Positions 1 to 64,000 of a stretch of 64,000 nt of DNA are shown piece by piece; within the stretch, counting starts at the first letter, position 1; every line of letters starts with the position of its first letter. The stretch spans positions 22,960 to 86,959 of the forward strand of contig CAZZPK010000003.1 in the NCBI GenBank assembly GCA_964655995.1. The letters run 5' to 3'. Made by a program: the position numbers and the translations under genes. This DNA comes from an uncultured Candidatus Saccharibacteria bacterium (lineage in GTDB: Bacteria > Patescibacteriota > Minisyncoccia > Phycocordibacterales > XYD1-FULL-46-19). Under the pieces are notes generated by a model. That model did not search any database. It was not told the origin of the DNA and saw nothing but the letters and a program-made list of their open reading frames with translations.

Positions 1-98
1 CAAACCTAGTATAATTTGCTATACTGGAAGAAGTGATATAAATGGGCCATGGGGCCTATTTTTAATTGGGACATTGTCAAGACAAGAAAGGAGGGAAA

Positions 99-371
99 AT
101 GAGGACTGTAGTCGTGGCAATTATTGTGGCTACGGTCGTTGTTTTGGTTGGTTGGAGTCTTCGACCAGCCAAGAACGACGAGCCATTGTTTGAGACTCCG
201 GTGGAAACGCCGGCGGTCGAAAAGCCGATCCTGCCCAAGAAGGCTACGCCTTCTCGGAAGGGACCCCAAACCGTCGCTTCCGCTCCATTGTCGGAGCGAG
301 AGCAAAAATTGAAAGATCTTGGTTTTGGCACGACGACTCATAATTGGGTTGTCAAAACGGAAGGGGAATAA
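99..371 (+). CDS. small membrane-anchored protein (N-terminal TM helix, Pro/Lys-rich tail)
   Basis: ORF 66..371; the internal ATG at 99 follows GGAGGG and gives MRTVVVAIIVATVVVLVGW (hydrophobic helix). Confidence 0.4.
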   Translation: MRTVVVAIIVATVVVLVGWSLRPAKNDEPLFETPVETPAVEKPILPKKATPSRKGPQTVASAPLSEREQKLKDLGFGTTTHNWVVKTEGE

Positions 372-374
372 CTA

Positions 375-1409
375 ATGAAGGCGAAATTTTTTACCGCAGT
401 ACTTGCAATTCTCGTTTCGACCATGGCCTCGGCTGGCATCGCCGGCACGGCAGTCTGTTGTGGCGGAGTTGACAGCGAGCAGGCGGCGCGAGCCTTTATC
501 TTGCGCGAGCAAGTCGCGCAGTATTGGGGGTACGCCGGTTTTACCCGCGTGTTAGGTGACGGCTCCAAAGAGCACGTCACGCAGGAATTCCGTCTCGGTC
601 AAGATCTCCGAGTTACTTACTTGGCGATCTGGGTCGATGACGGCCCCACTGTCGTCGTGATCGACGAAGGCGACAAACCACTAGATGGTTTGCCGGCTAA
701 CGAGGTGGGCACGGCCACACAGTTCTATTTGTGGCTCAATGCCTACGATAAAGCGGGGTACCCTGTCGCTTATGGCGGTACGGAGACAATCCCTCTGCTT
801 TTGCCGGGTGACCCGATTATGGTCACGCTTAGGCCGGAGTGGCTGGAGGAGTTTCTCTCATTCCAATTGCCGGCGGGAGCGGATGTGCGCGACGTTGTAC
901 TGTGGATGGGTGACCGCCCAACATACTACGACGAGTATCGAGGCGGGTTTAGTGTTTGGTACGATCCGCTTGACGACCTCGATTATGAGATTGTCAACAT
1001 GCGTACCGGCGAGCGTTATCAGTCCGGTCAAATCGATGTCCCGGCTCCGGCTGGCGACTCGCTGATCAGCGTCAAGTTGATTGGCGGAGTCGAGGAGATG
1101 TTCCTCGACGACAACACCTTCTACTCTCAACAAGAGAGTCTGGATGGCGCTGTCGAGAGAGATGGCGAGATGGTCCCAGCCAAGGTCTACATGGCCCGGC
1201 CACAGGGATTGAATTTCTACGTCTCGACTAGTAATGGTCTCGGCATCGAGATCCGAGCCGTAACTGAATCGGGTGAGGTGGTGCTAGTTGCCTCGAATCA
1301 AGAATCGGGCAACGCATGGCTTTATCTCCCTCCCGGGTTTGACAGGGTGATCGTGACGATCACCGGCGATACGGCTCAGGACTTTTACGTCTGGGCCGAG
1401 CGCTTCTAA
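375..1409 (+). CDS. secreted hypothetical protein (signal peptide MKAKFFTAVLAILVSTMASA)
   Basis: 344-aa ORF with an N-terminal signal-peptide-like segment; a hairpin plus T-tract terminator follows at about 1424-1460. Confidence 0.55.
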   Translation: MKAKFFTAVLAILVSTMASAGIAGTAVCCGGVDSEQAARAFILREQVAQYWGYAGFTRVLGDGSKEHVTQEFRLGQDLRVTYLAIWVDDGPTVVVIDEGDKPLDGLPANEVGTATQFYLWLNAYDKAGYPVAYGGTETIPLLLPGDPIMVTLRPEWLEEFLSFQLPAGADVRDVVLWMGDRPTYYDEYRGGFSVWYDPLDDLDYEIVNMRTGERYQSGQIDVPAPAGDSLISVKLIGGVEEMFLDDNTFYSQQESLDGAVERDGEMVPAKVYMARPQGLNFYVSTSNGLGIEIRAVTESGEVVLVASNQESGNAWLYLPPGFDRVIVTITGDTAQDFYVWAERF

Positions 1410-1423
1410 CCCCTATTTTGTTC

Positions 1424-1460
1424 TCTGGACCCCCGTCTGCTTTGCAGGCTGGGGTCTTGT
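1424..1460 (+). terminator. intrinsic terminator after the 375..1409 CDS
   Basis: ccccgtctgc-tttg-caggctgggg stem followed by tcttgtttttt. Confidence 0.5.
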
Positions 1461-1512
1461 TTTTTATACAACTATAATATATAGTAGTCGGGTACTAAAT
1501 AAATAAGCCCAT

Positions 1513-1671
1513 ATGTCGCAAGACCATTTAATCAAATTAACCTGCAAAAATTGCAAGCGGATCAACTACTGGAGTCGCAAAAATCGCAAGCGGGTAGAGC
1601 GCAAAATCGAGCTCAAAAAATACTGCAAGTGGTGCAAAAAGCAAACCACCCATAACGAGTCCAAAAAATAG
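1513..1671 (+). CDS. rpmG: 50S ribosomal protein L33 (absent from the supplied ORF track, below its size cutoff)
   Basis: Translation is MSQDHLIKLTCKNCKRINYWSRKNRKRVERKIELKKYCKWCKKQTTHNESKK, 52 aa. The CxxC...CxxC zinc ribbon and the LELKKYC core are typical of L33. Confidence 0.8.
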   Translation: MSQDHLIKLTCKNCKRINYWSRKNRKRVERKIELKKYCKWCKKQTTHNESKK

Positions 1672-1697
1672 GCTGGAAGACAGCCTATTTTTGTGCC
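1672..1697 (+). terminator. intrinsic terminator after rpmG
   Basis: ggctggaagacagcc hairpin followed by tatttttg. Confidence 0.55.
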
Positions 1698-1712
1698 ATA
1701 CTAACTTTACTT

Positions 1713-1786
1713 GGGTCCATAGTTTCAATGGTAAAACAGCGGTCTCCAAAACCGTCGTTCCCCGTTCGAGTCGGGGTGGACCCGCC
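1713..1786 (+). tRNA. tRNA-Trp (anticodon CCA)
   Basis: Cloverleaf GGGTCCA...TGGACCC acceptor stem, T-arm GTTCGAGTC, anticodon loop cTCCAaa. Confidence 0.85.
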
Positions 1787-1812
1787 TAGATTTGTGTTAT
1801 CATTAAAATTAC

Positions 1813-4158
1813 ATGGCTATGCCAAATTTTGAAAAACCATCAAATGATGAAAAGATACCGGAAATGAAGTTGATGTCCAATAAGAAGCCTAAAGAACTTA
1901 AATTGCCTGAGGTTATCGAATTACCCGATCTGCGTACCAAAGAGGAGCGCCTGATGGACAAGCGTATCGAGAGAGTGAGGAAAAAAATGGGTAAGCCGCC
2001 GCTAGGTTTACGCGCTCGTTATCCAATCACACCTGATACTCCTAAAGTAGAAGAGTCTAAGCCAAAACTCCGTCCGTCAGCCAATAAGCCGCGGCCACCA
2101 GTTCGCCGGCGCATACCACCGCCCCACGAGGTTACTGAGTATGATGATCAAGGTGATCCGGTCAGTTATTTAAAATCAATAGTTAAAAAGAAAAGTCGCT
2201 TATCTAAAAAGCCGGTTAAGCCACCGGCAAAATCTCAACCCAAATCCCAAAAAGCAAAAGCTAAAAACCCCAAGACCGTTGAGGAGGTCTATCAACAAAT
2301 GTTGATCGATGCCAAAAGAGGTAAAATTAAACCGCCGGAAGACTTGCCGATAGGCGATCCGTTTGATCTGAAAGTTCCCGCTTTTACCAAACCCAAAGAA
2401 GTGCCATTAACCGAGGAAGAGGAAAAATATTTTGAAACGCCGGAAATTAAATCCGTGGTAGATGAGGACATCAGCGAGCCGGAGCATGGCCCAGCAGAGT
2501 ACGAGCATGATTTGGAAGAGATGGATTATAATGAAGAATCTTCTATAACGCCAGAACATATACCACCGTCTGTTAGTCGACGTCCAACTCAAAAATCTAA
2601 AGTGCCGTCGCATTTGCCGGAGGTTGAAGTGGTCGAGCCTACCGCTCCGGTTTATCAAGAAAAAGACTTAGAAGAGGTTTTGCGTATTGGCCACGATAAT
2701 AGAAGAGACCGCGAGCGTGAAGCACAATTTGTTTTAGAGGCCGAGCGTCGGGCCATTGATCCACAAGGTCTAGATCAACCTATTTTAAAAGGTACTCCGG
2801 AGGGTGATGCTTTTGAAGCCTTGCGCGCAAAAGAAAAAGAATTAGAAACTCCCGAAATGCCACCATCTTTGCCAGAGATTAAGCCGGAGGTTGAGAGAGT
2901 GGATGAGGATTTTGGACGAATGATGGGAGAGAAGCCGGTTGGGGAGGAGGCTAAACAGTCGGCGTGGAAGAAGTTTAAGGAGGCTGGCGCCGATTTGGGT
3001 GGCGCCATCGCCGACGAGATTAAAGAAAAGTTTAAGCCGGTGGGCGAGAGATTGCAGAGCGGCGCCGAGAGGGCGGTCAATGCTTGGCGCTTTGCTCGCG
3101 AGCGGGTCAAGGGTGTGGCCACCTTCGGCTTTTGGGAGGTGCATGAGGCGGAATATTTGCGTTCGGAGGTTAAGGGTGTGTCTAAAGAGGCCAGTCGTAA
3201 TACCAAATTATTACAACGAGAACAAAATTTAACTTACGATGATGAGCATGAGGAAGCTAACCGAATGAATAATCTCTATGACCAGTTGGGTATTGAGGAG
3301 CGTAACGCTTTGCCGCCACAGGAATTGTATCGCAATATGGCCAACTGGGTTTCAGCGGAAAAGATCAGTCAAAATAAAGAAATTGAGCAAGAGTTGGTTG
3401 ACGGTGCTCTAAGTACTTTGCGCGAGCGTTTTGCCAAAAAAGTCGATTTTCGTGGCCGGCCGATTTTAACTGAAGAGAAATTATTTAATATTGAGTCCGA
3501 GTTGCGCCGAACCGCTTCCGTTGCTCGTTATACTCAAATTGACCGCGATATTATTAATTACAATAAATTAATCCGCAAAAATCTCGATCCGGAGTGGTAT
3601 CGGCGCTATGTGGCCGGCGGCATCGAGTTTGCATTGGCGAGTGTCGCTTTGGGAGCCGTTGCTTATACAAGCAGCGCCAAGATCGGCGCATGGTGGGGCG
3701 GCCGTATGGCCAAAAAAGCGCTCGGTACTGGTGTTAAACAGGCGGCTGAGCGAGTAATGCACGCCGATGCGCCAACCGGCACCGGCAGTAGTTACGTCCA
3801 AGATCTTATTAAAAAATTCCTTACTCCCACAGCCGCCGGCGGGGTGGAGTTGGAGGATTTGCCCATGCCCGACGAGGAGCTAATAGATAAAGGCGACAAT
3901 ATTTGGAATATTACCAAAGATTATTTGTCTAACCATGGCATTAAAAATCCGACCAATGCTCAAATTTTGGAGGCGGCCAAAGAGGTCGCCAAAGAGAACA
4001 ATATCGCGGTTAAAGAGTGGGGCATTAGCGGCGAGATCTCTGATAGGCAGTTACGTCCCGGTAAAGTCTTGTCGCTTAAGAGTTTAGCCGCCAAGGCGGC
4101 GCTCTTGGCCGGCAAAAAAGCAGTCAAAGCCGCGGTTAATATTGCAATGGAATCTTAA
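1813..4158 (+). CDS. large hypothetical protein, Lys/Pro-rich low-complexity N-terminal third, one predicted TM segment near residue 600
   Basis: 781-aa ORF; strongly biased N-terminal composition (KPK/PPV runs); hydrophobic stretch GGIEFALASVALGAVAYTSSAKIGAWWGG; no recognisable catalytic motif. Confidence 0.55.
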   Translation: MAMPNFEKPSNDEKIPEMKLMSNKKPKELKLPEVIELPDLRTKEERLMDKRIERVRKKMGKPPLGLRARYPITPDTPKVEESKPKLRPSANKPRPPVRRRIPPPHEVTEYDDQGDPVSYLKSIVKKKSRLSKKPVKPPAKSQPKSQKAKAKNPKTVEEVYQQMLIDAKRGKIKPPEDLPIGDPFDLKVPAFTKPKEVPLTEEEEKYFETPEIKSVVDEDISEPEHGPAEYEHDLEEMDYNEESSITPEHIPPSVSRRPTQKSKVPSHLPEVEVVEPTAPVYQEKDLEEVLRIGHDNRRDREREAQFVLEAERRAIDPQGLDQPILKGTPEGDAFEALRAKEKELETPEMPPSLPEIKPEVERVDEDFGRMMGEKPVGEEAKQSAWKKFKEAGADLGGAIADEIKEKFKPVGERLQSGAERAVNAWRFARERVKGVATFGFWEVHEAEYLRSEVKGVSKEASRNTKLLQREQNLTYDDEHEEANRMNNLYDQLGIEERNALPPQELYRNMANWVSAEKISQNKEIEQELVDGALSTLRERFAKKVDFRGRPILTEEKLFNIESELRRTASVARYTQIDRDIINYNKLIRKNLDPEWYRRYVAGGIEFALASVALGAVAYTSSAKIGAWWGGRMAKKALGTGVKQAAERVMHADAPTGTGSSYVQDLIKKFLTPTAAGGVELEDLPMPDEELIDKGDNIWNITKDYLSNHGIKNPTNAQILEAAKEVAKENNIAVKEWGISGEISDRQLRPGKVLSLKSLAAKAALLAGKKAVKAAVNIAMES

Positions 4159-4163
4159 AAATT

Positions 4164-4508
4164 ATGACTATCATGACCATCGCACAAAAAGCAGAAAAGA
4201 TTGGTGAGTTGCTCGCCGCCTCGCCGATCAGCGAGGAGCTTAAGACGGCGATTTTAAATAATTTGGGCGAGATGCCCGAGCGGGCGCTCGATGCTTTACT
4301 TACAGCTTTAACCAACGAGCATCAGCTGTTTGGCAATTTGGCCCTGGAGCTTGAAAAATTCACCGCTCACCAAAACGAGTATTGGCGCGACCTGGAGGAG
4401 GAGCAGCGTGAGGCCGTCGATGATGTGGTGGCCAAGCACGTTCGGGAGCTCGAGGAGGAGCTCACTAAAAGTGATTTGCGCAGCTCTTTAGACAAGTTGA
4501 CAAGCTAG
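4164..4508 (+). CDS. hypothetical acidic protein
   Basis: 114-aa ORF immediately after the 781-aa gene; 3' end overlaps the miaA stop convergently. Confidence 0.35.
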   Translation: MTIMTIAQKAEKIGELLAASPISEELKTAILNNLGEMPERALDALLTALTNEHQLFGNLALELEKFTAHQNEYWRDLEEEQREAVDDVVAKHVRELEEELTKSDLRSSLDKLTS

Positions 4509-5355
4509 GCGATTTAAGCCAGACAATTTGGTGATTACTTTTAAACCAAGTGCGTTGCCGCTTGGCAAAGCGCCAAATATCCTGCTCTAACTCTTTTACC
4601 AGTTCTTGTTTACTGATTTTGCCCTGGAGATGGCGGGCCACCGAGCGATACTCTAAGCCCAGCTCCCCAAGCCTTTTCCAGCTCAAGCCTTGCTGGTGCA
4701 ATTTTTTAACTTCGGCCACCAGCCCCTGCTTGAGGCGCGCCGTCAGCCGCCTGTTTATTTTTTGTTTTAAAATCTGATCGGGTAAATCAAGGCCGATAAA
4801 CAGCGGCTCATACTCGGGTTTGGCTTTAAGCTTAGGCACTCGGCCCAAAGCGCGCGCAATCTCAATGGCTCGGATCAGGCGGCGGGGATTATGCCGGTCG
4901 ATAGTTTTAGCCCGGGCGGGGTCAAGGGCGCGCAGTTTTTGGTACAGTTGGTCGGTTGGTAATTTGGCCAGGATTGCTCGCAATTTGTCATTGGGCGGCA
5001 CCTCGGGCCAAACGAGCCCGCCAACCAAAGCGTCGATATAAAAGCCGGTGCCGCCGACGATAATCGGCGTTTTGTTCTTCTTGATTATTTTAGCAATCGC
5101 TTTCTCGCCTAATTTTTTAAATTGATTTGCCGTAAAGCGCTTTTTAGGCGAGGCGACGTCCAAGAGATAGTGGGGGACGCCCTCCATTTCTTTCTTGCTG
5201 ATTTTTCCACTGCCGATGTTTAGGCCGCGGTAAACTTGGCGCGAGTCGGCCGAGATCACTTCGCCACCTATTTTTTTAGCCAGTTTTACCGCCAAGGCGC
5301 TTTTGCCGGTGGCGGTTGGGCCCACTATAACGATGATTTTTGGTTTAGTCTCCAC
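4465..5355 (-). CDS. miaA: tRNA dimethylallyltransferase
   Basis: P-loop GPTATGKS, the DSRQVYRGLNIGSGK motif and the overall MiaA layout. Confidence 0.85.
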   Translation of the reverse strand: METKPKIIVIVGPTATGKSALAVKLAKKIGGEVISADSRQVYRGLNIGSGKISKKEMEGVPHYLLDVASPKKRFTANQFKKLGEKAIAKIIKKNKTPIIVGGTGFYIDALVGGLVWPEVPPNDKLRAILAKLPTDQLYQKLRALDPARAKTIDRHNPRRLIRAIEIARALGRVPKLKAKPEYEPLFIGLDLPDQILKQKINRRLTARLKQGLVAEVKKLHQQGLSWKRLGELGLEYRSVARHLQGKISKQELVKELEQDIWRFAKRQRTWFKSNHQIVWLKSPSLSTCLKSCANHF

Positions 5356-5378
5356 CCTGCCACCGTAGCGTAAATAAA

Positions 5379-5410
5379 GAGCGCCGGCAAGGTGCAGCGC
5401 ACCTTGCCGG
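5379..5410 (-). terminator. intrinsic terminator (perfect 13-bp stem) downstream of the 5419..5757 transcript
   Basis: ccggcaaggtgcgctgcaccttgccgg followed on the minus strand by CGCUCUUUAUUU. Confidence 0.5.
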
Positions 5411-5418
5411 CTTAAATT

Positions 5419-5757
5419 CTAAAACCAAATTTCGGTATTGTCCTTATAAAGGCATACTTGCACTTCCTGTACTACTGGCCCGTCAACGGCGAGCAGCACG
5501 AGCCATCTCGGTTTGGCAAAGCCCAGACTATGCAGTCCGTCAGCCAATTGGCCGCGCTCCTCGTTCGTCATCAGTCGGCATTGTCCCGGCAAAATAAATT
5601 GGACCACCGACTGTCGGGATAATTTAAGCAAACAGCGCCGGAGCCTGGGGTTTCTGATTAAGGAATGAGCCCCGCGGATTTTTGACTTCCGTCGCCCTCT
5701 TTTTCTTTGTTGCTGGTCGTCTGTCGCCCAAAAGGGCACTACCGCATCTGCCGCCAT
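5419..5757 (-). CDS. hypothetical Arg-rich protein (it could instead be a non-coding transcript)
   Basis: 112-aa ORF; a perfect hairpin ccggcaaggtgc-gc-gcaccttgccgg (5379..5410) and a U-tract on the minus strand lie immediately downstream, supporting a transcript that ends here. Confidence 0.3.
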   Translation of the reverse strand: MAADAVVPFWATDDQQQRKRGRRKSKIRGAHSLIRNPRLRRCLLKLSRQSVVQFILPGQCRLMTNEERGQLADGLHSLGFAKPRWLVLLAVDGPVVQEVQVCLYKDNTEIWF

Positions 5758-5829
5758 ACTGCCTCCTTCTGGGGCACATTCTCGCCCCGCTATGATCTGA
5801 TTTGATTATAGCTAAATAGCCCCAATTGT

Positions 5830-6087
5830 CTAATTTTTAAAATATTTAGCTAACTGCTTCTTAATAAATCGATGCCCGGCGCCACTTTTTAAAAATTTTT
5901 CTCTTCCTAAGGCATCACCTTTATTTAAATACATTTCAGCATAAATGAGTTTTAGCTCGTTTTTAGTACTAGTGTAAGGGCTATGTTTTCTCTTGTGGTC
6001 TTTTAATCTTTGCTTTAAATCATGAGTAAAGCCAATATACCAGGTTTTATCAACTTGATCTTCAAGTATATACACAACAAAAGACAT
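5830..6087 (-). CDS. GIY-YIG nuclease family protein (UPF0213-like), in an AT-rich segment
   Basis: VVYILEDQVDKTWYIGFTHDLKQRLKDH is a GIY-YIG motif; about 33% GC against about 55% in the flanks. Confidence 0.65.
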   Translation of the reverse strand: MSFVVYILEDQVDKTWYIGFTHDLKQRLKDHKRKHSPYTSTKNELKLIYAEMYLNKGDALGREKFLKSGAGHRFIKKQLAKYFKN

Positions 6088-6227
6088 GCTCGTAAAATAA
6101 AATGGACTGACCCCATTTTATCACGAGCCACCTAAAACACTTGGTTACCTGTGGTCGCGCCAAACTTAATCTAGTTTTTGTGGCTGCGCCACGTGACACG
6201 TAGCGTCCTCGCTTTACGTGTTTTACG

Positions 6228-6314
6228 TGGTGCCGCGGGAGAGACTCGAACTCTCACAATCTTGCGATTAATAGATTTTGAGTCTATCGCGTCTACCAAT
6301 TCCGCCACCGCGGC
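6228..6314 (-). tRNA. tRNA-Leu (anticodon CAA), long variable arm, CCA encoded
   Basis: The reverse complement reads GCCGCGGTGGCGGAATTGGTAGACGC...cTCAAaa...GGTTCGAGTCTCTCCCGCGGCACCA. Confidence 0.85.
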
Positions 6315-6366
6315 AATACTCTGCCATCTTAGCAATTTTTAGCCCAAAATCAAACATGTTACAATA

Positions 6367-7323
6367 ATGCCAATGGAGCCCATTTCCCGCGGCGACTCGA
6401 TCTTTTGGATCGAGGTCGACAAAATCAAAGCCAACCCCTTCCAGCCTCGGCATGAGTTTAACGAGGATCGTTTGCGCGATTTGGCCGACTCGATCCGCCA
6501 ATACGGCGTACTCCAGCCTTTGGTAGTGACGCGCAAGGAGATTGAGCGCGAGGACGGCGGCCTCTCGGTGGAGTACGAGCTCATTGCCGGCGAGCGGCGT
6601 CTCCGCGCCTCTAAAATTGCCGGCATTAGCCAAGTGCCCGCTATTATCAAAAGCGGCGAGCAGACCGATAAGATGAAGTTGGAGCTCGCGATTATCGAGA
6701 ACCTCCAGCGCGAGGATCTTAATCCGCTCGATCGGGCGCAAGCGTTCCATCAACTGGTCAACGAGTTTGGCCTCAAACACACCGAGGTGGCCAAGCGCGT
6801 GGGCCGCAGCCGCGAGTACGTCTCCAACACCTTGCGCCTGCTTGCTTTGCCGCAGGTGGCGCTCGACGCTTTAATGTCCGGCCAAATTACCGAGGGCCAT
6901 ACTCGGCCGATTTTAATGTTGGTGGATCGGCCGGAGGAGCAGTTGGCCTTATTCCACGAGATCGTGACCAAGCGCTTAAATGTCCGCGAGTCCGAGCAAA
7001 TTGCCCGTCGCATCGCCTACGACAAAGTGCGCAAAAAAGACACTTTTATCCCGCCGGAGATCATTGAGTTGGAGGAGAAATTGACGGAAAAATTCGGTAC
7101 CCGGGTCAAGGTCGACCGCAAAGACAAGGGCGGGCGAGTGACCATCGACTTTTTTTCCGACGCTGATTTGCGGCACATTTTAGACTTGATGGCTCAAAGC
7201 GCCGAGGCCGCTCCGACTGCCGAGGCCGCCGAGGGTGATCAACAGGAGTCCGACCAGCCGCCGGCGGCGGAGCCCGCGGCGGGCGACGACGAGCTTTACT
7301 CCGTCAGGCATTTTTCCCTTTAA
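6367..7323 (+). CDS. parB: ParB-like partition/nucleoid-associated protein with an acidic C-terminal tail
   Basis: ParB box GERRLRASKIAG and an HTH; no parA/soj is adjacent. Confidence 0.8.
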   Translation: MPMEPISRGDSIFWIEVDKIKANPFQPRHEFNEDRLRDLADSIRQYGVLQPLVVTRKEIEREDGGLSVEYELIAGERRLRASKIAGISQVPAIIKSGEQTDKMKLELAIIENLQREDLNPLDRAQAFHQLVNEFGLKHTEVAKRVGRSREYVSNTLRLLALPQVALDALMSGQITEGHTRPILMLVDRPEEQLALFHEIVTKRLNVRESEQIARRIAYDKVRKKDTFIPPEIIELEEKLTEKFGTRVKVDRKDKGGRVTIDFFSDADLRHILDLMAQSAEAAPTAEAAEGDQQESDQPPAAEPAAGDDELYSVRHFSL

Positions 7324-8765
7324 TTTAATTTTTGGAGATAAGATTTGATATGTTTGCGGGCAAGGCCGGTTTTGACGTGCTCGAGCCACTTTACCGACGG
7401 CCGATTAGACTTTTTAGTCTCAATTAAGATCACGTCATCGTTTTTAAGTACTGTGGTGAGAGCCACAAATTTGCCGTTAACGGTAGCGCCGCTGGCGTGA
7501 TCGCCGATCTCGGAGTGGATCGCATAGGCAAAATCAAGCGCCGTGGCGCCGACCGGCAGCTCAATCACGTCGCCCTTGGGGGTAAAGACAAAAATCCGAT
7601 CCTCAAAAAAGTCGGTTTTAAGCGCGGTCAAATAATCCTCCGAGTGTTGGGCCTCTTTTTGCCATTCCAGCAATTTGTTAAGCCAGGCGAGCTTGGGGTC
7701 GTTTAGGCGCGGCTTTTTGGCTTTGCCGTTTTCGTCATAAATTAAGTGGGAGGCCAGGCCATACTCGGCCTCCTCATGCATATCCTCGGTCCTGATCTGG
7801 ATCTCGGCCATACTGCCGTCGCCGGCAAAGATGGTGGTATGGATGCTTTGATAACCGTTGGGTTTGGGATTGGCAATATAGTCTTTGAGGCGGCCGGAGA
7901 CCGGTTTCCATAAAGTGTGGATGAGGCCTAATACTTGGTAGCAGTCGGCCACCGTCGGCACAATCACTCGCAGGGCCGAGATGTCGTAAATCTGATCGAT
8001 ATTCATTTGGTGGCGCTTTAATTTTTCGTACAGACTATAAAGATACTTGATCCGATATTCGATCTTGATGTCCTTGATCCCTTGGGCTACGGCCTCGCGC
8101 GAGAGAGTGCGATACAATTTCTCTAGCCGCTTAATGCTCTCGCGGCCTTTGGTTTTGCGGAGAGCGGTGACCGCGGCGTACTCTTTAGGGTAAGCGTAGG
8201 GGAAGGCGCCGTCCTCCAAAGCGCCTTTGATCTTCCACATCCCGAGGCGATTGGCGAGCGGGGCGTATATCTCAAGCGTTTCCAGCGCGATCCGCTTTTG
8301 CTTGTCTTTGGGGACATGTTGGAGAGTGCGGATATTGTGCAGGCGATCAGCCAAGCGGATCATGATTACCCGCAGATCTTTGGCCATGGCGACAAATAAT
8401 TTACGCAAGCTCTCAACGTGGCGTTCGACGCCCTGGTATTTTAATTGGCCGAGTTTGGTTACCCCGTCCACCAAAAAGGCGACAGTCTCGCCAAATTCTC
8501 TAACCAAATCGTCGCGCGTTACCGTCGTGTCCTCTAAAACATCATGGAGCAGTCCGGCGGCGATAGTCTCATTGTCGGTCCGGAGGCCGGCTAAGATTTT
8601 GGCCACTTCGAGCGGGTGGGCGATATACTCCTCGCCGGAGAGGCGTTTTTGCCCGTCATGAGCCTTGAGAGCAAAGTGGTAGGCGCGCTCGATTAGTCCA
8701 CTGTCGGTATTTAGAGGCAATAAGTCGATTAACTCTTTAATTTGTGGGGATGGTGATTGGGGCAT
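7320..8765 (-). CDS. rel: bifunctional (p)ppGpp synthetase/hydrolase, short Rel/SpoT form (HD hydrolase, synthetase and TGS domains)
   Basis: HD motif HDVLEDT, synthetase motifs (RLKDYIANPKPNGYQSIHT) and a TGS-like C-terminus. Confidence 0.8.
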   Translation of the reverse strand: MPQSPSPQIKELIDLLPLNTDSGLIERAYHFALKAHDGQKRLSGEEYIAHPLEVAKILAGLRTDNETIAAGLLHDVLEDTTVTRDDLVREFGETVAFLVDGVTKLGQLKYQGVERHVESLRKLFVAMAKDLRVIMIRLADRLHNIRTLQHVPKDKQKRIALETLEIYAPLANRLGMWKIKGALEDGAFPYAYPKEYAAVTALRKTKGRESIKRLEKLYRTLSREAVAQGIKDIKIEYRIKYLYSLYEKLKRHQMNIDQIYDISALRVIVPTVADCYQVLGLIHTLWKPVSGRLKDYIANPKPNGYQSIHTTIFAGDGSMAEIQIRTEDMHEEAEYGLASHLIYDENGKAKKPRLNDPKLAWLNKLLEWQKEAQHSEDYLTALKTDFFEDRIFVFTPKGDVIELPVGATALDFAYAIHSEIGDHASGATVNGKFVALTTVLKNDDVILIETKKSNRPSVKWLEHVKTGLARKHIKSYLQKLN

Positions 8766-10954
8766 GTTTTGTCGCTGCAGCGCTCGGGGATGGTCTTGGT
8801 GCCCGTCATCATTAAGTGAGGGCAGGGACCCTGCTCGCGGGGGTAACCACAGATTTTGCCCGTCGGTTTGCTTTTAATAATATGTTTGCATTTGGGGTAA
8901 TTAGAGCAACCGTAAAAGAGGCCAAAGCGGCCGCGCTTCTCTACCATGGTACCTGATTTGCAAATCGGGCAGGTCACGCCGGTGTCACCCTGCTTCTCCG
9001 CATTCTCATCTTTTTTAATAAATTTGCATTTAGGGTAGCGACTGCAAGCCACAAACATACCGTAACGCCCCTCGCGCGAGACCAATTTGCCTTGGCCACA
9101 CTCCGGGCACATCTCGCCCGTCTCTTTGGGGCCCTCTAGCACATTACCTTCCAGGGTCCGGGCGCCGGTGCAGTCGGGGAAGCGGGCGCAACTGTAAAAC
9201 TTGCCGGTGCGGCCCAATTTAATAATCATTTTGCCGCCACATTCAGGACACTTCATCTCCGCCGGAGCGGGGCCCAAGTCGGTAATTTTAGGAATGTCTT
9301 TTTTCTCCTTTACCGCTTTGGTAAACGGTGTGTAAAAATCTTTTAAGGTTTTGGCGTACTCGCGTTTGCCGGCGGCAATCTCGTCGAGCTCATTTTCCAT
9401 CTCGGCGGTAAAGGAGTCGCTGATGTAATTGCCAAAATGATTCTCCAAAAAAGTGCTGACCACCTCGCCGGTCTCGGTGGGCTTGAGTGCGCGGCCGTCC
9501 TTCTCCACATAGCCGCGGTCAATAATGGTTTTGATGATGCTTGCATAAGTGCTGGGACGGCCGATGCCCCGCTTCTCAAGCTCTTTAACCAAACCGGCCT
9601 CGGTATAGCGCGGTGGCGGCAGAGTCTCTTTGCCCTCGGACTCTAGTTTAAGGAGCTTGGCCTCGTCGCCGACATTTACTTTGGGGAGCTCCACCTCCTC
9701 GCCGCGGGCTGCCGGGTCGGCCAGGAGCCAGCCCGGGGCGATCACGCGCGAGCCATTGGTGGCATAAAGCGGCACTCGAACATCGCTGGCCTTTAAAGTG
9801 ATTTTAGTCCGCTTGATTATCGCCGCCGGCATTTGGCTCGAGATGGCGCGCTGCCAAATGAGCTCGTAGAGCTTTTTTTCTTGAGCGCTAGCGCCGGCAC
9901 TTTTAACTAGAGCGTGAGTGGGGCGGATGGCCTCGTGGGCCTCCTGAGCATTTTTACTTTTTGTTTGATAAGCGTGTCGCTCAAATAAATTAGCGCCAAA
10001 TTGTTTGGCGATGGCCTGCTCGATCTCGGCAATGGCCACCGTACTTAAATTAGTACTGTCGGTGCGCATATAGGTAATGTGTCCGGCCTCGTAAAGTTTT
10101 TGAGCCAGGCGCATGGTGACGCTTGGCGAGTAGCCCAAGCGCGAGGAGGCCGTCTGTTGGAGGGTGGAGGTGGTAAACGGCGCGCGTGGCTGGCGCTTGG
10201 CCTCGCTCTCCTCCACATCATTAATTTGCCAAGTTGATTTTTGGCCACAAGCAACGATGTCGAGTGCCTCAGCCTCGGTCTTGGGCTCGACAGTGCAAGT
10301 GGCGGGCATCTCGGTACCGTCTTTCAGTTTAAAGAGTCCGGTAAGGACCCAAAAGGCCTCGGGGATAAAGGCTTTAATTTCGCGCTCGCGCTCGACTAAA
10401 ATGCGGAGCGCCGGCGATTGGACGCGCCCGGCCGAGAGGCCGTAGCGCACCTTTTGCCAAATGAGGCCCGACAAGTCGTAGCCGAACAAACGATCTAAAA
10501 CTCGACGAGCTTCTTGAGCTCGGCGGAGGTCGTCGTCAATGTCCCGCGGATTTTTAATCGCCTCCTGCACGGCCTCTTTAGTAATCTCATGGAAGACAAC
10601 CCTCTTAAGTTTGTTATTTGTTATTTCGGATTTTTTATTTCCGAGATTTAAAATCTCGGCGACGTGCCAAGCAATAGCCTCGCCCTCGCGATCCGGGTCG
10701 GTGGCCAGTAAGATCTCGCTAGACTTTTTAGCCAAGCTTTTTAAATCACTAACCACTTTCTCCTTCCCCTTGCTGATCTCGTAGTGGGGGATAAAGCCGC
10801 CTTTAATATCAATGGCGTTTTTATTTGATTTAGGCAGATCGCGAATGTGGCCCACCGACGCGCGGACGGTGTACTCATTATTTAAATATTTCGCAATCGT
10901 CTTGGCCTTCGCCGGTGACTCGACAATTAACAATTTTATTCCATTAGCGCTCAT
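8729..10954 (-). CDS. topA: DNA topoisomerase I with C-terminal multi-zinc-ribbon repeats
   Basis: Toprim N-terminus (LLIVESPAKAKTI), active-site region, and four CxxC...CxxC ribbons at the C-terminus. Confidence 0.9.
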   Translation of the reverse strand: MSANGIKLLIVESPAKAKTIAKYLNNEYTVRASVGHIRDLPKSNKNAIDIKGGFIPHYEISKGKEKVVSDLKSLAKKSSEILLATDPDREGEAIAWHVAEILNLGNKKSEITNNKLKRVVFHEITKEAVQEAIKNPRDIDDDLRRAQEARRVLDRLFGYDLSGLIWQKVRYGLSAGRVQSPALRILVEREREIKAFIPEAFWVLTGLFKLKDGTEMPATCTVEPKTEAEALDIVACGQKSTWQINDVEESEAKRQPRAPFTTSTLQQTASSRLGYSPSVTMRLAQKLYEAGHITYMRTDSTNLSTVAIAEIEQAIAKQFGANLFERHAYQTKSKNAQEAHEAIRPTHALVKSAGASAQEKKLYELIWQRAISSQMPAAIIKRTKITLKASDVRVPLYATNGSRVIAPGWLLADPAARGEEVELPKVNVGDEAKLLKLESEGKETLPPPRYTEAGLVKELEKRGIGRPSTYASIIKTIIDRGYVEKDGRALKPTETGEVVSTFLENHFGNYISDSFTAEMENELDEIAAGKREYAKTLKDFYTPFTKAVKEKKDIPKITDLGPAPAEMKCPECGGKMIIKLGRTGKFYSCARFPDCTGARTLEGNVLEGPKETGEMCPECGQGKLVSREGRYGMFVACSRYPKCKFIKKDENAEKQGDTGVTCPICKSGTMVEKRGRFGLFYGCSNYPKCKHIIKSKPTGKICGYPREQGPCPHLMMTGTKTIPERCSDKTCPNHHPHKLKS

Positions 10955-11080
10955 GTGTTATGTAAGTATTACCTAAAACCTAGTATGTTAGCAAATTAGT
11001 TACGCTTCTAACTTTCTATATTATTGTATTTTATTAAATTGCTCCATTTTGCTGCCATGGCATTATTTTGGTGCAATTAG

Positions 11081-11109
11081 TTGACGAAAAATGATATTAG
11101 GTGTATAAT
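11081..11109 (+). promoter_or_regulatory. consensus sigma70 promoter (TTGACG, 17-nt spacer, TGn TATAAT) for the 11198 gene
   Basis: ttgacg-aaaaatgatattaggtg-tataat. Confidence 0.55.
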
Positions 11110-11197
11110 AGATAATGGATGGTGAATTGGTCCAAGTATATACTTGTCCCTATATCATTAAGATAAATGGCAAAATTCCAAAAAGGAGAAAAACGCC

Positions 11198-11851
11198 ATG
11201 TTTGACAGACAGACCAAGAAGTTTGCGTCCGCAGTAGTTGATGCTCTGCCGGAGGTGGATGAGGATGTAATGCAGGGTTGGATCGGTAACCCAAAGGCTT
11301 TGCAAGAAGTCTTAAAAAAGGCTCTTTGTCCGCCAAACCCAACTCCCTCGATCCTCGAGTTCATCTCGACGATCGTCATTCCCGCAACCACCGGCAAGTT
11401 CGTCGCTCGCGAGAAGTTCGTTCGTGACACTGGTCGCAAAGCCAAGGTCAAGATCAGCTATCTCGGCGACAACTTCACCGAATGGTTCCTCTCGGACTCC
11501 GGCAAAACCGAAGACCCGATCAGCGAACAAACCCTGCGCTACTCAAAACTGCGCAAGGCATCGGTGGACGGTCCAATCATCGCCGAACTCGGCGGTGCGG
11601 AGAAGTCGGAAACGACGCTCTCCGAGATGTTTGCCCTCATGGAAAAGCAGGGCAAGGGCGAAGATGGTGTTCTCCTGAACAACGGCTACGCCAACATCTT
11701 CTACATCAAGGACCAAAATGGTGTGTTGCGTACCGTCGTCGTCATCTGGATTGATGTCGGCTGGGATGTCGATGCGGACTCCGTCGGGGACCCGGGCAGT
11801 TGGCGTGATGGCCGTCAGGTGTTTTCCCGCAATTCTGTTCTCGAATCCTAG
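11198..11851 (+). CDS. hypothetical protein
   Basis: 217-aa ORF with a strong ribosome-binding site (aaaaaggagaaaaacgcc ATG) and the consensus promoter upstream. Confidence 0.5.
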   Translation: MFDRQTKKFASAVVDALPEVDEDVMQGWIGNPKALQEVLKKALCPPNPTPSILEFISTIVIPATTGKFVAREKFVRDTGRKAKVKISYLGDNFTEWFLSDSGKTEDPISEQTLRYSKLRKASVDGPIIAELGGAEKSETTLSEMFALMEKQGKGEDGVLLNNGYANIFYIKDQNGVLRTVVVIWIDVGWDVDADSVGDPGSWRDGRQVFSRNSVLES

Positions 11852-11942
11852 GAACCTTTGGCTCCGGCGCAAGCCTGATCCTTTGTCCCTTGAACACTTT
11901 GACCCTCGGTCTGCTTCGGCGGATTGGGGGTCATTTTTTTAT

Positions 11943-12806
11943 TTACACTAATCGTAATTCGCCTAAGCTTTCGATAATTAAGCCTTTGATTTCCATCATC
12001 GCTAAAGTGGCGTTGGCGTCGCCGGTGGCCAGGCCCGAGCGGGCGATCACTTCGTCACGCGGCAGCGGCTCTATAGTCAATAATTCTAAAATAATCTTTT
12101 CTTTATCGGAAGCGTTATCAAATAAAGTGGGCTGGCTAACCACGCCCACTTGTATCAAATCAAAGACATCTAAAATATGTTCCGGTTTAGTTACCACCGT
12201 GGCGCCGCGGCGGATCAATTCGTTAGTGCCGGCAGTGCTCGGGCTAAAAATGGATCCCGGTACGGCCAGCACCTCGCGGTTATACTCAAGCGCCAAGCGC
12301 GCCGTAATTAAAGTGCCCGACTTTTCGCCTGCCTCGATTACCAGTGTCGCTTTAGCCAAACCGGCCATTAAGCGATTGCGGCGAGGGAAGGTGTGCAAAC
12401 CCGCCGGCATTTTGGGCTCAAACTCGGAGACGAGTGCACCGCCGCCGGCCACGATCTCATCCGCTAGACGGCGATTAGAGTGGGGGTGTAAAACCTGGCG
12501 ATCGAGTCCCGAGCCGGGGAAGGCGATGGTGGGTAGCCGTGCTTTTAACGCCGCCTGGTGAGCAATGGTGTCTATACCTAACGCGAGTCCGGACACAATC
12601 GCTACCGGATAGCCGCGGAGGCCGGCAATCAACTTCTCGCACACCTCGCGGCCATACTGCGAGAATTTGCGCGAGCCCACCACTGTGAGTAAATGATACT
12701 CTGGTCCGGGCAAAGCGCCCTCAATAAATAGCTTGGCCGGCGGCTCGGGGATCTCGGCTAGGTACGGTGGGTAGTCGTCGGCTGCCAGCGTCCTAATCTC
12801 GGCCAT
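11943..12806 (-). CDS. dprA: DNA processing protein DprA (Smf)
   Basis: Canonical DprA N-terminus MAEIRTLAADDYPPYL starting at 12806 and the Rossmann-like core GLALGIDTIAHQAAL. The ORF-track extension to 13244 would overlap serS on the opposite strand and is taken as non-coding. Confidence 0.8.
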   Translation of the reverse strand: MAEIRTLAADDYPPYLAEIPEPPAKLFIEGALPGPEYHLLTVVGSRKFSQYGREVCEKLIAGLRGYPVAIVSGLALGIDTIAHQAALKARLPTIAFPGSGLDRQVLHPHSNRRLADEIVAGGGALVSEFEPKMPAGLHTFPRRNRLMAGLAKATLVIEAGEKSGTLITARLALEYNREVLAVPGSIFSPSTAGTNELIRRGATVVTKPEHILDVFDLIQVGVVSQPTLFDNASDKEKIILELLTIEPLPRDEVIARSGLATGDANATLAMMEIKGLIIESLGELRLV

Positions 12807-12846
12807 ATGTGGTGTATTGTAACAAATTTTGCTATTCTGGGAGACA

Positions 12847-14124
12847 ATGTTAGACATTAAATTTATTAAGGAGAATCGCGAGTTGGTGGAGGAGGCGATC
12901 AAAAACAAGCGCGCCGAGGCGGTAGACTTGGATCGCTTACTCGAGTTGGCCGAGGAGCGGCGCTCTTTGCAGCAGGAGCTCTCCGAGTTAAACCAAAAGC
13001 GCAATGCCGTGGCGGCCGAGCGCAATATTGAGGAGGGTAACAAGTTAAAAACAGCCGGCCAAAACCTCAAAGACAAAATCGATACAGTAGAAAAGGAGTT
13101 TATTTCCCTGATGATCAAACTGCCCAATATCCCATCTCCGGATACGCCGCTGGGCGAGGATGAGTCCGGCAACAAAGTTGTCCGCGAGTGGGGCGAAAAG
13201 CCCGTCTTTGATTTTGAGCCTAAGCCGCATTGGGAGTTAGGCAAAGCCCTTGATTTAATTGATTCTGAGAGAGCGGGAGATATCTCCGGTGCTCGTTTTG
13301 CTTACCTTAAAAAAGATCTCGTTTTATTGCAGTTTGCTTTAATTCAATGGGTGTTTTCAATTTTAACTAATGAGGAGACTTTAAAAAACATTATCGACGA
13401 GGCCGGTTTAACTGTTAGTCCAAAAGCGTTTGTGCCGATACTGCCGCCCGTAATGATGAAGTCGGCGGTGATGAACCGGATGGCCCGCCTGCATCCCATC
13501 GATGATCGTTATTTTTTTGAGAAAGATGATCTGGTTTTAATTGGCAGCGCCGAGCACACCATGGGGCCGCTCCATATGGATGAGACTTTGCCGGAGGAGG
13601 CTTTGCCGATACGCTATGTCGGCTACTCGACCGCCTTTCGCCGCGAGGCTGGCTCTTACGGCAAGGATACCAAAGGGATTTTGCGCCAGCACCAGTTTGA
13701 TAAAATCGAGCTGGAGACTTTTTGCCTGCCCGAGCACTCGTATCAGGAGCAGGACTTGCTGGTGGCGATCCAAGAGTATTTGCTACGCAAATTAAAATTG
13801 CCTTATCAGGTGGTGCTGGTATGCACCGGCGATATGGGCAAACCTGATCATCGCCAAATCGATATTGAGACTTGGATGCCTGGGCAAAAAACTTACCGCG
13901 AGACGCATAGCGCCGATCTGATGCAGGGCTATCAGGCGCGACGGCTTAACACTCGGGTTAAGCGGGTAAGCGGGCAAACCGAGCATGTCCATATGAATGA
14001 TGCCACCGCTTTTGCTCTCGGTCGTACCCTGATCGCCATCATGGAGAACTATCAGCAGGCCGATGGTACGATTGCGGTGCCGGCGGTACTGCAGTCTTAT
14101 TTGGGGCGGTCAGTCATTTCCTAA
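12847..14124 (+). CDS. serS: seryl-tRNA synthetase
   Basis: MLDIKFIKENRELV N-terminal coiled coil plus class II aaRS motifs. Confidence 0.9.
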   Translation: MLDIKFIKENRELVEEAIKNKRAEAVDLDRLLELAEERRSLQQELSELNQKRNAVAAERNIEEGNKLKTAGQNLKDKIDTVEKEFISLMIKLPNIPSPDTPLGEDESGNKVVREWGEKPVFDFEPKPHWELGKALDLIDSERAGDISGARFAYLKKDLVLLQFALIQWVFSILTNEETLKNIIDEAGLTVSPKAFVPILPPVMMKSAVMNRMARLHPIDDRYFFEKDDLVLIGSAEHTMGPLHMDETLPEEALPIRYVGYSTAFRREAGSYGKDTKGILRQHQFDKIELETFCLPEHSYQEQDLLVAIQEYLLRKLKLPYQVVLVCTGDMGKPDHRQIDIETWMPGQKTYRETHSADLMQGYQARRLNTRVKRVSGQTEHVHMNDATAFALGRTLIAIMENYQQADGTIAVPAVLQSYLGRSVIS

Positions 14125-14130
14125 TTTTAT

Positions 14131-14994
14131 ATGTCTTTGTCGCGCAAGGAGCTTTTGGAGCGTTCCATTAAGCTGCGCCGCCGCGAGCGCTCGCGGCGGC
14201 GCTATCTCTCGCTTTTTTTGGCAGCGCTGGCCTTAATTTTGATTGTCTTTTTGGTCGAGGCGCCTTGGCTAAGGGTGCAAACGGTAGCTGTGTCCGGCAA
14301 CAAAGTGGTGCCAACCAGTGAGATCGTTGCCTTGGTCGAGTCGCTTACGGCCGGGCGCTATTTTTATCTGATCCCCAAAAACCACATCTTGTGGTATCCC
14401 ACCGAGAGCGTCCGCGCGGGTCTGCTCTCGGTTATACCGCGCCTCCACAATGTTTCCGTTTACCGCCAAGGTTTTACCGCCGTAGAGGTGGCGGTGGAGG
14501 AGCGCTCGCCGCTCGCGCTCTGGTGCGTTGGCGAGTCGCGAGACAAATGCTTTTTTATCGATCAAGCCGGTTTGGTATATGCCCCGGCGCCCTGGTTCTC
14601 CAGCGCTCTCTTTTTTGAGGTCAGAGCCACCAGCGCGCCCGCTGTTTTGCCGGCCGAGCCGGTACCGGCGATACATTTGCTTAAATTGGCGCGTTTTGCC
14701 GAGGCTGGCCAGGCGCTCCTGGGCTCAAGCACCAGCACGGCCACGCGCTTTGAGTCGGCGGAGCTCTTGCCGGCCGGCGATGCCGCTTTTACCGTTAGGC
14801 AATACGGCATCGGCGCGCCACTTTCTTGGCAGCTCCGTCTTAATTTAGACCAAGACTTGCTGATCGCCGGCCGCAATCTGGCCTCGGTTTGGCACTCTAA
14901 CGCTTTCCAAAAAGAGTTTGGCGCCAAACGCGGCCGACTCGAGTACATTGATATCCGCTTTGGCAACAAAGTATTTTACAAATTTGCGCCCTAA
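14131..14994 (+). CDS. ftsQ: FtsQ/DivIB-like cell division protein (Arg-rich cytoplasmic tail, one TM, POTRA-like region)
   Basis: RRRERSRRRYLSLFLAALALILIVFLV followed by a beta-rich periplasmic part. Confidence 0.5.
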   Translation: MSLSRKELLERSIKLRRRERSRRRYLSLFLAALALILIVFLVEAPWLRVQTVAVSGNKVVPTSEIVALVESLTAGRYFYLIPKNHILWYPTESVRAGLLSVIPRLHNVSVYRQGFTAVEVAVEERSPLALWCVGESRDKCFFIDQAGLVYAPAPWFSSALFFEVRATSAPAVLPAEPVPAIHLLKLARFAEAGQALLGSSTSTATRFESAELLPAGDAAFTVRQYGIGAPLSWQLRLNLDQDLLIAGRNLASVWHSNAFQKEFGAKRGRLEYIDIRFGNKVFYKFAP

Positions 14995-15009
14995 CGGCAT
15001 AGTAGGCTC

Positions 15010-15984
15010 ATGAGCACTATTTGGGAGACTTTACCGCGGCCGATCATCACCCTGGCCCCCATGGCCGACGTTACCGACTCGGCCTTCCGCCAAATTATTG
15101 CCGGCTGTGGGAGCCCGGATTTGTTTTTTACCGAGTTTGTCTCGGCCGACGGCTTGTGCTCGGACAAAGGGCGGGCCAAGCTCTTGCGCGAGCTTTACTT
15201 TACGCCCAGCGAGCAGCCGATCATTGCCCAACTGTTTAGCGCCAAACCGGAGAAAATGCTCGAGGCCGCTAAGTTGGTGGCCGGTCTTGGTTTTGCCGGT
15301 ATCGACATTAATATGGGCTGTCCCGATCGGACCATAGAGAAGCAGGGCGCCGGCGCCGCTTTAATCAAAAATCATTCACTCGCTCAAGAGGTCATTGCCG
15401 CGGCTAAAGAGGGGGCGGGCTCGCTCCCGGTCTCCGTCAAAACGCGTTTAGGTTACAATCAGCTAGAGTTTGAAAGTTGGGGCGCTAAATTACTCGAGGC
15501 TAAGCCGGCGGCGATTACTTGGCATTTGCGCACGCGCAAGGAGATGTCTAAAGTGGCGGCTCATTGGGAGTTGGCACGCGAGGTGGTGGCGCTCGCTAAA
15601 GATACTAGTGTTTTAACTTTAGCTAATGGCGATGTTAAAACGGTGGCCGAGGCCAAACAAAAAGCGGCGGAGTATGGTTTAGATGGCGTGATGTTGGGGC
15701 GCGCCATTTACGGTAACCCTTGGCTCTTTGCTGAAAAAGAGGTAACTCCCAAAGAACGTCTAAATAAACTACAAGAGCATGTAGAGCTGTTTGAAAAGCT
15801 GTATCGCCCCGGTCCCATCAATGACCAGCTCTTTGGCGGCCATACCAAAAACTTTGCCGTGATGCGCAAATTTTTTGGCGCTTATGTTAAAGATTTGCCT
15901 AATGCCGCTCGAGTGCGCGAGGCGCTAATGGCGGCCGAGACGGCGGCCCAAGTGTCTGCTATACTAAAAAGCGCCCATGTCTGA
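15010..15984 (+). CDS. dus: tRNA-dihydrouridine synthase
   Basis: LAPMADVTDSAFRQI, the NMGCP motif and a TIM-barrel Dus signature. Confidence 0.8.
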   Translation: MSTIWETLPRPIITLAPMADVTDSAFRQIIAGCGSPDLFFTEFVSADGLCSDKGRAKLLRELYFTPSEQPIIAQLFSAKPEKMLEAAKLVAGLGFAGIDINMGCPDRTIEKQGAGAALIKNHSLAQEVIAAAKEGAGSLPVSVKTRLGYNQLEFESWGAKLLEAKPAAITWHLRTRKEMSKVAAHWELAREVVALAKDTSVLTLANGDVKTVAEAKQKAAEYGLDGVMLGRAIYGNPWLFAEKEVTPKERLNKLQEHVELFEKLYRPGPINDQLFGGHTKNFAVMRKFFGAYVKDLPNAARVREALMAAETAAQVSAILKSAHV

Positions 15985-17026
15985 AACGACGCTTTATCGC
16001 AAATATCGGCCGGAGAGTTTTTCCAAAGTTATCGGCCAAGATCACATTGTCTCGGTGCTTAAGGGCTCGCTCAAAGAGGGCAACACCGCCCACGCTTATT
16101 TATTTTACGGCTCGCGCGGCACCGGTAAAACGAGCGTCGCCCGCATTTTGGCGCGCGAACTCGGCTGCCGCGGCCACGATTTATACGAGATCGACGCCGC
16201 CTCTAATCGGGGTATCGACGAGATCCGGGCGCTCCGCGAGGCAGTTAATACTCTACCTTTTGAGTCTAAGGTCAAAGTTTACATTATCGACGAGGTCCAC
16301 ATGCTCACCAAGGAGGCGTGGAATGCGCTCCTTAAAACGCTGGAGGAGCCGCCGGCGCACGTGGTGTTTATTTTAGCGACGACTGACTTGGCCAAGGTGC
16401 CCGACACTATCGTCTCGCGCTGCCAAACTTTTACCTTTAAAAAACCGTCAAACGAGGTGCTTAAAAAGTTGGTGGCCAGTGTCGGCAAAGAGGAGGGTTA
16501 CGCTTTTGACGAAGGGGCGGCCAGTATTTTGGCTTTTTTGGGCGAGGGCTCCTTCCGCGACACTCTCGGCTTGGTCCAAAAAGTAATTAGTGCAAGTTAT
16601 GATAAAAAAATTACCGCTAAAGAGGTGGAGCAGGTAACCGGCGCGCCAAACTCGTGGCTCGTTTACAATTTAATTTTAACCACGCTCAATCGCGATTTAG
16701 CCGGGGCTTTGAGCGTGGTGGCGCAGGCGGTGAGTGAGGATAAAGATATTAATTTGTTTATCAAACTGTTGCTCCGCGAGGTGCGGCTGGCAATGCTCCT
16801 TAAATACTCGCCAGCCTTGAAGACGGAAATTTTTAGCGAGACCGACAAAGAGGAGGAAAAGTTTTTAACCGAGGTGGTGGCCAAACCGGCAAGCACTATG
16901 CTTCCGGATCTCCTCCGCGAGCTCCTCGCCGCCTCGCTCCGATTGGAAAATCCCTATTTACCTCAACTCCCCCTGGAGCTGGCCTTGATTAAATTGTTGG
17001 GGGAAGACAAAACTAATTTGACATAA
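15977..17026 (+). CDS. dnaX: DNA polymerase III gamma/tau-like subunit (short form)
   Basis: YRPESFSKVIGQDHI, Walker A GSRGTGKTS, and the SRC motif (DTIVSRCQ). Confidence 0.75.
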   Translation: MSETTLYRKYRPESFSKVIGQDHIVSVLKGSLKEGNTAHAYLFYGSRGTGKTSVARILARELGCRGHDLYEIDAASNRGIDEIRALREAVNTLPFESKVKVYIIDEVHMLTKEAWNALLKTLEEPPAHVVFILATTDLAKVPDTIVSRCQTFTFKKPSNEVLKKLVASVGKEEGYAFDEGAASILAFLGEGSFRDTLGLVQKVISASYDKKITAKEVEQVTGAPNSWLVYNLILTTLNRDLAGALSVVAQAVSEDKDINLFIKLLLREVRLAMLLKYSPALKTEIFSETDKEEEKFLTEVVAKPASTMLPDLLRELLAASLRLENPYLPQLPLELALIKLLGEDKTNLT

Positions 17027-17098
17027 AATAACCTTTGGTTTATAATAAAAAAAGAAGCTGATCGCGGTGATCGGCTAGGAAAAATTGGGAGGAGAAAC

Positions 17099-17611
17099 AT
17101 GTCCACTTTGGAGTGGTTGCGGGAAGAGTTAGATAAGATCGACATGTCCGAAGTCGATTCGATCATTTTTCCAGAAGGCCCAGAGAAAGGTGAGGTCGAG
17201 GTCAGTGTTGTCGAGGATGCCGAGGTCAAGAAGATGTTTATTTTGATCAAACGTCTCCAAAACAAACTAGACGAGCTGGCTCTGGTTAATATCCCGATTT
17301 TACGGCGACAAATTAAGAAATTTTTTCTCGGTCAGGAGGGTGACAATGATGATGAACTGACCATTATTAACGCCAGGGCCGAGATTGATGTCTTGGGCCA
17401 ACAAATTTCCTTGGTCAAGAAGCTGAAATGGCTATCGATCAGAATGGGATTGACGCCGGAACAGCATATACTCACCTACCAATATGACAGTATCCGGATT
17501 GGTCGGGGTTGGAAGATTTTTGCCTACAATCATTCAGCTACTGTCTTGGTACCAACGGGTCTCGACGAATTAGCCGGTCTGATGAGTGAGGCACAGCCCA
17601 CTAGGCACTAA
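17099..17611 (+). CDS. hypothetical protein, paralog of the 18836..19315 gene
   Basis: 170 aa; the order WLREEL...KKMFILIKRLQ...RIGRGWKIFA is shared with the 18836 product (WLRLEL...KKLFVLSQQL...EIKAGWQVVA). Confidence 0.5.
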   Translation: MSTLEWLREELDKIDMSEVDSIIFPEGPEKGEVEVSVVEDAEVKKMFILIKRLQNKLDELALVNIPILRRQIKKFFLGQEGDNDDELTIINARAEIDVLGQQISLVKKLKWLSIRMGLTPEQHILTYQYDSIRIGRGWKIFAYNHSATVLVPTGLDELAGLMSEAQPTRH

Positions 17612-17639
17612 AAGTTTTCTTTGCCCTGCCTTGCGGGGC

Positions 17640-17683
17640 TTTTTATTGACTAAATTTTAAAAAATCGGTAGGGTGGGGGAGGA
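17640..17683 (+). promoter_or_regulatory. 44-bp conserved upstream element (copy 1) with a TTGACT -35-like box and a G-rich tail
   Basis: tttttattgactaaattttaaaaaatcggtagggtgggggagga is identical to 18556..18599. Confidence 0.5.
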
Positions 17684-17716
17684 AAATAACGAGGCCTTTA
17701 ATAAGGAGAAAAAACT

Positions 17717-18496
17717 GTGGAAAACAGCACCGCGATGCCAGTAATTATTGCACTGGATGTCAAAACACTTAAGGAAGTCGAGGGGCTGATCAGTTTGTTA
17801 GCTCCATTTGGCGTAATCTTCAAAATCGGTTTGGAGCTCATCAGCTCGGTGGGCGGTCCGCAGGCGATTAAGTTTGTCCAAAGTTTGGGTGGTCGGATTT
17901 TTTACGGCGGCAAATTTAAGGACATACCAAATACCGTTGCTGAGGCCAGTCGGGCGGTGGCGGCCCTCGGGGTGGATATGTTGAATGTCCACATTGATAG
18001 CGGTAGTAGGGCCCTCGAGCAAACGGCCGCCGCGGTTAAAGCGGAAAACCCCAACACTAAAGTGTTGGGAGTTACAGTTTTGACCTCGGAGGATTTTAAT
18101 GACTTGGTCGAGATTGGCTATCCCTATCTTGATCCTGCCGATCCAAGTTTGTATCAAGCGGCTGAAAAAAATTATATTGGACACTTGGTCTACAATATGG
18201 CTGATTTGGCCGCCGGTTATGGTTTGGATGGGGTAATCTGCTCGCCTCGCGAGTTACCAATAGTTGCCCGCTGGCACCATGAGAATCCGGTCCAACGCCA
18301 GTTGTTAAAAGTAACGCCGGGCGTGCGGCGAACTTGGGCCGCGGGCGACGAGCAAGCTCGTTTTACCGCGCCTCGTGGGGCGGCGGCGGTCGGTGCCGAT
18401 TATCTGGTAATCGGCCGGCCGATTACCAAACCACCTAAGGAGGTGGGCGGTCCGGTGGAGGCTCTCAAGCTCGTGCTTGATGAGTTGTCGCAGTAA
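17717..18496 (+). CDS. pyrF: orotidine 5'-phosphate decarboxylase
   Basis: The IIALDV start, the conserved K (FKIG) region and the DIPNT motif. Confidence 0.75.
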   Translation: MENSTAMPVIIALDVKTLKEVEGLISLLAPFGVIFKIGLELISSVGGPQAIKFVQSLGGRIFYGGKFKDIPNTVAEASRAVAALGVDMLNVHIDSGSRALEQTAAAVKAENPNTKVLGVTVLTSEDFNDLVEIGYPYLDPADPSLYQAAEKNYIGHLVYNMADLAAGYGLDGVICSPRELPIVARWHHENPVQRQLLKVTPGVRRTWAAGDEQARFTAPRGAAAVGADYLVIGRPITKPPKEVGGPVEALKLVLDELSQ

Positions 18497-18555
18497 TCTG
18501 ACGTCACTCAAGTAAAAATTTACGTTCCCTGGTCCGAGTAAATTGGATTAGGGAA

Positions 18556-18599
18556 TTTTTATTGACTAAATTTTAAAAAATCGGTAGGGTGGGGGAGGA
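18556..18599 (+). promoter_or_regulatory. 44-bp conserved upstream element (copy 2)
   Basis: Identical to 17640..17683. Confidence 0.5.
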
Positions 18600-18632
18600 T
18601 GTCCTTAACAACCAATGGAGGAAGAGAGGAAT

Positions 18633-18824
18633 ATGACCAAGAAAACAGAAGCAAACAATTTTCGTCCGATTCCGGCGGCCAAGCTGATGCGCTGTGAGGG
18701 TCGGTGTCGACGTCGTTATCCGGCCAATGAGCTAGGGCCGGGTGGTATCTGCCGCTCCTGCCACAAGCGTGTGTTTGACGAGCAGCTTGATCGCTGGGCG
18801 ATCGAGTCGTCCTGCGCCAGTTAG
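18633..18824 (+). CDS. small zinc-ribbon protein
   Basis: CEGRC...CRSCHKR (C-x3-C...C-x2-C); the ATG at 18633 follows GGAGGAAGAGAGGAA. Confidence 0.4.
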   Translation: MTKKTEANNFRPIPAAKLMRCEGRCRRRYPANELGPGGICRSCHKRVFDEQLDRWAIESSCAS

Positions 18825-18835
18825 GGGGGTGAACT

Positions 18836-19315
18836 ATGTTCATTATTTTTGATTGGCTGAGGCTCGAGCTTGATTTAATCAACGCGGAGGAGATTGCTCG
18901 TTATGCCCCAAATGAGCCGGTCCGGGAGGATGATGTCCTTTTGTTGACTATCAAAGAGGATGAGCAGCTTAAAAAGTTGTTTGTCCTCTCGCAACAGCTC
19001 ATTGAGCTACTACCCGCGCCGCCTCTGGTCCGCGGTCAGCTGACTGTCGAGGAGATCAAGTTGATCAGTCGGCTTAGTTATCGCATCGCCTTTGTCGATG
19101 AGTTGATGAAGGCCGAGATCTGCGATCGGTTGTCTGGTGATCAGCTGGTCAACTTCCAGCAATACGCTGGCTTTGAGATCAAGGCTGGCTGGCAAGTGGT
19201 GGCGATGCCAGAGCCGGAGCAAGTCCCGGCGCCGGCGATCAGGCAAGAAATTCCCATTCGGCGCTCGCCCGACAGAGTTTTGGCCGATCGTCTTATCGAC
19301 CCCGTGTACCACTAA
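18836..19315 (+). CDS. hypothetical protein, paralog of the 17099..17611 gene
   Basis: 159 aa; ribosome-binding site gggggg; shares its motif order with the 17099 product. Confidence 0.5.
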   Translation: MFIIFDWLRLELDLINAEEIARYAPNEPVREDDVLLLTIKEDEQLKKLFVLSQQLIELLPAPPLVRGQLTVEEIKLISRLSYRIAFVDELMKAEICDRLSGDQLVNFQQYAGFEIKAGWQVVAMPEPEQVPAPAIRQEIPIRRSPDRVLADRLIDPVYH

Positions 19316-19391
19316 TGTCAAGGCGAGACATGGTAATCAAAGGAAATAAGAGATAAGGCGCCCGTGTCCCACGGGCGCCGTTTTTATTTTA

Positions 19392-19922
19392 TTAAAACCG
19401 CCAAGTTTTTTCTGTCTGCCAAATTTTATCGGCCAATCGGAACAAAGTTAAATTATCAAAATTAAGCTCAAAATGTGGCGGCGGTAAGGTTTGTAAATAG
19501 TTCCAAATAGCCGCTGATTGTTCCGAGGTCAAATGTCGGGCAATCGAGGCGTGTAATCTAAAATTATCCGGCAGAGGCTTTTTCTTTTCGCCAAAGTCTT
19601 TAATTTGGTCTATTATTTTTAAAATTTTATTATTCAATCCGTCGTCTTTTCTAACGTTTAAATAAATCGTTTTGCTGTCTAGTCCATAGCGATCAAAACC
19701 ATCAATATCTATAGGTAAAGAGGTTTGGCTGGAAGCAATATCACCCAGAGTTTTTTTAAAAGGATTTATGTTGTCGCTTTCAAACGGTGGCTTAAAAGTA
19801 AAGTGAGGCGGTATCCGTAAAGATAAATTAGCAATTCCAAACCGTGCCGCTAGGTCGGTAGTGATCTGTTGGTAATACTTTGCCGCCTCACCCTCAATTA
19901 AATACCCCACAAAATAGATCAT
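19392..19922 (-). CDS. thpR: 2H phosphoesterase (LigT/ThpR, RNA 2',3'-cyclic phosphodiesterase)
   Basis: Two H-x-T/S-x motifs (HFTFK and HASIARH); the start at 19922 (MIYFVGY) avoids overlap with the tRNA. Confidence 0.65.
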   Translation of the reverse strand: MIYFVGYLIEGEAAKYYQQITTDLAARFGIANLSLRIPPHFTFKPPFESDNINPFKKTLGDIASSQTSLPIDIDGFDRYGLDSKTIYLNVRKDDGLNNKILKIIDQIKDFGEKKKPLPDNFRLHASIARHLTSEQSAAIWNYLQTLPPPHFELNFDNLTLFRLADKIWQTEKTWRF

Positions 19923-19926
19923 AAGT

Positions 19927-20000
19927 TGGCTGCCGGTCAGGGACTCGAACCCCAATACCATCCTCCAGAGGGATGTGTCCTACCATTAGACGAACCGGCA
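19927..20000 (-). tRNA. tRNA-Gln (anticodon CUG)
   Basis: The reverse complement reads TGCCGGTTCGTCTAATGGTAGGAC...cTCTGga...GGTTCGAGTCCCTGACCGGCAGCCA, with a U1:A72 pair. Confidence 0.8.
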
Positions 20001-20141
20001 ATACCCTTAGACTATGCCATAAAATACTCAAGATTCCAAACTGTTATTTAGTTTATAATATGTCCATGGAACCATTCGCCCGAATCGTAGATGGGAAATA
20101 GGGGGGTGGCGTTTTGGCTCAAAGTGCTATAATAAGGGTAT

Positions 20142-21032
20142 ATGAAAAACGCCATTATTTTTATTGTCATTATTTTAATTATTGCCGGCGGGGCTTACTG
20201 GCTCTGGACTAATCAGGCGGCCGCTCCGGCGCCGGTAGAGCCGGGGGCAGGGGCTACCACCACGCCACCGGTAGTAGAGGACAAGACCAAGACGGTCATC
20301 GGTCAGTCGGTGGAGGGGAGGGACATTGTGGCTTACCACTTTGGCGAGGGGGCGGATCGCATCCTCTTTGTGGGCGGTATACACGGTGGCTACTCGTGGA
20401 ATACACCTCTCCTCGCTTACGAGCTGATGGATTATTTAAAAGCTAATCCTAGCGCCGTACCCAGCAATATTACGGTAACGGTGATCCCGGTGCTTAACCC
20501 CGATGGTCTCACTAAAGTGGTGGGTACCACGACCAAGTTTGCCGCCGCCGATGTGGCTAAAAGCAAAGAGACGCAGGTGGCTGGCCGCTTTAACGCTAAC
20601 GAGGTGGACTTAAATCGCAACTTTGACTGCGAGTGGCAACCGGAGGCCACTTGGCAGAGTAAAAAGGTGAGTGGCGGTAGCGCCGCCTTCTCCGAGCCGG
20701 AGAGCCGCGCCGTTAAAAATTATATCGAGGCTAATAAGCCCAAGGCCGCCGTGGTGTGGTACAGCGCGGCTGGCGGCGTCTTTGCCTCCAATTGTCGCAA
20801 TGGCGATGGGGTAATGCCCGAGACTTTGGCCCTCACTAACACCTACGCCAAAGCGGCCGGCTACAAGGCCTATGAGAGCTTTGACTTTTACGAGACGACG
20901 GGTGACATGGTCAATTGGCTCGCTAAAAATAATATCCCGGCGATCAGCGTCCTCCTCACTAACTACAGCGCTACCGAGTGGAGTAAAAATAAAGCGGGCA
21001 TTGAGTCGATCCTAAAATACTACGCTAAATAA
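20142..21032 (+). CDS. M14 zinc-carboxypeptidase-like protein, probably catalytically inactive
   Basis: Signal/TM N-terminus and the DLNRNF motif. The HxxE glutamate is replaced (HGGYSW), the second His ligand is Tyr (VVWYSAAG) and the catalytic Glu is Leu (ISVLLTN). Confidence 0.6.
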   Translation: MKNAIIFIVIILIIAGGAYWLWTNQAAAPAPVEPGAGATTTPPVVEDKTKTVIGQSVEGRDIVAYHFGEGADRILFVGGIHGGYSWNTPLLAYELMDYLKANPSAVPSNITVTVIPVLNPDGLTKVVGTTTKFAAADVAKSKETQVAGRFNANEVDLNRNFDCEWQPEATWQSKKVSGGSAAFSEPESRAVKNYIEANKPKAAVVWYSAAGGVFASNCRNGDGVMPETLALTNTYAKAAGYKAYESFDFYETTGDMVNWLAKNNIPAISVLLTNYSATEWSKNKAGIESILKYYAK

Positions 21033-21907
21033 TGTGGTCGTTACGTCAGCTCCTGATCGGTGCGCTCGCGGTGCTCATTTTGGCCGGCGGGGGCATTGGC
21101 GCGCTTAAGTGGTACCGGTCGCGCCAGGCGGCCGTTTTGCCGCCGGCTCCGGCCGTCGCCACCTCCACCAAGCAAGTTATCGGCTACTCGGTGCAAGGGC
21201 GAGCGATTGAGAGTTACACCTTTGGCACCGGCGCGACCAATCTTTTGTTTGTTGGCGGTGTGCACGGCGGCTATGAGTGGAATAGTGTTTTACTTGCCTA
21301 CGCGGTAATTGATTATTTAAACGCGAGCCCCGGCGTGGTGCCGGCTAATGTGAGCGTAACGGTGGTGCCTAATTTAAATCCCGACGGCGTCTACAAGGTG
21401 GTGGGTAAAGAGGGGCGCTTTGCGGCCGGCGACGTACCGGCCGACAAGGTCGTCCGCGCCGCCGGCCGCTTTAACTCCCGCGCCGTCGACCTAAACCGCA
21501 ACTTTGACTGCAAGTGGCAGGCCACCAGCACCTGGCAGGGGCGCGAGGTGAGCGCGGGCACGGCCGCCTTCTCCGAGCCCGAGGCGGCGGCCCTGCGCAA
21601 TTTGGTTTTAAAAATCAAGCCTAAAGCGGCTGTCTTTTGGCACTCGCAGGCCGGCGCCGTCTACGCCTCGGAGTGCGAGCAGGGGATACTGCCCGCCACT
21701 TTAACCTTAATGAGCACTTACGCCCAAGCCGCCGACTACCCGGCCGTTAAAACCTTTGACGCTTACGCTATCACCGGCGACGCCGAGGGCTGGCTGGCCT
21801 CCCTCGGCATCCCGGCCATCACGGTGGAATTTAAAACCCACGACTCTCCCGACCTCCCCCAAAACCTCGCTGGCGTTAAGGCTGTCCTTAACCTCTATCG
21901 CCCTTAA
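21032..21907 (+). CDS. M14 zinc carboxypeptidase-like protein with an intact catalytic set
   Basis: HGGYEW, FWHSQAG, DLNRNF and ITVEFKTH (catalytic-Glu position) line up with carboxypeptidase A landmarks. Confidence 0.65.
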   Translation: MWSLRQLLIGALAVLILAGGGIGALKWYRSRQAAVLPPAPAVATSTKQVIGYSVQGRAIESYTFGTGATNLLFVGGVHGGYEWNSVLLAYAVIDYLNASPGVVPANVSVTVVPNLNPDGVYKVVGKEGRFAAGDVPADKVVRAAGRFNSRAVDLNRNFDCKWQATSTWQGREVSAGTAAFSEPEAAALRNLVLKIKPKAAVFWHSQAGAVYASECEQGILPATLTLMSTYAQAADYPAVKTFDAYAITGDAEGWLASLGIPAITVEFKTHDSPDLPQNLAGVKAVLNLYRP

Positions 21908-21999
21908 GAAAAATTTTGTTTTATGGTTAGATCAGGATACTTGTTTTTTAACTTAAAAAGTCTATTATCTGAGTAGTTGTATAAAAAATTAGTATTAAT

Positions 22000-22575
22000 A
22001 TGATAAAACAAGAGTCAAGTGAGAGATGGTGGTATCGGTTAATTAAGGTCATTTTTATAACAATGATCCTTTTTTCCTTACTAATTCCAGCTATAATTTT
22101 TCTTGAAAGTAAACCAGTTCTTGATAGATATGAAAGTCGCTTTAGTTTAAAGTGTGCTGACGGTAGGTTCCGAGGTGATTTTGATGGTTCTGATTTGGCG
22201 TACTATGATCTTAAATCTTTTGATAATTCTTATTACAATAAAGATAAATTTACCAATCTAGATAGAATGGCAAAGATTGCTTGCCATTATCAAGAAACTG
22301 GCGATGAATTAAAACCAATTGTAGAGTCAGAAAGTACTTTTGTCCCAACGGAAAAAAATTATGAGATTTTCTTGAGAAAACCATCTTATAGTAATTCGTG
22401 GGTAGAAACAATTAGCTACACAGTCTTAGCGTTTTTAGGGGTAATTCTATTTTTTAGCTTATTAAGAGCAATTTTCCTTTACATTATTTTTGGTGAAAAT
22501 TTTGGCAAAAATCTAGTATTTATATTTTGTTTATTTAAAAGTAAAAGAAAAATCATTGTTGAAAAACAAAAATAG
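22000..22575 (+). CDS. hypothetical two-TM membrane protein (AT-rich island)
   Basis: 191 aa with hydrophobic helices near both ends; about 30% GC. Confidence 0.45.
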   Translation: MIKQESSERWWYRLIKVIFITMILFSLLIPAIIFLESKPVLDRYESRFSLKCADGRFRGDFDGSDLAYYDLKSFDNSYYNKDKFTNLDRMAKIACHYQETGDELKPIVESESTFVPTEKNYEIFLRKPSYSNSWVETISYTVLAFLGVILFFSLLRAIFLYIIFGENFGKNLVFIFCLFKSKRKIIVEKQK

Positions 22576-22608
22576 GTATAAAAATAATAAATTAACTTAA
22601 AAGCTAAT

Positions 22609-22788
22609 ATGAATAAAGAATTTAGAGAAATAATAACAGGGTTAATAATTTTCGGTATAGTAATTCTATTAGCGTGGTTCTTGTTTGGTAGAGATATAGA
22701 ACCAGATTTATCTTCTAATTATAGTGGTTCATTAGAAGATCAATATTATGAGGGTGAAGGGTCTGGTCATCCGCTTTGGAATAATTAG
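22609..22788 (+). CDS. small single-TM protein (absent from the supplied ORF track)
   Basis: MNKEFREIITGLIIFGIVILLAWFLFG..., 59 aa, inside the AT-rich island. Confidence 0.3.
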   Translation: MNKEFREIITGLIIFGIVILLAWFLFGRDIEPDLSSNYSGSLEDQYYEGEGSGHPLWNN

Positions 22789-22836
22789 AGACCTCCGTCA
22801 AGGCGAGGCCTTGGCGCTGGTACGGTATGAACTTCT

Positions 22837-23592
22837 ATGATGAATATTGGAAGAAATGATCTGTGCCTATGTGGAAGTAATAAAAAATTCAAAAAGTGCT
22901 ATGGTGCAGTAAATAGTACTTGTTCCATTTTCTTGAAAGAACAGTGTCAAAAATTCATAAACGAGCACAACGAAAGAGAAAAATTTGTTTTTAGGTTTTT
23001 TAATGAGGTTCTTGAAGATACAAATGTAATTCTTCTCAAGAATAAAGAAGGAGATGACAAACTTCCTTTGCGGGTACAAATGATCATTGCCTTCAGTTTG
23101 ATAGATGTTCTTGGCAGTTATTGGTATGAGTATTTAGGTAAAACAGGAAAGACGAGCGAAAGAGCTCAAAAATGGTACGAACAGTTCTGTTTGAACGATA
23201 AAAATCCTAATCTGCTAACCCCTCAAGACTGGTCAAGAATTTCTAGTGATAGGTTATATCAATTTAGGAATTCACTCGTTCATTTCTTTGGTCTTTCAGA
23301 AAAAAGCGATGGGATTTACTTTGCATTAGCACCTAATAACCTTCCTGACGATAAACACAAGGATTGGCAAAAGCAGTTTAGTAAGAAAGGTGATGAGTCT
23401 TTTATCATCAAACCAGCTAACTTTTACGACCTAATCAGAGAAGGAGCGGTTTTGATGCTTAATGAGTGGTCGGAAGTTATCAAAAATGCTCAAACCAGCC
23501 CAGAGCATGAAAAAAGTCATATTGAGGGGATCGAGAGGATTTTTAACAAGATAAACAAAGAGGGTGCAGTCAAAGTAATGCAGGAAAAATGA
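22837..23592 (+). CDS. SEC-C motif protein with an uncharacterised C-terminal domain
   Basis: The N-terminal GRNDLCLCGSNKKFKKCYG matches the SecA C-terminal metal-binding (SEC-C) motif; the remaining roughly 220 aa are unrecognised; low GC. Confidence 0.55.
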   Translation: MMNIGRNDLCLCGSNKKFKKCYGAVNSTCSIFLKEQCQKFINEHNEREKFVFRFFNEVLEDTNVILLKNKEGDDKLPLRVQMIIAFSLIDVLGSYWYEYLGKTGKTSERAQKWYEQFCLNDKNPNLLTPQDWSRISSDRLYQFRNSLVHFFGLSEKSDGIYFALAPNNLPDDKHKDWQKQFSKKGDESFIIKPANFYDLIREGAVLMLNEWSEVIKNAQTSPEHEKSHIEGIERIFNKINKEGAVKVMQEK

Positions 23593-23709
23593 GAACCTTT
23601 GGTGGGGTGAGACCTTGAGTCTTTGAGGGACTATTTGGGAGGAGGGGAGGGTGGGGAGTTTTGGTATAATTGGGAGATGAGGTGACTGGAGGGGTGGTAA
23701 GATAGGGAT

Positions 23710-24525
23710 ATGACTAAAAATAAGATAATAATCCTAATGGTTTTGGTTGGGGTCGCCGTGGCGGTTGGGGTGGCGTTTTATACGGGCTACTTTTCTTACT
23801 CCACGACCTACTCATACACCGATGGCCTAGGTGAGAGTTGTAATGTTTTAGCTCTATCACTAAATGGCTACTTAACTACTTACTCGTCGGCCGAGGAGGC
23901 TGAGGCTACGGAGGTGGAGACAGCCTCGGAGGATATTGTTTACAGTATAGAGCAGGCCGATAAGGACGAGGAGATAAGGGGCGTGCTCTTGTTGGTGGAC
24001 TCGGATGGTGGTTCCGGTGTAGCGGGTGAGGAGATCGCCAATGCTTTAAAAAGATTAAGTAAACCTAATGTGGCGGTAATACGGGGCTCAGGTCTCTCGG
24101 CGGCCTACTGGGCAGCCACGGGGGCCGACAGGGTGTTTGCCTCCAGCCTCTCGGATGTGGGCAGTATTGGGGTAACATCCTCTTATCTTGATGAATCTCA
24201 GGTTAAACAAAAAGAGGGTTATCGTTTTATTGAGTTAGCCTCTGGTAAATACAAAGATGTGTGGAATCCGGAAAAGCCGATCACTGAGGAGGATAAGGCG
24301 ATAATCATGGAAGGTATTTTAAAGATGCACGACATTTTTGTTAAGCAGGTGGCGACTAATCGTAATTTAGATCTGGAGGAGGTTAAAAAGTTGGCCAATG
24401 GTTTAAGTTACATCGGCGAGGATGCTTTAAAGCTCGGTTTGATCGATGAGATCGGCGATATGTCCACCGCCACTAAATACTTAGAGAGTCAGATCGGCGA
24501 GGAGGCGGAGATCTGCTGGCAATAA
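23710..24525 (+). CDS. sppA: signal peptide peptidase SppA (S49, short 36K type)
   Basis: N-terminal TM plus a ClpP/crotonase-like core (VLLLVDSDGGSG...GSGLSAAYWAA). Confidence 0.7.
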   Translation: MTKNKIIILMVLVGVAVAVGVAFYTGYFSYSTTYSYTDGLGESCNVLALSLNGYLTTYSSAEEAEATEVETASEDIVYSIEQADKDEEIRGVLLLVDSDGGSGVAGEEIANALKRLSKPNVAVIRGSGLSAAYWAATGADRVFASSLSDVGSIGVTSSYLDESQVKQKEGYRFIELASGKYKDVWNPEKPITEEDKAIIMEGILKMHDIFVKQVATNRNLDLEEVKKLANGLSYIGEDALKLGLIDEIGDMSTATKYLESQIGEEAEICWQ

Positions 24526-24609
24526 TTATCTGTTATGGAACCATTCGCGCGAATGGTAGAAGGGGATTTGGTTTATTGGGATATTGGGGTTATTCTGTAA
24601 TTAAAATTT

Positions 24610-25359
24610 ATGTCCGAGTATTATAACCCCAACAGAGGCGAGGCGTGGAATTATGGCGGCAAAAATTGGAAGTTGAGCCGGTCTAAGATCGACCTGTTTT
24701 TGGAGTGCCCGCGCTGTTTTTATCTGGATAACAAGTTGGGAGTTAAGCGGGTGCCGGGATTCCCTTTCTCTATCAACAGCGCGGTGGATTATCTGTTAAA
24801 ACAGGAGTTTGACTCATACCGGGTAAAAAACGAGCAACACCCGCTACAAAAGGAGTATGGCATCGATGCGCGGCCGATGTCGCACGCCGAGCTCGACGAG
24901 TGGCGGAGAAATTTTGGCGGCATTAAGTACCAGCACGAGCCGACCGGACTTTTGGTCACTGGGGCCATTGATGACCTGTGGATCAACGGCCGGGGCGAGT
25001 ATATCGTGGTTGATTACAAGGCCACCGCCAAAGATGAGGCTGTAAAAGCGTTAGATAAAGAGTGGCAGGACGGCTACAAGCGGCAGATGGAGGTTTATCA
25101 ATGGCTCTTGCGCCAAAACGGGCTAAAGGTCTCTAACACCGGCTACTTTGTTTACTGCACCGGCAAAATGGACCGGCAGGCCTTTGATAAGCGCATTGAT
25201 TTTGACGTTAATTTGATAGAGCACCAGGGCGATGACTCCTGGGTCGAAAAAACGTTGTTTGAAATTAAAAAATGTTTGGCGAGCGACGCTATACCCGCCA
25301 CGGGCGAGCAGTGCGACTGGTGCGCCTATTGGCGCGCGCGCCGGCAGTTTGAGGATTAA
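24610..25359 (+). CDS. Cas4-like PD-(D/E)XK nuclease with a four-Cys cluster (DUF83-like), standalone
   Basis: The N-terminal IDLFLECPRCFYL resembles the Cas4 N-terminus; the catalytic core is IDDLW...VVDYK and the C-terminus has CDWC. Confidence 0.55.
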   Translation: MSEYYNPNRGEAWNYGGKNWKLSRSKIDLFLECPRCFYLDNKLGVKRVPGFPFSINSAVDYLLKQEFDSYRVKNEQHPLQKEYGIDARPMSHAELDEWRRNFGGIKYQHEPTGLLVTGAIDDLWINGRGEYIVVDYKATAKDEAVKALDKEWQDGYKRQMEVYQWLLRQNGLKVSNTGYFVYCTGKMDRQAFDKRIDFDVNLIEHQGDDSWVEKTLFEIKKCLASDAIPATGEQCDWCAYWRARRQFED

Positions 25360-25376
25360 AGCTATTATTTTTTAAT

Positions 25377-26537
25377 TTAGTGAGCGGCAAAGACCATTTG
25401 GGAGATGCCGAGAGCGGTGCCGTCAAAGGGTTGCTGGAGGGTAAAGTTTAGCTCCGGATTGGCCGCTTGTTGGGCGGCGAGGAGGGTGGGCGCTTGGGTG
25501 ATGCCGCCGTCTAAGATAATTTTAGCGGGCGGCGGCGTTAATTTGTTTAACACTTGGCCAGCGGCCGCTGTCATCTCGCTTACCACCTCGTCGAGCGGCT
25601 CGTGCCCCGCCAAAAGTGCGTCAATACGCGCGGCGTATGTGCCCACTTTAGCCTCGAGGGCGTAAATGGGCCCGGCCGGCGCCGCCGCCAGCGTGGTAAA
25701 AAAGCCGTCTTGCAGTTTAAACTCCGCGCCCAACTCGCTCATGATAAAAGTGCCGGTGCCGTAAGTGATTTTGGCGGCGGCGCCAGCCTCACGTGCGGCG
25801 TAAAAGCTCGCTTGTTGATCGCCACACACGGCCAAGAGCGGTAAAGGCCAGCCCAGCACTTTAGCGTCGAGGGTGCCAAAGAGGGCAAGCGAGTGTTTAA
25901 CCTCGGGCAGTAAAGGCGCCGGTATCCGCCACATTTTTAAAAGCTCCTCATCCCAAGTTTTGGTTTTAATGTTAAAGAGGAGAGTACGCGAGGCATTGGT
26001 GTAGTCGGTGAGATGCGGCCGGCCCTCAAGTAAATTCCACAGCAACCAGGTGTCGATAGTGCCGGCGAGTAATTGGCTGGTGTCGGCTGGAGCGGCATGA
26101 GCCAGGATCCAAGCGATTTTAGAGGCCGAAAAGTAGCTATCGAGCGTTAACCCCGTTTTTTCTCTAACTAATTGGCTGTAGGTGGGCGCGAGTGTGGCAC
26201 ACTCATCTTTGGTGCGGCTGTCCTCCCACACAATGGCAGGGTAAATCGGCTGGCCACTAATTTTACTCCACACCACTACCGTCTCGCGCTGATTAGTGAG
26301 GCCGAGGCCGGCACAATTTTCCGTCGTGAGGCCGGCCGCCGCCACCACCTCGCGCAGAGCCTCCGTGGCGGCGGTTAAGATGTCGTTTGCGTCTTGCTCC
26401 ACCTGCACGCCAGCGGCCGAAATTTTTTTAGCGATAGTGCGCGCGCTCTTGGCCACGATCTCGCCGCTTGCTTTAAACACCAGCGCTTTAATGCCGGTGG
26501 TGCCGGCGTCGAGCACCAAGGCTAATTTGTTACTCAT
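25377..26537 (-). CDS. FGGY-family carbohydrate kinase (short, glycerol kinase-like)
   Basis: The LALVLDAGTTGIKALVF N-terminus is the FGGY actin-fold ATPase signature; start taken at 26537. Confidence 0.65.
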   Translation of the reverse strand: MSNKLALVLDAGTTGIKALVFKASGEIVAKSARTIAKKISAAGVQVEQDANDILTAATEALREVVAAAGLTTENCAGLGLTNQRETVVVWSKISGQPIYPAIVWEDSRTKDECATLAPTYSQLVREKTGLTLDSYFSASKIAWILAHAAPADTSQLLAGTIDTWLLWNLLEGRPHLTDYTNASRTLLFNIKTKTWDEELLKMWRIPAPLLPEVKHSLALFGTLDAKVLGWPLPLLAVCGDQQASFYAAREAGAAAKITYGTGTFIMSELGAEFKLQDGFFTTLAAAPAGPIYALEAKVGTYAARIDALLAGHEPLDEVVSEMTAAAGQVLNKLTPPPAKIILDGGITQAPTLLAAQQAANPELNFTLQQPFDGTALGISQMVFAAH

Positions 26538-27408
26538 GGTAAAGCGTCTCGATAAGCGAGCGCGGGTCGGCGCCGGCGGTAATAATTTGTTGCAGGGCGG
26601 TAAAGAGGGGGAGGCTCGCCGTTTGGTCGTCCAAGCGCGCGTGCAAATATTTAATCGCGTGCACACCCTCGGAGACGGGTGGAGTCTCGCCGCGGGCGAG
26701 AGCCAAGCCCACTTGGCGATTTAGCGAGCCGGGGCTTAAACCGGTGGCCAGCAAGTCGCCCAAGCCCGGCAAGTCGTAGGCGAGGAGGGTGGGCGCTTGC
26801 TCGAGCTCTAAAATCTTAACCATTTCTTTAAGAGCGGCGGTAGTAAAAACGGCTTGAGTATTGGTGCCGGCCTCTAAACCGGCCAGGAGCCCAAAGCCGA
26901 TAGCGTAGATATTTTTTAAAGCCGAGAGGAGGGCGAGCGCTTTAATCTCGCTGGTGGTGGTGAGTTTAATTTTGGTTTGATCTAAAACAGCGCTAATTAA
27001 ATCGGCCGAGGCGCCGGGGCCGGCCGCCACTAGGGCGGCGGTGTGGCGGCCGGCCAAAATCTCCTCGGCAATCATCGGCCCGGCCAAGAGGGCCCAGGGA
27101 CGGCCGGGCAAAACCTCGGCTAAAATCTCGGGCACTAATTTATTACTCCCTTGCTCTAAGCCTTTGGTTAAAGCCACCACTATGGCCTCCGGTTTAAGGT
27201 GAGGCAGGTACTCGCTTAAAGCGGCCCGGATAAACTGGGAGGGCACACCCACAAACACTACTAGGGCTCCCGCCAGCTCGGCCGGCTCCGCCAGGGTAGA
27301 GCGGCTAGCCTCTTTATCTAAAATGCCGATTAAACTGCCGGGGACTAACAAGGCTTTAATTGCCTGCCCAATCTCACCTCCGCCGATTATGGCTACTTGA
27401 GGACTCAT
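26530..27408 (-). CDS. gpsA: NAD(P)H-dependent glycerol-3-phosphate dehydrogenase
   Basis: VAIIGGGEIGQAIA Rossmann motif and the GpsA layout. Confidence 0.8.
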   Translation of the reverse strand: MSPQVAIIGGGEIGQAIKALLVPGSLIGILDKEASRSTLAEPAELAGALVVFVGVPSQFIRAALSEYLPHLKPEAIVVALTKGLEQGSNKLVPEILAEVLPGRPWALLAGPMIAEEILAGRHTAALVAAGPGASADLISAVLDQTKIKLTTTSEIKALALLSALKNIYAIGFGLLAGLEAGTNTQAVFTTAALKEMVKILELEQAPTLLAYDLPGLGDLLATGLSPGSLNRQVGLALARGETPPVSEGVHAIKYLHARLDDQTASLPLFTALQQIITAGADPRSLIETLYHE

Positions 27409-27452
27409 TTATCAACATCATAACATAGCCCCTCATGGTAGAATATGGGTAT

Positions 27453-28688
27453 ATGAAAAAACTCACTTTATTGTTAATTGTTTTGGTTTTGGTCGGGGCG
27501 GCGGCGGTAGTGCCGGCGCAGGCGTCTACTAAATGCGACTTTTTGCGCGACTTGGAGCTTGGAGTTAATGGCGAGGATGTGCGCTGTCTCCAAAAGTATT
27601 TAAACAGCGCCGGATTTATTATTGCCACCAGCGGGGCGGGGGCGCCGGGGCAAGAGACCTCACTCTTCCGCCAGTTAACTAAAGAGGCCATCGCCCGGTG
27701 GCAGGCGGCCAATGGTATTACTCCGGCCAGCGGCTACTTTGGCCAATTGTCGCGCAAAAAATATCTGGAGTTAATGGGTGGCGGCAGTTCAGGCTCGTCC
27801 AATGTTGAGGCGCTCAAAAATCAAGCGGCTCAATTGGCGGCTCAACTCGAGGCTCTAAAAAATAAAAATAAAAGCCAAGATGACGACGATGATGACGATG
27901 ATGGCAATAAGGGAGTAATAGTCTCCTCGTCTAATAAAACGGCCAATGAGGCGACGGTGCGCGCCAAGATCAAGCAGGCACTAAAAATGATCGATACCGC
28001 CGATGATGAGATCGATGACAATAATAGTGGTGCCGATATTGAGCAAGCAAAAAATAATTTAGCCGACGCCAAAGATGATTTATTTAAGGCGATGGAGGCT
28101 TATTTTGATAGCGACTATGAGGAGGCGTTGGAGCTGGCCACTGATGCTTACAGCAATGCGGAGGATGCGTTTGAGGATGCCGGCGGCGAGACTAAGGAGG
28201 ACGAGGTTGATAACTTAATTGATAAAGTGGAGGACGAGATTGCTGAGGCTTGGGAGACAATTGAAGAGGCTAACGATAATGACGAGAGTACCGACGAGGC
28301 CGAGGAGATCTTAGAGCAAGCCGAGGATAAATTAGACGAGGCTAAAGAGCAATTGGATGAGGAGAATTTTGACGAGGCCGAGGAGTTGGCCGACGAGGCA
28401 CGCGACTTGGTAGACGACGCTATTGATGCTATTGGCGATGAGAGCGACAAGGACAAAGCCAAGGAGGCGATCCAAGATGCCCAGGAGGCCATCGATGATG
28501 CCGAGGAGGAGATTGATGATGCCGATGACGACGGTGAGGATGTCGACGAGGCCGAGGATTTACTAAGCGAGGCTGAAGATAAGCTGGAGGAGGCCAAAGA
28601 CGCTTACAATGACGGCGACTATGACGAGGCTAAGGAGTTAGCCGAGGAGGCGGAGGACTTGGCCGACGACGCCGTTGATGAACTATAA
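27453..28688 (+). CDS. secreted protein with a peptidoglycan-binding-like domain followed by a long poly-acidic repeat region
   Basis: Signal peptide; PG_binding_1-like segment (CLQKYLNSAGF...AIARWQAANGIT); a run of eight Asp; then internally repeated D/E-rich helical units (DEAEELADEARDLVDDAIDA / DEAKELAEEAEDLADDAVDE). Confidence 0.55.
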   Translation: MKKLTLLLIVLVLVGAAAVVPAQASTKCDFLRDLELGVNGEDVRCLQKYLNSAGFIIATSGAGAPGQETSLFRQLTKEAIARWQAANGITPASGYFGQLSRKKYLELMGGGSSGSSNVEALKNQAAQLAAQLEALKNKNKSQDDDDDDDDGNKGVIVSSSNKTANEATVRAKIKQALKMIDTADDEIDDNNSGADIEQAKNNLADAKDDLFKAMEAYFDSDYEEALELATDAYSNAEDAFEDAGGETKEDEVDNLIDKVEDEIAEAWETIEEANDNDESTDEAEEILEQAEDKLDEAKEQLDEENFDEAEELADEARDLVDDAIDAIGDESDKDKAKEAIQDAQEAIDDAEEEIDDADDDGEDVDEAEDLLSEAEDKLEEAKDAYNDGDYDEAKELAEEAEDLADDAVDEL

Positions 28689-29600
28689 TTGATGTCTAAT
28701 TTAGAGCAGGTAGTATTTGGCGGTGGATGCTTTTGGTGTACCGAGGCGGTGTTTAAGATGCTTAAGGGGGTGGGTAATGTCACTCCCGGTTATGCCGGCG
28801 GTACCAAACCCAACCCGACTTACGAGGAGGTCTCTTCGGGGGCGACCGGTTATGTGGAGGTAATTAAATTGGAGTTTGATCCGGTTATTATTAGCTATGA
28901 GAATTTATTAACCGTCTTTTTTGGCTCGCACGATCCAACTACGCTTAATCGCCAAGGTAATGACGTTGGCACCCAGTACCGCTCGGTTATTTTTTACACT
29001 ACGCCGGAGCAAAAAGAAAAAGCCGAAAAATTTATTGCCGATTTAAACCGCTCAAACGGGGAGGGACAGGCGATTGTCACCAAAGTGGAACCGTTAACCA
29101 CTTTTTACCCGGCCGAAAATTATCATCAAGATTATTATGCTAATCATCAAAACGAGCCCTATTGCCAAGTGATTATTAATCCCAAGTTGGAGAAGGTGCA
29201 AAAACAATTTGCCGATTTGTTGGTCGAGAATGAGTGGCGACAAAAATTAACCCCCGAGCAGTATGCGGTGTTGCGGGAGAGGGGGACGGAGGCGCCTTTT
29301 AGTGGCAAACTTTTGCACGAGAAGCGGGAGGGCACTTACAATTGCGCTGCCTGCGGCCAGGCGCTTTTTGCCTCGACGGCCAAGTTTGACTCCGGTACCG
29401 GCTGGCCCTCGTTTGACGAGGCTTTGCCTGGAGCGGTTAAAGAGATCGCCGATGACTCACATGGCATGAGCCGCACCGAGGTGGTGTGCTCTCGGTGCGG
29501 CTCACATTTGGGTCACGTTTTTCCTGATGGTCCCACGGCCACCGGTCAACGCTTTTGCCTCAACTCGGTGTGCTTAGACTTAAAGCCTAAAGATGATTAA
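28689..29600 (+). CDS. msrAB: bifunctional peptide methionine sulfoxide reductase MsrA-MsrB
   Basis: GCFWC (MsrA) and CxxC...CxxC plus the RC-x-SHLGH motif (MsrB). Confidence 0.85.
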   Translation: MMSNLEQVVFGGGCFWCTEAVFKMLKGVGNVTPGYAGGTKPNPTYEEVSSGATGYVEVIKLEFDPVIISYENLLTVFFGSHDPTTLNRQGNDVGTQYRSVIFYTTPEQKEKAEKFIADLNRSNGEGQAIVTKVEPLTTFYPAENYHQDYYANHQNEPYCQVIINPKLEKVQKQFADLLVENEWRQKLTPEQYAVLRERGTEAPFSGKLLHEKREGTYNCAACGQALFASTAKFDSGTGWPSFDEALPGAVKEIADDSHGMSRTEVVCSRCGSHLGHVFPDGPTATGQRFCLNSVCLDLKPKDD

Positions 29601-29608
29601 ATAAAGCT

Positions 29609-30031
29609 ATGAAAATATTTTACCTTACCGTTTTGTTGGTTTTGGTTATTTTAGGGGCAGGTTTTTGGTTTTATCTTGATGCTGATCAATTACCCCAAAA
29701 GACGACGGATGAGCGCATTAGGGTGGCCAGTCCGCGGCCCGGGCAAGCCATCGCCTCGCCGGTGGTTATTACCGGTGAGGCGCGGGGGACTTGGTATTTT
29801 GAGGCCACTTTCCCAGTGGTGCTCGTTAATTGGGATGGTTTGATTATCGCGGAGGGTTATGCCGAGGCCGAGAGCGACTGGATGACCGAGGAGTTTGTGC
29901 CTTTTAAGGCGACGCTCGAGTTTACCAAGCCCGAGTATGGCGAGCGGGGAGCGCTTATTTTACAGCGCTCTAATGCCTCGGGTTTGCCCGAGCATGATGC
30001 GGCGGTGGAGATCCCGATTGTTTTTAAATAA
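29609..30031 (+). CDS. secreted Gmad2-like Ig-fold protein
   Basis: TM/signal N-terminus, then the pattern IASPVVITGEARGTWYFEATFPV. Confidence 0.45.
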   Translation: MKIFYLTVLLVLVILGAGFWFYLDADQLPQKTTDERIRVASPRPGQAIASPVVITGEARGTWYFEATFPVVLVNWDGLIIAEGYAEAESDWMTEEFVPFKATLEFTKPEYGERGALILQRSNASGLPEHDAAVEIPIVFK

Positions 30032-30037
30032 ACAGAG

Positions 30038-30337
30038 TTAACGATTTTTAAATTCGGTAATAGTGGTGCTGGTGATCTGATTGATCAGCTGGTTGAGCTC
30101 GGGGATTTTGTTGTTAATGTATTCGATTACTCGCTGATTGTTGTCCTGGTCGGCAAGCTCAAGCAGGTCGCGCTGCTCCTCGGTAGTTAGCCGCTCAAAA
30201 ATGGCTACATTAACGCGGGAGGAGATGGCCTCGCGGAGCAGCTCGATAATTTGATCTTGTTCAGACGTCGAATAAGCGGCCAAATCAAGGCCGCGCACAA
30301 TTTGCTCTCTTACTTGGTCGTGATCAATAACAGTCAT
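30038..30337 (-). CDS. hypothetical small acidic protein (downstream gene of an overlapping pair)
   Basis: 99-aa ORF; its start overlaps the stop of the upstream 66-aa ORF by 1 nt. Confidence 0.3.
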   Translation of the reverse strand: MTVIDHDQVREQIVRGLDLAAYSTSEQDQIIELLREAISSRVNVAIFERLTTEEQRDLLELADQDNNQRVIEYINNKIPELNQLINQITSTTITEFKNR

Positions 30338-30537
30338 TAGTGATGGGTTGTCTCGTCTATTTGTACCGGGACCATGCTTTTAGCTAAATGCTCATGAACG
30401 ATAATGCCTAAAGCGGTGATTATTTTCTCATGTTTTAACTCGGGCGGGATTTGCGCTTTAAGCTCTTCCAAATATTTAACATCAGAGTTAAAATTTCGTC
30501 CGCGGCTCTCGAAAGTTGGTGTCTGTTCGATCGTCAT
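30337..30537 (-). CDS. hypothetical small protein (upstream gene of the pair)
   Basis: 66-aa ORF, co-directional and overlapping. Confidence 0.3.
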   Translation of the reverse strand: MTIEQTPTFESRGRNFNSDVKYLEELKAQIPPELKHEKIITALGIIVHEHLAKSMVPVQIDETTHH

Positions 30538-30567
30538 GTATCTTTATGATATCCTGTCTAAAATTAA

Positions 30568-31404
30568 ATGCAACTTGTTATCCCCAAATCATTGTGGTCT
30601 AAAATATTTTTAAGTGTAGGGCTTGTTATCGGCCTGTCTATTTTGGTCGTAGCCGGGGTGTTAATCGCCAATAATTTAGGTTGGACCAATGTGGGCGGTG
30701 AGGAGGATCCCAATAACGACTGGCCGGCAAAAATTTTAGGCCCTAATGTAAGGCTCCCCTGGCGTGAGTCAGCCGAGTGGGAGACTTTGCGTGAGGCGCT
30801 TAAGCGTGATGCGGCTGTAATCCAAAGAGTTAGTCAGGAGACCGGCGTGCCGGCCCGTCTTATCGCCGCTTTGGTTATCCCCGAGCAGCTCCGCCTTTAC
30901 ACCTCGGAACGCGAGATTTACAAGCAAGTGTTTAAGCCGCTGGCATTGCTTGGAGTGCAAACGCAATTTTCCTGGGGTGTGGCGGGCATCAAGGAGGAGA
31001 CGGCGCGGGAGATCGAGGCCAATTTGCTTAATCGCGAGTCTCCGCGCTACCCGGGACGGGAGTACGAGCATTTACTCGATTTTGGTCCGGGCGACATAAA
31101 CTCGCTCCGTTTTGATCGCCTAACCAATGAGCATGATCATTACTATAGCTATTTGTATGCCGCGCTTTTTGTCCGCCAAGTGCGTGTCGAGTGGGAGCGG
31201 GCCGGTTACCCCATCCACAATCGGCCGGAGATTATGAGTACCTTATTTAATATTGGTTTTGCCAACTCGCATCCCAATCCCGAGCCGCAGGCCGGCGGGG
31301 CGCTCATTGAGGTGGGCGGCGCGAAATACACTTTTGGCCGCTTGGCTTACGAGTTTTACTACTCGACCGAGCTTACTAGTGACTTCCCTCAAGTAACGTG
31401 GTAA
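30568..31404 (+). CDS. membrane-anchored hypothetical protein
   Basis: 278 aa with an N-terminal TM (IFLSVGLVIGLSILVVAGVLIA). Confidence 0.45.
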   Translation: MQLVIPKSLWSKIFLSVGLVIGLSILVVAGVLIANNLGWTNVGGEEDPNNDWPAKILGPNVRLPWRESAEWETLREALKRDAAVIQRVSQETGVPARLIAALVIPEQLRLYTSEREIYKQVFKPLALLGVQTQFSWGVAGIKEETAREIEANLLNRESPRYPGREYEHLLDFGPGDINSLRFDRLTNEHDHYYSYLYAALFVRQVRVEWERAGYPIHNRPEIMSTLFNIGFANSHPNPEPQAGGALIEVGGAKYTFGRLAYEFYYSTELTSDFPQVTW

Positions 31405-31416
31405 AGTAGCAACACC

Positions 31417-31680
31417 ATGTCTCATTTGCTGATGTTTTACGGCACGGAGTGTCCGCACTGCCACACCATGATGCCATTATTGGATCGCTTGGAGAGCGAG
31501 GCGGGCTTAAAAGTGGATCGTCTTGAGACTTGGCATAATGAGGCCAATGCCAAAACTCTAGCGACTTATGACGACGGCAGTAAGTGTGGTGGCGTGCCCT
31601 TTTTTATCAATACCAAAAGCAATCAATGGTTGTGCGGCTCGGTCGCTTATGAGGAGTTAAAAACTTGGGCGCTTAATTAA
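31417..31680 (+). CDS. thioredoxin/glutaredoxin-fold protein (CPHC active site)
   Basis: FYGTECPHCHTMMP. Confidence 0.6.
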   Translation: MSHLLMFYGTECPHCHTMMPLLDRLESEAGLKVDRLETWHNEANAKTLATYDDGSKCGGVPFFINTKSNQWLCGSVAYEELKTWALN

Positions 31681-31688
31681 TTTTTTTT

Positions 31689-32558
31689 ATGAGTTGGTTA
31701 TTAGTCAGCAACATTCTCGATGTTTTAATTGTCGCCTTTATTATTTATTTGGCGCTGATCTTTATCCGCCAGACGCGGTCCTATTTTATTTTGACAGCTC
31801 TGGCCTCGCTGGTTTTGATCAATTTGGTGGCCAAGACGCTCGATTTGGGCTTAACCGAGAGGATTTTTGAGCCGCTGGTCACCTTTTTTCTGATCATTTT
31901 TGTGGTGGTCTTTCAGCGGGAGATTAGGCGTTTTCTCGAGTGGTTTACGGTTAAGGGGCGCAATTTGGCGCGGGCGCGGACACGGCTTCTCTCGCGCAAT
32001 GCGGCCAATGCCATTGTTGAGGCGGTTTTTGATTTGGCTAAAAATCAGCGCGGAGCGATTATTGTTTTTCCGCGCGAGTATCCGCTCGACAATTTGTTGG
32101 AGGGCGGCTTTGCTTTGGACGGACGCATTTCCTCGGCGCTCTTGCTTAGTATTTTTGATCCATCCTCGCCAGGACATGATGGGGCGGTGATTATCGAGGA
32201 GAATCGGATCAAGCGTTTTGGTGTCCACTTGCCGTTAGCTGAGAACTTTGTCGATTTTAACAAGGTGGGTACCAGGCATCGCGCCGCCGCCGGTATTACC
32301 GAAAAGTCGGATGCTTTGGCCCTGGTGGTCTCGGAGGAGCGGGGAGTGATCTCTAAATCGGAGGGAGGAATTTTGACGCCGCTGGCCGATCGGCCAGCGG
32401 TGGAGACACTGGTCCATCAATTTTTTGCCGACGAGCTTGAGGAGACGATTTTGACTAGCCCGTGGCAATATTTGGTGGTTAATAACTGGTCCATCAAATT
32501 AATTTCGCTTATTTTGGCGGCGCTATTGTGGTTTAGTTTAGTCTATCAAAATGGCTAA
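31689..32558 (+). CDS. cdaA: diadenylate cyclase (c-di-AMP synthase, CdaA type: three TM helices plus a DAC domain)
   Basis: The DAC motifs HDGAVII and GTRHRAAAGIT follow three N-terminal TM helices. Confidence 0.8.
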   Translation: MSWLLVSNILDVLIVAFIIYLALIFIRQTRSYFILTALASLVLINLVAKTLDLGLTERIFEPLVTFFLIIFVVVFQREIRRFLEWFTVKGRNLARARTRLLSRNAANAIVEAVFDLAKNQRGAIIVFPREYPLDNLLEGGFALDGRISSALLLSIFDPSSPGHDGAVIIEENRIKRFGVHLPLAENFVDFNKVGTRHRAAAGITEKSDALALVVSEERGVISKSEGGILTPLADRPAVETLVHQFFADELEETILTSPWQYLVVNNWSIKLISLILAALLWFSLVYQNG

Positions 32559-33792
32559 AGCGCCGATTAAATTTAAAATAACCAAAGAGTTAAATAATAC
32601 TTTGGGCCGGGCGGGCGTTATCAGCACGCCGCACGGTGAGATCGAGACCCCGGCGTTTGTAACAGTGGGTACCAAGGCGACGGTCAAAGCCCTAACCACC
32701 GAGCAAGTTAAAGCCACCGGCGCCCAAGTGGTGCTGGCCAATACTTATCACTTATATTTACAACCCGGCGCCGATTTGGTGGCTCGCGCCGGCGGTCTGC
32801 ACAATTTTATGAAGTGGGATGGGCCGATTATGACCGACTCAGGCGGCTTCCAAGTGTTTTCGCTCGGTGCCGCTTTTGGCCAAGGCGGAGTGAGTAAGGT
32901 TGCGAGCGCCAAGCCGACAAATTTTGACAGCTTTACTCCAGAGGAGTCTCACGCTGATCAAAATTTGCCCGGCTCGGCTAATCATCAGCTCGCTAAAATA
33001 GATAATGACGGCGTGACGTTTAGATCACATTTGGATGGTAGCGAGCATCGCTTTACCCCCGAGAGCTCAATGGAGATACAGCATAAGTTGGGCGCAGACA
33101 TTATTTTTGCTTTTGACGAGTGCACCTCGCCCGGGGCCAGTTACGAGTATCAACAAGAGGCTTTGGCCCGGACTCACGCTTGGGCGGAGCGGAGTTTAGC
33201 TGCTCATTTAGCCAATGGCGAGGCGGCTAGTAAACAAGGTTTATTTGGGATAGTGCAGGGTGGGCGGCATCAAGACCTGCGCGAAGAGTCGGCTAAATTT
33301 ATTGGCCAGATGGACGGCTTTGCCGGCTTTGGTATTGGCGGCTCATTTACTAAAGAGGATTTGGGTACGGCAGTGGGTTGGGTTAATGCGATCCTGCCTA
33401 AAGATAAACCGCGCCACCTACTGGGCATTGGCGAGCCGCTCGACTTTTTTGCCGGTGTAGAAAATGGCGCTGACACGTTTGACTGTGTGATCCCGACGCG
33501 TTTTGCTCGCAATGGCACCTTGTTTACTAATCAAGGTCGCTTACATTTATTAAATAGTGAGTATCGTGATGATCTTGGGCCAATTGAGGAAGGGTGCGGT
33601 TGCTATGCTTGTAAAAATTATTCTCGGGCTTATGTTGGTTATTTGTTAAAAGCCAAAGAGATTTTGGGTGCCACCTTAGCCTCGATCCATAATGTTTACT
33701 TTCTGGTCAATCTCGTTGCCCGCATCCGCCAAGCAATTTTAGATGATAATTATAATGAGTTTAAACGGGAATTTTTGGCCAATTACCACTAA
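32551..33792 (+). CDS. tgt: queuine tRNA-ribosyltransferase
   Basis: TPAFVTVGT, DSGGFQV and the zinc site CGCYACKNYSRAY. Confidence 0.8.
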   Translation: MAKAPIKFKITKELNNTLGRAGVISTPHGEIETPAFVTVGTKATVKALTTEQVKATGAQVVLANTYHLYLQPGADLVARAGGLHNFMKWDGPIMTDSGGFQVFSLGAAFGQGGVSKVASAKPTNFDSFTPEESHADQNLPGSANHQLAKIDNDGVTFRSHLDGSEHRFTPESSMEIQHKLGADIIFAFDECTSPGASYEYQQEALARTHAWAERSLAAHLANGEAASKQGLFGIVQGGRHQDLREESAKFIGQMDGFAGFGIGGSFTKEDLGTAVGWVNAILPKDKPRHLLGIGEPLDFFAGVENGADTFDCVIPTRFARNGTLFTNQGRLHLLNSEYRDDLGPIEEGCGCYACKNYSRAYVGYLLKAKEILGATLASIHNVYFLVNLVARIRQAILDDNYNEFKREFLANYH

Positions 33793-33846
33793 CTTGCTTT
33801 TGGGATTAAAGATGGTATAAATAAAACTAGAAAGGAGGGTCTCAAG

Positions 33847-34134
33847 ATGGCTGAAGTGTGGCAGTTGGTAAGACGGTTGAGTTTTTACAGTCTAAAGCTG
33901 TTCCCGATTGCTGTGTTTTTGGTCGTCGGGCTTATCCTCGCTTTTTTGTCGGAGAAGCGCTGGTGGAAGTATTTGATTGCCATCGGCGCGGCAATACTTT
34001 TGGTTTTGGCCCAGCTCGGGCTATCGATCTTGGCGGCAATCGCCTCGACGCTGGCCAGCTTAACGGCACTTGTTTTAACTAGCGCGGCAGGGGTTTTGTA
34101 CTACCGCTTTTACCGCGACCCCCGGATGTTTTAA
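33847..34134 (+). CDS. small membrane protein (three predicted TM helices)
   Basis: Ribosome-binding site aaaggaggg; hydrophobic throughout. Confidence 0.4.
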   Translation: MAEVWQLVRRLSFYSLKLFPIAVFLVVGLILAFLSEKRWWKYLIAIGAAILLVLAQLGLSILAAIASTLASLTALVLTSAAGVLYYRFYRDPRMF

Positions 34135-34145
34135 AGGAGGGAATT

Positions 34146-34376
34146 ATGTCAAAAGTAATTACCGAACAAGAAGTGGCTTCTAAGGTGGCCGAATTGGCCA
34201 ACTTTTTGCAAGCGTATGGTATGGAGCGGGGGCATTGCCAGCCCAGTTTGGAAATGGTGGCTTGGTTTAAAATTGCCGAGCTCCACTTTCCTCACTTGTT
34301 GATACCGATTTTACGGCAATTTGATCCGCAAGCGGCCGCCGCGCCGATCACCTTTGTCCACCGGGCTTCACTGTAA
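34146..34376 (+). CDS. hypothetical small protein
   Basis: Ribosome-binding site aaggaggg 6 nt upstream of the ATG. Confidence 0.35.
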   Translation: MSKVITEQEVASKVAELANFLQAYGMERGHCQPSLEMVAWFKIAELHFPHLLIPILRQFDPQAAAAPITFVHRASL

Positions 34377-34420
34377 GCCCGGTTTTTCTTTTGCTTAAAA
34401 ATATTGTAAAATGCGGGACC

Positions 34421-36442
34421 ATGTCGTTGTTTACGCTTAAGAGTGAGTTTGCGCCGGCGGGCGATCAACCTAAGGCAATTGCCGCTTTAGCGAGCGGGCT
34501 TAAAAAAGGCGAGCGTCACCAAACTCTGCTCGGTGTCACCGGTAGCGGTAAAACTTTTACCGTGGCTAATGTCATCGCCGGGGGCGATCAGCCGGTGCTG
34601 GTGATCGCGCACAATAAGACGTTGGCGGCGCAATTGGCGCAGGAGTACAAATCATTTTTCCCCGACGCGGCGGTGCATTACTTTGTCTCATACTATGACT
34701 ACTATCAACCCGAGGCATATCTGCCCACCACCGACACTTATATTGAAAAGGATGCCCAGATTAACAAAGAGATTGATCGTTTGCGCCACGCCAGTACTCA
34801 GTCGCTGCTTACCCGCCGCGATGTGATCGTTGTCGCCTCCGTTTCTTGTATTTACGGCTTAGGCAGTCCGGCGGAGTACCAGGAGAGTCATCTTAAATTG
34901 GCGGCGGGAGACAAACTGGCGCGCCAAGAGCTCATGACCAAATTGGTCTCGATTTATTACGAGCGCACTAATGCCGACTTAAAGCCGGGCACCTTCCGCG
35001 CTATTGGCAGTGTGGTGGAGGTAATGCCGCCGTCGGAGACGGAGGTGTATGCTATTCATCTCGGACGAGAGGGTATTGAGGAGATAGTCCAACTGGATGC
35101 CGTCTCGCGGGTAGAGCTTGATCGGCCACGGAGTTTTTTTCTTTTCCCGGCTAAGCATTTTATTACCAGCAAGGCGGAGCGGGAGCGGGCGATCGCTTCA
35201 ATCAAGGCCGAACTCGAAGCTCATTTAAAGTTGCTTAATTCCCGCGGTCAGATCTTAGAGGCGGAGCGGCTTAAGCGCCGCACTAATTACGACTTGGCAA
35301 TGATTGCCGAGGTGGGCTATTGCACCGGGATCGAGAATTACTCGCGCCACTTGTCCGGCCGGCCGGCCGGTGAGCCGCCTGCCACCTTACTTGACTACTT
35401 TCCGCATCATGCCGATGGGAGCCCGGACTTTTTAACGGTAATCGACGAGTCGCATGTCACGATACCGCAATTGGGCGGGATGTATGCCGGCGATGAGAGC
35501 CGCAAAAAGACATTGGTCGAGCACGGCTTCCGTCTACCCTCGGCGCTCGACAACCGTCCACTCAAATTTTACGAGTTTGAGGAGCGAGTGGGGCAGGTTA
35601 TTTACACCAGTGCCACGCCCGGTGAGTATGAGCTGGCCCACTCGGGCAAACCGGTGGAGCAGATTATCCGTCCCACCGGTCTCGTGGACCCGGAGCTTAC
35701 GGTACGGGGCGTAATGGCTCGGGGCGATTATGCCGGACAAGTCAAAGACTTTATTAACGAGGCGATAGCCGAGATTGGCCGTGGCCACCGTGTGATCGCC
35801 ACCACCCTGACTAAAAAAATGGCTGAGGACTTAAGCGAGTTTTTGAAAGGGCAGGGGATCAAGGCCGAGTACTTGCACAGTGAGATCAAAACTATTGAGC
35901 GAATTAAAATTTTAACCGAGTTCCGCAAAGGCTCGGCGGCGGGCGGCTTTGATTGCTTGGTCGGAGTCAACTTGTTGCGTGAGGGCTTGGACTTGCCCGA
36001 GGTGTCGCTGATCGGTATTTTGGATGCGGACAAAGAGGGCTTTTTGCGTTCGGAGGTGTCGCTTATCCAAACGATTGGTCGCGCCGCGCGTAATGTGGAG
36101 GGCCGGGTTATTTTATATGCGGATGCCTCGACTGGGTCGCTCGAGCGGGCGATAGGCGAAACTAATCGCCGCCGGGCAAAGCAGCTCGCTTACAATAAAG
36201 AGCATGGTATTACCCCTAAAACGATTTACAAAAAAATCCACGACATCACCGAGAGCTTGGAGGCCCAAAGGACTAAAACCCTGCGCACTCTGCTTGAGCT
36301 TGATACCAAAACGGCTGGCGGTAATCTCAAAAAACTAATTAAGCAAAAAGAGAAGGAGATGTCCCAAGCGGTCAAAGAGCTCGATTTTGAAACCGCCGCC
36401 CTCATCCGCGATGAGCTAAAAGAACTCGCTAAACTACAATAA
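34421..36442 (+). CDS. uvrB: excinuclease ABC subunit B
   Basis: GVTGSGKTFT Walker A, helicase motifs, C-terminal UVR domain; the ATG at 34421 is preferred over the TTG at 34391. Confidence 0.9.
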   Translation: MSLFTLKSEFAPAGDQPKAIAALASGLKKGERHQTLLGVTGSGKTFTVANVIAGGDQPVLVIAHNKTLAAQLAQEYKSFFPDAAVHYFVSYYDYYQPEAYLPTTDTYIEKDAQINKEIDRLRHASTQSLLTRRDVIVVASVSCIYGLGSPAEYQESHLKLAAGDKLARQELMTKLVSIYYERTNADLKPGTFRAIGSVVEVMPPSETEVYAIHLGREGIEEIVQLDAVSRVELDRPRSFFLFPAKHFITSKAERERAIASIKAELEAHLKLLNSRGQILEAERLKRRTNYDLAMIAEVGYCTGIENYSRHLSGRPAGEPPATLLDYFPHHADGSPDFLTVIDESHVTIPQLGGMYAGDESRKKTLVEHGFRLPSALDNRPLKFYEFEERVGQVIYTSATPGEYELAHSGKPVEQIIRPTGLVDPELTVRGVMARGDYAGQVKDFINEAIAEIGRGHRVIATTLTKKMAEDLSEFLKGQGIKAEYLHSEIKTIERIKILTEFRKGSAAGGFDCLVGVNLLREGLDLPEVSLIGILDADKEGFLRSEVSLIQTIGRAARNVEGRVILYADASTGSLERAIGETNRRRAKQLAYNKEHGITPKTIYKKIHDITESLEAQRTKTLRTLLELDTKTAGGNLKKLIKQKEKEMSQAVKELDFETAALIRDELKELAKLQ

Positions 36443-36464
36443 TTATCATAGCTATTAATTATAT

Positions 36465-36500
36465 TCCTAACTTGAGACGGTCGTCTGAGATTAGGAAAGA
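36465..36500 (+). repeat. direct repeat copy 1 carrying the AGACGGTCGTC motif
   Basis: tgagACGGTCGTCtgagATTAGGAAAGAG, compared with 37058..37090 aaACGGTCGTCaaaaGTTAGGAAAGAG. Confidence 0.5.
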
Positions 36501-36501
36501 G

Positions 36502-37107
36502 CTAAGAAAGATTAAATATTTTCTTTAACCAGCTATCATTTTCTAAATAAGATACTTCCATATACAACACCTCTTTGCCAATATGATAGTTAGCCTTTAA
36601 TAGGGCTACTACTTCTTGGCAATCGTATGGATAAACCCAAACACTATTTTGGAGCCTTATTAAGCCTAAGTGCTGAAACCAAGCTCGCAATTTGTTTCTA
36701 GTGGATCGTTTCCATTCCTTAATATCAAAAATAATAATTCGATATTTACCATCCCAGCGTTTTGGTTTATTTATGGTTAATTTTTCTAACTCATATTCTT
36801 TTAACTTAATTTTGCCACTTTTGGTCAATCGGACAACTTTCTGTCTTTTACTATTATTTTCTATTTTAACTAAACCCTGTTTCTCTAGGCGGCCAACCAC
36901 TTGATTAATGTAATTCCTTTTCTTTGATTCTTGTTTTGGTAGAAAACGGAGTAATTTTAGGCAATTTGGTGCCACTACTGCTAAAGCAATAATCCCAGTT
37001 AGGCCAATAACACTAAGAATTATTTGTTGATAGTCTGAATTTGGTGATCTCATACCTATTCCTAAGTATAAACGGTCGTCAAAAGTTAGGAAAGAGGTGT
37101 TTGACAA
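36502..37107 (-). CDS. membrane-anchored PaaX-like wHTH regulator with a Cas2/VapD-fold middle domain, lacking the PaaX C-terminal domain
   Basis: N-terminal TM, wHTH (QVVGRLEKQGLVK...VVRLTKSGKIKL), then RWDGKYRIIIFDIKEWKRSTRNKLRAWFQHLGLIRLQNSVWVYP. This resembles the E. coli PaaX segment PPWDGKWLLLLSEGLD...LIWQGFG and the Cas2 consensus (YDI...R.Q.SVFE). AT-rich. Confidence 0.5.
   Translation of the reverse strand: MSNTSFLTFDDRLYLGIGMRSPNSDYQQIILSVIGLTGIIALAVVAPNCLKLLRFLPKQESKKRNYINQVVGRLEKQGLVKIENNSKRQKVVRLTKSGKIKLKEYELEKLTINKPKRWDGKYRIIIFDIKEWKRSTRNKLRAWFQHLGLIRLQNSVWVYPYDCQEVVALLKANYHIGKEVLYMEVSYLENDSWLKKIFNLS
37058..37090 (+). repeat. direct repeat copy 2 carrying the ACGGTCGTC motif
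   Basis: See copy 1; together they bracket the PaaX-like gene. Confidence 0.5.
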
Positions 37108-37162
37108 AAATTTAATAAAAAGGTTTACTTAAATTGGAAAATAAACAGGAGGGTCTCTAAAT

Positions 37163-37426
37163 ATGAGATTTACAGCTTTACTGATCGGGCGCTACTGGGT
37201 CGGGTTAATAAAGGAGCAGTCCCATCTAGTTGTTATTATCTTGGTACTTGGGTATCTAACCGTTGGTATTGCTCGGGTGCTCGAGTATGGTTGGGGCTCA
37301 ATTGGCGCCGGCCTCTTGGTTTATCTGATCTTTGTTCCTTTACTTTCTTCGTCTTGGAATTGGTTTTTAAGAAGGCTGATCCTTTATTGTCAAAAAAGAT
37401 CAGATGTTTTGGGCAATCAACAATAA
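37163..37426 (+). CDS. small membrane protein
   Basis: Ribosome-binding site aggagggtc; two hydrophobic helices. Confidence 0.4.
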   Translation: MRFTALLIGRYWVGLIKEQSHLVVIILVLGYLTVGIARVLEYGWGSIGAGLLVYLIFVPLLSSSWNWFLRRLILYCQKRSDVLGNQQ

Positions 37427-37437
37427 GGAGAAAAAAA

Positions 37438-37653
37438 ATGACGTTTTTGGCAATGATGTCATCGGGCTTGTGCTTGATGGCGATTTACCTCTCGATCTAT
37501 GTGCCGCAAAGCGGCGGGCTGATCGGGCTGATTTTGACCATTGCGATCCTAAACATTATGGCCTTGTGGGCATCACTGAAGCTGGGCATCGATTATCCTG
37601 GTCGGCCCCTCAATCTGACTGAGGTGATTGGCCAACGGTTTTGGGTGATGTAG
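37438..37653 (+). CDS. small membrane protein
   Basis: Ribosome-binding site aaggagaaaaaaa; MTFLAMMSSGLCLMAIYLSIYV... The track ORF 37291..37653 starts further upstream in the same frame. Confidence 0.4.
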   Translation: MTFLAMMSSGLCLMAIYLSIYVPQSGGLIGLILTIAILNIMALWASLKLGIDYPGRPLNLTEVIGQRFWVM

Positions 37654-37881
37654 CAAATCAAGCTCCGAGACGAGTCCACTGTCTTGGTGCTATCGCAGGG
37701 GCAAAAAATTTTATGCCTCTTGGTCCCTGGCGATTACGGCAATATGCCGGATTTCCCACTGGCCTCACTGGTAGAGGTAGTGGATCCGGGGCATAATCAA
37801 AAGCCTCAGATCAAGCAGGTCCACATAGACCTGCTCACCTAAAAGAAACTGGTTTTCTTGCGGATGGCCCAGCCATCCGCT

Positions 37882-38457
37882 TTATTTTTTGGTGACTAAC
37901 GACTGGGCATTGCCTTGGAGGCCGGTGGCGTCGCCCTCGAGACCGGAGACATTGCCCGAGAGGCCTGAGACATCCCCGGTAATATTGGTCACAATACCAG
38001 CAATGCGGCTAACATCGCCTTTAATATTAGTGACCGTGCCGGAGATATTGGTGGCATCGCCCGTGAGATCATCGACATTACCCACCAGGTCGCTGACATT
38101 GCCTTTTAGCTTGCTGGCATCGCCGCGGATATTGCTGACCGAGCCGCGGATAAAACTGACATTGCCCAAGAGGCCCGAGATATCGCCGGAGATATTGCTC
38201 ACATCGCCACGGAGAGGGGTTACGTCACCTTTAATGTTGCTAACATCGCCTTGGATTTTGGAGACATCGCCCAAAATGCCGGTAATATTGCCGCGGATGG
38301 CGCTGGCATCGCCGGTAATTTTATGGAGCGAGACGTCGCCGTAAATACCGTGGACGCTGCCGCGCAAATTGGCAAAATCGCCCCAGACATTGGGGTGGAG
38401 ATTGGTAACATTTTTGGTGTTAAGCTGGGTTTTGTTGGTGCTTGGTTGTAAGGTCAT
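37882..38457 (-). CDS. 7-residue tandem-repeat protein (about 22 consecutive GD[VAI]S.I. heptads)
   Basis: GDVSNIKGDVTPLRGDVSNISGDISGLLGNVSFIRGSVSNIRGDASKLKGNVSDLVGNV...; the DNA has a 21-nt periodicity across about 37930..38400. Confidence 0.55.
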   Translation of the reverse strand: MTLQPSTNKTQLNTKNVTNLHPNVWGDFANLRGSVHGIYGDVSLHKITGDASAIRGNITGILGDVSKIQGDVSNIKGDVTPLRGDVSNISGDISGLLGNVSFIRGSVSNIRGDASKLKGNVSDLVGNVDDLTGDATNISGTVTNIKGDVSRIAGIVTNITGDVSGLSGNVSGLEGDATGLQGNAQSLVTKK

Positions 38458-38552
38458 AATATGTAAATTATATCACCTTGACTTCAGATAGTAATATATG
38501 TATTATAAAAGTTGGGGATAACCGGTCTTTGACTAGGAAGGAGGTGCCGAAG

Positions 38553-38927
38553 GTGAAAACCCAACAAGTAGATATTAAGATGGATCAGGAGTTAAAGCAG
38601 AGGTCGTGGCTCATGTTGAGTCACCGAGGTCTTGATTTGGAGACCGCGACGATCCCTCAACTGCATGAGTACCTGACCGAGCTCGACGAGCAAATCTTTG
38701 TGGCGATCGGACTCGCGCTTAATGCTGGGGAGACGGAGATACCAGAGGCGGTGATAGAGGAGATCCGCAATTGTAATGCCGTGGTCAATTTTATCAATCG
38801 CCATCATTGGGCTCAAAACCCAAATACTCCCGCTTTGTTTTACCAACGGGAGTGGAAAATGGAATATTTTACCAAACCGGAAGAGAGGGCCAATGGTCGC
38901 CAACAAGGGGAAGCAACTTGTAATTAA
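38553..38927 (+). CDS. hypothetical protein
   Basis: A GTG start after ggaaggagg is preferred over the TTG at 38478; no recognisable motif. Confidence 0.35.
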   Translation: MKTQQVDIKMDQELKQRSWLMLSHRGLDLETATIPQLHEYLTELDEQIFVAIGLALNAGETEIPEAVIEEIRNCNAVVNFINRHHWAQNPNTPALFYQREWKMEYFTKPEERANGRQQGEATCN

Positions 38928-39039
38928 GATTCGGCCGGGGGTGGTGCGTAAACCACCGATGGCCAAGTTGATCGCTCGGCTCACGCGCCGAGCCGCCTAA
39001 TACTAGCCCTGAGACGTACGTCGTCTCGGGGCTAAATTT

Positions 39040-39561
39040 ATGCTACAATTGCCCATTATGACTTTAGGGACGCACGCGGCGGTGGGGGCGGTGGTGGCGG
39101 GCTTGGTGCCGGCTAATCCGGTACTTGGCTTTGGCTTGGCTTTTGCCAGCCACTTTGTTTTGGATATGATCCCGCACTGGGACTATCAGTTGGGATCGGC
39201 TAGGCGCGACGAGGACAATGCTCTTAACGACGATTTGGTAATTGGCCGCGCTTTTGTCTACGATTTGGCTAAAATCGGCACGGACTTTGCGCTCGGTTTA
39301 TTTGGTGCCCTTATCATTTTGGCCACTTTTTATGATTGGACAGTATGGACCTGGGTACTTGCGGGGGCAGTGGGCGGGGCGTTGCCCGATGCGCTCCAAT
39401 TTGCCTATTTTAAGTGCCGCCGCGAGCCGCTGGTCTCTCTGCAGCGCTTTCACCAATGGGTGCACACCAAAGTGCGTCTCGATGGCCGGCCGCTCTTAGG
39501 AGCCTCCCTGCAAGTATTATTGGCCGGGGTCGTCATCGGGGTGTATATTTTACTGTACTAG
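39040..39561 (+). CDS. hypothetical multi-pass membrane protein
   Basis: 173 aa with four or five hydrophobic helices. Confidence 0.45.
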   Translation: MLQLPIMTLGTHAAVGAVVAGLVPANPVLGFGLAFASHFVLDMIPHWDYQLGSARRDEDNALNDDLVIGRAFVYDLAKIGTDFALGLFGALIILATFYDWTVWTWVLAGAVGGALPDALQFAYFKCRREPLVSLQRFHQWVHTKVRLDGRPLLGASLQVLLAGVVIGVYILLY

Positions 39562-39614
39562 ATTTTAGTCAAAGAGCGTGTTATATTAGCTTATTAGTTT
39601 AATTAATAAAAAAT

Positions 39615-40406
39615 ATGTTTAACGATTTGACACCAAATATGCGCAAGGGGGTACTCGCGATTTTGTTAGTGGTTTTAGTGGCGGTGGGTTACTCGGTGGT
39701 CCGCTACGCCGAGACTTACAGCAAGTCCATTCAGCCGGGCTCTTTCCGCAGCTTTTCGGCTACGGGTGAGGGTAAGGTGGTGGCCGTGCCGGATGTGGCC
39801 ACTTTTAGCTACAGCGTGGTAAATCAAGGTGGTAAAGATTTAGCCACACTCCAAGAGCAAAACTCCACCAAAACGCAAAAGATCAATGACTTTTTAAAGT
39901 CCAAAGGTGTTGATGAAAAGGATATTAAAACCGAAAATTACTCTGTCGAGCCGCGTTACCAGTATTACAGTTGTCCGGAAAAGGGCGGCGCTTGTCCGCC
40001 AGCCGATATTGTGGGCTATACGATCCGTCAGTCGGTAACGGTTAAAGTCCGTGATTTTAAACAAGTGGGCGAGCTTTTGGCCGGAGTAGTCTCGGCCGGG
40101 GCCAATACCGTCTCCCAACTCTCCTTTACTATCGACGATCCAAGCAAGGTTAAAGACGAGGCGCGAGCGTTGGCGATCACCAAGGCCCGTGCGCAAGCCG
40201 AGTCTATTGCCGAGGCGGGTGGTTTCCGTTTGGGACAGCTCCTCTCGGTGGATGAGGCTTATCAGCCAGTACCGTACTATGGTTTGGGAATGGGTGGTGC
40301 GATGGAAAAAGATGTGCGGATGTCAGCTCCAGCCGCATTGCCGGCTATTGAGCCCGGCAGCCAGGAGGTAGTGGTTAACGTTGTTCTCCGTTACGAAATA
40401 AAATAA
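39615..40406 (+). CDS. SIMPL/DUF541 (YggE-like) periplasmic protein
   Basis: N-terminal TM then the DUF541 pattern (GEGKVVAVPDVATFSYSV...TQKINDFLKSKGVDEKDIKT). Confidence 0.65.
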   Translation: MFNDLTPNMRKGVLAILLVVLVAVGYSVVRYAETYSKSIQPGSFRSFSATGEGKVVAVPDVATFSYSVVNQGGKDLATLQEQNSTKTQKINDFLKSKGVDEKDIKTENYSVEPRYQYYSCPEKGGACPPADIVGYTIRQSVTVKVRDFKQVGELLAGVVSAGANTVSQLSFTIDDPSKVKDEARALAITKARAQAESIAEAGGFRLGQLLSVDEAYQPVPYYGLGMGGAMEKDVRMSAPAALPAIEPGSQEVVVNVVLRYEIK

Positions 40407-40436
40407 ATTTTATTAGCTGTTAGCACAATTAAATAA

Positions 40437-41846
40437 ATGTATCGTAAAAAGACCAAAATAGTGGCCACGATCGGACCCGTGACCGCTAATGAAAAGATGA
40501 TGACTGATTTGGCCAAAGCAGGGATGAATGTGGTCCGCATCAACTTCTCCCATGGCGATTTTGCCGAGCATGAGCCCAAAGTCCATTTGGCGCGCCAAAT
40601 CAGCCAAAAATTAAAGCAACCGATCGCCATTCTCCAAGATTTGGGCGGGCCCAAAATCCGGATCGGCGACTTTGGTGTGGAGTCGGTAATGCTTAAGCCG
40701 GGCGCCACTTTTACCTTAACCACCGACAAGGTGGTGGGTGACGACAAGCGCGTGAGTATTAACTACCCGCTTTTACCCAAAGAGGTTAAGGTGGGTGGGC
40801 TGATTTTACTCCACGACGGCAAAAAAAAACTCCAAATCGCCGAGATCAAAGGTAATGACGTTATTTGCAAAGTAATCGTGGGTGGCGAGATCAAGTCGCG
40901 GCGCGGCGTAAATTTGCCGGGTGCGTATCTCTCGATCAGCTCAATTACCGACAAAGATAAAAAAGATTTGGAATTTGGCTTGAAACACAAAGTCGATTTT
41001 ATTGCGCTGTCGTTTGTGCGTCGGCCCAGCGATATTTTAGAGCTCCGCGAGATCCTAAAAAAGCGCAAATCAAGCGCCGGCATTATTGCCAAAATCGAGA
41101 CGCCGGAGGCGCTTGAGAATATTGATGAGATTATTAAATTAGCCGACGGTATTATGGTGGCACGCGGCGACTTGGCCATTGAGATCCCGGCCGAGGAGGT
41201 GCCGTTGGTCCAAAAAATGTTGATCCAAAAGTGCCACCAGGCCGGCAAGCCGGTAATTACCGCGACGCAGATGTTGGAGTCAATGATCAAGTCGCCGGTG
41301 CCGACGCGCGCCGAGGTCTCCGATGTGGCCAATGCCATTTTAGACGGGACGGACGCTATTATGCTCTCGGAGGAGACGACATTGGGCGACTATCCAGTTG
41401 AGGCTGTTAAAATGATGCGGACCATTGCCGAGCGGATGGAGCGCGAGCTCTCGCATCGAGCCGATAAGGCGGAGAGTTTTAATCACGGCATGGCTGATGT
41501 GGTTAGTCGGGCGGTGACGGCATCCGCCAACGAGTTGGGGGCCAAGCTGATTGTTGCCCTAACCAACTCCGGACACACCGCGCGGATGATCTCGCGCTAT
41601 CGGCCCAAGCAAGCGGTGATCGCGCTGACACCAGATGAGGCAGCGGTGGGTAAGATGGTGCTCTCTTACGGCTGTTATCCGATGAGTATTAAAAAATTTA
41701 AAACTTTAGACAGCGTTTTGCCATTGGTGCGCCAATTGGCTTTAGAAAATAAGCTGGCTAAAAAAGGGGACAAGGTGGTAGTGGTGGCGGGTATGCCCTT
41801 TGGCCACTCGATTGACACCAATATGATGCTGATTGAAGAGATCTAA
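40437..41846 (+). CDS. pyk: pyruvate kinase
   Basis: KTKIVATIGP, the NFSHG motif and MVARGDLAIE. Confidence 0.85.
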   Translation: MYRKKTKIVATIGPVTANEKMMTDLAKAGMNVVRINFSHGDFAEHEPKVHLARQISQKLKQPIAILQDLGGPKIRIGDFGVESVMLKPGATFTLTTDKVVGDDKRVSINYPLLPKEVKVGGLILLHDGKKKLQIAEIKGNDVICKVIVGGEIKSRRGVNLPGAYLSISSITDKDKKDLEFGLKHKVDFIALSFVRRPSDILELREILKKRKSSAGIIAKIETPEALENIDEIIKLADGIMVARGDLAIEIPAEEVPLVQKMLIQKCHQAGKPVITATQMLESMIKSPVPTRAEVSDVANAILDGTDAIMLSEETTLGDYPVEAVKMMRTIAERMERELSHRADKAESFNHGMADVVSRAVTASANELGAKLIVALTNSGHTARMISRYRPKQAVIALTPDEAAVGKMVLSYGCYPMSIKKFKTLDSVLPLVRQLALENKLAKKGDKVVVVAGMPFGHSIDTNMMLIEEI

Positions 41847-41867
41847 CTTGAGGGCTATAATAGGGGT

Positions 41868-42224
41868 ATGAAAATATCTATTAAGGCCACCGGCCTCGCA
41901 CTTACTCCAGCGTTACAAGGGTATGTCGAAAAGCGCCTCGCTGCCGTGGGGCGCTTTGTGGATACGGCGCAGAATGTAGCCTTTGCCGCGGTGGAAATCG
42001 GCAAAACCACCAGGCATCATAAGCGGGGGGAGGTTTATCTGGCCGAGGTGACGATTAAAGCGAGCGGCGCCAACTATCGCGCCGAGAGCACGGCCGACGA
42101 CTTGCACGCCGCCATTGACGATATGCGCGACGAAATTTTGGAGGTTATCAAAAAGCGCCGCGGCAAACAAACTGACCTCAAAAAACGCGGCGGCCGCCAA
42201 GCCAAAAAAATGTTAAGGGGGTAA
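41868..42224 (+). CDS. hpf: ribosome hibernation promoting factor (RaiA/YfiA family)
   Basis: MKISIKATGLALTPALQGYVEKRL has the sigma54-modulation-protein fold signature. Confidence 0.7.
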   Translation: MKISIKATGLALTPALQGYVEKRLAAVGRFVDTAQNVAFAAVEIGKTTRHHKRGEVYLAEVTIKASGANYRAESTADDLHAAIDDMRDEILEVIKKRRGKQTDLKKRGGRQAKKMLRG

Positions 42225-42251
42225 AATGTCGTAAAATAAGGTTTTTTAAAT

Positions 42252-42287
42252 TATACCAAGTAGCCGCGATCGCGGTCAGATGGTATA
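42252..42287. repeat. REP-like palindrome R1 (TATACCA...CCGCGATCGCGG...TGGTATA)
   Basis: tataccaagtagCCGCGATCGCGGtcagatggtata; the inner 12 bp are a perfect palindrome. Confidence 0.6.
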
Positions 42288-42385
42288 GTTGACAATATTG
42301 GTAAGGGTATGCTATAATGGTAGGTAGAGTTGTTTGAAAGTAAATAACACGGAACCATAATCCCCAAAGGGAGAGGAGATTGAAG

Positions 42386-42811
42386 ATGAGTTGGATTTTG
42401 GCGGTGGCACTTTGCTTTATACTTTGGAGTACCTACGCAATCCCGGGCAACTTAGCCGAGAAGACGCACGGGGTCTCGGTCAATATGCTTTTTGAGACCT
42501 TGGCGTTTATTGGGGTGACGCTTCTCCTCGGTAGTAAGATTATCGAGGGGTTACCCAAAGTTACTTTGAGCTCAGCCGCTCTCGCCTCAATGATGGGGGC
42601 CGGATCGGCGCTCGGATTTTACTTTTTTCTCACCGCGCTTAGTTTGGCGCCGGGAACAAAAGGTATTGTCCTGGTCGTTTTGATCGCCGGGGTCACCTTC
42701 CCGGTGCAGAGTGCTCTCTTCAGCTTTTTTGGAGAGGCGCTGAGCACCCAGCAGTGGGTAGCGATCATTGGCATGGGGGCGTCCCTCGTCCTCTATAACT
42801 GGAAGTTTTAA
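42386..42811 (+). CDS. small four-TM membrane protein (DMT/EamA-half-like)
   Basis: Ribosome-binding site gggagaggag; four hydrophobic helices; bracketed by R1 and R2. Confidence 0.45.
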   Translation: MSWILAVALCFILWSTYAIPGNLAEKTHGVSVNMLFETLAFIGVTLLLGSKIIEGLPKVTLSSAALASMMGAGSALGFYFFLTALSLAPGTKGIVLVVLIAGVTFPVQSALFSFFGEALSTQQWVAIIGMGASLVLYNWKF

Positions 42812-42840
42812 ATTCCAGCATTTACTCACATATTTCCACT

Positions 42841-42886
42841 CCGCACATGTTGCTTCCGGCAACCTCTGTGCGGTTTTGTTTTTTAA
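42841..42886 (+). terminator. intrinsic terminator after the 42386..42811 gene
   Basis: ccgcaca-tgttgcttccggcaacc-tctgtgcgg followed by ttttgtttttt. Confidence 0.55.
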
Positions 42887-42888
42887 AT

Positions 42889-42924
42889 TATACCAAGTAG
42901 CCGCGATCGCGGGGAGATGGTATA
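42889..42924. repeat. REP-like palindrome R2
   Basis: tataccaagtagccgcgatcgcggggagatggtata; its 5' 34 nt, including the ttttttaaat lead-in, are identical to R1. Confidence 0.6.
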
Positions 42925-43072
42925 GTTTTGTTTTTTATTAATTCCGGTTAATCTTGATTGTTCCACTTGCTCACGATCGTATAAAAGTGGAATAATCAGT
43001 AAGGAGAGGTGGTTGATTTTTGTGGTTTTTTGTTTAATAATGTCTTTAGATTAACCTAGAAGGAGACAAGAG

Positions 43073-43336
43073 ATGTCAAAAATAAATGAGAAGAGACTCA
43101 AACTTTTAACACCCCGTGAATTTGTTTTTATGCGACAGTTGAAAAGAGGTTTAATAACACCTCTTTCTGATGATGTTGTCGCTTGTAAATTAGCTTCTCT
43201 GGGCCTCATAACTTTGCGGACGGGAAAATTAACGGACATAGGAGCACACATTCTGTGGGAAGAAGAACTTGAGCAAAGGCCGTTACTTAAGCTAATTTAC
43301 TTAATTTACGGCCCACTTTTTTGCAGGGTCTCTTGA
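43073..43336 (+). CDS. hypothetical small protein (AT-rich)
   Basis: Strong ribosome-binding site gaaggagacaagag ATG; its 3' end overlaps the fmt stop convergently. Confidence 0.35.
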   Translation: MSKINEKRLKLLTPREFVFMRQLKRGLITPLSDDVVACKLASLGLITLRTGKLTDIGAHILWEEELEQRPLLKLIYLIYGPLFCRVS

Positions 43337-44163
43337 GTGTTGAATTGCTCCCAACTCATCTCGCGTCTACCTTCGGGGACGACGCGGTCGAGGACGAGCT
43401 CACCTTGCGAGAGGTGGGCTTTTATTATTTTTAAACGGATGGATTTGCCGTTTTTGGCGACAAAGGTAAAAGCCCCGGGGCGGGGAGTAAAGGCGCGGAT
43501 TTTTTGGTAATTGACAATTGGATTATCCGCTAAATTAATCTCCGCTTCTGATTTATCATATTTTTTAGTAAAAGTGGCTTTGGTGTGATCTTGCTCTTGA
43601 CCGGCAATTTTGCCGGCTAAGTAATCCGGCAAAATATCAGCGATCATTTCCGCGCCGCGTTTAAATAAAATGTGACCCAGCTCGCCGGTGGTCTCGGTGG
43701 TTAAAGTATATTTCTCTTGCGCAATTATCGGCCCATGATCAAGCTCCGGATCCACTCGGAGTATAGTCACGCCCGTTTCCGTCTCGCCGGCTAAAATCGC
43801 CGACTCGAGCGGCGAGGGCCCGCGATACTTGGGCAAGAGCGAGGGGTGGATATTAAGCGCGCCGTGTTTGGGTAAATTTAAAATTTCAGCCGGGATAATT
43901 TTGCCATAGGAGGCGACGATAAATAAATCCCATTCTCGCTCCGCCAGTTCCGGCGGAGTAATTTTTAAACTGGCCGGTTGGACGAGGGGCCAGTTGTGCG
44001 CTTTGACATATTGAGCCAGCGGCGGGGGAGTTAAAGCGAGTCCGCGACCGGCCGGCTTGTCGGGAGTACTTATCACTAAACCAGGCGTTAAACCGCGTTT
44101 AATTAAAATATCTAAAGCAGTGACGGCATACTCGTCGGTGCCTAAAAAAGCAAATTTAGTCAT
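43306..44163 (-). CDS. fmt: methionyl-tRNA formyltransferase
   Basis: KFAFLGTDEYAV N-terminus and the HPSLLPKYRG motif. Confidence 0.85.
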   Translation of the reverse strand: MTKFAFLGTDEYAVTALDILIKRGLTPGLVISTPDKPAGRGLALTPPPLAQYVKAHNWPLVQPASLKITPPELAEREWDLFIVASYGKIIPAEILNLPKHGALNIHPSLLPKYRGPSPLESAILAGETETGVTILRVDPELDHGPIIAQEKYTLTTETTGELGHILFKRGAEMIADILPDYLAGKIAGQEQDHTKATFTKKYDKSEAEINLADNPIVNYQKIRAFTPRPGAFTFVAKNGKSIRLKIIKAHLSQGELVLDRVVPEGRREMSWEQFNTQETLQKSGP

Positions 44164-44665
44164 TGGTGGGGACAATAGTTTCTAAATCGGTGGCGTGATC
44201 GGTAAATAAAACACCGTTTAAGTGGTCCACCTCGTGCTGAAAGACTTGCGCCATCAGGCCACGTCCGGTCCAGGTAAATTTTTTGCCCAGCTCATTATAC
44301 GCCTCGACGGTGGCGGTTACTGCTCGCTTGGTTTTGCCGTAAATATGGCGCACCGAGAGACAGCCCTCGTCCAAAATGATTTTCTTTTTTGAGAGCTTGG
44401 TGATTTTGGGATTGATAAAAATCAAATGCGCGGGCCGAGCCTCGGGATTAGCCTCGACCATTTTCATCGAGACGACAAAGATCGGCAAAGAGACGCCGAT
44501 TTGCGGTGCGGCAATGGCCACGCCGTCCGGGCAAGAGTCTAAGGCCTCGATCATCGCGGCGATTGTTTTTTGAATTTTAGGCGAGGCAATCTCGCTTAGG
44601 CTAAGCGGCTTGGTCTTGGCGCGTAAGACCGGGTGCTCATTTTGGAGAATTGGCGGCGGAGTCAT
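44156..44665 (-). CDS. def: peptide deformylase
   Basis: GVAIAAPQIG, the EGCLS motif and HEVDHLNG. Confidence 0.85.
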   Translation of the reverse strand: MTPPPILQNEHPVLRAKTKPLSLSEIASPKIQKTIAAMIEALDSCPDGVAIAAPQIGVSLPIFVVSMKMVEANPEARPAHLIFINPKITKLSKKKIILDEGCLSVRHIYGKTKRAVTATVEAYNELGKKFTWTGRGLMAQVFQHEVDHLNGVLFTDHATDLETIVPTND

Positions 44666-44677
44666 GGCGTCTTTATA

Positions 44678-46543
44678 TTACATCAGATTAGTAGGTTCAA
44701 TGTCAATTTGCCACGCCGGTTTTAGGCCGTTGAGTATTGCGAGTAATTGCTCATCAGGCCAGGCCGCCGGCTCAATTTTAAGTAAAAAATTATTCGGCTC
44801 GTAAAAGATGGCGCCCCACGAGGCTAAAGCGGTCTCGGCTTTAACGCCATCGTTTTTATGTTTGGGATTGACGAGTGTGCCTTTAATTAATAATTTAAAC
44901 GGCGGGTAAGCGAGGCGCTCCCGCAGGGAAAGCTCTTGGCGGTAAAAATCTAAAATATTGCCCTCGAGCGCTTGTTTAAATAAAGCGGTGTCGGGGTGCC
45001 TGGTCTGGATCAAAAAGCGGCGGCTGGCTCGGCTTTTTAAATCAATCAACAAATTAAAAATGCGCTCATTCATATTGTAATTTGGTACCATAAACAATGA
45101 GTCAATGCCTATCACCGCCACGAGCGGTATGGCTGCCGGCAAATAATTAAGCGCCTGCTCGGTGCCAACCACAATGCCGCCCGGCTCGGCCAGGGCGGCT
45201 AAAGCGGCTTTGATTTTAGCCGGGGTGGGAGTATGGTCGGCATCCACGATATTTACCGTCCGCTCGGGGAAAGCTTGGCTCAAAGTTAAAGCGACGCGCT
45301 CGCTACCGATCCCCAGGGTGGCCAGCCGCCAGCCGCCGCAGACGGCGCACTTGTCCTCGATTTCCCTTTTGGCACCGCATTGATGGCAGTAAAAGATATT
45401 TTTTACCGGAGTTTGGCGGTGGACCACTAGCGGCGCCGCGCATAGCGGACAAACAACAGTGGTGCCGCAGTCATTGCAAATGGTGGTTGGAGTGAGGCCT
45501 TTGCGGGCGGTAAAAATAAAAGCGCTGCCGCCGCTTTGGCAAATCTCGTTTATTTGCTCTAGAGTCTCAGCGGCGACCACGGCAAATTTTTTTCGGTCGT
45601 GGTCGCCGCTTTGGTCGCGTCCGTCAATAAGCTTAAGCTTGGCCGGCGAGATCACGCGGTGATTCAAAGTCCCGGCCGGAGCGTAATTTTTTTGCTCGGT
45701 TTGGTACAAAGCATCGAGTGAGAGCGAGCTATCGCCAAGTAGCAATTGCCAGCCGGCGGCGCGGGCCAAATGTTGGATCACGCGCCTCAAATCCAAAAAA
45801 GGCGGCAGAAATTGTTTGTAGCCGGGGCTGTTTTCTTGATCCAAAATTACCAGGCCGATATCGGTTCGGGGTAAAGATAAAATCAGCGGGCTGCCGATCG
45901 CCACTATCGGTTTGACCGCCTTGAGCGCATTATTCCAAACAGAGCGGGTTTTGGCTTTAGTTTCCTGGCCGGTAAAAATCTGGGCGTAATCCTCCAGGCC
46001 GCGACTTAAAAACGGCGCCACTTGGGCGATGTCGGCCGAGCCAGGCAAGACAATTAAAACGGATTGATTTTTTGCCAGCATCTCGCGGATCATCCCTTTG
46101 TAAGAGGCGAGTCGCTCGCCGGGCGGTTGTTGGAGGACTTTGATTTCGGTTTTAAATACTGCCGGCTCGGCCGCCACATCAATTGGCTTTTTGGTTTTGC
46201 GTTCCATCTTTTGATCCAAAATAGCCGCCGGGACCAATGATTTCAAAATTAAACCGGGCGCCACGCCGTACCACTTGCTCGCGCTTTTTACGCCGGCGAC
46301 AAACGAGGGTAAAAATAAACCCGGACTGATAACGCGCTTGATTTTTTTGAGCGTAAAGTCGCTCTGCCTTAGCGACTGCTTAATGGCGCTGGCCTCTTTG
46401 GCCGCCAAAACTAAGGCGGGTACCTCTCGATGGCCCAATGGGACGGCCACAATCGCTCCCGGACTTACCGGCTCTTTGGTAAAATAAGCCAACTCATCAA
46501 AGGGGAGCGAGCTGGCGATAGGCGTAACCGTGAGGACGTACAT
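44678..46543 (-). CDS. priA: primosomal protein N' (replication restart helicase)
   Basis: Helicase motifs plus two Cys4 zinc modules (CNDCGTTVVCPLCAAPL...CHQCG...CAVCGG). Confidence 0.8.
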   Translation of the reverse strand: MYVLTVTPIASSLPFDELAYFTKEPVSPGAIVAVPLGHREVPALVLAAKEASAIKQSLRQSDFTLKKIKRVISPGLFLPSFVAGVKSASKWYGVAPGLILKSLVPAAILDQKMERKTKKPIDVAAEPAVFKTEIKVLQQPPGERLASYKGMIREMLAKNQSVLIVLPGSADIAQVAPFLSRGLEDYAQIFTGQETKAKTRSVWNNALKAVKPIVAIGSPLILSLPRTDIGLVILDQENSPGYKQFLPPFLDLRRVIQHLARAAGWQLLLGDSSLSLDALYQTEQKNYAPAGTLNHRVISPAKLKLIDGRDQSGDHDRKKFAVVAAETLEQINEICQSGGSAFIFTARKGLTPTTICNDCGTTVVCPLCAAPLVVHRQTPVKNIFYCHQCGAKREIEDKCAVCGGWRLATLGIGSERVALTLSQAFPERTVNIVDADHTPTPAKIKAALAALAEPGGIVVGTEQALNYLPAAIPLVAVIGIDSLFMVPNYNMNERIFNLLIDLKSRASRRFLIQTRHPDTALFKQALEGNILDFYRQELSLRERLAYPPFKLLIKGTLVNPKHKNDGVKAETALASWGAIFYEPNNFLLKIEPAAWPDEQLLAILNGLKPAWQIDIEPTNLM

Positions 46544-46633
46544 GCCGCCATTATAGCGAGGCCGTGCTTACTTATCCACATTGCATTTAAGGGGCAAAAT
46601 AAGGCTTAACGGCCGAATGTTATTATTAAGTAA

Positions 46634-47749
46634 ATGAACATCGCTGATGAGCTTTTTTATAATGGGAAAAAGTATGTCAAACTAAACGTGGCTAGTAAAC
46701 GTTTAGGTTTGTCTGACGAAGCGCTCGATAAGGAGTGCCGCCAAAAAAAGCTCGAGGCCGAGCGTATCGCCGACCAATGGTTTGTCTTGGAGTCGTCGTT
46801 GTCGCGCCTGTTGCCAACCGTGAACCAATATCACCCGGGCTATTTGCAATCAAGTACCGTTACTTTGGCCAAGTTGGGTTCGGCATTAACCGGCTTGATT
46901 GGCGTTTTAGCTTATCTTACTTTGCTCTCAATTATGCCCAGCCAGTTGTTAAATCTGCCCGAGTTGGCGCATTACCAATTGCTGGCCTCAAGCAATGAGG
47001 CTCTCAAGCAGGGAGCCATTACTATCGATCAAACTGCCGGCCGCCTGGCTTGGGGAGCAGAGCAATTGGCTTTTACCAGCGCCTCGGCTTTAACCGCGGG
47101 ACAAATGCTTTTAATCGAGGCGGCGGCGAGCGCCGGCGATCAAGCGCTTTTGCTCGGTTATCAAAGTTTATTCTGGTTTGAGTCGCGGCTCGTTTTGGCC
47201 GAGGCATTGCCAGCCGATCTTTTGTTGACCAAAGAACGGCTGGTGACTGCCGCCGCTCTGACCACCAATTTAGGAAGCACGACCGCAATTGAAATGGCGG
47301 CGCGTTTTAGTGATCAGGTTTTGGCTATTGCCGGCTGGTTTGTTGATGGCGTAGCGCGATTATGGGATAAAATTGTTTTAAATTGGTCGCGCTTTTTGGG
47401 CAAAGAGGAGGCGTTGCCGGTTAATGTTGAAGCTCCGATGCCAAACTCAAATATCAATCAAATCCAAGCCGATATCAAAGAGATTAAAACCGGTATCAAT
47501 GAGATTTTGCGCCGCCTGCCGGCAGGCGGCGGCGCTCCCGCGCCGTCTGCTTTGCCTAGCCAGGGCATAGTGGTGGCGCCACTAGCCAGCACCACTCCCG
47601 AGGCGCTAAAGAGCCGGGTGGCGGAAATGTTTTCTGATCAGGTTAAGGTTAATGTCGATCCGTCGGGCAAAGCCGGGGTGGTGACACCCATTTTCCGCGA
47701 TCGGACCGGCGATGATTACATCTTTGTTTTGACGCCGATAAATCAATGA
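46634..47749 (+). CDS. hypothetical protein with an N-terminal excisionase/MerR-like HTH followed by a TM segment
   Basis: KKYVKLNVASKRLGLSDEALDKECRQKKLEAERIADQWFV is an HTH_17-like pattern; the hydrophobic stretch is LIGVLAYLTLLSIM. Confidence 0.45.
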   Translation: MNIADELFYNGKKYVKLNVASKRLGLSDEALDKECRQKKLEAERIADQWFVLESSLSRLLPTVNQYHPGYLQSSTVTLAKLGSALTGLIGVLAYLTLLSIMPSQLLNLPELAHYQLLASSNEALKQGAITIDQTAGRLAWGAEQLAFTSASALTAGQMLLIEAAASAGDQALLLGYQSLFWFESRLVLAEALPADLLLTKERLVTAAALTTNLGSTTAIEMAARFSDQVLAIAGWFVDGVARLWDKIVLNWSRFLGKEEALPVNVEAPMPNSNINQIQADIKEIKTGINEILRRLPAGGGAPAPSALPSQGIVVAPLASTTPEALKSRVAEMFSDQVKVNVDPSGKAGVVTPIFRDRTGDDYIFVLTPINQ

Positions 47750-48597
47750 TTGTTTTACGCCTATTGTTAGCGTTTTTTCTCGGATTTGTTTTGGCGGCGC
47801 CGGCGCAGGCGGCGCCGCCTGGTTTTGTCTCAATTACGCCGACCAAGCGCGAGATCACTGTTAATCCCGGCGAGACGCGCCTAGTTGAATTGACTGTCGA
47901 AAGCACCTTGGACCAAGCTATCTCTTTTGAGCTCCGGGTCTCCGATTTAATTGCCGGCGAACACTCTTTAATTAATGAGGTAACGGCGCCTGACACCATT
48001 TTTACCTTAGCGCCCGGGCAGTCGCTCTCGGTGCCGATCGAGATCAAAATGCCAGCTACAGCTTACCCCGGGACGCGTCATGGCCAGATCAGTGTAGTCA
48101 TCAAAAATCAATCAGCTAATCTCGGTAATGCCCAAGCGGCAGTCACTACTGCACTTAACTCATTGCTGTTTATCCGCGTGCCGGGAGAGGTTAAAGAATC
48201 AGGCCGTCTGGATCGCTTTGGTCTTTTGGGCGGCTCGCCGCTGCTTAACGCAGGGGAGCGGACTGGTTTTTACATCGCTTTCCATAATGATGGTAACAGT
48301 TATTTAAATCCTTACGGCTTGATCAAGATTTTAAATTGGCGTGGCCGAGAGCTCGGTTTTGCCGTTATTGATCCATGGTACGTTTTGCCGGGGACAACGC
48401 GTATCCGCGACATACCGGATCTGATTTTGCCGGCCGGTATCTACCGCGCCACACTCGATCTTAACCGAGGCTATGACAATGTCATCGACTCCAAGCAAAT
48501 TTGGTTTGCCGTGTACCCGCTCTGGGCCAAATACTTGGTGGCCGGCATCGTTGTTTTACTAATCCTGGCGGCAATTTATCGTATAATTAGAGTATGA
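47746..48597 (+). CDS. cell-surface protein, DUF916/DUF3324-like (signal peptide, two beta-rich domains, C-terminal TM anchor)
   Basis: Signal peptide; C-terminal TM LVAGIVVLLILAAIY; the layout resembles DUF916-DUF3324 proteins of Gram-positive WxL (csc) clusters. Confidence 0.5.
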   Translation: MIVLRLLLAFFLGFVLAAPAQAAPPGFVSITPTKREITVNPGETRLVELTVESTLDQAISFELRVSDLIAGEHSLINEVTAPDTIFTLAPGQSLSVPIEIKMPATAYPGTRHGQISVVIKNQSANLGNAQAAVTTALNSLLFIRVPGEVKESGRLDRFGLLGGSPLLNAGERTGFYIAFHNDGNSYLNPYGLIKILNWRGRELGFAVIDPWYVLPGTTRIRDIPDLILPAGIYRATLDLNRGYDNVIDSKQIWFAVYPLWAKYLVAGIVVLLILAAIYRIIRV

Positions 48598-49352
48598 TGG
48601 GACGATTATTCATACTAATATTGGCAATGGTGCTGGGGTCGTCACTGACTCCGTTTGCTCTTGCTTATGTCGCCTCGAGCACCAATTATCGCATCCAAAG
48701 CGACAGTATTAATTTTGCCGGCGGTCGCTCCACCTCGACAAATTTTGTGATGGAAGACACGGTCGGGGAGGTCGGTACCGGCACCTCAACCAGTGCCAGC
48801 TATAATTTACATGCTGGTTATCAGGCAATGCAGACCGGCGGGACCATCTCCATTAGCGCACCAAGCGATGTTACTTTAAGTGGGGCCATTACTACCGAGT
48901 CCGGCGGCCAAGCTAATGGTAGCGTGGTTTGGACGGTAATTACCGACAACTCCGCCGGCTATACTTTGGCGATTAAGGCTGCTGCCAGTCCGGCCTTTGT
49001 TTCCAGTAGCAATAGTTTTGCCGATTACACGCCGGTTAGCGGCTCGGATCCTGATTACACTTGGTCGGTTGATGATAACGTCAAAGAATTTGGCTTTACA
49101 CCGGAGGGGACTGATATCGTGGCTAAATACAAAGATAACGGCGCAAGTTGCAATACCGGCAGTGGCAATACAGCAAGCGCCTGCTGGGACGATTTAACCA
49201 CCAGCGATCAGACCATTAGCCAGCGGGCCTCGGCTACCGGTGGCAGTGGGGTTAGCACCACGGTGCGTTTTAGGGCCGAAGCCGGGGCCAGCTCCGCACC
49301 GGCCGCCGGCACTTATACCGCCAGCATCACCGTGACGGCGACAGCGCTTTGA
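48594..49352 (+). CDS. secreted Gly/Ser/Thr-rich protein with a WxL-domain-like C-terminus
   Basis: Signal peptide; the C-terminal ...VRFRAEAG...APAAGTYTASITVTATAL resembles the WxL C-terminal signature (GTYTxxLTWTL). Confidence 0.45.
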   Translation: MMGRLFILILAMVLGSSLTPFALAYVASSTNYRIQSDSINFAGGRSTSTNFVMEDTVGEVGTGTSTSASYNLHAGYQAMQTGGTISISAPSDVTLSGAITTESGGQANGSVVWTVITDNSAGYTLAIKAAASPAFVSSSNSFADYTPVSGSDPDYTWSVDDNVKEFGFTPEGTDIVAKYKDNGASCNTGSGNTASACWDDLTTSDQTISQRASATGGSGVSTTVRFRAEAGASSAPAAGTYTASITVTATAL

Positions 49353-49364
49353 TATTTTTGATTT

Positions 49365-51326
49365 ATGAGACGCTTTCTTTTTTTACTTAGTCTGTTTATT
49401 TTGATTTTTGGCGTGGCGGCCGATAGTTGGGCAATTACCGACTCGATCAATGTCAGTGGGACGGTAACTACCGAGGATGATGGTGGTGGTAGTGATCCGG
49501 TTTACGGCTGTACCGATCCGGCCGCGACTAACTATAATCCTGACGCTACTGCTAGTGATGGTAGTTGCCAGTATCCCACTTTAGTGCCGACGGTTATGAA
49601 TTTTGAAGCGGTTTACGACGAAGACAATGATGAGGTCGATTTAACATGGGTTAATCCTAGTTTTGCCGAATTTGCCGCGGTGCGCATTGTCCGCTCTACC
49701 ACTTTTTTCCCTAACTCGCCCAATGAGGGGACTTTAATTTATGATGGACCGGGAGAAGAAGCGGTGGATGATAATGTGAGTCTGGGCAGCACTTATTATT
49801 ACACCGCTTTTGTCCGTTCCACCGCTAACGAGTATTCAGCCGGGGCGGTGGCGCAGGTCACTATCCCAACTGAGCCGCCGTGCGAGGGCGATGAGTGCGA
49901 TCCAGCCGATCCGTTTGAGGATTTGCCCGAGGGAGGCGGCGGCGGATTTGAAATCGGCGGATTTATCTTTTTCCAACCTGGAGAGGAGCCGCAATATCTG
50001 CGGGCCGGCGGCGAGACCATTTTGCTCCGCGCCGACAAAACTACCACTATTTATTTGCCGTACGATCAGGCGCCGGAGGTGTTAAAAACCATCGGCGTTA
50101 CGGTGATGAGTCCAATTAATCCTAAAAGCAGCTTTTCTTTCCTGTTGCGATTGACTCCAGATAAAAAAGGTTATGCCGCGACGATCGCGCCGCTCGGTGC
50201 GAGCGGCAAGTATCCGGTGGCTATCTATGTGATCAACTATCAAAATCAGAGCCTCAAGCGTTTGACCGGCAATTTGGAGGTCCAGGGTGGTGCGGCTATG
50301 GTTGGACTGGTGCCGGCGACAATTATTGAGCAAACCGTGGCTCCATTAGTGGTGGGGACCGGTCTACTCATCGGCTTAGGCCAGGCCTTGGTGCCGCTGG
50401 CCGCGGTTACTTCCTGGTATGATATTTACTTGATTATTTTGCGGGCTCTGGGCGCGCTCTCGGGCTACTTTGGTCTGCGTAAAAAATACAAGCCGTGGGG
50501 AACGGTTTATGATGCGGTGACCAAACAGCCGATTGATCCGGCTTATGTCACTATCGAGGCGAATGGCAAAGAGATCTCTAGCGCCATTACCGACATTGAG
50601 GGGCGGTATGGCTTTTTCCTCCCACCTGGCACCTATACTCTTAAGGCCGGCAAGACTCATTATCAATTCCCCTCCGCTAAGTTGGCGGGGCGTTCGGCCG
50701 ACGAGCTCTATAATAATCTCTATTTTGGCGAGCCGTTTGAGACCAAGCCGGATGAGGTGATTGACCGCAACATACCCCTCGATCCAATCGGTTTTGACTG
50801 GAATGAGTTTGTTAAAAGCCAGTCCGCCACCTTGGTGGCCAATAGCAAAAAGGAGTTAAGTCGAGCTCGGATTCATAAAAGCATTTACGCCGTGGGCTTG
50901 CTTACCGCCGTGGGCAGTGCTGTATATACCCCCAGTTGGCTCTCATTTAGTTTATTTGGGGCCTATGTTTTGCTGGCGATTTTTGAGCGAGTTTGGGGGA
51001 TTAGGCGCCATGTGCGGACTATTACTTGGAGCGATACTAAATTGCCGCTACCGTTTGCTATTGTTCGCGTCTCGATCCCGGATTTGAATCAGGAGGTCAA
51101 GCATGTGGTGGCCGATCAGCTGGGGCGCTTTTACGTCTTAGTGCGACCGGGGGTTTACAGTTTGTCGGTGGAGGAGAAGCAAGCCGACGGCTCTTACAAA
51201 AAAGTGTATCAGTCGCCGCCAACCAACTTACCCCGCGGTACTTGGGACAGCGACCTTAAACTCAATCGTAATGTCTTACCACCCGAGCCAGCGTCAGTTA
51301 TTTCTACTCCTAACTTGACTAAATAG
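49365..51326 (+). CDS. large surface/membrane protein (signal peptide, FN3-like domain, two carboxypeptidase-regulatory-like beta-sandwich domains, several TM helices)
   Basis: FN3-like segment (DLTWVNPSFAEFAAVRIVRS...YYYTAFVRS) and CarbopepD_reg-like segments (GTVYDAVTKQPIDPAYVTIEANGKE...GRYGFFLPPGTYTL; GRFYVLVRPGVYSL). Confidence 0.55.
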   Translation: MRRFLFLLSLFILIFGVAADSWAITDSINVSGTVTTEDDGGGSDPVYGCTDPAATNYNPDATASDGSCQYPTLVPTVMNFEAVYDEDNDEVDLTWVNPSFAEFAAVRIVRSTTFFPNSPNEGTLIYDGPGEEAVDDNVSLGSTYYYTAFVRSTANEYSAGAVAQVTIPTEPPCEGDECDPADPFEDLPEGGGGGFEIGGFIFFQPGEEPQYLRAGGETILLRADKTTTIYLPYDQAPEVLKTIGVTVMSPINPKSSFSFLLRLTPDKKGYAATIAPLGASGKYPVAIYVINYQNQSLKRLTGNLEVQGGAAMVGLVPATIIEQTVAPLVVGTGLLIGLGQALVPLAAVTSWYDIYLIILRALGALSGYFGLRKKYKPWGTVYDAVTKQPIDPAYVTIEANGKEISSAITDIEGRYGFFLPPGTYTLKAGKTHYQFPSAKLAGRSADELYNNLYFGEPFETKPDEVIDRNIPLDPIGFDWNEFVKSQSATLVANSKKELSRARIHKSIYAVGLLTAVGSAVYTPSWLSFSLFGAYVLLAIFERVWGIRRHVRTITWSDTKLPLPFAIVRVSIPDLNQEVKHVVADQLGRFYVLVRPGVYSLSVEEKQADGSYKKVYQSPPTNLPRGTWDSDLKLNRNVLPPEPASVISTPNLTK

Positions 51327-51343
51327 ATATAGGGGTGTATAAT
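51315..51343 (+). promoter_or_regulatory. perfect-consensus sigma70 promoter (TTGACT, 17-nt spacer, TGn TATAAT)
   Basis: ttgact-aaatagatataggggtg-tataat. Confidence 0.6.
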
Positions 51344-51367
51344 TAAAGGTAGAAGGGAGGTGAAGAT

Positions 51368-51601
51368 ATGCTTGGTTGGGAAATAGTTTTTGAAGATAGC
51401 GCGAAAAAAACAGAAAGGATGAAGGTTCCTGGCGGTTGGTTGGTTTTAACTAGCACATTTTTACCACCGACTGATCTTCATAAGCCTGTTCCTCCAATTG
51501 CTCAGACTTTTCTGCCTGATCCGAAACACAATTGGCAGAGCAAATACTGGAGAGAATATGGCGAACCACCACCGTTAGATAACGAACCTGTGCAGGACTA
51601 A
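51368..51601 (+). CDS. small hypothetical protein (cassette 1)
   Basis: 77 aa with ribosome-binding site gggagg; its own promoter and terminator. Confidence 0.4.
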   Translation: MLGWEIVFEDSAKKTERMKVPGGWLVLTSTFLPPTDLHKPVPPIAQTFLPDPKHNWQSKYWREYGEPPPLDNEPVQD

Positions 51602-51603
51602 TT

Positions 51604-51658
51604 CCCGCCCGGAGACAACGACCCAAATCGTCTGTCACGAGGCGGGTTTGTTGTTTTT
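51604..51658 (+). terminator. conserved intrinsic terminator module, copy A
   Basis: cccgcccggagacaacgacccaaatcgtctgtcacgaggcggg followed by tttgttgttttt. Confidence 0.6.
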
Positions 51659-51736
51659 GCCTAAAATGTAAACTAATTAGACGGTCGTCAAACTATTTCA
51701 CATTCTCAATCGTAAACGGTCGTGAACAGTTGGGAT

Positions 51737-51765
51737 GTTTAGAATTTGACAAGATAACTTTATGG
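51737..51765 (+). promoter_or_regulatory. perfect-consensus sigma70 promoter (TTGACA, 17-nt spacer, TGn TATAAT)
   Basis: ttgaca-agataactttatgggtg-tataat. Confidence 0.6.
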
Positions 51766-51806
51766 GTGTATAATCAAAGTTAGAAGTGTTAACAGGAGGA
51801 GCGGAC

Positions 51807-52046
51807 ATGAAGAAAATTGTCTTGTTTTTTGTGGTAGTAATTCTGGTAATGGTGTTTTACACTGGTATTGAAAAGGAGCCAGCTTACCAGTATCACATTA
51901 CCACCTGGGATGGTCGTGAGGCTATCGGTAAATTGAATCGCGATCAAACCTATACATTTTTTCGATTTTATAGGGTGGGAGAAGTGGTTTACATCGACCA
52001 GGAGATTGCCACTTTTCCAGCTGCAGAAGCGGCCAAACTCCATTGA
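51807..52046 (+). CDS. small single-TM protein (cassette 2)
   Basis: Ribosome-binding site aggagg; MKKIVLFFVVVILVMVFYTG... Confidence 0.4.
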   Translation: MKKIVLFFVVVILVMVFYTGIEKEPAYQYHITTWDGREAIGKLNRDQTYTFFRFYRVGEVVYIDQEIATFPAAEAAKLH

Positions 52047-52106
52047 CCCGCCAACGGACAACGACCCGAATCGTCTGTCGCGAGGCGGGTTTGTTGTTTT
52101 TATTTT
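52047..52106 (+). terminator. conserved intrinsic terminator module, copy B
   Basis: cccgccaacggacaacgacccgaatcgtctgtcgcgaggcgggtttgttgtttttatttttc; about 90% identical to copy A. Confidence 0.6.
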
Positions 52107-52161
52107 TCTATATTTTAGTCAAGTTGCCCCCAAGGCCATAATCGGCCATAATGGCGGGGAA

Positions 52162-53175
52162 ATGGCTATCAACTTTAAACCTAAGTTGGGCATCGATTTG
52201 GGGACGGCTAACACCCTGGTTTTTGTGCCGGGGCAGGGGATAGTTTTAAACGAGCCCTCGGTGGTGGCGATCTCCGAGATCGATAATAAGGTGGTGGCGG
52301 TAGGGGTGGAGGCCAAAGAGATGGTGGGCAAAACGCCCGACAGCATCATCGCTTACCGGCCGATGAAGGATGGCGTCATTGCCGATTATCGCGTTACCGA
52401 GGTGATGCTTAAATATTATATTTCCAAAGCGCTCGGCAAATGGAATATTTTTAAACCCGATGTCTTAGTCTCGGTGCCGGCCGGCGTCACCTCTACCGAG
52501 CGGCGCGCGGTGATCGAAGCGGCGGTTAAAGCCGGCGCTAAAAATGCTTATGTGGTTAAGGAGCCGATTTTGGCGGCGATTGGCGCGGGCATACCCATTT
52601 ACGAGGCGCATGGCCACATGGTTGTTGACATTGGCGGCGGTACCACCGATGTGGCGGTAATTTCTTTGGGCGGTATTGTCGCCTCGACCTCGGTCAAGTA
52701 TGCCGGCAATAAAATCGATCAGGCGATTGCCGATTACATCAAAAAAACTTTCAATTTGGCAATTGGCGACAAAACGGCCGAGGAGGTTAAAATCGCCATC
52801 GGCAGCGCGGTGCCGGTAGAGGAGGAGCTGGTTTACACTATTAAAGGGCGCGACTTTATGACCGGCCTGCCGCGCTCGGTAGAGGTTAAAACTAATGAGA
52901 TTTGTCGGGCCATCGACAATGAGCTCCGCGAGATGATCAAGGCGATTAAAACTGTCTTCCATGACACGCCGCCCGAGCTCTCGTCCGACATTATTGACCG
53001 GGGCATTACCATGACCGGCGGCTCGTCCCAATTGCGCCATTTGCCCGAGCTGGTGTATCGCCGTACCGGCGTTAAGGCGGTGTTGGCCCCCGACCCGCTC
53101 TATTGCGTGGTTAAGGGGACGGGCATTGCGCTTGAGCATTTGGATACTTACAAAAAAAGCATTATCTCAAAGTAA
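52162..53175 (+). CDS. mreB: rod shape-determining protein MreB (paralog 1)
   Basis: GIDLGTANTLVFV and the actin-fold motifs. Confidence 0.85.
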   Translation: MAINFKPKLGIDLGTANTLVFVPGQGIVLNEPSVVAISEIDNKVVAVGVEAKEMVGKTPDSIIAYRPMKDGVIADYRVTEVMLKYYISKALGKWNIFKPDVLVSVPAGVTSTERRAVIEAAVKAGAKNAYVVKEPILAAIGAGIPIYEAHGHMVVDIGGGTTDVAVISLGGIVASTSVKYAGNKIDQAIADYIKKTFNLAIGDKTAEEVKIAIGSAVPVEEELVYTIKGRDFMTGLPRSVEVKTNEICRAIDNELREMIKAIKTVFHDTPPELSSDIIDRGITMTGGSSQLRHLPELVYRRTGVKAVLAPDPLYCVVKGTGIALEHLDTYKKSIISK

Positions 53176-53176
53176 A

Positions 53177-53878
53177 ATGGATTCTTTATCGATGCTTGCA
53201 ACCGGCGATTGGCATCATGCTTACATTTTAAAAGGCGATCGGGTTTTGGTCCGGGAGGCTTTGCTCCGGCTGATCAGCGAGCGTTGGCTGGGCGGGGCGC
53301 CGGTCACCAGTTGCCCCGACTTCCATTTGCGGGAGTACGAGCGCTTGAGTATTGAGGCCAGCCGGGAGCTTGCGGTTTTGCAGTCGCGTCAGCCGCTGGC
53401 CGGAGGCAAAAAGTTTTTTGTCATCATTTGTTCGGCTTTATTGCGGGAGGCCCAAAACGCTTTACTTAAGACGCTGGAGGAGCCGGCCGGCGCTGCCCAT
53501 TTCTTTTTTATTATCGAGGGGCAAACCGAGATTTTACCCACTTTGCTTTCGCGGGTCAGGGTAATTGAGACCGGCCTGTGGCCTGGCGAGGGAGGCGAGT
53601 TATATCGTTTGGCCCAACAATTTTTAGCAGCGTCGCCGACCAAACGCTTGGCGCTCATTGAGCCGCTCTTGGCCGAGAGCGATCATCTTTTGCGTCGGAC
53701 CCAGCTCGAGCGCTGGCTCGCTTTGTTGGAGAAGGAGCTGGCCCCCAATATGACTCCCCGGGCCGGCGAGGCGGTGGCGCACGCGCGGTATTTGCTCACG
53801 ATACCGGGCAGCGTCCCTAAATTACTGCTCGAGGAGCTTGCACTGGTCCTGCCGGTAGCTTACAATCAAACTAAATAA
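53177..53878 (+). CDS. holB: DNA polymerase III delta' subunit-like
   Basis: ALLKTLEEPAGAAHFFFII and the LLSRVRV motif. Confidence 0.55.
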   Translation: MDSLSMLATGDWHHAYILKGDRVLVREALLRLISERWLGGAPVTSCPDFHLREYERLSIEASRELAVLQSRQPLAGGKKFFVIICSALLREAQNALLKTLEEPAGAAHFFFIIEGQTEILPTLLSRVRVIETGLWPGEGGELYRLAQQFLAASPTKRLALIEPLLAESDHLLRRTQLERWLALLEKELAPNMTPRAGEAVAHARYLLTIPGSVPKLLLEELALVLPVAYNQTK

Positions 53879-53884
53879 AATCTA

Positions 53885-54439
53885 ATGTCTTATTCTTTTA
53901 CGTCTTTTAGTGGGCGGACGGCGGCGATTGCCGATTGGTTTAATCAAGAGTCGGCGGCGCTGCGCACCGGCCGAGCCACGCCGGCCTTGCTCGATAATGT
54001 TGTCGTGGAGTCATACGGCACTATGACACCACTTAAGCATGTGGCCAATATCTCCATTGAGGATGCTCGGACGCTCCGGATTACTCCCTGGGATAAAAGC
54101 CAAGTCAAAGCCATTGAGACAGCCATTGCCGCCGCCAACTTGGGGGTCGGCGCGGTGGCTGATGGCGCCAGTTTGCGGCTTAATTTTCCGCCGCTCACCG
54201 AGGAGCGGCGCAAACTGCTGGTTAAGACCTTAAAAACCAAATTGGAGGAAGCCAAAATTTCCATCCGCCAAGAGCGGGAGAAGGTGTTGTCTGACTTGGC
54301 CGGCAAGCGCAAAGAGGGCCAGATCAGCGAGGATGACGAGCGCCGCCATAAAACCGAATTGCAAAAATTAGTCGATGAGGCCAATGACAAGCTGGAGGCG
54401 GCGGCGACCAAGCGCGAGTCTGAGATTTTAAACGAATGA
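53885..54439 (+). CDS. frr: ribosome recycling factor
   Basis: RTGRATPALLD and SIEDARTLRITPWD. Confidence 0.85.
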   Translation: MSYSFTSFSGRTAAIADWFNQESAALRTGRATPALLDNVVVESYGTMTPLKHVANISIEDARTLRITPWDKSQVKAIETAIAAANLGVGAVADGASLRLNFPPLTEERRKLLVKTLKTKLEEAKISIRQEREKVLSDLAGKRKEGQISEDDERRHKTELQKLVDEANDKLEAAATKRESEILNE

Positions 54440-55539
54440 CCGTTGTTATTTTTTTAATCATTTTGGCATTACTCGTCTTTGTCCACGAGTTGGGCCATTT
54501 TGCAGTGGCTAAGTGGTCGGGGATCAGGGTCGACGAGTTTGGTCTCGGCTTTCCGCCGCGCTTGGTTAGTTTTAAACGGGGCGATACTTTATATTCGCTT
54601 AATTTGATCCCGTTTGGTGGTTTTGTCCGGATCTTTGGCGAGACACCGGAGGAGTTGCCGGAGGGCGTTATGCCGGCCGGTGACAGTTTGGTAGCCAAAT
54701 CCAAATTAACTCAAGCGGCTGTTTTGGTAGCTGGTGTGGTGGCCAATATGATTTTAGCCTGGCTTTTTTTGGCGCTGGCTTTGGGTATCGGTGTGCCGAT
54801 GAGTGTTGATGATTTGCCGGCCGGCGCCCAAGTGGCGGGTTCGCACTTGACCATTTTAACCGTGGTGCCCGGTACGCCGGCCGATGAGGCCGGCCTCAAA
54901 GTGGGCGACAAAATTATCGCCCTTGGTCGCGGCGGGGAGGAGCTCGCGCCAACTGGCGCCGATGAGGCGATTAAATTTATCAGCCGAGCAAACGACCCGC
55001 TCGTGATTACCATTGAGCGTCCGACCGGCGAGCGGGAAAATATCTCGGCCACGCCGGCCACCGGCATTATTACCGAGGCTCCGGGACAGCCAGCTCTCGG
55101 CGTAGTTTTAGGGCAAGTGGGAGTAACCTCCTTTGCCTGGTGGCAAGCGCCATGGCAGGCGCTTAAAATGACCGGCTCATTAACGGTATTAACGGTCAAT
55201 GGTTTGTGGCAATTATTACTCCAAGCGGTTGCAGGCGAGGCCTCGCTTAGCGCTGTGACCGGACCGGTCGGCCTGGCCGGTTTGGTGGGCGATGCGCGGA
55301 CGCTCGGCTTTGCTTATTTGCTGTCTTTTGTCGCTTTTATTTCCATCAATTTGGCGGTGCTTAATTTGATCCCGTTCCCGGCGCTCGACGGCGGACGGCT
55401 GTTGTTTGTGTTGATCGAGTCGATCAAGGGCTCGGCGATTAAGCCGCAAGTCGCCAATATTTTAAATTTACTCGGTTTTATTTTACTGATCAGCTTGATG
55501 CTGGTCGTCACCTGGCACGACATCAGCCGATTGTTTTAG
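54436..55539 (+). CDS. rseP: RIP site-2 zinc metalloprotease RseP
   Basis: HELGHF (HExxH), a PDZ-like segment and the C-terminal LDGG motif. Confidence 0.8.
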   Translation: MTVVIFLIILALLVFVHELGHFAVAKWSGIRVDEFGLGFPPRLVSFKRGDTLYSLNLIPFGGFVRIFGETPEELPEGVMPAGDSLVAKSKLTQAAVLVAGVVANMILAWLFLALALGIGVPMSVDDLPAGAQVAGSHLTILTVVPGTPADEAGLKVGDKIIALGRGGEELAPTGADEAIKFISRANDPLVITIERPTGERENISATPATGIITEAPGQPALGVVLGQVGVTSFAWWQAPWQALKMTGSLTVLTVNGLWQLLLQAVAGEASLSAVTGPVGLAGLVGDARTLGFAYLLSFVAFISINLAVLNLIPFPALDGGRLLFVLIESIKGSAIKPQVANILNLLGFILLISLMLVVTWHDISRLF

Positions 55540-55582
55540 GTACTTTTTGACCAAAGTCGGTTTTGGGTTAAGATAGGAGGAT

Positions 55583-56836
55583 ATGTTGCAATCCAAGCTG
55601 TTTACCAAAGTCCGCCGAGAGGACCCCAAAGACGAGCTGGCTAAAAACGCCAAACTCCTGATCCGCGGAGGTTTTATTGCCAAGTCGCTGGCGGGGGTTT
55701 ATGTGCTCTTGCCTTTGGGCTTGCGGGTGCTCGATAAAATCAGTCAGATTATTCGCGAGGAGATGGACAAAATCGGTGGCCAGGAGCTCCGTTTGGCCGC
55801 GCTCCAGGATCCAGCGGTGTGGCAGGCCTCCGGCCGCTGGAGCGACGAGGTGGTCGACAATTGGTTTAAAACCAAATTAAAAAATGATACCGAGCTCGGT
55901 TTGGGTTTTACCCACGAGGAGCCACTGGCCAAATTGATGGCTGATCATATCCAGTCATACCGCGACCTGCCGGCGTATGTCTATCAAATCCAGACCAAGT
56001 TCCGCAATGAGGCGCGGGCCAAAAGTGGCATTTTGCGCGGGCGCGAGTTTTTGATGAAGGATTTGTACTCATTTAATGTCGACCAGGCCGGCCTGGACGC
56101 TTTTTACGATCAAGCCAAAGAGGCTTATCGACGAGTGTTTGACCGGGTGGGCATCGGGGCGCAAACTTTTTTAACTTTTGCTTCAGGTGGTACCTTCAGC
56201 AAATATAGCCACGAATTCCAAGCGGTATGCCCGGCCGGCGAGGACACCATTTACTTGTCGCGCGATAAAGAGATCGCGATCAACGAGGAGGTTTACGGCC
56301 CTGATGTTTTGGCCGAACTTGGTCTTGAGGAACAAGAATTGGTTAAAGAGACGGCGATCGAGGTTGGTAATATTTTTAAATTAGGTACCAAATATTCTGA
56401 GGCTCTGGGTTTGACTTACAGCACCGAGACCGGCGAGCGCCTACCGGTGGTGATGGGCAGTTACGGCCTAGGGGTAACGCGGCTGCTTGGCACTATTGCC
56501 GAGTTGACCGGCACCGATAGCGGCCTTAATTGGCCCAAGGCGGTGGCACCGTTTAAAGTCCATTTACTTGCTTTGGGCAATGATGAGGCGGTACACGCCA
56601 AGTCTCGCGCTTTATACGAAACGTTGGTCGCCCAAGGGGCAGAAGTGCTTTTTGATGACCGCGAACTTAGCGCCGGGGAAAAATTTGGCGATGCCGATTT
56701 GATTGGCATTCCAGTGCGCTTGGTGTTAAGTGCCAAAACCGCCGCGCTTGAGGCGGTGGAGTGGTTTGACCGCTCTCAAGGCAAGACGGAGTCGGTGCCC
56801 ATTAGCGAGGTACCGGCCCGCATTTTAGCTTTATGA
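55583..56836 (+). CDS. proS: prolyl-tRNA synthetase (short form)
   Basis: IRGGFI...AGVYVLLPLG and class II motifs. Confidence 0.75.
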   Translation: MLQSKLFTKVRREDPKDELAKNAKLLIRGGFIAKSLAGVYVLLPLGLRVLDKISQIIREEMDKIGGQELRLAALQDPAVWQASGRWSDEVVDNWFKTKLKNDTELGLGFTHEEPLAKLMADHIQSYRDLPAYVYQIQTKFRNEARAKSGILRGREFLMKDLYSFNVDQAGLDAFYDQAKEAYRRVFDRVGIGAQTFLTFASGGTFSKYSHEFQAVCPAGEDTIYLSRDKEIAINEEVYGPDVLAELGLEEQELVKETAIEVGNIFKLGTKYSEALGLTYSTETGERLPVVMGSYGLGVTRLLGTIAELTGTDSGLNWPKAVAPFKVHLLALGNDEAVHAKSRALYETLVAQGAEVLFDDRELSAGEKFGDADLIGIPVRLVLSAKTAALEAVEWFDRSQGKTESVPISEVPARILAL

Positions 56837-56853
56837 TTAAACGCTGGTATGAA

Positions 56854-57888
56854 ATGTTTTCCCACGATCTGGGGATCGACTTGGGCACAGCCACCACCTT
56901 AATTTACGTTAAGGGGCACGGTATTGTCTTGCTTGAGCCCTCGATTGTGGCTTTAAATCAAAAAACCGGCCGGGTGGTGGCGGTGGGGGCCGATGCCAAC
57001 AAAATGATCGGCCGGACGCCGGCGCACATCAGCGCGGTTAAGCCACTCTCCGGCGGCGTGATCTCCAATTTTGAGGTGGCCGAGGAGATGCTCGCTTATT
57101 TTATGAAAAAGGCCGTGGCGCAAATACCCGGTAAAATATTTTTCCGCCCGCGGGTGGTGATCAGCGTCCCTTCGGGCATTACCAATGTTGAGCGTCGCGC
57201 AGTGCGCGACGCGGCGCGCAATGCCGGCGCCCGCACCGTCCATATTATTGAAAAGCCGATGGCCGCCGCTTTCGGCGTCCGTTTGCCGGTGCATGATCCG
57301 GTGGGGACGATGTTGGTAGATATCGGCGGCGGTACCGTCGATATTGCGGTGTTGTCCTTGGGCGGTATCGTCAAGTCGCGCAATCTCCATGTGGCCGGCG
57401 ATCATCTTAATCAGGATATTATTTCTTATATCCGGGACGAGTTTAAAATTTTATTGGGCGAGCGGACGGCCGAGGATGTCAAAATGGCCATTGGCTCGGT
57501 GATTAAGGGCAAAGAGCCGGAGGAGGCCTCAATTCGCGGCCGCGATCTGGTGACCGGCCTGCCGCGCGAGGTTATCGTTACCGACAGCGATATCCGCGAG
57601 GCGATCATGCCCTCGGTTAATTTATTAATTGAGGCGATCAAAGAGGTGTTGGAGACCACGCCGCCGGAGGTGATCGCCGACATCATGCATCGAGGGCTCA
57701 TTTTAGTGGGTGGCGGGGCTTTGTTGACGGGTCTCCCTGCATTGCTCGAGAAAGAGCTTGGCCTGCCGGTAATCCTGGTTGACGAGCCGACGACGGCCGT
57801 AGTCCGCGGCACCGGAGTTATCCTTGAGGATATTAACGCTTATCGTGATATTCTACTTGATAATGAAGACCAATTACCAGCGCGATAA
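56854..57888 (+). CDS. mreB: rod shape-determining protein MreB (paralog 2)
   Basis: GIDLGTATTLIYV and the actin fold. Confidence 0.8.
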   Translation: MFSHDLGIDLGTATTLIYVKGHGIVLLEPSIVALNQKTGRVVAVGADANKMIGRTPAHISAVKPLSGGVISNFEVAEEMLAYFMKKAVAQIPGKIFFRPRVVISVPSGITNVERRAVRDAARNAGARTVHIIEKPMAAAFGVRLPVHDPVGTMLVDIGGGTVDIAVLSLGGIVKSRNLHVAGDHLNQDIISYIRDEFKILLGERTAEDVKMAIGSVIKGKEPEEASIRGRDLVTGLPREVIVTDSDIREAIMPSVNLLIEAIKEVLETTPPEVIADIMHRGLILVGGGALLTGLPALLEKELGLPVILVDEPTTAVVRGTGVILEDINAYRDILLDNEDQLPAR

Positions 57889-58669
57889 TTTAACCAAATT
57901 TTTTTTAAAACAGCGGGCAAGGCAATGGGCATTGATTGCCGGGCTAGCGGTTTTGATTTTGGTATTGGGCTGGGCCGGATGGCGGCTGTTTGGCGTCTTG
58001 GCTTGGTGGTCGCGGCCGCTGTGGCTGGCCGGCGCGGCGGCCGATGCCCGGATTGATGTTTTGGCCGAGGTGGGCAAAACGCGCCGGACGCTGATTGCGG
58101 AGAATCGCTCATTTAAAGCCGAGACTGATGAGTTAAAAACCCAATTGGTCGTTAAAGATGCTGAGCTGGCCAAGTGGCGGGCACTCGCGTCAGCTTGGGG
58201 GCGGGCCGACTCGGCTCGCTCCGGTTTGGCCGCTTTGGTAATCAGCCAGCCTAATCACTCACCTTACGATACTTTGATTATCGATTTGGGCCGTGATAAT
58301 GCCACTAAGGAGATTGCGCCCGGCATGGCTGTCGCCCATGACGATGTTTTGCTGGGCCGGGTAACGCGAGTCAGCGGCCAGACCAGCCAAGTGCGTTTGT
58401 TGTCCTCGCCGGGAGAGGAAACGGCCGTTTTGGTCGGCGACAATCGGATCCCGGCGCTCGCCACCGGGCGCGGCGGCGGCAACTTTATTATCTCTTTGCC
58501 GCGCACGGTGGAGGTTAAGGTGGGCGACGTGATCGCCGTCCCGACGACCACGCCGTCGGTGCTGGGAGTGGTCGGAGCGGTCAATAATGATCCTAAAAAT
58601 CCATTCCAGACCATTTTATTCCGTTCGCCGCTTAATATTTTTGAATTGCCGGCCGTAACCGTCCTATGA
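57863..58669 (+). CDS. mreC: rod shape-determining protein MreC
   Basis: TM, coiled coil, then a beta-barrel domain (LIIDLGRDNATKEIAPGMAV). Confidence 0.65.
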   Translation: MKTNYQRDNLTKFFLKQRARQWALIAGLAVLILVLGWAGWRLFGVLAWWSRPLWLAGAAADARIDVLAEVGKTRRTLIAENRSFKAETDELKTQLVVKDAELAKWRALASAWGRADSARSGLAALVISQPNHSPYDTLIIDLGRDNATKEIAPGMAVAHDDVLLGRVTRVSGQTSQVRLLSSPGEETAVLVGDNRIPALATGRGGGNFIISLPRTVEVKVGDVIAVPTTTPSVLGVVGAVNNDPKNPFQTILFRSPLNIFELPAVTVL

Positions 58670-58935
58670 TTTGGCGACATTTTATTACCCTGATTATTTT
58701 TTTGTCTCTGGCTTGGGGGCCATGGTGGCTCTCGGCCGCTCTGCTCGGGGCGGCGATATTAACACTCCCTTATTATTTTGAAGCGGCGTTTTTGGTTTTG
58801 GTGTTTGAGTGGTGGTATCGGACGGCTCCGGCCGGCGAGGCTGTTGTTTGGCCGTGGCTTGCGGTGGCTACTTTGGCGCTGGTGGTGATAATCAATAAGA
58901 TCTATGAACATCTTCGATTTTTTGCGGCGGCGTAG
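58666..58935 (+). CDS. mreD: MreD-like small membrane protein
   Basis: Its position between mreC and the PBP2 gene, and hydrophobic helices. Confidence 0.4.
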   Translation: MIWRHFITLIIFLSLAWGPWWLSAALLGAAILTLPYYFEAAFLVLVFEWWYRTAPAGEAVVWPWLAVATLALVVIINKIYEHLRFFAAA

Positions 58936-60586
58936 GCGCCATTACGAGCCTCTGGATCCTGATCAGGTAATGCTCGACTCGAGCAATTTGCCCTCTTTTG
59001 ATAATCAGCAATTTGAGGGGCGGATTGAGCGGCCGATCCCCAAAACGACTCTTTATTGGCTGTTTGGTTTTTTTATTTTTATTTGTCTGGCATTTGTCGG
59101 CCAGCTCGGCTATCTCCAGATTATCAAGGGCGAGGCTTATGCCAAACGGAGTCAAAACAATCACTTGCGCCATATCGACATTTTCCCCGAGCGGGGGATT
59201 ATTTACGATCGCAATAATGTAGAATTGGCCTGGAATGATAATGGCCGGCAATACATTGATCAGGGTGGTTTTGCCCATGTCTTAGGTTATCTGGGCTATC
59301 CTACCGAGGAGGAATTGGCGACCGGCTTGTACTCCACCAAGGAGTATTTGGGCAAGGTTGGGATCGAAAAAGTTTTCAATCAAGAATTAAGGGGCGTCAA
59401 GGGTATTAAAATCGAGGAGGTGGATGCCACCGGCGATGTCGCCTCCGACCACATCTTGCAATTGCCGGAGAGCGGCCAAAGTATCACGCTCTCAATTGAT
59501 GCTCGAGTCCAAGCCGAGCTTTATCGTCAAATCGAGGCCTTGGCCCAAGCGCGTGGTTTTAGTGGCGGCTCGGCCGTGTTGATGGATGTAGAGACCGGCG
59601 AATTATTGGCCCTGATTAGTTATCCGGAATATAATCCGACAATTGTGACCCAAGGCGATGACCGGGAGAAGATTGCCGCCTATTTTAAAGACAAATCAAA
59701 TCCGTTTTTGAATCGGGCGGTCTCCGGGCTTTATACTCCCGGCTCGGTGGTCAAGCCGATGGTGGCGCTCGCGGCGCTGACTGAGAAGGTGATTACGCCG
59801 GAGAAAACCATTTTTAGCAGTGGCGAGCTCTCGGTGCCCAATCCCTATGATCCCAAACTTAAAACCGTGTTTAAAGATTGGAAGGCGCATGGCGTGGTGG
59901 ATATGCGTCGGGCTTTGGCGGTATCTTCCAACGTTTATTTTTACCAAATTGGCGGCGGTTTCCCCGGGCAGCTCGGTTTGGGTATTGAGCGGCTGGCTAA
60001 ATATTTTGGCCTTTTTGGCTTGGGTGAGCCGACTACTCTCGGTTTGGCGAGCGAGCCGGAGGGCAGTATCCCGACACCGGAGTGGAAAGCGGAAAATTTT
60101 GACGGCGAGCCTTGGCGTATCGGCGACACCTATCACACGACTATCGGCCAATACGGCATGCAAGTAACGCCGCTCCAAATGGCGCGAGTGGTATCGGCGG
60201 TGGCTAATAGCGGCAAAGTATTGCCACCCAGGATTACCCGAGTGACGGAGACGGTAAAACCAATTAGAGTAATTGAAGCACCGGCCAGCGCCTGGCAAGT
60301 GGTACGGGAGGGAATGCGCCTGGGCGTTAAAGAGGGGACGGCTAAAGGTCTGGATATCGGCGCGGTGGCGGTGGCGGCCAAGACCGGTACCGCGGAGCTG
60401 GGGGTCAGTAAAGAGCGAGTTAACTCCTGGATTACCGGATTTTTCCCTTACGAGTCGCCGCGTTACGCCTTTGTGGTGGTGATGGAGAAGGGTCCAAGGG
60501 AAAACTTGATCGGTGGCGTCTTTGTGATGCGCGGTCTCCTCGACTGGATGACCCTAAACACCCCGGAGTATTTGAAAATAAATTGA
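58904..60586 (+). CDS. mrdA: penicillin-binding protein 2 (elongasome transpeptidase)
   Basis: SxxK (SVVKP), SSN and KTGT motifs; TM plus dimerisation domain. Confidence 0.8.
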   Translation: MNIFDFLRRRRRHYEPLDPDQVMLDSSNLPSFDNQQFEGRIERPIPKTTLYWLFGFFIFICLAFVGQLGYLQIIKGEAYAKRSQNNHLRHIDIFPERGIIYDRNNVELAWNDNGRQYIDQGGFAHVLGYLGYPTEEELATGLYSTKEYLGKVGIEKVFNQELRGVKGIKIEEVDATGDVASDHILQLPESGQSITLSIDARVQAELYRQIEALAQARGFSGGSAVLMDVETGELLALISYPEYNPTIVTQGDDREKIAAYFKDKSNPFLNRAVSGLYTPGSVVKPMVALAALTEKVITPEKTIFSSGELSVPNPYDPKLKTVFKDWKAHGVVDMRRALAVSSNVYFYQIGGGFPGQLGLGIERLAKYFGLFGLGEPTTLGLASEPEGSIPTPEWKAENFDGEPWRIGDTYHTTIGQYGMQVTPLQMARVVSAVANSGKVLPPRITRVTETVKPIRVIEAPASAWQVVREGMRLGVKEGTAKGLDIGAVAVAAKTGTAELGVSKERVNSWITGFFPYESPRYAFVVVMEKGPRENLIGGVFVMRGLLDWMTLNTPEYLKIN

Positions 60587-60620
60587 CCTAAATTAGGTCT
60601 TGCGCTATAATGTCTCGACC

Positions 60621-61085
60621 ATGAATAGCGCCAAGGAGTATCTCTCGCAGGAAAAATACGACGCTTTGCTCAAAGAGCTTGAGCAGTTAAAAACAGTGGA
60701 TCGCCGCGAGGTGGCAGCCCAGCTCGAATTTGCCAAATCGCTCGGCGACCTCTCGGAGAATGCCGAGTATCACGAGGCGCGCGATCGCCAAGCCGACATT
60801 GAGGACCGGATCGCCAAATTAGAGGAGATTTTAAAGCACGCCGAGATTATCGGCGGCGGCTCGCACTCGCAAGTGGAGATCGGCTCCAAAGTGACAGTTA
60901 AGAAGTCCGGTGGTAAGGAAGAGGAGTTTGCCTTAGTTGGCTCCGAGGAGGCCGATATTACTGCCGGCAAAATCTCTTATCAATCGCCCCTGGGCAGTGC
61001 CCTAATGGGGAAGAAGAAGGGCGATACTGTTGTCGTCTCTACCCCCAAAGGGGATGTTAATTATACGATTAGTGCGATAAAATAA
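60621..61085 (+). CDS. greA: transcription elongation factor GreA
   Basis: N-terminal coiled coil (LSQEKYDALLKELEQLK) and the GDLSENAEY motif. Confidence 0.8.
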   Translation: MNSAKEYLSQEKYDALLKELEQLKTVDRREVAAQLEFAKSLGDLSENAEYHEARDRQADIEDRIAKLEEILKHAEIIGGGSHSQVEIGSKVTVKKSGGKEEEFALVGSEEADITAGKISYQSPLGSALMGKKKGDTVVVSTPKGDVNYTISAIK

Positions 61086-61091
61086 AGCCTA

Positions 61092-62549
61092 ATGGCCTCA
61101 CTTGAAGAATTGCGCGCGGAGCGGCTTAAAAAATTAGCGGCCCTTAAAGCGGCCGGCATTGAGGCGTATCCAATCTCGAGCGGACGTACTGATGAGATTG
61201 CCGAGATTTTAAAAAAATTTGACCGTTTGGCAGGTAAAAGGGTGGTGGTGGCCGGCCGGGTGCTCTCGGTGCGTGGCCAAGGGGCGCTCGTTTTTGCGGA
61301 CTTAAACGACGGCACCGGTAAAATCCAGGCACTTTTTAAAGAGGGGGAGATTAGCGGCGAGCAGTTTAATTTATTTAAAGACACAGTAGATATTGGCGAC
61401 TTTATTGAGGTCGGTGGCAGTTTAATGACGACCAATCGTGGGGAGAGGTCGGTGGCAGTGGAGAGCTGGGCCATGCTTACTAAAAGTCTGCGCCCCTTGC
61501 CCGACAAGTGGCACGGCTTGGCCGATGCCGATGAGCGCTATCGCCATCGCTACTTAGACAGCCTAGCTAACCCTGAGGTCAAAGAGCGTTTTGTAGTGCG
61601 CTCTAAAATAATCTCGTTGATCCGTAAATTATTAGACAAAGACGGCTTTTTGGAGGTGGAGACGCCGATGCTCCAGCCTCAGCCGGGCGGGGCCACCGCG
61701 CTGCCTTTTGTGACGCATCATAATGCTTTGGATATTGATTTGTTTTTGCGCATCGCGCCGGAACTTTATTTAAAACAGATGATTATTGGCGGCTTCCCTC
61801 AAGTGTATGAGGTATCGCGCAACTTTCGCAACGAGGGGATCGATGCCACGCATAATCCGGAGTTTACGATGCTTGAGTGGTATCGGGCCTACAGCGACGC
61901 CAAGACGGAGCAAAAATTTGTCGAGAAGTTTATTAAAACCATAGTTAAAACGATTACCGGCGGCACAACGCTTACTTACGACGGGCAAGAAATTGATTTT
62001 GGCGCTAAGTTTAATAAAGTCTCCTATCTTGATCTGCTTAAGGGGGCAGGGGTAGCTAAGCCGCTTACGGCGACGCTCGCGGAGGTCGCCGATCAAGCGC
62101 GCGAGCTTGGGGTAAAAGTGGAGCCAGCCGATAGTAAGGCTAAAATTTTAGATAATATTTATAAAAAAGTATGCCGGCCCAAGATTATCCAGCCGACTTT
62201 TATTGTGGAGTATCCGGTGGATTATTTGCCGCTGGCCAAGCGCTCGGCTAAAAATCCTAACTTGGTAGACGCCTTCCAATTAGTGGTTGGGGGGATGGAG
62301 TTGGTTAAAGCCTTCTCCGAGCTTAATGATCCGGTGGATCAGCGCGAGCGTTTTGCCGAGCAGGACAAAGTTAAAGCCGGCGGCGACGCCGAGGCCCAGA
62401 CGACCAATGAGTCCTTCCTCGAGGCGCTCGAGCATGGCTTGCCGCCCACCGGCGGCGTAGGTATCGGCCTGGATCGTTTGACCATGCTCCTCACCAACAC
62501 CAAAAACATCCGTGAGGTAATCTTTTTCCCCACTTTACGGCCAAGGTAG
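61092..62549 (+). CDS. lysS: lysyl-tRNA synthetase (class II)
   Basis: OB-fold N-terminus, FLEVETPMLQ, GGMEL...NDP, and the GLPPTGGVGIGLDRL motif. Confidence 0.9.
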   Translation: MASLEELRAERLKKLAALKAAGIEAYPISSGRTDEIAEILKKFDRLAGKRVVVAGRVLSVRGQGALVFADLNDGTGKIQALFKEGEISGEQFNLFKDTVDIGDFIEVGGSLMTTNRGERSVAVESWAMLTKSLRPLPDKWHGLADADERYRHRYLDSLANPEVKERFVVRSKIISLIRKLLDKDGFLEVETPMLQPQPGGATALPFVTHHNALDIDLFLRIAPELYLKQMIIGGFPQVYEVSRNFRNEGIDATHNPEFTMLEWYRAYSDAKTEQKFVEKFIKTIVKTITGGTTLTYDGQEIDFGAKFNKVSYLDLLKGAGVAKPLTATLAEVADQARELGVKVEPADSKAKILDNIYKKVCRPKIIQPTFIVEYPVDYLPLAKRSAKNPNLVDAFQLVVGGMELVKAFSELNDPVDQRERFAEQDKVKAGGDAEAQTTNESFLEALEHGLPPTGGVGIGLDRLTMLLTNTKNIREVIFFPTLRPR

Positions 62550-62580
62550 AATTTTAGGTAGAATTAAAATCACTTGTTTT

Positions 62581-62636
62581 TATTTGTTTAAAAACTATAC
62601 CATCTAGCCGCGATCGCTGGCAGATGGAATAATTTA
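62581..62636. repeat. REP-like palindrome R3 plus shared flank (55-bp unit)
   Basis: aaactataccatctagccgcgatcgctggcagatggaataatttaaaacaataaa, identical to 63693..63747. Confidence 0.65.
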
Positions 62637-62660
62637 AAACAATAAACCAGCTAGTTTGCA

Positions 62661-63620
62661 CTAGCTGGTGACAAAATCGCTCGAAAGAATTGGTAGCCAT
62701 TCATGTTCGGCGACGATAAGATCAACCACTCTTTTTGTCTCATATTCAGAAGCCTCATTAAAGTCATAAAGAACAATGACTTCATATGAGAATTCCTCAG
62801 GTGGATCAGTAAACAGGAGGCCGAACAAGACAACACCATCACGCATTTTTTCATTCAGACTTAGGTCAGGATACTCAAAATGGGCAATCTCAAGATGGTG
62901 CCAAAGAGTATCTATGCAGCTCCTGTGGGAACCAAATCCCCAAGACATTCGCCATTCTAAGAGGCTGGTATGAATAGCAAACCCCTTAACACTATTACCT
63001 AGAGAGACAGCATATCCATTGCTCTCTAGTAATTTGTCAGCCAATCTCTTCTTTTGTATTTTAGACAGGGAGTTTATTTTTTCCAGTTGTTGTTGGTACT
63101 CTTTATTTACTATAGTTGCAGGTGGTGATAATTTAGCTAAGTTGCCCGATCGCCAGCTTGCCTGCAAGGACCTTGCCCATTCTTGTAGCTCAGGATCATG
63201 ATGCCTCAGACTCAACGCGCTTCCTGTTTTTTGAGGACATAAATCATCTTCATGTCGGTCTAAAGGTTTGACGAAAATGAGCGGTACTCCTGGCAAAAGT
63301 TCTTTTTGGAGATAATTCACGCCCTTCTCAAACTCAAGTTCGTTTGTTGCCATTATTGCACCAATGAGTCGGCCGCAGTCTCTGGCTTCTTTGATTCGAT
63401 TGAGTTTTCTGACTAACCCGCGGTTTCCTCTGGTGTCTTTCAGATCAAACCAGGATTCAACAATTAGGACATCAAGCCCCAATCGTTGCCTTAATACTAG
63501 GGCGAGTATATCCCTGTCTGTATTATTGGTGTAAGTAAAATCATTAGAACGCTCGAGTATCAAAATCAGCGGTCTATTATCCATCTGCCCTCCTCCATTT
63601 TGTTTTTGAGGTGCTTCCAA
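62661..63620 (-). CDS. hypothetical protein (AT-rich, bracketed by the 55-bp perfect direct repeats)
   Basis: 319-aa ORF, about 40% GC; no confident domain assignment. Confidence 0.45.
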   Translation of the reverse strand: MEAPQKQNGGGQMDNRPLILILERSNDFTYTNNTDRDILALVLRQRLGLDVLIVESWFDLKDTRGNRGLVRKLNRIKEARDCGRLIGAIMATNELEFEKGVNYLQKELLPGVPLIFVKPLDRHEDDLCPQKTGSALSLRHHDPELQEWARSLQASWRSGNLAKLSPPATIVNKEYQQQLEKINSLSKIQKKRLADKLLESNGYAVSLGNSVKGFAIHTSLLEWRMSWGFGSHRSCIDTLWHHLEIAHFEYPDLSLNEKMRDGVVLFGLLFTDPPEEFSYEVIVLYDFNEASEYETKRVVDLIVAEHEWLPILSSDFVTS

Positions 63621-63692
63621 AACGGATTATGTACTTTTTGTATAAAAAGTCAATATTGTGTCATGGCCCAATACCAAAAACATCTATATTCT

Positions 63693-63747
63693 AAACTATA
63701 CCATCTAGCCGCGATCGCTGGCAGATGGAATAATTTAAAACAATAAA
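63693..63747. repeat. REP-like palindrome R4 plus shared flank (55-bp unit)
   Basis: Identical to R3. Confidence 0.65.
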
Positions 63748-63756
63748 TATTTAATA

Positions 63757-63808
63757 AAACAACAAACCCGCCTCGTAACAGACGATTTGGGTCGTTGTCG
63801 CTGGCGGG
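63757..63808 (-). terminator. conserved intrinsic terminator module, copy C (reverse orientation)
   Basis: The reverse complement ...cccgccagcgacaacgacccaaatcgtctgttacgaggcgggtttgttgtt matches copies A and B; it lies immediately 3' of the partial minus-strand CDS. Confidence 0.55.
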
Positions 63809-63812
63809 TGGT

Positions 63813-64000
63813 TTATGTGGTTGTGGGTTTAGAGAAAGACTTTTTTATTTCATCAATTATGCATTCAATTGAATCAATTGAATTGCTGTCAATTTGTATG
63901 GTTTGCCCTGTTTGCCAAACATAGTTCATTGCCCAGGTATCCAGATTTGAACGAACCCACTCCTGTACTCGTTCAGGGTGATTGATCAATGTTTCCAGCA
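63813..64000 (-). CDS. partial CDS (C-terminal 62 aa; 5' end beyond the window), AT-rich
   Basis: Open frame from the window edge to the TAA at 63813..63815 (...IDEIKKSFSKPTTT*). Confidence 0.3.
   Translation of the reverse strand, partial: LETLINHPERVQEWVRSNLDTWAMNYVWQTGQTIQIDSNSIDSIECIIDEIKKSFSKPTTT

Follow-up and report, generated by a model that had tools for sequence, protein, structure and literature searches.

Why would a bacterium keep, directly upstream of a gene for an apparently intact zinc carboxypeptidase, a paralog in which three catalytic residues have been replaced? This question is raised by two overlapping genes, P1 and P2, in the window (the whole 64,000-nucleotide stretch of DNA that was analysed), which comes from a peptidoglycan-building bacterium of the Parcubacteria (Patescibacteria). 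A preliminary description had read the two as tandem M14 carboxypeptidase-like paralogs, and this reading stands: both open reading frames and all of the motifs quoted for them, including the common DLNRNF, lie where it had placed them, and both products score above the Pfam cutoff for PF00246.

The gene pair and its products

The features of the pair are as follows.

20142..21032, forward strand: P1, open reading frame of 296 aa, the catalytically degenerate M14 paralog (family A)
21032..21907, forward strand: P2, open reading frame of 291 aa, the canonical M14 Zn carboxypeptidase paralog (family B)
21030..21034, forward strand: TAATG junction, in which the P1 stop and the P2 start share one base
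20125..20133, forward strand: extended -10-like element TGCTATAAT, read by eye, 8 nt 5' of the P1 start codon

Aligned by BLASTP from end to end, P1 and P2 show 49% identity (E = 9e-103), and they score 71 and 65 bits, respectively, against the Peptidase_M14 profile (PF00246, cutoff 21.6 bits), which places both in the M14 family with its funnelin alpha/beta-hydrolase-like fold. An AF2 model of P1 likewise has the M14 fold (pLDDT 83), and structure searches of the PDB did not separate CPB, CPT and MpaA as the nearest fold. The one-base TAATG overlap implies translational coupling, and on this basis P1 and P2 would be co-expressed. The TGCTATAAT element is a possible promoter, from which a leaderless or very short-leader P1 mRNA would be made; a scan for promoter and terminator consensus sequences around the pair returned nothing convincing, did not list this element and gave no good -35.

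P1 consists of an N-terminal membrane anchor (~aa 3-22), a low-complexity linker and an M14 domain (~aa 49-296), and P2 has the same arrangement of N-terminal anchor, linker and M14 domain (~aa 44-291). The N-terminal hydrophobic helix recurs in both families; in 99% of family A and 95% of family B members its N-terminal flank has more positive charge than its C-terminal one, and by this positive-inside signal the M14 domains of both proteins are predicted to face the outside of the cell. This leaves P1 with a cytoplasmic part of just three residues, MKN, before its TM helix.

Catalytic residues in P1 and P2

To place the catalytic landmarks in the numbering of bovine carboxypeptidase A (CPA; H69, E72, H196, E270), we aligned the proteins with CPA by profile-profile comparison (hhalign) and with CPB and MpaA by HMMER. 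The bovine CPA sequence used here passes 11 numbering checks. Because the direct P1-CPA hhalign alignment ends near P1 residue 199, the assignments of Y207 and L271 rest on alignments of P1 with P2. The motifs that carry the landmarks are:

20382..20399, forward strand: P1 HGGYSW, aa 81-86; H81 (= H69) kept, S85 in place of the Zn-ligand Glu (= E72)
20583..20624, forward strand: P1 GRFN...DLNRNF, with DLNRNF at aa 156-161; carboxylate-binding R149, N158 and R159 kept
20751..20774, forward strand: P1 VVWYSAAG, aa 204-211; Y207 in place of the second Zn-ligand His (= H196)
20943..20960, forward strand: P1 ISVLLT, aa 268-273; L271 in place of the general-base Glu (= E270)
21263..21280, forward strand: P2 HGGYEW, aa 78-83; H78 (= H69) and E82 (= E72)
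21488..21505, forward strand: P2 DLNRNF, aa 153-158; N155/R156 (= N144/R145)
21635..21655, forward strand: P2 FWHSQAG, aa 202-208; H204 (= H196), second Zn ligand
21818..21835, forward strand: P2 ITVEFK, aa 263-268; E266 (= E270), catalytic general base

The downstream paralog had been described as intact, and P2 does carry H78, E82, H204 and E266 in the four CPA columns, thereby retaining the second Zn ligand and the general base, with N155/R156 and Y245 (= Y248) forming the equivalent of the carboxylate clamp (N144, R145, Y248). P2 thus looks like an intact Zn carboxypeptidase. We call its activity putative because, in the alignments, H78 and E82 pair with H69 and E72 but stand one residue further apart (HxxxE rather than the canonical HxxE), and because comparisons with the PDB yielded no characterised or solved member of this HGGYEW subfamily, in which the motif is invariant among the best 120 family B homologs (120/120).

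The upstream paralog had been said to lack three landmarks, and the alignments bear this out, with S85, Y207 and L271 occupying the E72, H196 and E270 columns. An alignment that moved the catalytic residues elsewhere in P1 was sought using BLASTP, HMMER against PDB chains, hhalign and a 144-sequence MAFFT alignment; none did so, and the four methods agree on the catalytic columns that each covers. P1 is therefore a homolog with the M14 fold and not an M14 peptidase: the second Zn-ligand His and the general-base Glu are gone, as is the Zn-ligand Glu in this lineage, which should leave P1 unable to act as a metallopeptidase. It nevertheless keeps the residues that clamp the C-terminal carboxylate of a substrate (N158/R159/Y250).

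Similar replacements run through the relatives of P1. In essentially all readable sequences among its best 120 homologs, the H196 column holds Y or F and the E270 column a hydrophobic residue (mostly L, with V or I now and then), and none has H at the former or E at the latter; the best 120 homologs of P2 are canonical. In the set of 72 family A and 72 family B orthologs, the H196 column is Y (66/72) or F (5/72) in family A and H (72/72) in family B, and the E270 column is L (69/72), I (2) or V (1) in family A and E (72/72) in family B. The E72 column of family A is mixed (E 43/72, S 22, A 3, with G also seen), so that the Glu is kept in ~60-70% of P1 orthologs (43/72 and 83/120). As read from these columns, the H196 to Y/F and E270 to L losses are family-wide and the E72 loss lineage-specific. 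The earlier claim that the Zn-ligand Glu was lost thus holds for P1 itself, where S85 replaces it, but not as a trait of the family. The carboxylate-binding residues are constant or nearly so in both families: R149 and R159 are invariant, N158 is found in 71/72 and Y250 in 70/72 of the family A orthologs, the equivalents of R149, N158 and R159 are invariant in family B along with Y245, and an R127-like Arg and the H69 equivalent are invariant in both.

Since H81 is invariant and Y207 strongly conserved, one might ask whether P1 is still an enzyme with a non-canonical active site that uses another metal, other residues or another reaction, all the more because Csd4, with its variant first-ligand motif QxxExnH, shows that M14 enzymes accept change at the first ligand (PMC4220969). 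We consider this very improbable. At the general-base position 72/72 orthologs carry Leu, Ile or Val, the presence of Phe in the H196 column of some orthologs means that a hydroxyl is not required there, and the E72 column drifts between E, S, A and G. In addition, family A has gained no acidic or nucleophilic residue of its own at any of the six switch columns, and the confidence of the P1 AF2 model falls in the active-site loops.

Selection on the degenerate paralog

The disappearance of three catalytic residues in this genome could also mark P1 as a functionless duplicate on its way to becoming a pseudogene, an explanation to which we give almost no credence. Its reading frame is intact, and the pseudogene reading is ruled out by a dN/dS of 0.09-0.15, by orthologs at 61-92% identity across many Parcubacteria lineages and by conservation above that of the active paralog.

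Purifying selection on P1 is stronger than on P2. The dN/dS of family B is 0.18-0.21, pairwise identity is 66.8% within family A vs 64.2% within family B, and A is more conserved than B in 71% of genome pairs. The preliminary description had seen in P1 a pseudoenzyme kept as a partner of the active paralog and had pointed to related genomes as the place to look; the degenerate paralog is indeed conserved across Parcubacteria, and its family-wide degeneracy, its low dN/dS and its constant placement upstream of the live copy all speak for its being kept. A dead copy under tighter constraint than the live one marks an important step in envelope handling by these reduced-genome bacteria.

A coupled pair with a proposed role in cell-wall trimming

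Relatives of the pair are encoded on at least 567 species-level genome contigs, and a large part of Parcubacteria has the dead-live pair almost without exception. A dead A gene is followed directly by a live B gene on the same strand at 78/80 genome loci; contig ends truncate the remaining 2, so that the tandem is found at 78/78 informative loci. The identical 1-nt overlap is present in 44/79 A/B junctions, and most of the others have a gap of <=15 nt. A search for dead-live fusion proteins, as evidence of interaction, yielded none: P0322 and P0336, the only proteins with two M14 domains that it turned up, are live-live, with canonical domains of different subfamilies. In a mirror-tree comparison the divergence of A correlated weakly with that of B (r = 0.34), as expected from shared phylogeny.

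This arrangement bears on whether P1 works with P2 or by itself. On its own, P1 would be a lectin-like receptor, anchor or sensor that binds peptidoglycan or peptides and has no contact with P2, with the tandem reflecting pathway co-regulation only. Such a role would fit the retention of carboxylate-binding residues after loss of the catalytic ones, the receptor-like appearance of Chloroflexota proteins that carry a dead M14 domain together with a kinase or zinc ribbon (see below), and the existence of a dead copy, P0382, that has no neighbouring M14 gene. It would also fit the column of CPA S1' position 255, which is E/D in family B and V/T/A in family A; because of this difference P1 may bind another ligand than P2. 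Even so, we regard an independent role as unlikely: the shared 1-nt overlap and the unbroken adjacency are tighter than is usual for pathway co-regulation and typical of the subunits of a complex, and P1 has no cytoplasmic domain through which to signal.

The preliminary description had suggested peptidoglycan as a possible target, and for the substrate of P2 the circumstantial evidence points the same way. Among canonical relatives there are fusions with M23 and LysM (P0252), with SLT (P0365, P0383) and with LysM (P0322), and a gene for a VanY carboxypeptidase lies within 4 kb of the pair in 22/78 loci; it is these fusions of intact relatives and the nearby VanY that indicate a wall substrate. 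The window itself encodes elongasome components, with two MreB, MreC and PBP2, as well as FtsQ and a PG_binding_1 protein, and contains no VanY.

Alternatively, the pair might act beyond the cell's own wall, in scavenging of environmental or host peptides or in processing of surface proteins, with P1 as a substrate-capture subunit. Parcubacteria have reduced genomes and are thought to depend on scavenging, which would suit such a role, and in the window no peptidoglycan gene adjoins the pair, whose immediate neighbours encode a LigT-like protein, an OMP decarboxylase, an S49 peptidase, a SEC-C protein and a PD-(D/E)XK nuclease. Against this stand the fusions of the canonical relatives, all of them wall-related, the recurrence of VanY nearby, and the fact that MpaA, a murein tripeptide amidase, is the sole NCBIfam match. 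A target outside the wall therefore seems quite unlikely to us.

We conclude that P1 is probably a non-catalytic partner of P2 in cell-wall peptide trimming. In the model that we favour, P1 and P2 would be co-transcribed and translationally coupled, each forming a single-pass, membrane-anchored external M14 domain. P2, a member of a compact, MpaA-sized M14 subfamily, would most likely trim C-terminal residues off peptidoglycan stem peptides. P1, made in a fixed ratio with P2, would be a non-catalytic subunit next to it at the external surface of the membrane. By binding P2 itself, or else a ligand such as a peptide or peptidoglycan, it would target the live enzyme, gate it or activate it. Taken as a whole, this model is somewhat better than an even bet; it builds on the paralogy, the loss of catalytic residues, the selection, the synteny and coupling, and the topology signals, to which it adds a proposed physical interaction, substrate and direction of regulation.

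Origin of the dead paralog and comparison with known systems

P1 would have arisen from an old duplication of the same gene that gave P2. We count as support for this the intact single-copy gene P0284, which has no tandem partner and whose product is 47% identical to P1 and 43% to P2. In a larger neighbour-joining tree, which carries no support values, A forms one clade beside B. A related degenerate M14 family exists in Chloroflexota, where 119/119 members are degenerate; here the dead M14 domain lies outside a TM helix, with a cytoplasmic zinc ribbon or Ser/Thr kinase on the same protein, and in 4/4 loci examined the dead gene is followed by a canonical M14 gene. A neighbour-joining tree with 200 bootstraps leaves a common origin of this family (dead2) and family A undecided (support 0.41 for monophyly of A, 0.075 for dead2 with A, 0.985 for dead2 alone).

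The Chloroflexota proteins allow a broader and still tentative reading, which we hold to be doubtful: the dead M14 domain might be an ancient receptor for muropeptides or for the C-termini of peptides, common to Patescibacteria and Chloroflexota and in every case accompanied by a live M14 carboxypeptidase. The Chloroflexota form would then report wall status across the membrane via its kinase or zinc ribbon, and in Parcubacteria, where the cytoplasmic module would have been lost, the live enzyme would depend on the dead M14 domain as a subunit for allosteric control or targeting. If true, this would make a new M14-based class of wall sensors and regulators, comparable to PASTA kinases and LytM activators. 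The kinase and zinc-ribbon fusions in any case suggest that dead M14 domains are more widely employed for binding outside the cell.

Inactive M14 proteins are familiar from eukaryotes. In CPXM1 and CPXM2, in AEBP1/ACLP and in domain 3 of carboxypeptidase D, catalytic residues are missing, and a role as binding modules is assumed. Unlike P1, these inactive M14B proteins have discoidin or transthyretin-like domains and no tandem active partner, and are not wall-related. PMC6718098 names CPXM2 as an M14 member. Our search of the literature, the coverage of which was incomplete, found no published description of the pair in Patescibacteria or of an M14-based dead regulator.

Among bacterial M14 enzymes, MpaA (PDB 4AXV, 5HXD) is cytoplasmic and soluble and has the HxxE motif, whereas P1 and P2 appear to be membrane-anchored and external and P2 has HGGYEW; against the MpaA equivalog NF007897 they score 35.1 and 41.3 bits, respectively, far from its cutoff of 157. 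Csd4/Pgp1 is an extracytoplasmic M14 enzyme that, after an LD-carboxypeptidase has acted, converts un-crosslinked muramyl tripeptide to dipeptide and needs its general-base Glu (PMC4220969). It resembles P2 in the kind of reaction that we propose, but the pair has neither its QxxExnH motif nor its combination of carboxypeptidase, beta-barrel and Ig-like domains.

The control of wall hydrolases by dead paralogs is well established for M23/LytM proteins such as EnvC, NlpD and Csd2. In EnvC, NlpD and SpoIIQ, dead peptidase domains activate the machinery that remodels the wall or partner it structurally (PMC5053510); they differ from P1 in fold and in regulating unrelated amidases or forming channels, with no active partner of their own family. 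The closest parallel is Csd1-Csd2 of Helicobacter pylori, a 1:1 M23/LytM heterodimer encoded by adjacent genes, in which a peptidoglycan peptidase pairs with a paralog whose set of metal ligands is incomplete and only one site holds Zn (PMC5053510). Both systems are tandem, membrane-associated and extracytoplasmic dead-live paralog pairs, and P1 shows what would be expected of a Csd2-like partner: a degenerate active site under purifying selection, adjacency to the live gene and, judging from the overlap, co-expression with it. P1 and P2, however, belong to the M14 and not the M23 LytM clan and fold, and have none of the extra helical dimerisation domains of Csd1-Csd2; that pair is a heterodimer, whereas a P1-P2 heterodimer is a proposal. 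As two small ectodomains, P1 and P2 form a system amenable to in vitro work.

The degenerate and the canonical M14 genes

The two M14 genes lie in tandem on the forward strand, and are given here together with the codons for the first zinc motif of each:

20142..21032, + strand: P1, the upstream, catalytically degenerate paralog, 296 aa
21032..21907, + strand: P2, the downstream, canonical paralog, 291 aa
20382-20399, + strand: HGGYSW, first zinc motif of P1
21263-21280, + strand: HGGYEW, first zinc motif of P2

The stop codon of P1 and the start codon of P2 overlap by one base (TAATG), and the proteins are 49% identical over their full length (BLASTP, E = 9e-103). Both match Pfam PF00246 Peptidase_M14 (71 bits for P1 and 65 bits for P2, against a cutoff of 21.6), while their sole NCBIfam match, murein tripeptide amidase MpaA, lies below threshold. 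Every motif that the preliminary description had cited for the pair was found where it had placed it. The window holds no third M14 gene, and the immediate neighbours of the pair are unrelated housekeeping genes.

Several features of the surrounding DNA were recorded alongside. An extended -10-like element, TGCTATAAT, lies at 20125-20133, 8 nt 5' of the P1 ATG and without a -35 element, a position that suggests a leaderless or near-leaderless P1 transcript. Further upstream, a strong 10-bp GC-rich hairpin with a T-run on the + strand (19357-19379) separates the convergent ORFs 18836-19315 (+) and 19392-19961 (-) and is probably a terminator. Two small ORFs without a Pfam match (17099-17611 and 18836-19315) flank an OMP decarboxylase gene and form a pair of distant paralogs at 28% identity (E = 9e-8), each beginning with an (E/D)WLR-ELD-I motif. 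Directly 3' of P2, at 22001-24000, GC content falls steeply, to 0.364 compared with roughly 0.50-0.55 elsewhere, in a stretch that encodes a 191-aa membrane ORF without a family match (22000-22575) and a SEC-C-motif protein (22837-23592) and that may be acquired DNA.

To place the catalytic columns of P2 we used HMMER alignments to solved CPB, CPA (carboxypeptidase A) and MpaA chains and a profile-profile alignment of the P2 family with bovine CPA, which were concordant; the bovine reference sequence matches 11 textbook residue numbers. The columns of P1 come from the P1/P2 pairwise alignment and a 144-sequence alignment, since the direct alignment of the P1 family with CPA stops near P1 residue 199.

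Table. Catalytic and substrate-binding columns, in bovine CPA numbering
H69, Zn ligand: P2 H78; P1 H81
E72, Zn ligand: P2 E82; P1 S85
N144/R145, substrate carboxylate binding: P2 N155/R156; P1 N158/R159
H196, Zn ligand: P2 H204; P1 Y207
Y248, substrate binding: P2 Y245; P1 Y250
E270, general base: P2 E266; P1 L271

The proposal that P1 lacks three catalytic landmarks was upheld in both alignments, which put S85, Y207 and L271 in the E72, H196 and E270 columns. P1 thus retains the first His and the carboxylate-binding residues but has lost both remaining metal ligands as well as the general base. A rival reading, a cryptic enzymatic activity of P1, is unlikely. In both paralogs the first motif, HGGY(E/S)W, has a His-Glu spacing of four residues (HxxxE) as opposed to the three usual for M14 (HxxE). 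This spacing is subfamily-wide, HGGYEW being present in all of the best 120 homologs of family B (the live, P2-type orthologs of Parcubacteria), and the subfamily is without any solved structure.

Maintenance of the degenerate paralog and of the tandem

Homologs of P1 number more than 5000; the best 120 are 61-92% identical to it and span many lineages of Parcubacteria, among them Vogel-, Taylor-, Zambryski-, Campbell-, Lloyd- and Liptonbacteria. Wherever these 120 were readable, the H196 column held Y or F and the E270 column a hydrophobic residue (within SVLL or close variants of it); as first motif, 83 had HGGYEW and 31 had HGGY(S/G/A)W. The best 120 P2 homologs, besides their invariant HGGYEW, have WHS and TVE(L/F) in nearly all cases. 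Across 72 genomes in which both genes are complete, pairwise identity over the catalytic domain is 66.8% in family A (the dead, P1-type orthologs) as against 64.2% in family B, and in 71% of genome pairs it is family A that is better conserved. A codon comparison with two close relatives gave dN/dS values of 0.09-0.15 in family A and 0.18-0.21 in family B. A pseudogene is excluded by the conservation across Parcubacteria lineages, the low dN/dS and an identity above that of the live family: P1 is a maintained protein, not a decaying copy. The earlier suggestion that the dead paralog is kept was therefore borne out in relatives, with a degenerate family widespread in Parcubacteria.

No more than six columns reach 90% conservation within each family yet differ in residue between the two, and the H196 and E270 columns are among them. 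At the E72 column of the same 72 genomes, family B has E in 72/72, and family A has E in 43, S in 22, A in 3 and a few others, a drift of the pattern expected after metal binding ceases to matter. In the window's own lineage the change from E to S is recent: a relative at 79% identity (L090) still has HGGYEW, and one at 94% (L088) has HGGYSW.

Scanning GTDB species-representative genomes yielded at least 567 contigs that encode relatives, from which the best 80 were taken. In 78 of these 80 loci the very next gene after A is B, in the same orientation, and the other two contigs end at A; the identical one-base overlap occurs at 44/79 A-B junctions, most others being no more than 15 nt apart. 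A divergent A-type gene (P0253, HE..YL) likewise has a canonical M14 gene 5 nt downstream. A solitary gene without a tandem partner (P0284, L084:5001-6146), which has an intact catalytic set and is 47% identical to P1 and 43% to P2, may resemble the pre-duplication or an unduplicated state.

Predicted location, substrate and joint function

Members of both families start with a strongly hydrophobic helix, whose N-flank carries more positive charge than its C-flank in 99% of family A and 95% of family B and which is followed by a Pro/Thr-rich linker; because of this charge bias and linker, the M14 domains of both families are predicted to lie outside the membrane. Both families also share an invariant pair of Cys residues (C163/C218 in P1, C160/C215 in P2), consistent with a putative external disulfide.

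The wall genes in the window (two MreB, MreC, PBP2, an FtsQ-type POTRA protein and a PG_binding_1 protein) show that the organism builds a cell wall. Within 52006-60586 lie MreB (52006-53175 and 56833-57888), MreC (57824-58669) and PBP2/MrdA (58904-60586), with RseP and ProS interspersed, so that this Parcubacteria genome encodes a full elongasome.

Among P2-related representatives at 50% identity, 113/150 are canonical at all four catalytic columns, and canonical relatives include fusions to wall modules, namely M23 with LysM (P0252) and SLT lytic transglycosylase (P0365, P0383). P0322 joins an HGGYE-type M14 domain to a second, HGDE-type M14 domain and LysM, both M14 domains being canonical; P0336 likewise carries two canonical M14 domains of different subfamilies in one polypeptide, HGGYE-type then HGDE-type. 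The commonest neighbour within 4 kb is a VanY-family carboxypeptidase (PF02557; 22/78 related loci), followed in L001-L080 by a Gmad2/Germane-domain protein (16 loci) and an ABC transporter (14). VanY is absent from the 64-kb window, and neither of the other two adjoins P1/P2 there. Because of the fusions and the VanY neighbours, a role for P2 in trimming peptidoglycan stem peptides is suggested, circumstantially; a rival reading is a substrate other than peptidoglycan. In Parcubacteria, the column aligned to CPA 255, in the S1' pocket, holds E or D in 68/72 B and V, T or A in 70/72 A members. If this alignment holds, B would tentatively favour an amine-bearing C-terminal residue (a diamino acid, for instance), and the S1' pocket of A may have been remodelled.

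The best-supported reading joins these points. P2 would be a Zn carboxypeptidase tethered to the membrane on its outer side, with peptidoglycan stem peptides as its probable substrate. P1 would be its catalytically dead, strongly selected paralog, made in fixed ratio with it through translational coupling and serving P2 as a subunit without catalysis of its own, in binding, targeting or regulation. A rival is that P1 binds a ligand without involving P2.

A Chloroflexota parallel and known systems

The P2 representative search returned a second degenerate group (P0377, P0381, P0382), for which a dedicated search gave 870 hits at E <=1e-10, annotated as Chloroflexota including Anaerolineae, Promineifilaceae and Ardenticatenaceae. 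None of the 119 members examined (P0394-P0512) has the canonical catalytic set; H-A-(E/Q)-L is typical of the four columns, and the R/N/R residues are retained. Many have an N-terminal zinc-ribbon, a TM helix and then the dead M14 domain. In P0377 a kinase domain takes the place of the zinc-ribbon:

L081:6001-9628 (metagenome contig Ga0568860_0000103; also L082 and L083): P0377, 812 aa, in which a complete N-terminal Ser/Thr kinase precedes a TM helix and, C-terminally, the degenerate M14 domain (H-A-E-L at the catalytic columns)

A canonical 393-aa M14 gene (HGGYEW / FWHS / SVELRNH) lies 8 nt downstream of P0377, and a dead gene precedes a canonical H-E-H-E M14 gene in all four inspected loci (L081, L091, L092 and L093), L092 having two dead copies ahead of its live gene; the dead copy P0382 is without an M14 neighbour. 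This shows that dead M14 domains of the subfamily are used repeatedly as predicted extracellular modules beside a live enzyme, and those of Chloroflexota are wired to predicted cytoplasmic signalling-type domains.

Neighbour-joining bootstrap values gave weak support, at 0.41 for the monophyly of family A and 0.075 for its grouping with the Chloroflexota family. The two families do agree in A-type states at several of the switch columns, IPAISVLL and TNWL being examples. In some rooted trees of the bacteria, Patescibacteria stand beside Chloroflexota, an adjacency that would fit a common origin of the dead M14 families.

In chemistry, the nearest known enzymes are MpaA and the Csd4/Pgp1 DL-carboxypeptidases (PMC4220969 for Csd4/Pgp1), and P1 and P2 tested as members of neither. 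In the literature, of which our coverage was incomplete, we found no description of the P1/P2 pair or of a bacterial M14 pseudoenzyme partner. The nearest precedent in logic is Csd1-Csd2 of H. pylori, an adjacent-gene live/dead pair, but of M23, which forms a 1:1 heterodimer with Zn in Csd1 only (PMC5053510); wider parallels are the degenerate LytM factors EnvC, NlpD and SpoIIQ. A dead paralog that regulates a wall hydrolase is an already known concept. Its M14 version, the near-universality of this in Parcubacteria and the kinase- or zinc-ribbon-linked counterpart in Chloroflexota appear to be new.

Follow-up and report, generated by a model that had tools for sequence, protein, structure and literature searches.

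Between a pair of M14 carboxypeptidase genes and sppA in a Paceibacteria (Patescibacteria/CPR) genome lies a segment of low GC content that holds three small genes, and the question it raises is whether these genes make up a horizontally acquired defense or abortive-infection module, as the original prediction suspected, or represent separate acquisitions. We analyzed this segment within the window, meaning the whole 64,000-nucleotide stretch of DNA under study, and compared it with homologous loci in other genomes. The explanation that we favor, with moderate confidence, is that two independent low-GC cassettes were acquired horizontally at this site (cassette A, 22000-22788; cassette B, 22837-23592), and that cassette B is a lone gene from an undescribed family of the HEPN superfamily, of the toxin or abortive-infection type.

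The GC content of positions 21908 to 23592 is 0.323, against 0.511 ± 0.030 (minimum, 0.407) in equally long, non-overlapping windows from the rest of the 64 kb (z = -6.3), a drop that had been noticed from the sequence and that this comparison bears out. The figure of about 58% GC given for the M14 genes was less exact: the island is indeed much lower, but the two M14 genes differ, at 54% and 61%. GC3 is 0.23, 0.20, and 0.35 in the three island genes, compared with 0.54 to 0.74 in M14a, M14b, SppA, PD-(D/E)XK, FGGY, and GpsA. The segment is, as proposed, foreign in composition and accessory. The left edge of the low-GC segment coincides with the M14b stop codon (21907), while the right edge falls just past the stop of the 251-aa gene (23592). 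Composition within the island is uneven, with positions 22789-22836 at 58% GC, and the G-rich region that separates the island from sppA is probably native sequence (Table 1). Several further short tracts below 40% GC occur in the window.

Table 1. Features of the low-GC segment and the region leading to sppA, in window coordinates.
Feature	Position	Strand
AT-rich intergenic DNA (GC 0.21) forming the left margin of the island, directly 3' of the M14b stop	21908..21999	
Cassette A, gene 1: 191-aa membrane protein	22000..22575	+
Cassette A, gene 2: 59-aa peptide	22609..22788	+
Spacer of 48 bp between the cassettes, host-like GC (0.58), with a small hairpin (AAGGC-GAG-GCCTT)	22789..22836	
Cassette B: 251-aa cytosolic protein with an N-terminal variant SEC-C zinc knuckle and then a HEPN-like helical domain	22837..23592	+
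Variant SEC-C knuckle, residues C10-C29 (C-x-C-x8-C-Y-x6-C)	22864..22923	+
Predicted catalytic Rx4H motif, R144-N-S-L-V-H149	23266..23283	+
G-rich intergenic region from the island to sppA, host-like GC (0.52), GC skew +0.55	23593..23709	

The three ORFs (191, 59, and 251 aa, all on the + strand) lie exactly where they had been placed, and hydropathy agrees with the earlier calls of a two-TM, a single-TM, and a soluble product, with 2, 1, and 0 hydrophobic segments, respectively. Judged by sequence comparison, all three are real genes, because we recovered 23 homologues of the 251-aa protein (37-56% identity), 4 of the 191-aa protein (45-65% identity), and a positional counterpart of the 59-aa peptide. 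The 191-aa protein has hydrophobic segments at approximately residues 10-41 and 133-168, separated by a loop of roughly 90-100 aa that carries two invariant cysteines (C52 and C95), and ends in a basic C-tail (+6); it matched no family in Pfam, NCBIfam, PHROGs, or PADLOC, and its AF2 model is poor (pLDDT 66, pTM 0.39). The peptide consists of a single hydrophobic segment (residues 3-31) and an acidic tail (-5). Its 54-aa counterpart lies 3' of a 2TM homologue at locus L165, where the similarity is weak (31% over 45 aa, E = 8e-4) and an HTH-Fic pair follows downstream of the two genes.

For synteny we compared 80 loci from genomes, centered on M14b, with 73 loci from metagenomes, centered on SppA; the closest relatives in them shared 54-70% identity with M14b and at most 59% with SppA. 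The M14 pair was conserved at 54-70% protein identity, and sppA was never within 10 kb of it in these loci, all of which belong to distant relatives. Within the window we found no integrase; no tRNA adjoins the island, the nearest being a tRNA-Gln at 19927-20000, and no direct repeat flanking the island is significant. A 17-nt inverted repeat (I4) was considered as the mark of a mobile element and rejected; it falls within the coding sequences of M14b and sppA and probably arose by chance.

More can be said about the mobility of the 251-aa gene from its relatives. An all-against-all comparison of neighbors within 3 kb at 8 family loci revealed no recurrent partner, only spurious antisense ORFs. 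The family gene has a GC content of 0.285-0.359 in hosts of 0.355-0.507, and at three loci (L008, L171, and L173) the low-GC tract extends over the family gene and no further; at several loci the gene abuts its neighbors within 2-30 nt. At L171 the insert is flanked by a 54-nt direct repeat (51 of 54 positions identical; score of 93 against a null maximum of 26) that copies the 3' end of the upstream gene. The family is rare (230 clusters in a set of 1.84 billion representatives), and its labels are almost all Patescibacteria; it is not found in most relatives, and its site changes from genome to genome. At the family gene we saw neither an antitoxin nor an immunity gene nor any RNA repeat resembling an antitoxin, and neither a tandem-repeat array (TRF) nor a credible Rfam match was detected near it. 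Viral contigs encoded no relative of the 251-aa protein, and tblastn searches of plasmids returned matches to the SEC-C motif only. We note that several homologues are found among housekeeping genes and not in recognizable defense islands, and that the neighbors in the richer islands, at L002, L004, and L007, received no Pfam or PADLOC assignment. The missing antitoxin, the absence from viral contigs and plasmids, and these genomic settings count against the reading that we favor.

These observations allow two accounts of the segment as a whole to be weighed. The original prediction saw in the three genes one module for defense or abortive infection; its membrane proteins would then cooperate with the zinc-binding cytosolic protein, for instance as a membrane sensor or effector with a cytosolic partner. 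In its favor, the genes lie next to one another on one strand and are all low in GC, the 251-aa protein has a predicted toxin-type fold, and membrane effectors are common in defense systems. We nevertheless reject a three-gene module because the 251-aa and 2TM families never co-occur elsewhere (homologues of the 251-aa protein lie beside a relative of the 191- or 59-aa protein at 0 of 8 independent loci, and homologues of the 2TM protein lie beside a relative of the 251-aa protein at 0 of 3) and because a spacer of host-like GC parts the 2TM/peptide unit from the 251-aa gene. The genes also produced no PADLOC match to a system, and at L165 it is the HTH-Fic pair, not a HEPN-like gene, that stands next to the 2TM protein and peptide. 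The absent co-occurrence largely refutes the module, to which we give little credence; the low-GC stretch is instead two unrelated foreign cassettes side by side. It is highly improbable that the low GC is no mark of foreign origin and that these are native genes of a compositionally heterogeneous genome, whose AT-richness serves a function such as the low expression of a toxic product. The other short tracts below 40% GC in the window would fit such an origin, as would the low GC of the HEPN-like gene in every host examined, which could reflect a gene-intrinsic constraint, but the shift reaches the codon level (GC3 of 0.20-0.35 against 0.54-0.74 in the flanks) and is bounded at gene ends, the family is missing from most relatives and differs in site from genome to genome, and the insertion at L171 has left a duplication footprint.

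The nature of the 251-aa protein can be considered separately. It had been described as beginning with a textbook SEC-C motif, the metal-ligand pattern of which in SecA, YecA, and YchJ comprises four ligands (C-x-C-x8-C-[HC]). The motif is present, with Pfam SEC-C (PF02810) matching residues 6-21 above its gathering score (29.1 bits against 20.4; E = 8.8e-7), but the match spans model positions 1-16 of 19, and while C10, C12, and C21 are in place, position 22, the canonical fourth ligand (His/Cys), is a Tyr, leaving the four-ligand pattern incomplete. The departure recurs among the 36 family members that bear the motif, in which the residue after the third Cys is Y in 31, F in 2, C in 2, W in 1, and H in none. 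A further Cys follows 7-11 residues after the third in 34 of these 36 (C29 in the 251-aa protein, 8 residues on) and may serve as a substitute fourth metal ligand. The knuckle occurs in 36 of 125 family members, scattered on the tree in a way that requires at least 23 changes, and on this distribution it is an optional add-on of about a third of the family.

The 251-aa protein shares the CxCx8C core and the G-S-x-K-K-[FY]-K-K signature with the C-terminal MBD of SecA, with YecA (AscA), and with YchJ, but its motif is N-terminal, Tyr or Phe replaces the fourth ligand in 33 of 36 members with the substitute Cys 7-11 residues downstream, and the remainder is unrelated to the domains of SecA, YecA (UPF0149), and YchJ. 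The YchJ family has SEC-C motifs flanking an NTF2-like domain, and the 251-aa protein has no full-length match to it: the NCBIfam YchJ-type equivalogs align with residues 2-24 only, at 15-24 bits against cut-offs of 120-158, so that the protein is not YchJ/UPF0225, the housekeeping identity that would have undone the original prediction. A methionine aminopeptidase model found in the NCBIfam search also carries an N-terminal SEC-C motif. In PADLOC-DB v2 the 251-aa protein is matched through residues 3-43 only, by the SEC-C tails of the E2 and PDC-S12 models, and the 191- and 59-aa proteins are not matched; as anticipated, no known system was found, and no PADLOC model extends beyond the SEC-C motif. 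Taken together, the Pfam, NCBIfam, PHROGs, and PADLOC searches of the three proteins did not point to a function.

HEPN RNases are frequent among the proteins of bacterial toxin and abortive-infection systems, and several lines of evidence suggest that the rest of the 251-aa protein belongs to this class. A broad alignment comprises 125 members that have drifted apart to about 17-25% identity, and N123, R144, and H149 are the sole positions conserved in at least 90% of its sequences. The R144-x4-H149 pair is invariant in 24 close members, and a hydrophobic-R-x4-H motif is retained in 121 of the 125. HEPN domains are defined by an Rx4-6H motif in which a polar residue, mostly N, D, or H, directly follows the Arg (PMC3710099), and the 251-aa protein has both features, with N145 in the second position. 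Among the 121 members, the residue after the Arg is N in 77, C in 24, S in 15, and H in 3; the Cys and Ser of the 24 and 15 members are not the typical N, D, or H and speak against HEPN.

The AF2 model of the protein is confident (pLDDT 87.6, pTM 0.79) and places R144 in the last turn of helix 137-147, H149 just beyond it at the start of the next loop, D90 in helix 78-100, and a helical insert ahead of the motif helix, an arrangement like that described for HEPN. In many HEPN families, though not all, helix-2 contributes a conserved acidic residue close to the active site, often as Ex3[KR]; D90 hardly varies among close members and is the residue of most sequences in the broad alignment, in a context that is not Ex3[KR]. 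Setting SEC-C aside, 5 Pfam families were each matched by two or more members, and 4 of the 5 are HEPN (Cthe_2314 and Apea in three members each, RiboL-PSP and DUF3644 in two each), and pEK499_p136, also HEPN, was matched by one. These HEPN matches (PF18730, PF18739, PF18735, PF18736, and PF12358) are all below threshold, at E values of 0.006-0.5 and under the gathering scores, and no HEPN family model reaches significance by sequence, though the alignments cover the RNxxxH motif. HEPN toxins (e.g., PDB 7ae2 and 8xdj) are among the best structural matches of the model. The proposed check of the fold yielded a confident, HEPN-like model, but Foldseek searches of the PDB and BFVD returned nothing significant, and profile searches of the PDB contained no HEPN match. 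The only PDB profile match with E < 0.01, to NQO1 residues 189-271, was rejected, as the matched region lacks the Arg and has a different fold. What had been called about 220 aa of unrecognized sequence is unrecognized in the sense that no family model reaches threshold, but the domain is HEPN-like. The defense or abortive-infection suspicion gains indirect support from this fold, which is typical of Abi and toxin RNases, but not in the form of a three-gene module or a PADLOC system.

Two other readings of the protein compete with a HEPN RNase. One makes it a housekeeping factor tied to secretion or to the ribosome, like SecA-MBD, YecA/AscA, or YchJ, that would work with SppA and membrane proteins and use its helical domain as a chaperone or scaffold. 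Such a role would fit the SEC-C motif itself, the adjacency to sppA and membrane-protein genes, and the binding of ribosomes and SecB by the SEC-C domains of SecA and YecA. We regard it as very unlikely, in that YchJ/YecA-type models match the motif only and fall far under their cut-offs, SEC-C is missing from two thirds of the family, whose members are few, patchily distributed, and foreign in composition, the gene never adjoins sppA at other loci, and the near-invariance of N, R, and H alone is the pattern of a catalytic site, not of a scaffold. It is also unlikely, though less easily dismissed, that the C-domain is a helical bundle of another or new function (e.g., a DinB-like metal-dependent enzyme or a binding domain) whose likeness to HEPN is a coincidence of four-helix bundles and a short motif. 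The motif sequence, its spacing, the Asn that follows, and its helix-end position all fit the HEPN definition, and the weak Pfam matches converge on five different HEPN families without scatter. DinB-type enzymes use a His triad, whereas the family conserves one His only, and we rejected a DinB/YfiT-like bundle because the family has no such triad. Most likely, then, the 251-aa protein is a HEPN-type RNase not described before, with a variant SEC-C zinc knuckle, and the best reading of its gene is as a solo and mobile HEPN RNase gene of the toxin or abortive-infection type, not a housekeeping gene.

Among known proteins, the closest are the HEPN RNases, especially the solo or R-M-associated Apea-like (PF18739), Cthe_2314-like (PF18730), RiboL-PSP-HEPN (PF18735), EC042_2821/DUF3644, and pEK499_p136-like families, together with the single-gene Abi proteins AbiV, AbiJ, and AbiU2. 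The 251-aa family differs in that no model of the known HEPN families reaches threshold for it, and the modeled structure has an extra β-hairpin and helix inserted after the motif and an extra C-terminal helix; no HEPN family with an N-terminal SEC-C knuckle was found described in the literature searched. Unlike the AbiV/AbiF type III toxin-antitoxin systems, which pair a HEPN toxin with an antitoxin made of repeat RNA, the 251-aa gene has no tandem-repeat RNA antitoxin beside it. With the toxins of the HEPN-MNT type II/VII toxin-antitoxin systems (PDB 7ae2 and 8xdj) the protein has the active-site motif in common, but it is ∼100 aa longer, with inserts, and the family has no adjacent minimal nucleotidyltransferase or other conserved partner. 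A further parallel is Rugutis (pUCCL633_059, from a Lactococcus plasmid), a validated single-gene abortive-infection protein that is activated by the phage large terminase subunit and causes cell death. Compared by published architecture only, Rugutis resembles the 251-aa protein in being a single gene with an N-terminal SEC-C of ∼20 residues and then an effector-sized domain without a recognized family; the Rugutis gene lies on mobile DNA. Four other proteins proved unrelated beyond the motif: a 349-aa protein with YRNKFVH at L002, a Bacillus plasmid protein with SEC-C joined to a YkgJ domain, a 248-aa SEC-C protein of Vibrio plasmid p292, and a 454-aa protein of E. faecalis.

We hypothesize that the 251-aa protein would act as a metal-independent endoribonuclease, in which H149 and R144 of the Rx4H motif would cleave RNA with the aid of N145 and probably N123. 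As in other HEPN RNases, cleavage would most likely follow dimerization. The SEC-C metal-binding domains of SecA and YecA bind ribosomes (PMC6620043; bioRxiv 10.1101/613315) as well as SecB, and by analogy with these domains the knuckle may tether the 251-aa protein to ribosomes, docking the predicted RNase there. A bolder extension, which we consider distinctly unlikely, is that SEC-C is a portable ribosome-docking tag for conflict effectors, here bringing a HEPN RNase to cut rRNA, tRNA, or translating mRNA, and that the gene spreads in Patescibacteria as a minimal single-gene cassette by an insertion route so far undescribed, in which the 3' end of the target gene becomes duplicated, as at L171. 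If true, the docking tag would also account for the SEC-C motif at the N terminus of Rugutis and for the SEC-C tails on several PADLOC candidate defense proteins.

The HEPN fold class is well known and the function here is predicted, and the value of the finding is accordingly incremental, not transformative. Annotators could use the Y-x-[FL]-R-N-S-L-V-H-F motif as the seed of a new HEPN family model, and the SEC-C fusion suggests a link between a zinc knuckle of a ribosome-binding kind and an RNase effector that could illuminate Rugutis, the Abi protein from Lactococcus. Low-GC tracts that match single genes exactly, together with one clear duplication footprint, hint at single-gene movement between these genomes. 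Patescibacteria have tiny genomes with few recognizable defense or toxin systems, and for this reason a mobile HEPN-type RNase family that has so far gone without annotation would widen their conflict repertoire.

The low-GC island between the M14 pair and sppA (21908-23592) has a GC content of 32.3%, compared with a mean of 51.1 ± 3.0% (minimum 40.7%) in same-length windows elsewhere in the 64 kb (z = -6.3). This shift extends to the codon level, with GC3 values of 0.23, 0.20, and 0.35 in its three genes versus 0.54 to 0.74 in those for M14a, M14b, SppA, PD-(D/E)XK, FGGY, and GpsA. The left edge coincides with the M14b stop codon and the right edge falls just past the stop codon of the 251-aa protein gene, and Pfam identifies two Peptidase_M14 genes upstream and a Peptidase_S49 (SppA) gene downstream. 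The strong compositional break, the three open reading frames, and the flanking genes are thus as the original prediction described them, and its view of the segment as foreign and accessory holds. Hydropathy likewise agrees with the predicted membrane segments, giving two in the 191-aa protein and one in the 59-aa peptide, with none in the 251-aa protein. The M14 paralogues are retained as a tandem pair where the contig reaches far enough upstream, in most of 80 Paceibacteria genome loci (L012-L091), and the genes downstream of the pair in these loci are not conserved.

Features of the window and predicted structural elements of the 251-aa protein (residue ranges from the AF2 model)
Feature	Position	Strand or molecule	Remark
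85-aa protein, low GC	5830-6087	-	next to tRNA-Leu; presumably GIY-YIG-like, by look
2'-5' RNA ligase/LigT-like gene, low GC	19392-19961	-	Pfam 2_5_RNA_ligase2; next to tRNA-Gln
M14 carboxypeptidase paralogues	20142-21907
Low-GC island	21908-23592
191-aa protein gene	22000-22575	+
59-aa peptide gene	22609-22788	+
Spacer	22789-22836		48 bp, GC 0.58; small hairpin
251-aa protein gene	22837-23592	+
Segment upstream of sppA	23593-23709		117 bp, G-rich, host-like composition, GC skew +0.55
FGGY-kinase ORF	25377-26666	-	GTG start
GpsA-like ORF	26530-27408	-	3' end overlapped by FGGY ORF (137 nt)
201-aa protein, GC 0.33	36502-37107	-	short low-GC tract, about one gene
Long helix (predicted)	30-66	251-aa protein
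Helix carrying D90 (predicted)	78-100	251-aa protein
Helical insert (predicted)	106-127	251-aa protein
Motif helix (predicted)	137-147	251-aa protein	R144 in last turn, H149 just beyond
Beta-hairpin-plus-helix insert (predicted)	160-191	251-aa protein
Two further helices (predicted)		251-aa protein	complete the domain

The window thus has three further short low-GC tracts, each about one gene long, and the source genome may commonly carry foreign tracts of this single-gene kind. The true start of the FGGY-kinase gene probably lies further downstream.

The three island genes had been read as a single accessory module, an arrangement that comparison with other loci does not bear out. The 251-aa protein has 23 homologues (37 to 56% identity), the source labels among them all being Patescibacteria, and in eight independent contexts (the window, L002, L004, L007, L008, L010, L171, and L173) no relative of the 191-aa or 59-aa protein stands beside it; when all ORFs lying within 3 kb in these contexts were compared with one another, no recurrent neighbor of any kind emerged. 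Conversely, the 191-aa protein has four homologues, and no relative of the 251-aa protein was found near it in the three loci examined. Because the two families do not co-occur elsewhere, the island comprises two units, one made up of the 2TM protein and its peptide and the other of the SEC-C gene alone, and a scrap of host-like sequence, the 48-bp spacer, stands between them. This spacer and the segment upstream of sppA may each be half of what was once the region between M14b and sppA, divided when the SEC-C gene inserted.

The 191-aa protein carries a loop with a Cys pair and a basic C-terminal tail, and its partner peptide has an acidic tail. On the metagenomic contig L165 (Logan SRR14366756, 81-1570), the gene of a 2TM homologue precedes that of a 54-aa single-TM peptide, which shows weak similarity to the 59-aa peptide (31% identity across 45 aa, E = 8e-4), and a toxin-antitoxin-like pair of HTH_17 and Fic genes comes next; the 2TM-peptide pair therefore adjoins conflict-type genes elsewhere too. 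The neighbors of the homologue in L166 differ from those in L165.

The SEC-C gene moves as a single-gene cassette. Its GC content is 28.5 to 35.9% versus 35.5 to 50.7% for its hosts, its genomic site differs in each genome, some copies stand between housekeeping genes, and the low-GC tract is the gene alone (623 to 653 bp) in L008, L171, and L173. In L171 (Wolfebacteria GCA_001793895.1, MGIT01000001.1), a homologue without SEC-C lies between 54-nt direct repeats (6930-6983 and 7629-7682; 51/54 identical; score 93, with null scores reaching at most 26). The copy upstream of the insert forms the 3' end of adh_short, stop codon included, and the one downstream follows the stop of the inserted gene, a clear insertion footprint of a ∼645-bp single-gene cassette. 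No direct repeat of this kind surrounds the window copy, and no relatives were found on viral contigs or plasmids. The Buchananbacteria locus L002 (Ga0172379_10000111, 2500-9000) is a 6.5-kb low-GC island (∼30% versus 50% in its flanks) encoding an HTH protein, a LexA_DNA_bind-Peptidase_S24-N6_N4_Mtase fusion, four unannotatable proteins, and the SEC-C/HEPN-like homologue. A 349-aa unannotatable protein of this island, with the motif YRNKFVH, was rejected as a relative, sharing the motif alone (hhalign probability, 0.7%).

The ∼220 residues after the SEC-C motif match nothing in Pfam, NCBIfam, PHROGs, or PADLOC. Searching 1.84 billion representative proteins with a profile recovered 230 clusters at E ≤ 1e-3, and in an alignment of 125 of these, diverged to ∼17 to 25% identity, only N123, R144, and H149 are conserved in at least 90% of members. 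The segment R144-N-S-L-V-H149 conforms to Rx4H, a motif found in 121/125 members, of which 77 have Asn next to the Arg on its C-terminal side. In the 2013 survey of the HEPN superfamily (PMC3710099), features that define the domain include an Rx4-6H-type motif whose Arg is followed by a polar residue and a conserved acidic residue in helix-2. What the analysis shows is a solo and rare gene of foreign composition, whose only strongly conserved residues make up a HEPN-type motif located where the structure would have it. Csx1 has a hairpin at the position matching the predicted 160-191 insert. Pfam models and PDB profile searches gave no significant match to HEPN, and Foldseek with the model was negative against PDB and BFVD, so membership of the HEPN superfamily is a strong inference rather than proof; we consider it probable, and the conflict-type role originally suspected gains a likely conflict-type fold. 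In four distant members (P0095, P0114, P0118, and P0129) Trp replaces conserved Gly (CPCWSWKK versus CPCGSGKK; KEWAV versus KEGAV), which suggests that they come from code-25 organisms (UGA = Gly; Gracilibacteria or Absconditabacteria) and were translated with UGA as Trp.

Pfam places SEC-C at residues 6-21, above the gathering score, as predicted, but the motif is not the textbook form it had been called, ending C-Y where the canonical motif has C-H or C-C. The CxCx8C core occurs in 36/125 members; of these, 31 have Tyr immediately behind the third Cys, 2 have Phe, 1 has Trp, 2 have Cys, and none has His. A further Cys lies 7 to 11 residues downstream in 34 of the 36 (C29 in the window protein). 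By its sequence the knuckle is a SEC-C variant specific to the family, and its fourth ligand has probably shifted position. Since its occurrences are dispersed across about half of a neighbor-joining tree (at least 23 changes versus 31.6 for shuffled labels) and its absence is genuine where the gene abuts its upstream neighbor, the knuckle is an add-on that is both optional and labile. Metal-binding domains of the SecA type are described as binding SecB and ribosomes (PMC6620043; bioRxiv 10.1101/613315), and a methionine aminopeptidase model also begins with an N-terminal SEC-C match; by this analogy, ribosome docking by the knuckle is a reasonable hypothesis.

The family is closest in kind to the HEPN superfamily, especially its solo Abi and restriction-modification-associated families, but differs in matching no model, in its extra inserts, in labels that are almost only Patescibacteria, and in the N-terminal knuckle of some members. 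The one paper found to mention both HEPN and SEC-C describes no fusion of this kind. The closest functional analogue, by described architecture (single gene, N-terminal SEC-C), is Rugutis, a lactococcal Abi protein (359 aa) validated as a single-gene system, with a C-domain of no recognized fold and a phage large terminase subunit as its trigger. Identity with YchJ (UPF0225) or YecA was ruled out, the NCBIfam models matching the motif only and far below cutoffs, and no PADLOC system matches the protein; the YchJ and PADLOC outcomes agree with what had been proposed. No type III antitoxin candidate (tandem-repeat RNA or Rfam family, as in AbiV/AbiF) was found near the gene.

Other plasmid-borne N-terminal SEC-C proteins carry domains unrelated to this family. 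In Vibrio anguillarum plasmid p292 (L177, 3001-3747), a 248-aa protein with a canonical N-terminal SEC-C and an unrelated, unannotated C-domain is encoded between S24 peptidase and DUF4365 genes. An unannotated Enterococcus faecalis plasmid record (L178, LR962733.1, 705-2069) holds a 454-aa ORF whose N-terminal part has a zinc-ribbon-like CxxC...CxxC; an Rx4H-like LRNAIQHF lies ∼90 residues from its end, and its C terminus has a canonical SEC-C (Pfam E = 5.9e-9). No homology to the 251-aa family was detected beyond SEC-C, and in this ORF a HEPN-like motif may have been joined to SEC-C independently.

We hypothesize, with somewhat better than even confidence, that the 251-aa protein would cleave RNA as a metal-independent endoribonuclease, with H149 and R144 as the residues employed and with dimerization as in other HEPN enzymes, and that it would play a part in genetic conflict, be it as a toxin, an abortive-infection protein, or a selfish gene. 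That the knuckle might tether this RNase to ribosomes, with rRNA, tRNA, or translating mRNA as its substrate, is speculative and rather improbable. The HEPN fold class and the general biology of such proteins are already known; what appears new, judging from sequence, is a HEPN-like family not described before, with its variant of the SEC-C knuckle, and the movement of its gene as a cassette of its own. The family is of use for annotation, and it raises the hypothesis, amenable to testing, that SEC-C serves as a targeting tag.

Follow-up and report, generated by a model that had tools for sequence, protein, structure and literature searches.

A PaaX-like protein with a Cas2-like domain and the paired palindromes that flank its gene beside uvrB: a putative module of CPR bacteria

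The 64,000-nucleotide stretch of DNA analyzed here (the window) carries, next to uvrB, a small gene (X) with a similar repeat on each side. The question raised by this arrangement is whether the repeats are remnants of an inserted cassette or paired operators for the protein encoded between them, both of which had been proposed in the initial annotation. The features of the locus are listed below.

36502-37053, minus strand: gene X, 183 aa (ORF list and exact 183-aa database protein P0001)
36502-36504, minus strand: stop codon of X (ORF list)
37057-37096, no strand: upstream palindrome, type A, with arms TTCCTAA (37059-37065) and TTAGGAA (37086-37092) and centre ACGGTCGT (37072-37079)
36462-36501, no strand: downstream palindrome, type A, with arms at 36464-36470 and 36491-36497 and centre ACGGTCGT (36477-36484)
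37065-37070, minus strand: TATACT, a -10-like hexamer at offset +5 from the centre of the upstream palindrome, in the half nearer the gene
37101-37129, plus strand: TTGACA-N17-TTTACT, promoter-like by eye, facing a divergent 87-aa membrane ORF (37163-37426)

The start of X is most likely the ATG at 37053 rather than the TTG at 37107, which had given a product of 201 aa. The ATG is preferred because the database holds an exact 183-aa protein (P0001), because the alignment of homologues begins at residue 1 of this form, and because the 201-aa ORF crosses the upstream palindrome. The gene is AT-rich, as had been noted, with a GC content of 33% against about 52% in the flanks. Three parts were recognized in the protein.

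Residues 5-76: N-terminal winged helix (AlphaFold2 model)
Residues 78-90: linker helix (AlphaFold2 model)
Residues 104-167: Cas2-like ferredoxin domain (AlphaFold2 model, PF20803)

Based on profile searches, X matches the Pfam family PF20803, "PaaX central Cas2-like domain" (PaaX_M), with an E value of 1.2e-17 (64.2 bits, cutoff 24), and this domain is present in 120 of 120 X homologues among the matches listed. The score against TIGR01573 (cas2) is 29.6 bits, above the cutoff of 24.5, with a match spanning only 38 residues, while that against Pfam CRISPR_Cas2 is 19.3 bits, below the cutoff of 23.8. PADLOC returned Cas2 profile matches alone (E 1e-7) and no defence system. It is because of such Cas2 profile scores that PGAP labels the family "CRISPR-associated endonuclease Cas2". 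The PaaX_C domain was not found in X by Pfam, and the chain stops 16 residues past the Cas2-like domain, which agrees with the initial annotation. For the N-terminus, the Pfam model of the PaaX N-terminal domain was not matched, and the hits to HTH_27, PadR and DUF6293_C were weak.

The AlphaFold2 model (pLDDT 86.4) shows a canonical winged helix and a beta-alpha-beta-beta-alpha-beta domain. With this model the top Foldseek match was E. coli PaaX (8a39, E 2e-6) over 183 columns, that is, all residues, and Cas2 chains were matched at a probability of 1.0. The PaaX-middle/Cas2 fold first suggested by eye was thus recovered by profile and structural comparison, and the winged helix in the structural model. 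Invariant residues across 45 diverse members include D110 of "FDI", which is the Asp at the Cas2 catalytic position, and Q135, S137, V138 and W139 of "LQNSVW". An Asp is absent at the D110 position of the PaaX-like protein Rv0674 in the alignment, and no His occurs among the invariant or near-invariant columns of the family alignment.

Residues 11-29 have a mean Kyte-Doolittle value of 2.53 (19-residue window), above the classical hydropathy threshold, so that the hydrophobic segment earlier taken for a transmembrane helix is real. A membrane anchor is nevertheless doubtful, because the stretch is modelled within the winged helix (helix 1, strand 1 and helix 2), because the Foldseek alignment is to the cytoplasmic PaaX, and because the near-invariant A28-P29-N30 and Q33 lie inside it. 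In the model, the winged-helix domain minus this segment is left without its helix-turn-helix. The hydrophobic N-terminus could still place X at the membrane, and it is counted against the explanation preferred below.

The repeats on both sides of the gene lie where they had been seen, although each is longer than the direct repeat of about 30 bp first described. The two copies (36462-36501 and 37057-37096) are 40 nt each and 80% identical to each other, with the architecture TTCCTAA-N6-ACGGTCGT-N6-TTAGGAA. The AGACG/CGTCT symmetry recorded earlier is that of the centre; inverted symmetry runs through each whole copy. On the upstream side, 3 nt separate the palindrome from the ATG of X. The downstream copy abuts the stop codon and begins 20 nt past the stop of the convergent uvrB (36442). 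A chance repeat is ruled out: ACGGTCGTC-N5-TTAGGAAAGAG occurs exactly twice in the 64 kb, at 36477-36501 and at 37072-37096, but not once in 100 shuffles, and TTCCTAA-N16-24-TTAGGAA is found in the 64 kb at the two X-flanking places only, with 0.01 expected.

The hexamer TATACT at 37065-37070 is tentatively assigned to the promoter of X. The consensus promoter scan called nothing for X on the minus strand, and the -35 region is poor; both points also count against the preferred explanation. The TTGACA-N17-TTTACT element was likewise not reported by the scan. Its -35 begins only 5 nt off the edge of the upstream palindrome, and the divergent 87-aa ORF may therefore be co-regulated with X.

The family was studied in 84 related loci from Paceibacterota (CPR bacteria). 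In a first pass, a palindrome centred on CGACCG/CGGTCG was found upstream in 56 loci and downstream in 58; the remaining loci mostly had CGATCG, CGGCCG or CTATAG centres. In the final tally palindromes were present on both sides of the X homologue in 59 loci, on one side in 20 and on neither in 5, so that 79 of the 84 had at least one. Strict sites numbered 127 in 1.07 Mb of loci, compared with 0-1 in shuffles, and 110 of the 127 were no more than 300 nt from a family gene. In 49 cases a same-type pair enclosed the X gene alone, the median distance between the two sites being 655 bp. The distribution is not that of a promoter element shared by many unrelated genes.

The family comprises 645 clusters at 50% identity (E < 1e-30) and 560 confirmed loci in species-representative genomes. 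The GC content of X genes tracks that of the host (r 0.83), which indicates long residence. A phage origin was rejected, since 2.9 million viral contigs yielded one weak relative only. No publication was found that connects flanking palindromes with PaaX-like or Cas2-like proteins in CPR bacteria, and as far as could be found X and its two palindromes form a widespread, undescribed Paceibacterota module.

Some observations favour a reading of the repeats as target-site duplications or att-type remnants of a foreign cassette inserted downstream of uvrB. In the closest relative (L089), whose UvrB is 88% identical, the module is absent, and DNA homology ends at 36444 and resumes at 37918. The GC deficit of X in the window, -18.5 points, is the most extreme among 81 loci, and differing small genes lie downstream of uvrB in differing relatives. 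However, the right boundary of the indel is about 820 nt past the palindromes, so its ends are not at the palindromes. Orthologues of X stand at the same uvrB-adjacent position, with related arms, in L001 and L006; they are 62-67% identical at the protein level, nearly as much as UvrB (73%). No recombinase was found near X. The bracket is kept in those 79 loci, and within a locus the four half-sites stay alike while the spacer and flanks drift. A conserved bracket with locus-specific arms alike on four half-sites points to selection and not to a scar, and we regard the recombination remnants earlier proposed as highly improbable. The neighbours of X in the window and in relatives are tgt, uvrB, uvrA, uvrC, recR, dnaB or small unknown ORFs; no paa genes were found near X in the window or in the annotated loci of relatives, and neither cas1 nor a CRISPR array near X in the window or in the annotated loci L001, L002 and L006-L008. 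Beside X in the window, the two palindromes are the only repeats.

The palindrome centre CGRYCG is kept across loci, and the outer arms vary by locus and by paralogue. In integron attC sites and Xer/dif modules it is the outer arms that are conserved and the centre that is variable; both analogies were dropped, the conservation pattern being reversed and no tyrosine recombinase lying nearby. The palindromic fraction is 0.91-1.0 at positions 2-4 from the centre, falls to 0.57-0.72 at positions 5-10 and rises again to 0.86-0.96 at positions 11-17, and the identity between upstream and downstream copies has the same high, low, high profile. Differences between half-sites are dominated by a single uncompensated deviation (56 vs 18 in the arms, 95 vs 17 in the spacer). 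Because of this symmetry, these uncompensated deviations and a geometry like that of the PaaX operator, the palindromes are read as putative duplex DNA sites for a dimer of the encoded protein.

Hairpins of RNA or single-stranded DNA, serving as a bidirectional terminator or as mRNA-stabilizing stem-loops at transcript ends with CGRYCG as the loop, would also account for some of this. Many family members have perfect stems of 17-19 bp, a constant centre with a variable stem is reminiscent of hairpin loops that proteins recognize, the sites are found at the 3' ends of genes, and T-tracts after downstream sites are slightly enriched (26% vs 15%). Yet pairing is lowest beside the supposed loop (positions 5-10), the deviations are mostly uncompensated, and most sites have no T-tract. 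The non-palindromic AC/GT centre is over-represented (106 of 138 sites), and its orientation relative to the gene is about 50:50, which is random for a loop. The palindromes of the window fold weakly (-5.7 kcal/mol), the upstream one with a 16-nt open interior, and Rfam gave no RNA family in 36300-37300 at E up to 1. We judge the hairpin reading improbable. A flip/flop of the central AC/GT, which would have pointed to hairpin replication, was also dropped, as the CGATCG and CGGCCG centres show a simple CGRYCG.

Paralogues within one genome, of which the complete Paceibacterota genome CP011215 has at least two, have different arms in the genomes compared, and arm similarity follows recognition-helix identity when the Cas2-like domain is controlled for (partial Mantel r 0.19, p 0.001); it shows no correlation with helix 1 of the X homologues. 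The motif TAnnnT occurs at offsets +5/+6 in 29% of upstream vs 8% of downstream sites (69 + 69 sites), and the enrichment of -10-like hexamers, at +5/+6 and immediately downstream, is confined to upstream sites. The TATACT of the window stands at this family-enriched offset. The upstream copy is thus probably an autoregulatory operator, and the earlier reading as paired operators is supported to that extent. The downstream site is as well conserved as the upstream one. That it is an operator of the next gene was rejected, because this gene is convergent in half of the loci (28 of 56). A simple autorepressor needs no site at the 3' end, so the equal conservation of the downstream copy weighs against the preferred explanation.

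Palindromes of the same architecture with other arms occur at other genes. Those in the window are listed below.

42250-42289, no strand: type B palindrome, TATACCA...GCGATCGC...TGGTATA, with the architecture of type A and other arms
42887-42926, no strand: second type B copy, past the terminator-like hairpin of ORF 42380-42811
42957-42996, no strand: lone palindrome of a third arm type, TTGTTCCACTT...ACGATCGT...AAGTGGAATAA, upstream of ORF 43073-43336
51703-51736, no strand: degenerate site, TTCTCAA-N6-ACGGTCGT-N6-TTGGGAT, accompanied by another ACGGTCGT core at 51681
62594-62633, no strand: type-B-like palindrome, 55 nt identical to its partner at 63695-63734
63695-63734, no strand: type-B-like palindrome, partner of 62594-62633

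The first type B pair brackets a gene other than X, the 143-aa membrane ORF 42380-42811. The site at 42250-42289 abuts a perfect promoter of this ORF, TTGACA-N18-TATAAT (42289-42318), which its edge overlaps; this agrees with an operator position. The second pair brackets ORF 62661-63620 (minus strand, 319 aa, no Pfam match). The site at 51703-51736 is intergenic, upstream of a promoter-like TTGACA-N17-TATAAT of ORF 51808-52046; as a candidate it is weak, and it could be due to chance. The window thus holds two type A and four type B copies, and an hmmsearch of all its ORFs gave no second X paralogue to read the type B sites. X paralogues with ATACCA-type arms do occur in L034 and L055.

In the roughly 1 Mb of loci 17 solo sites were counted, and the window has 5-7. 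Solo palindromes lie mostly near gene 3' ends; convergent gaps hold more of them than their length would predict and divergent gaps fewer (38 co-directional, 18 convergent and 6 divergent, vs 65/17/18% of gap length). In one metagenome identical 46-nt palindromes occur at five loci with unrelated flanks. Short arrays were found in L086, L028 and L055.

These dispersed copies suggest another role, in which the palindromes are small and ultimately mobile elements, as REPs are, and X is their dedicated protein, in a RAYT-like partnership, its Cas2-like domain serving as a nuclease for their copying or maintenance. The flanking pair would be the equivalent of the REPs around RAYT genes; binding is common to this and to the operator reading, and the difference lies in the action after binding. 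One protein per palindrome class with several classes per genome, an X gene always flanked by its own class, and solo copies biased to 3' ends and convergent gaps, as reported for REPs, all agree with it. So do the five identical 46-nt loci, the short arrays, the type B copies bracketing two unrelated genes of the window (one pair 55 nt identical), and D110 and QNSVW, invariant in the 45 members with the Asp lost in Rv0674. The convergent-gap bias and the five identical copies are more easily reconciled with scattered REP-like elements than with a classical regulon, and they count against the operator reading. On the other side, X has no HUH or Tyr transposase motifs, and we know of no Cas2-fold transposase. 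Copy numbers are modest, type A consists of the two flanking copies only in 64 kb, and the tracking of host GC speaks for long residence. No X gene was linked to the five-copy class, and no presence/absence polymorphism of solo palindromes was found. Such a role is unlikely. Somewhat more doubtful still is a broader version, that a Cas2-fold family reads CRISPR-repeat-sized palindromes outside CRISPR and is RAYT-like for a new REP-like class, each paralogue maintaining its own class and perhaps spreading it by means of the Cas2-like nuclease domain; such a class would mark the ends of genes and enclose genes across CPR genomes.

The best explanation, to which we give a probability of roughly 0.55, is that X is a minimal PaaX-like DNA-binding protein with two private palindromic sites placed tightly on both sides of its gene. 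X would dimerize through its Cas2-like domain, as PaaX and Cas2 do, and the dimer would bind duplex DNA, its two winged helices reading the outer arms TTCCTAA/TTAGGAA at 11-17 bp from the centre. The invariant part of the protein could then be placed over the invariant centre RCGRYCGY. Since the upstream site overlaps the putative core promoter of X, binding there would repress its own transcription, and may also touch the divergent 87-aa ORF. The least certain step is that the downstream site may cooperate with the upstream one through a loop of about 600 bp, or block transcription from the convergent uvrB.

CPR/Patescibacteria have small genomes, and their regulation and repeated DNA are almost unstudied. 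The X family is routinely mislabelled "Cas2" or "PaaX", and correcting the annotation would reduce the number of false "orphan Cas2" calls in lineages reported to be without CRISPR. With their private 40-bp sites these proteins provide ready natural examples of matched protein and DNA specificity for the PaaX-type winged helix, and they offer a testable lead on the role of the Cas2-like domain of PaaX-type proteins on DNA. The module is also a candidate REP/RAYT-like system on a different fold. Should that be so, the REP/RAYT lifestyle would have been invented a second time, independently, and a living Cas2 relative coupled to palindromic repeats would bear on the origins of Cas2 and of CRISPR repeats.

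Among known systems, the best whole-chain structural match is PaaX (PDB 8a39; relatives 3l09 and 3kfw), the phenylacetyl-CoA-responsive repressor of E. coli and Pseudomonas. In both proteins an N-terminal winged helix, which for X is that of the model, precedes the Cas2-like middle domain, and they have PaaX_M in common. PaaX represses its own promoter through the operator TGATTC-N27-GAATCA (PMC9493321). Both sites consist of short inverted half-sites far apart, the predicted X-linked site having 7-nt arms separated by N20 where PaaX has N27. X differs in having no PaaX_C effector domain, no Pfam PaaX N-terminal match and no paa neighbours, in keeping the Cas2-type FDI and QNSVW that are lost in Rv0674, and in its very hydrophobic N-terminal helices. 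The X-linked site adds a third, invariant central element and is found on both sides of the gene.

With Cas2 (TIGR01573, PF09827) X shares the ferredoxin-like fold and the conserved Asp with which strand 1 ends, and it is likewise associated with palindromic repeats of CRISPR-repeat length. Unlike Cas2, X is fused to a winged helix and has no cas1 or array beside it in the window and the examined relatives; its repeats stand one on each side of the gene, some 600-650 bp from each other, and do not form an array, in which spacers would measure 30-40 nt.

In REPIN-RAYT systems, as with X, a single-copy gene lies between palindromes of its own class, and one genome carries several such classes. 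RAYT proteins are homologous to HUH/Tyr transposases, and their substrates are single-stranded hairpins that bear a GTAG tag at the end. Homology to HUH/Tyr (IS200-like) transposases was not found in X, for which Pfam, NCBIfam and PADLOC give PaaX_M and Cas2 only. X instead joins a winged helix-turn-helix to a Cas2-like domain, its conserved element is central (CGRYCG), the constraint points to duplex binding, and the copy number appears lower. As with X-type sites, the dispersed palindromes lie mainly between co-directional and convergent genes. REPs are reported mostly at gene 3' ends and in convergent gaps, and RAYT genes are flanked by them (PMC3733652).

A further parallel may be drawn with plasmid partition. 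In pB171, sites for the centromere-binding protein (parC1 and parC2) lie on both sides of the par operon. X has no ParA-type partner, is chromosomal, occurs as several paralogues and has a different fold. The resemblance, by analogy, is that of a small dimeric DNA-binding protein with upstream autoregulation and a second cognate site downstream, which X is predicted to be.

Gene X, a PaaX/Cas2-like gene, has as neighbours a convergent uvrB (34391-36442) and a divergent 87-aa membrane ORF (37163-37426). X can be read in two forms.

36502-37107, minus strand, X ORF, long form, TTG start, 201 aa
36502-37053, minus strand, X ORF, short form, ATG start, 183 aa

The initial annotation had given the 201-aa product. 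We take the 183-aa form as the product of X because an identical 183-aa database protein exists (P0001), because 44 diverse homologues align from ATG 37053, and because the 201-aa form would run across the upstream repeat. The AT-richness ascribed to X was confirmed, the GC content of 36450-37350 being 33% versus approximately 52% in the surroundings.

The X product had been described as a PaaX-like, Cas2-fold protein without the PaaX C-terminal domain, and this description held. Based on Pfam searches, X matches PF20803 ('PaaX central Cas2-like domain') at E 1.2e-17, its N-terminus gives weak winged-helix matches only, and no PaaX_C domain was found. X exceeds the cutoff of TIGR01573 (cas2, NCBIfam) with a match spanning 38 residues, and matches PADLOC Cas2 profiles down to E 1e-7; its relatives are therefore named 'Cas2' or 'PaaX' depending on the source. 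In an AlphaFold2 model with 45 homologues as input (pLDDT 86.4), the N-terminal part comprises helix 5-19, strand 21-23, helix 24-34, helix 42-58 and strands 62-66 and 72-76, a predicted order of elements which is that of the canonical winged helix, followed by a linker helix and a beta-alpha-beta-beta-alpha-beta domain. The structural check against Cas2 and PaaX that had been proposed was run on this model with Foldseek: the top PDB match was E. coli PaaX (8a39; E 2e-6, all 183 columns), followed by Cas2 chains and PaaX-like 3kfw and 3l09. D110 of 'FDI' (the Cas2-position Asp) and 'LQNSVW' are invariant across the X family, while PaaX-like Rv0674 has lost the Asp in the alignment.

An N-terminal transmembrane helix had also been proposed. 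The hydrophobicity is real, since residues 11-29 have a hydropathy of 2.53, above threshold, as does the N-terminus in 42 of 45 relatives. In the model, however, this stretch supplies the first helix, first strand and second helix of the winged-helix fold, at lower confidence (pLDDT 60-80 there). It contains the near-invariant A28-P29-N30, together with the mostly conserved Q33, and its removal would leave X without a helix-turn-helix. A membrane anchor is unproven, doubtful and somewhat unlikely.

The repeat motif reported around X was confirmed; ACGGTCGTC-N5-TTAGGAAAGAG occurs in the 64 kb only at 36477-36501 and 37072-37096 (0 in 100 shuffles). The direct repeats of approximately 30 bp do lie on both sides of X, but their true length is 40 nt (36462-36501 and 37057-37096, 80% identity) and each copy on its own forms an inverted repeat, TTCCTAA-N6-ACGGTCGT-N6-TTAGGAA. 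The downstream copy directly adjoins the X stop codon and the upstream copy lies 3 nt from its ATG.

These repeats had been suggested to be target sites or recombination remnants of an inserted cassette. In this genome X is probably an insertion, meaning an accessory module: it is missing from the closest relative that was found, whose UvrB is 88% identical, and the GC deficit in the window is the largest among 81 loci. In that relative, DNA homology ends at 36444 and restarts at 37918, the stretch between being taken up by another ORF, of 62 aa. A reading of the repeats as insertion scars was rejected, since the indel boundaries do not match the repeat positions, X orthologues occupy the same uvrB-adjacent place in the related loci L001 and L006-8 (protein identity 62-67%, not far from the 73% of UvrB), the GC of X-family genes follows host GC (r 0.83; median deficit 6 points), and viral contigs contain essentially no X relatives. 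The region 3' of uvrB (36445-37917) is a variable spot, holding X and the 87-aa ORF here, the 62-aa ORF in the closest relative (L089 3669-3997), a 96-aa ORF in L090 (5092-5566) and, in L001, X together with a 115-aa ORF. A 191-aa protein encoded at 37882-38457 (minus strand) and kept in the closest relative is built nearly throughout from GDVSxIxG-like repeats; its Pfam matches are weak and of coiled-coil type.

The same bracket, with related arms, surrounds the closest homologues of X (62-68% identity); in L001, L002 and L006, CGACCG- or CGGTCG-centred palindromes lie immediately before the start and after the stop. A scan of species-representative genomes confirmed 560 relatives. All of them come from Paceibacterota/Parcubacteria-type MAGs, and several of these genomes contain 2-3 paralogues. 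Searching 1.84 billion representatives with a profile gave 645 clusters at E < 1e-30. Among 84 loci, a first pass with CGACCG/CGGTCG centres found an upstream palindrome in 56 and a downstream one in 58, the loci missed having mostly CGATCG, CGGCCG or CTATAG centres; with all centre types, 59 loci had palindromes on both sides, 20 on one and five on neither. In 1.07 Mb, 127 strict sites were identified (0-1 in shuffles), 110 of them at most 300 nt from an X-family gene. Forty-nine same-type pairs enclose an X-family gene alone (spacing 583-897 bp, median 655 bp), and the outer arm starts a median of 16 nt past the stop codon. Short arrays also occur (five sites in L086, four in L028, three in L055). 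Those beside X genes at L086 7300-8650 and L028 5400-6410 consist of same-type palindromes with unique spacers of 110-210 nt without ORFs; the layout resembles that of CRISPR, from which it differs in having much too long spacers.

Site anatomy was computed over 138 sites. Conservation between loci is limited to the centre, R-C-G-R | Y-C-G-Y (CGGTCG 58, CGACCG 48, CGATCG 24, CGGCCG 3). The palindromic fraction (background 0.34) varied with distance from the centre.

Positions 2-4, palindromic fraction 0.91-1.0
Positions 5-10, palindromic fraction 0.57-0.72
Positions 11-17, palindromic fraction 0.86-0.96

Identity between upstream and downstream copies runs parallel, and each half-site therefore combines an invariant centre with a loosely constrained spacer and a variable outer arm. 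In loci whose four half-sites were not all alike, the commonest pattern was a single uncompensated deviation, which outnumbered compensated ones in the arms (56 versus 18) and in the spacer (95 versus 17). The central AC/GT points either way with respect to the gene about equally often, the window copies fold weakly as single strands, and Rfam has no match at the X locus. Such features fit a duplex site that would be bound by a symmetric dimer, and do not fit a selected hairpin. Each paralogue within one genome has its own arms, alike on both flanks. Arm similarity correlates with recognition-helix identity, controlled for Cas2-like domain identity (partial Mantel r 0.19, p 0.001), more weakly with wing and helix 2, and not with helix 1; shared ancestry of gene and site contributes to this signal, which is supportive rather than proof.

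The alternative proposal of paired autoregulatory operators was supported. The geometry resembles the operator of PaaX, a repressor of its own promoter, which reads TGATTC-N27-GAATCA (PMC9493321), and -10-like hexamers are enriched in upstream sites at +5/+6 and just past the proximal arm, with no enrichment downstream. In the window, TATACT lies at exactly +5 from the centre of the upstream copy (37070-37065, minus strand) with a poor -35, and a consensus scan called no promoter at this copy. On the opposite strand, TTGACA-N17-TTTACT (37101-37129, by eye only) lies 5 nt beyond the palindrome edge, facing the 87-aa ORF. The downstream site shows the same degree of conservation as the upstream site, even though in 28 of 56 loci the gene that follows is convergent.

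Nine sites of this architecture were found in the window versus 0.34 expected, including type B, with arms TATACCA/TGGTATA.

42250-42926, type-B pair (TATACCA...GCGATCGC...TGGTATA), centres 42269 and 42906, bracketing a 143-aa membrane ORF (42380-42811)
62594-63734, type-B pair, centres 62613 and 63714, bracketing a 319-aa ORF (62661-63620, minus strand)
42957-42996, single site of a third arm type, centre 42976, upstream of an 87-aa ORF (43073-43336)

The copy centred at 42269 abuts a perfect TTGACA-N18-TATAAT promoter, and the pair around the 319-aa ORF is identical over 55 nt. None of the three ORFs has a Pfam match; that at 43073-43336, overlapping the fmt 3' end, is by appearance a small helix-turn-helix protein. 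The window holds only one X gene, and the type-B reader must therefore be encoded elsewhere. The stretch 51300-52110 holds two small-gene units in tandem, with ORFs 51368-51601 and 51808-52046. The units have almost the same promoter-like sequence (GGGTGTATAAT) and almost the same terminator-like one (CCCGCC...GGCGGGTTTGTTGTTTTT), and two ACGGTCGT cores (51681 and 51716) lie between them; a third terminator-like copy, inverted, is present near 63768-63812.

When metagenomes were scanned for TTCCTWA-type arms, 100 stretches were retrieved, with 43 sites beside X genes and 35 solo sites (not beside X) with ample surrounding sequence. Solo sites overall lay in co-directional gaps in 38 cases, convergent ones in 18 and divergent ones in six, versus a gap-length baseline of 65/17/18%; in co-directional gaps they lay closer to the upstream stop than to the downstream start. 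In a single metagenome (Ga0265292), the 46-nt palindrome GTGCATTTCCTAAAAACCCGCGGCCGCGGGTTTTTAGGAAATGCAC recurs identically in five places with unrelated flanks.

L097, L120, L151 and L163, copies of GTGCATTTCCTAAAAACCCGCGGCCGCGGGTTTTTAGGAAATGCAC
L159, variant of GTGCATTTCCTAAAAACCCGCGGCCGCGGGTTTTTAGGAAATGCAC

It is a dispersed repeat with X-site architecture, and no X gene was found near it in the stretches examined. In two related contigs (L121, about 1022; L130, about 6911), an X-site-type palindrome lies within a ksgA/rsmA-like coding region.

A plain autorepressor leaves the downstream-site conservation, the dispersed and bracketing copies and the short arrays unaccounted for. The best-supported reading is that X and its flanking sites form a self-contained protein-site module, in which a minimal PaaX/Cas2-like dimeric DNA-binding protein would act at its own pair of palindromic sites, placed close on either side of the gene. 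The upstream site would be the autoregulatory operator of X, and the downstream site may serve in looping, as a roadblock or as a boundary. No description of such a module was found in the searchable literature. A REP/RAYT-like role for the X protein, for which the dispersed and bracketing copies leave room, is a less probable alternative; the binding step is common to this role and the module, and the subsequent steps differ. REPs are reported to have such a genomic distribution and RAYT genes are also flanked by their own REPs (PMC3733652), as seen here for the solo sites and the flanked X gene.
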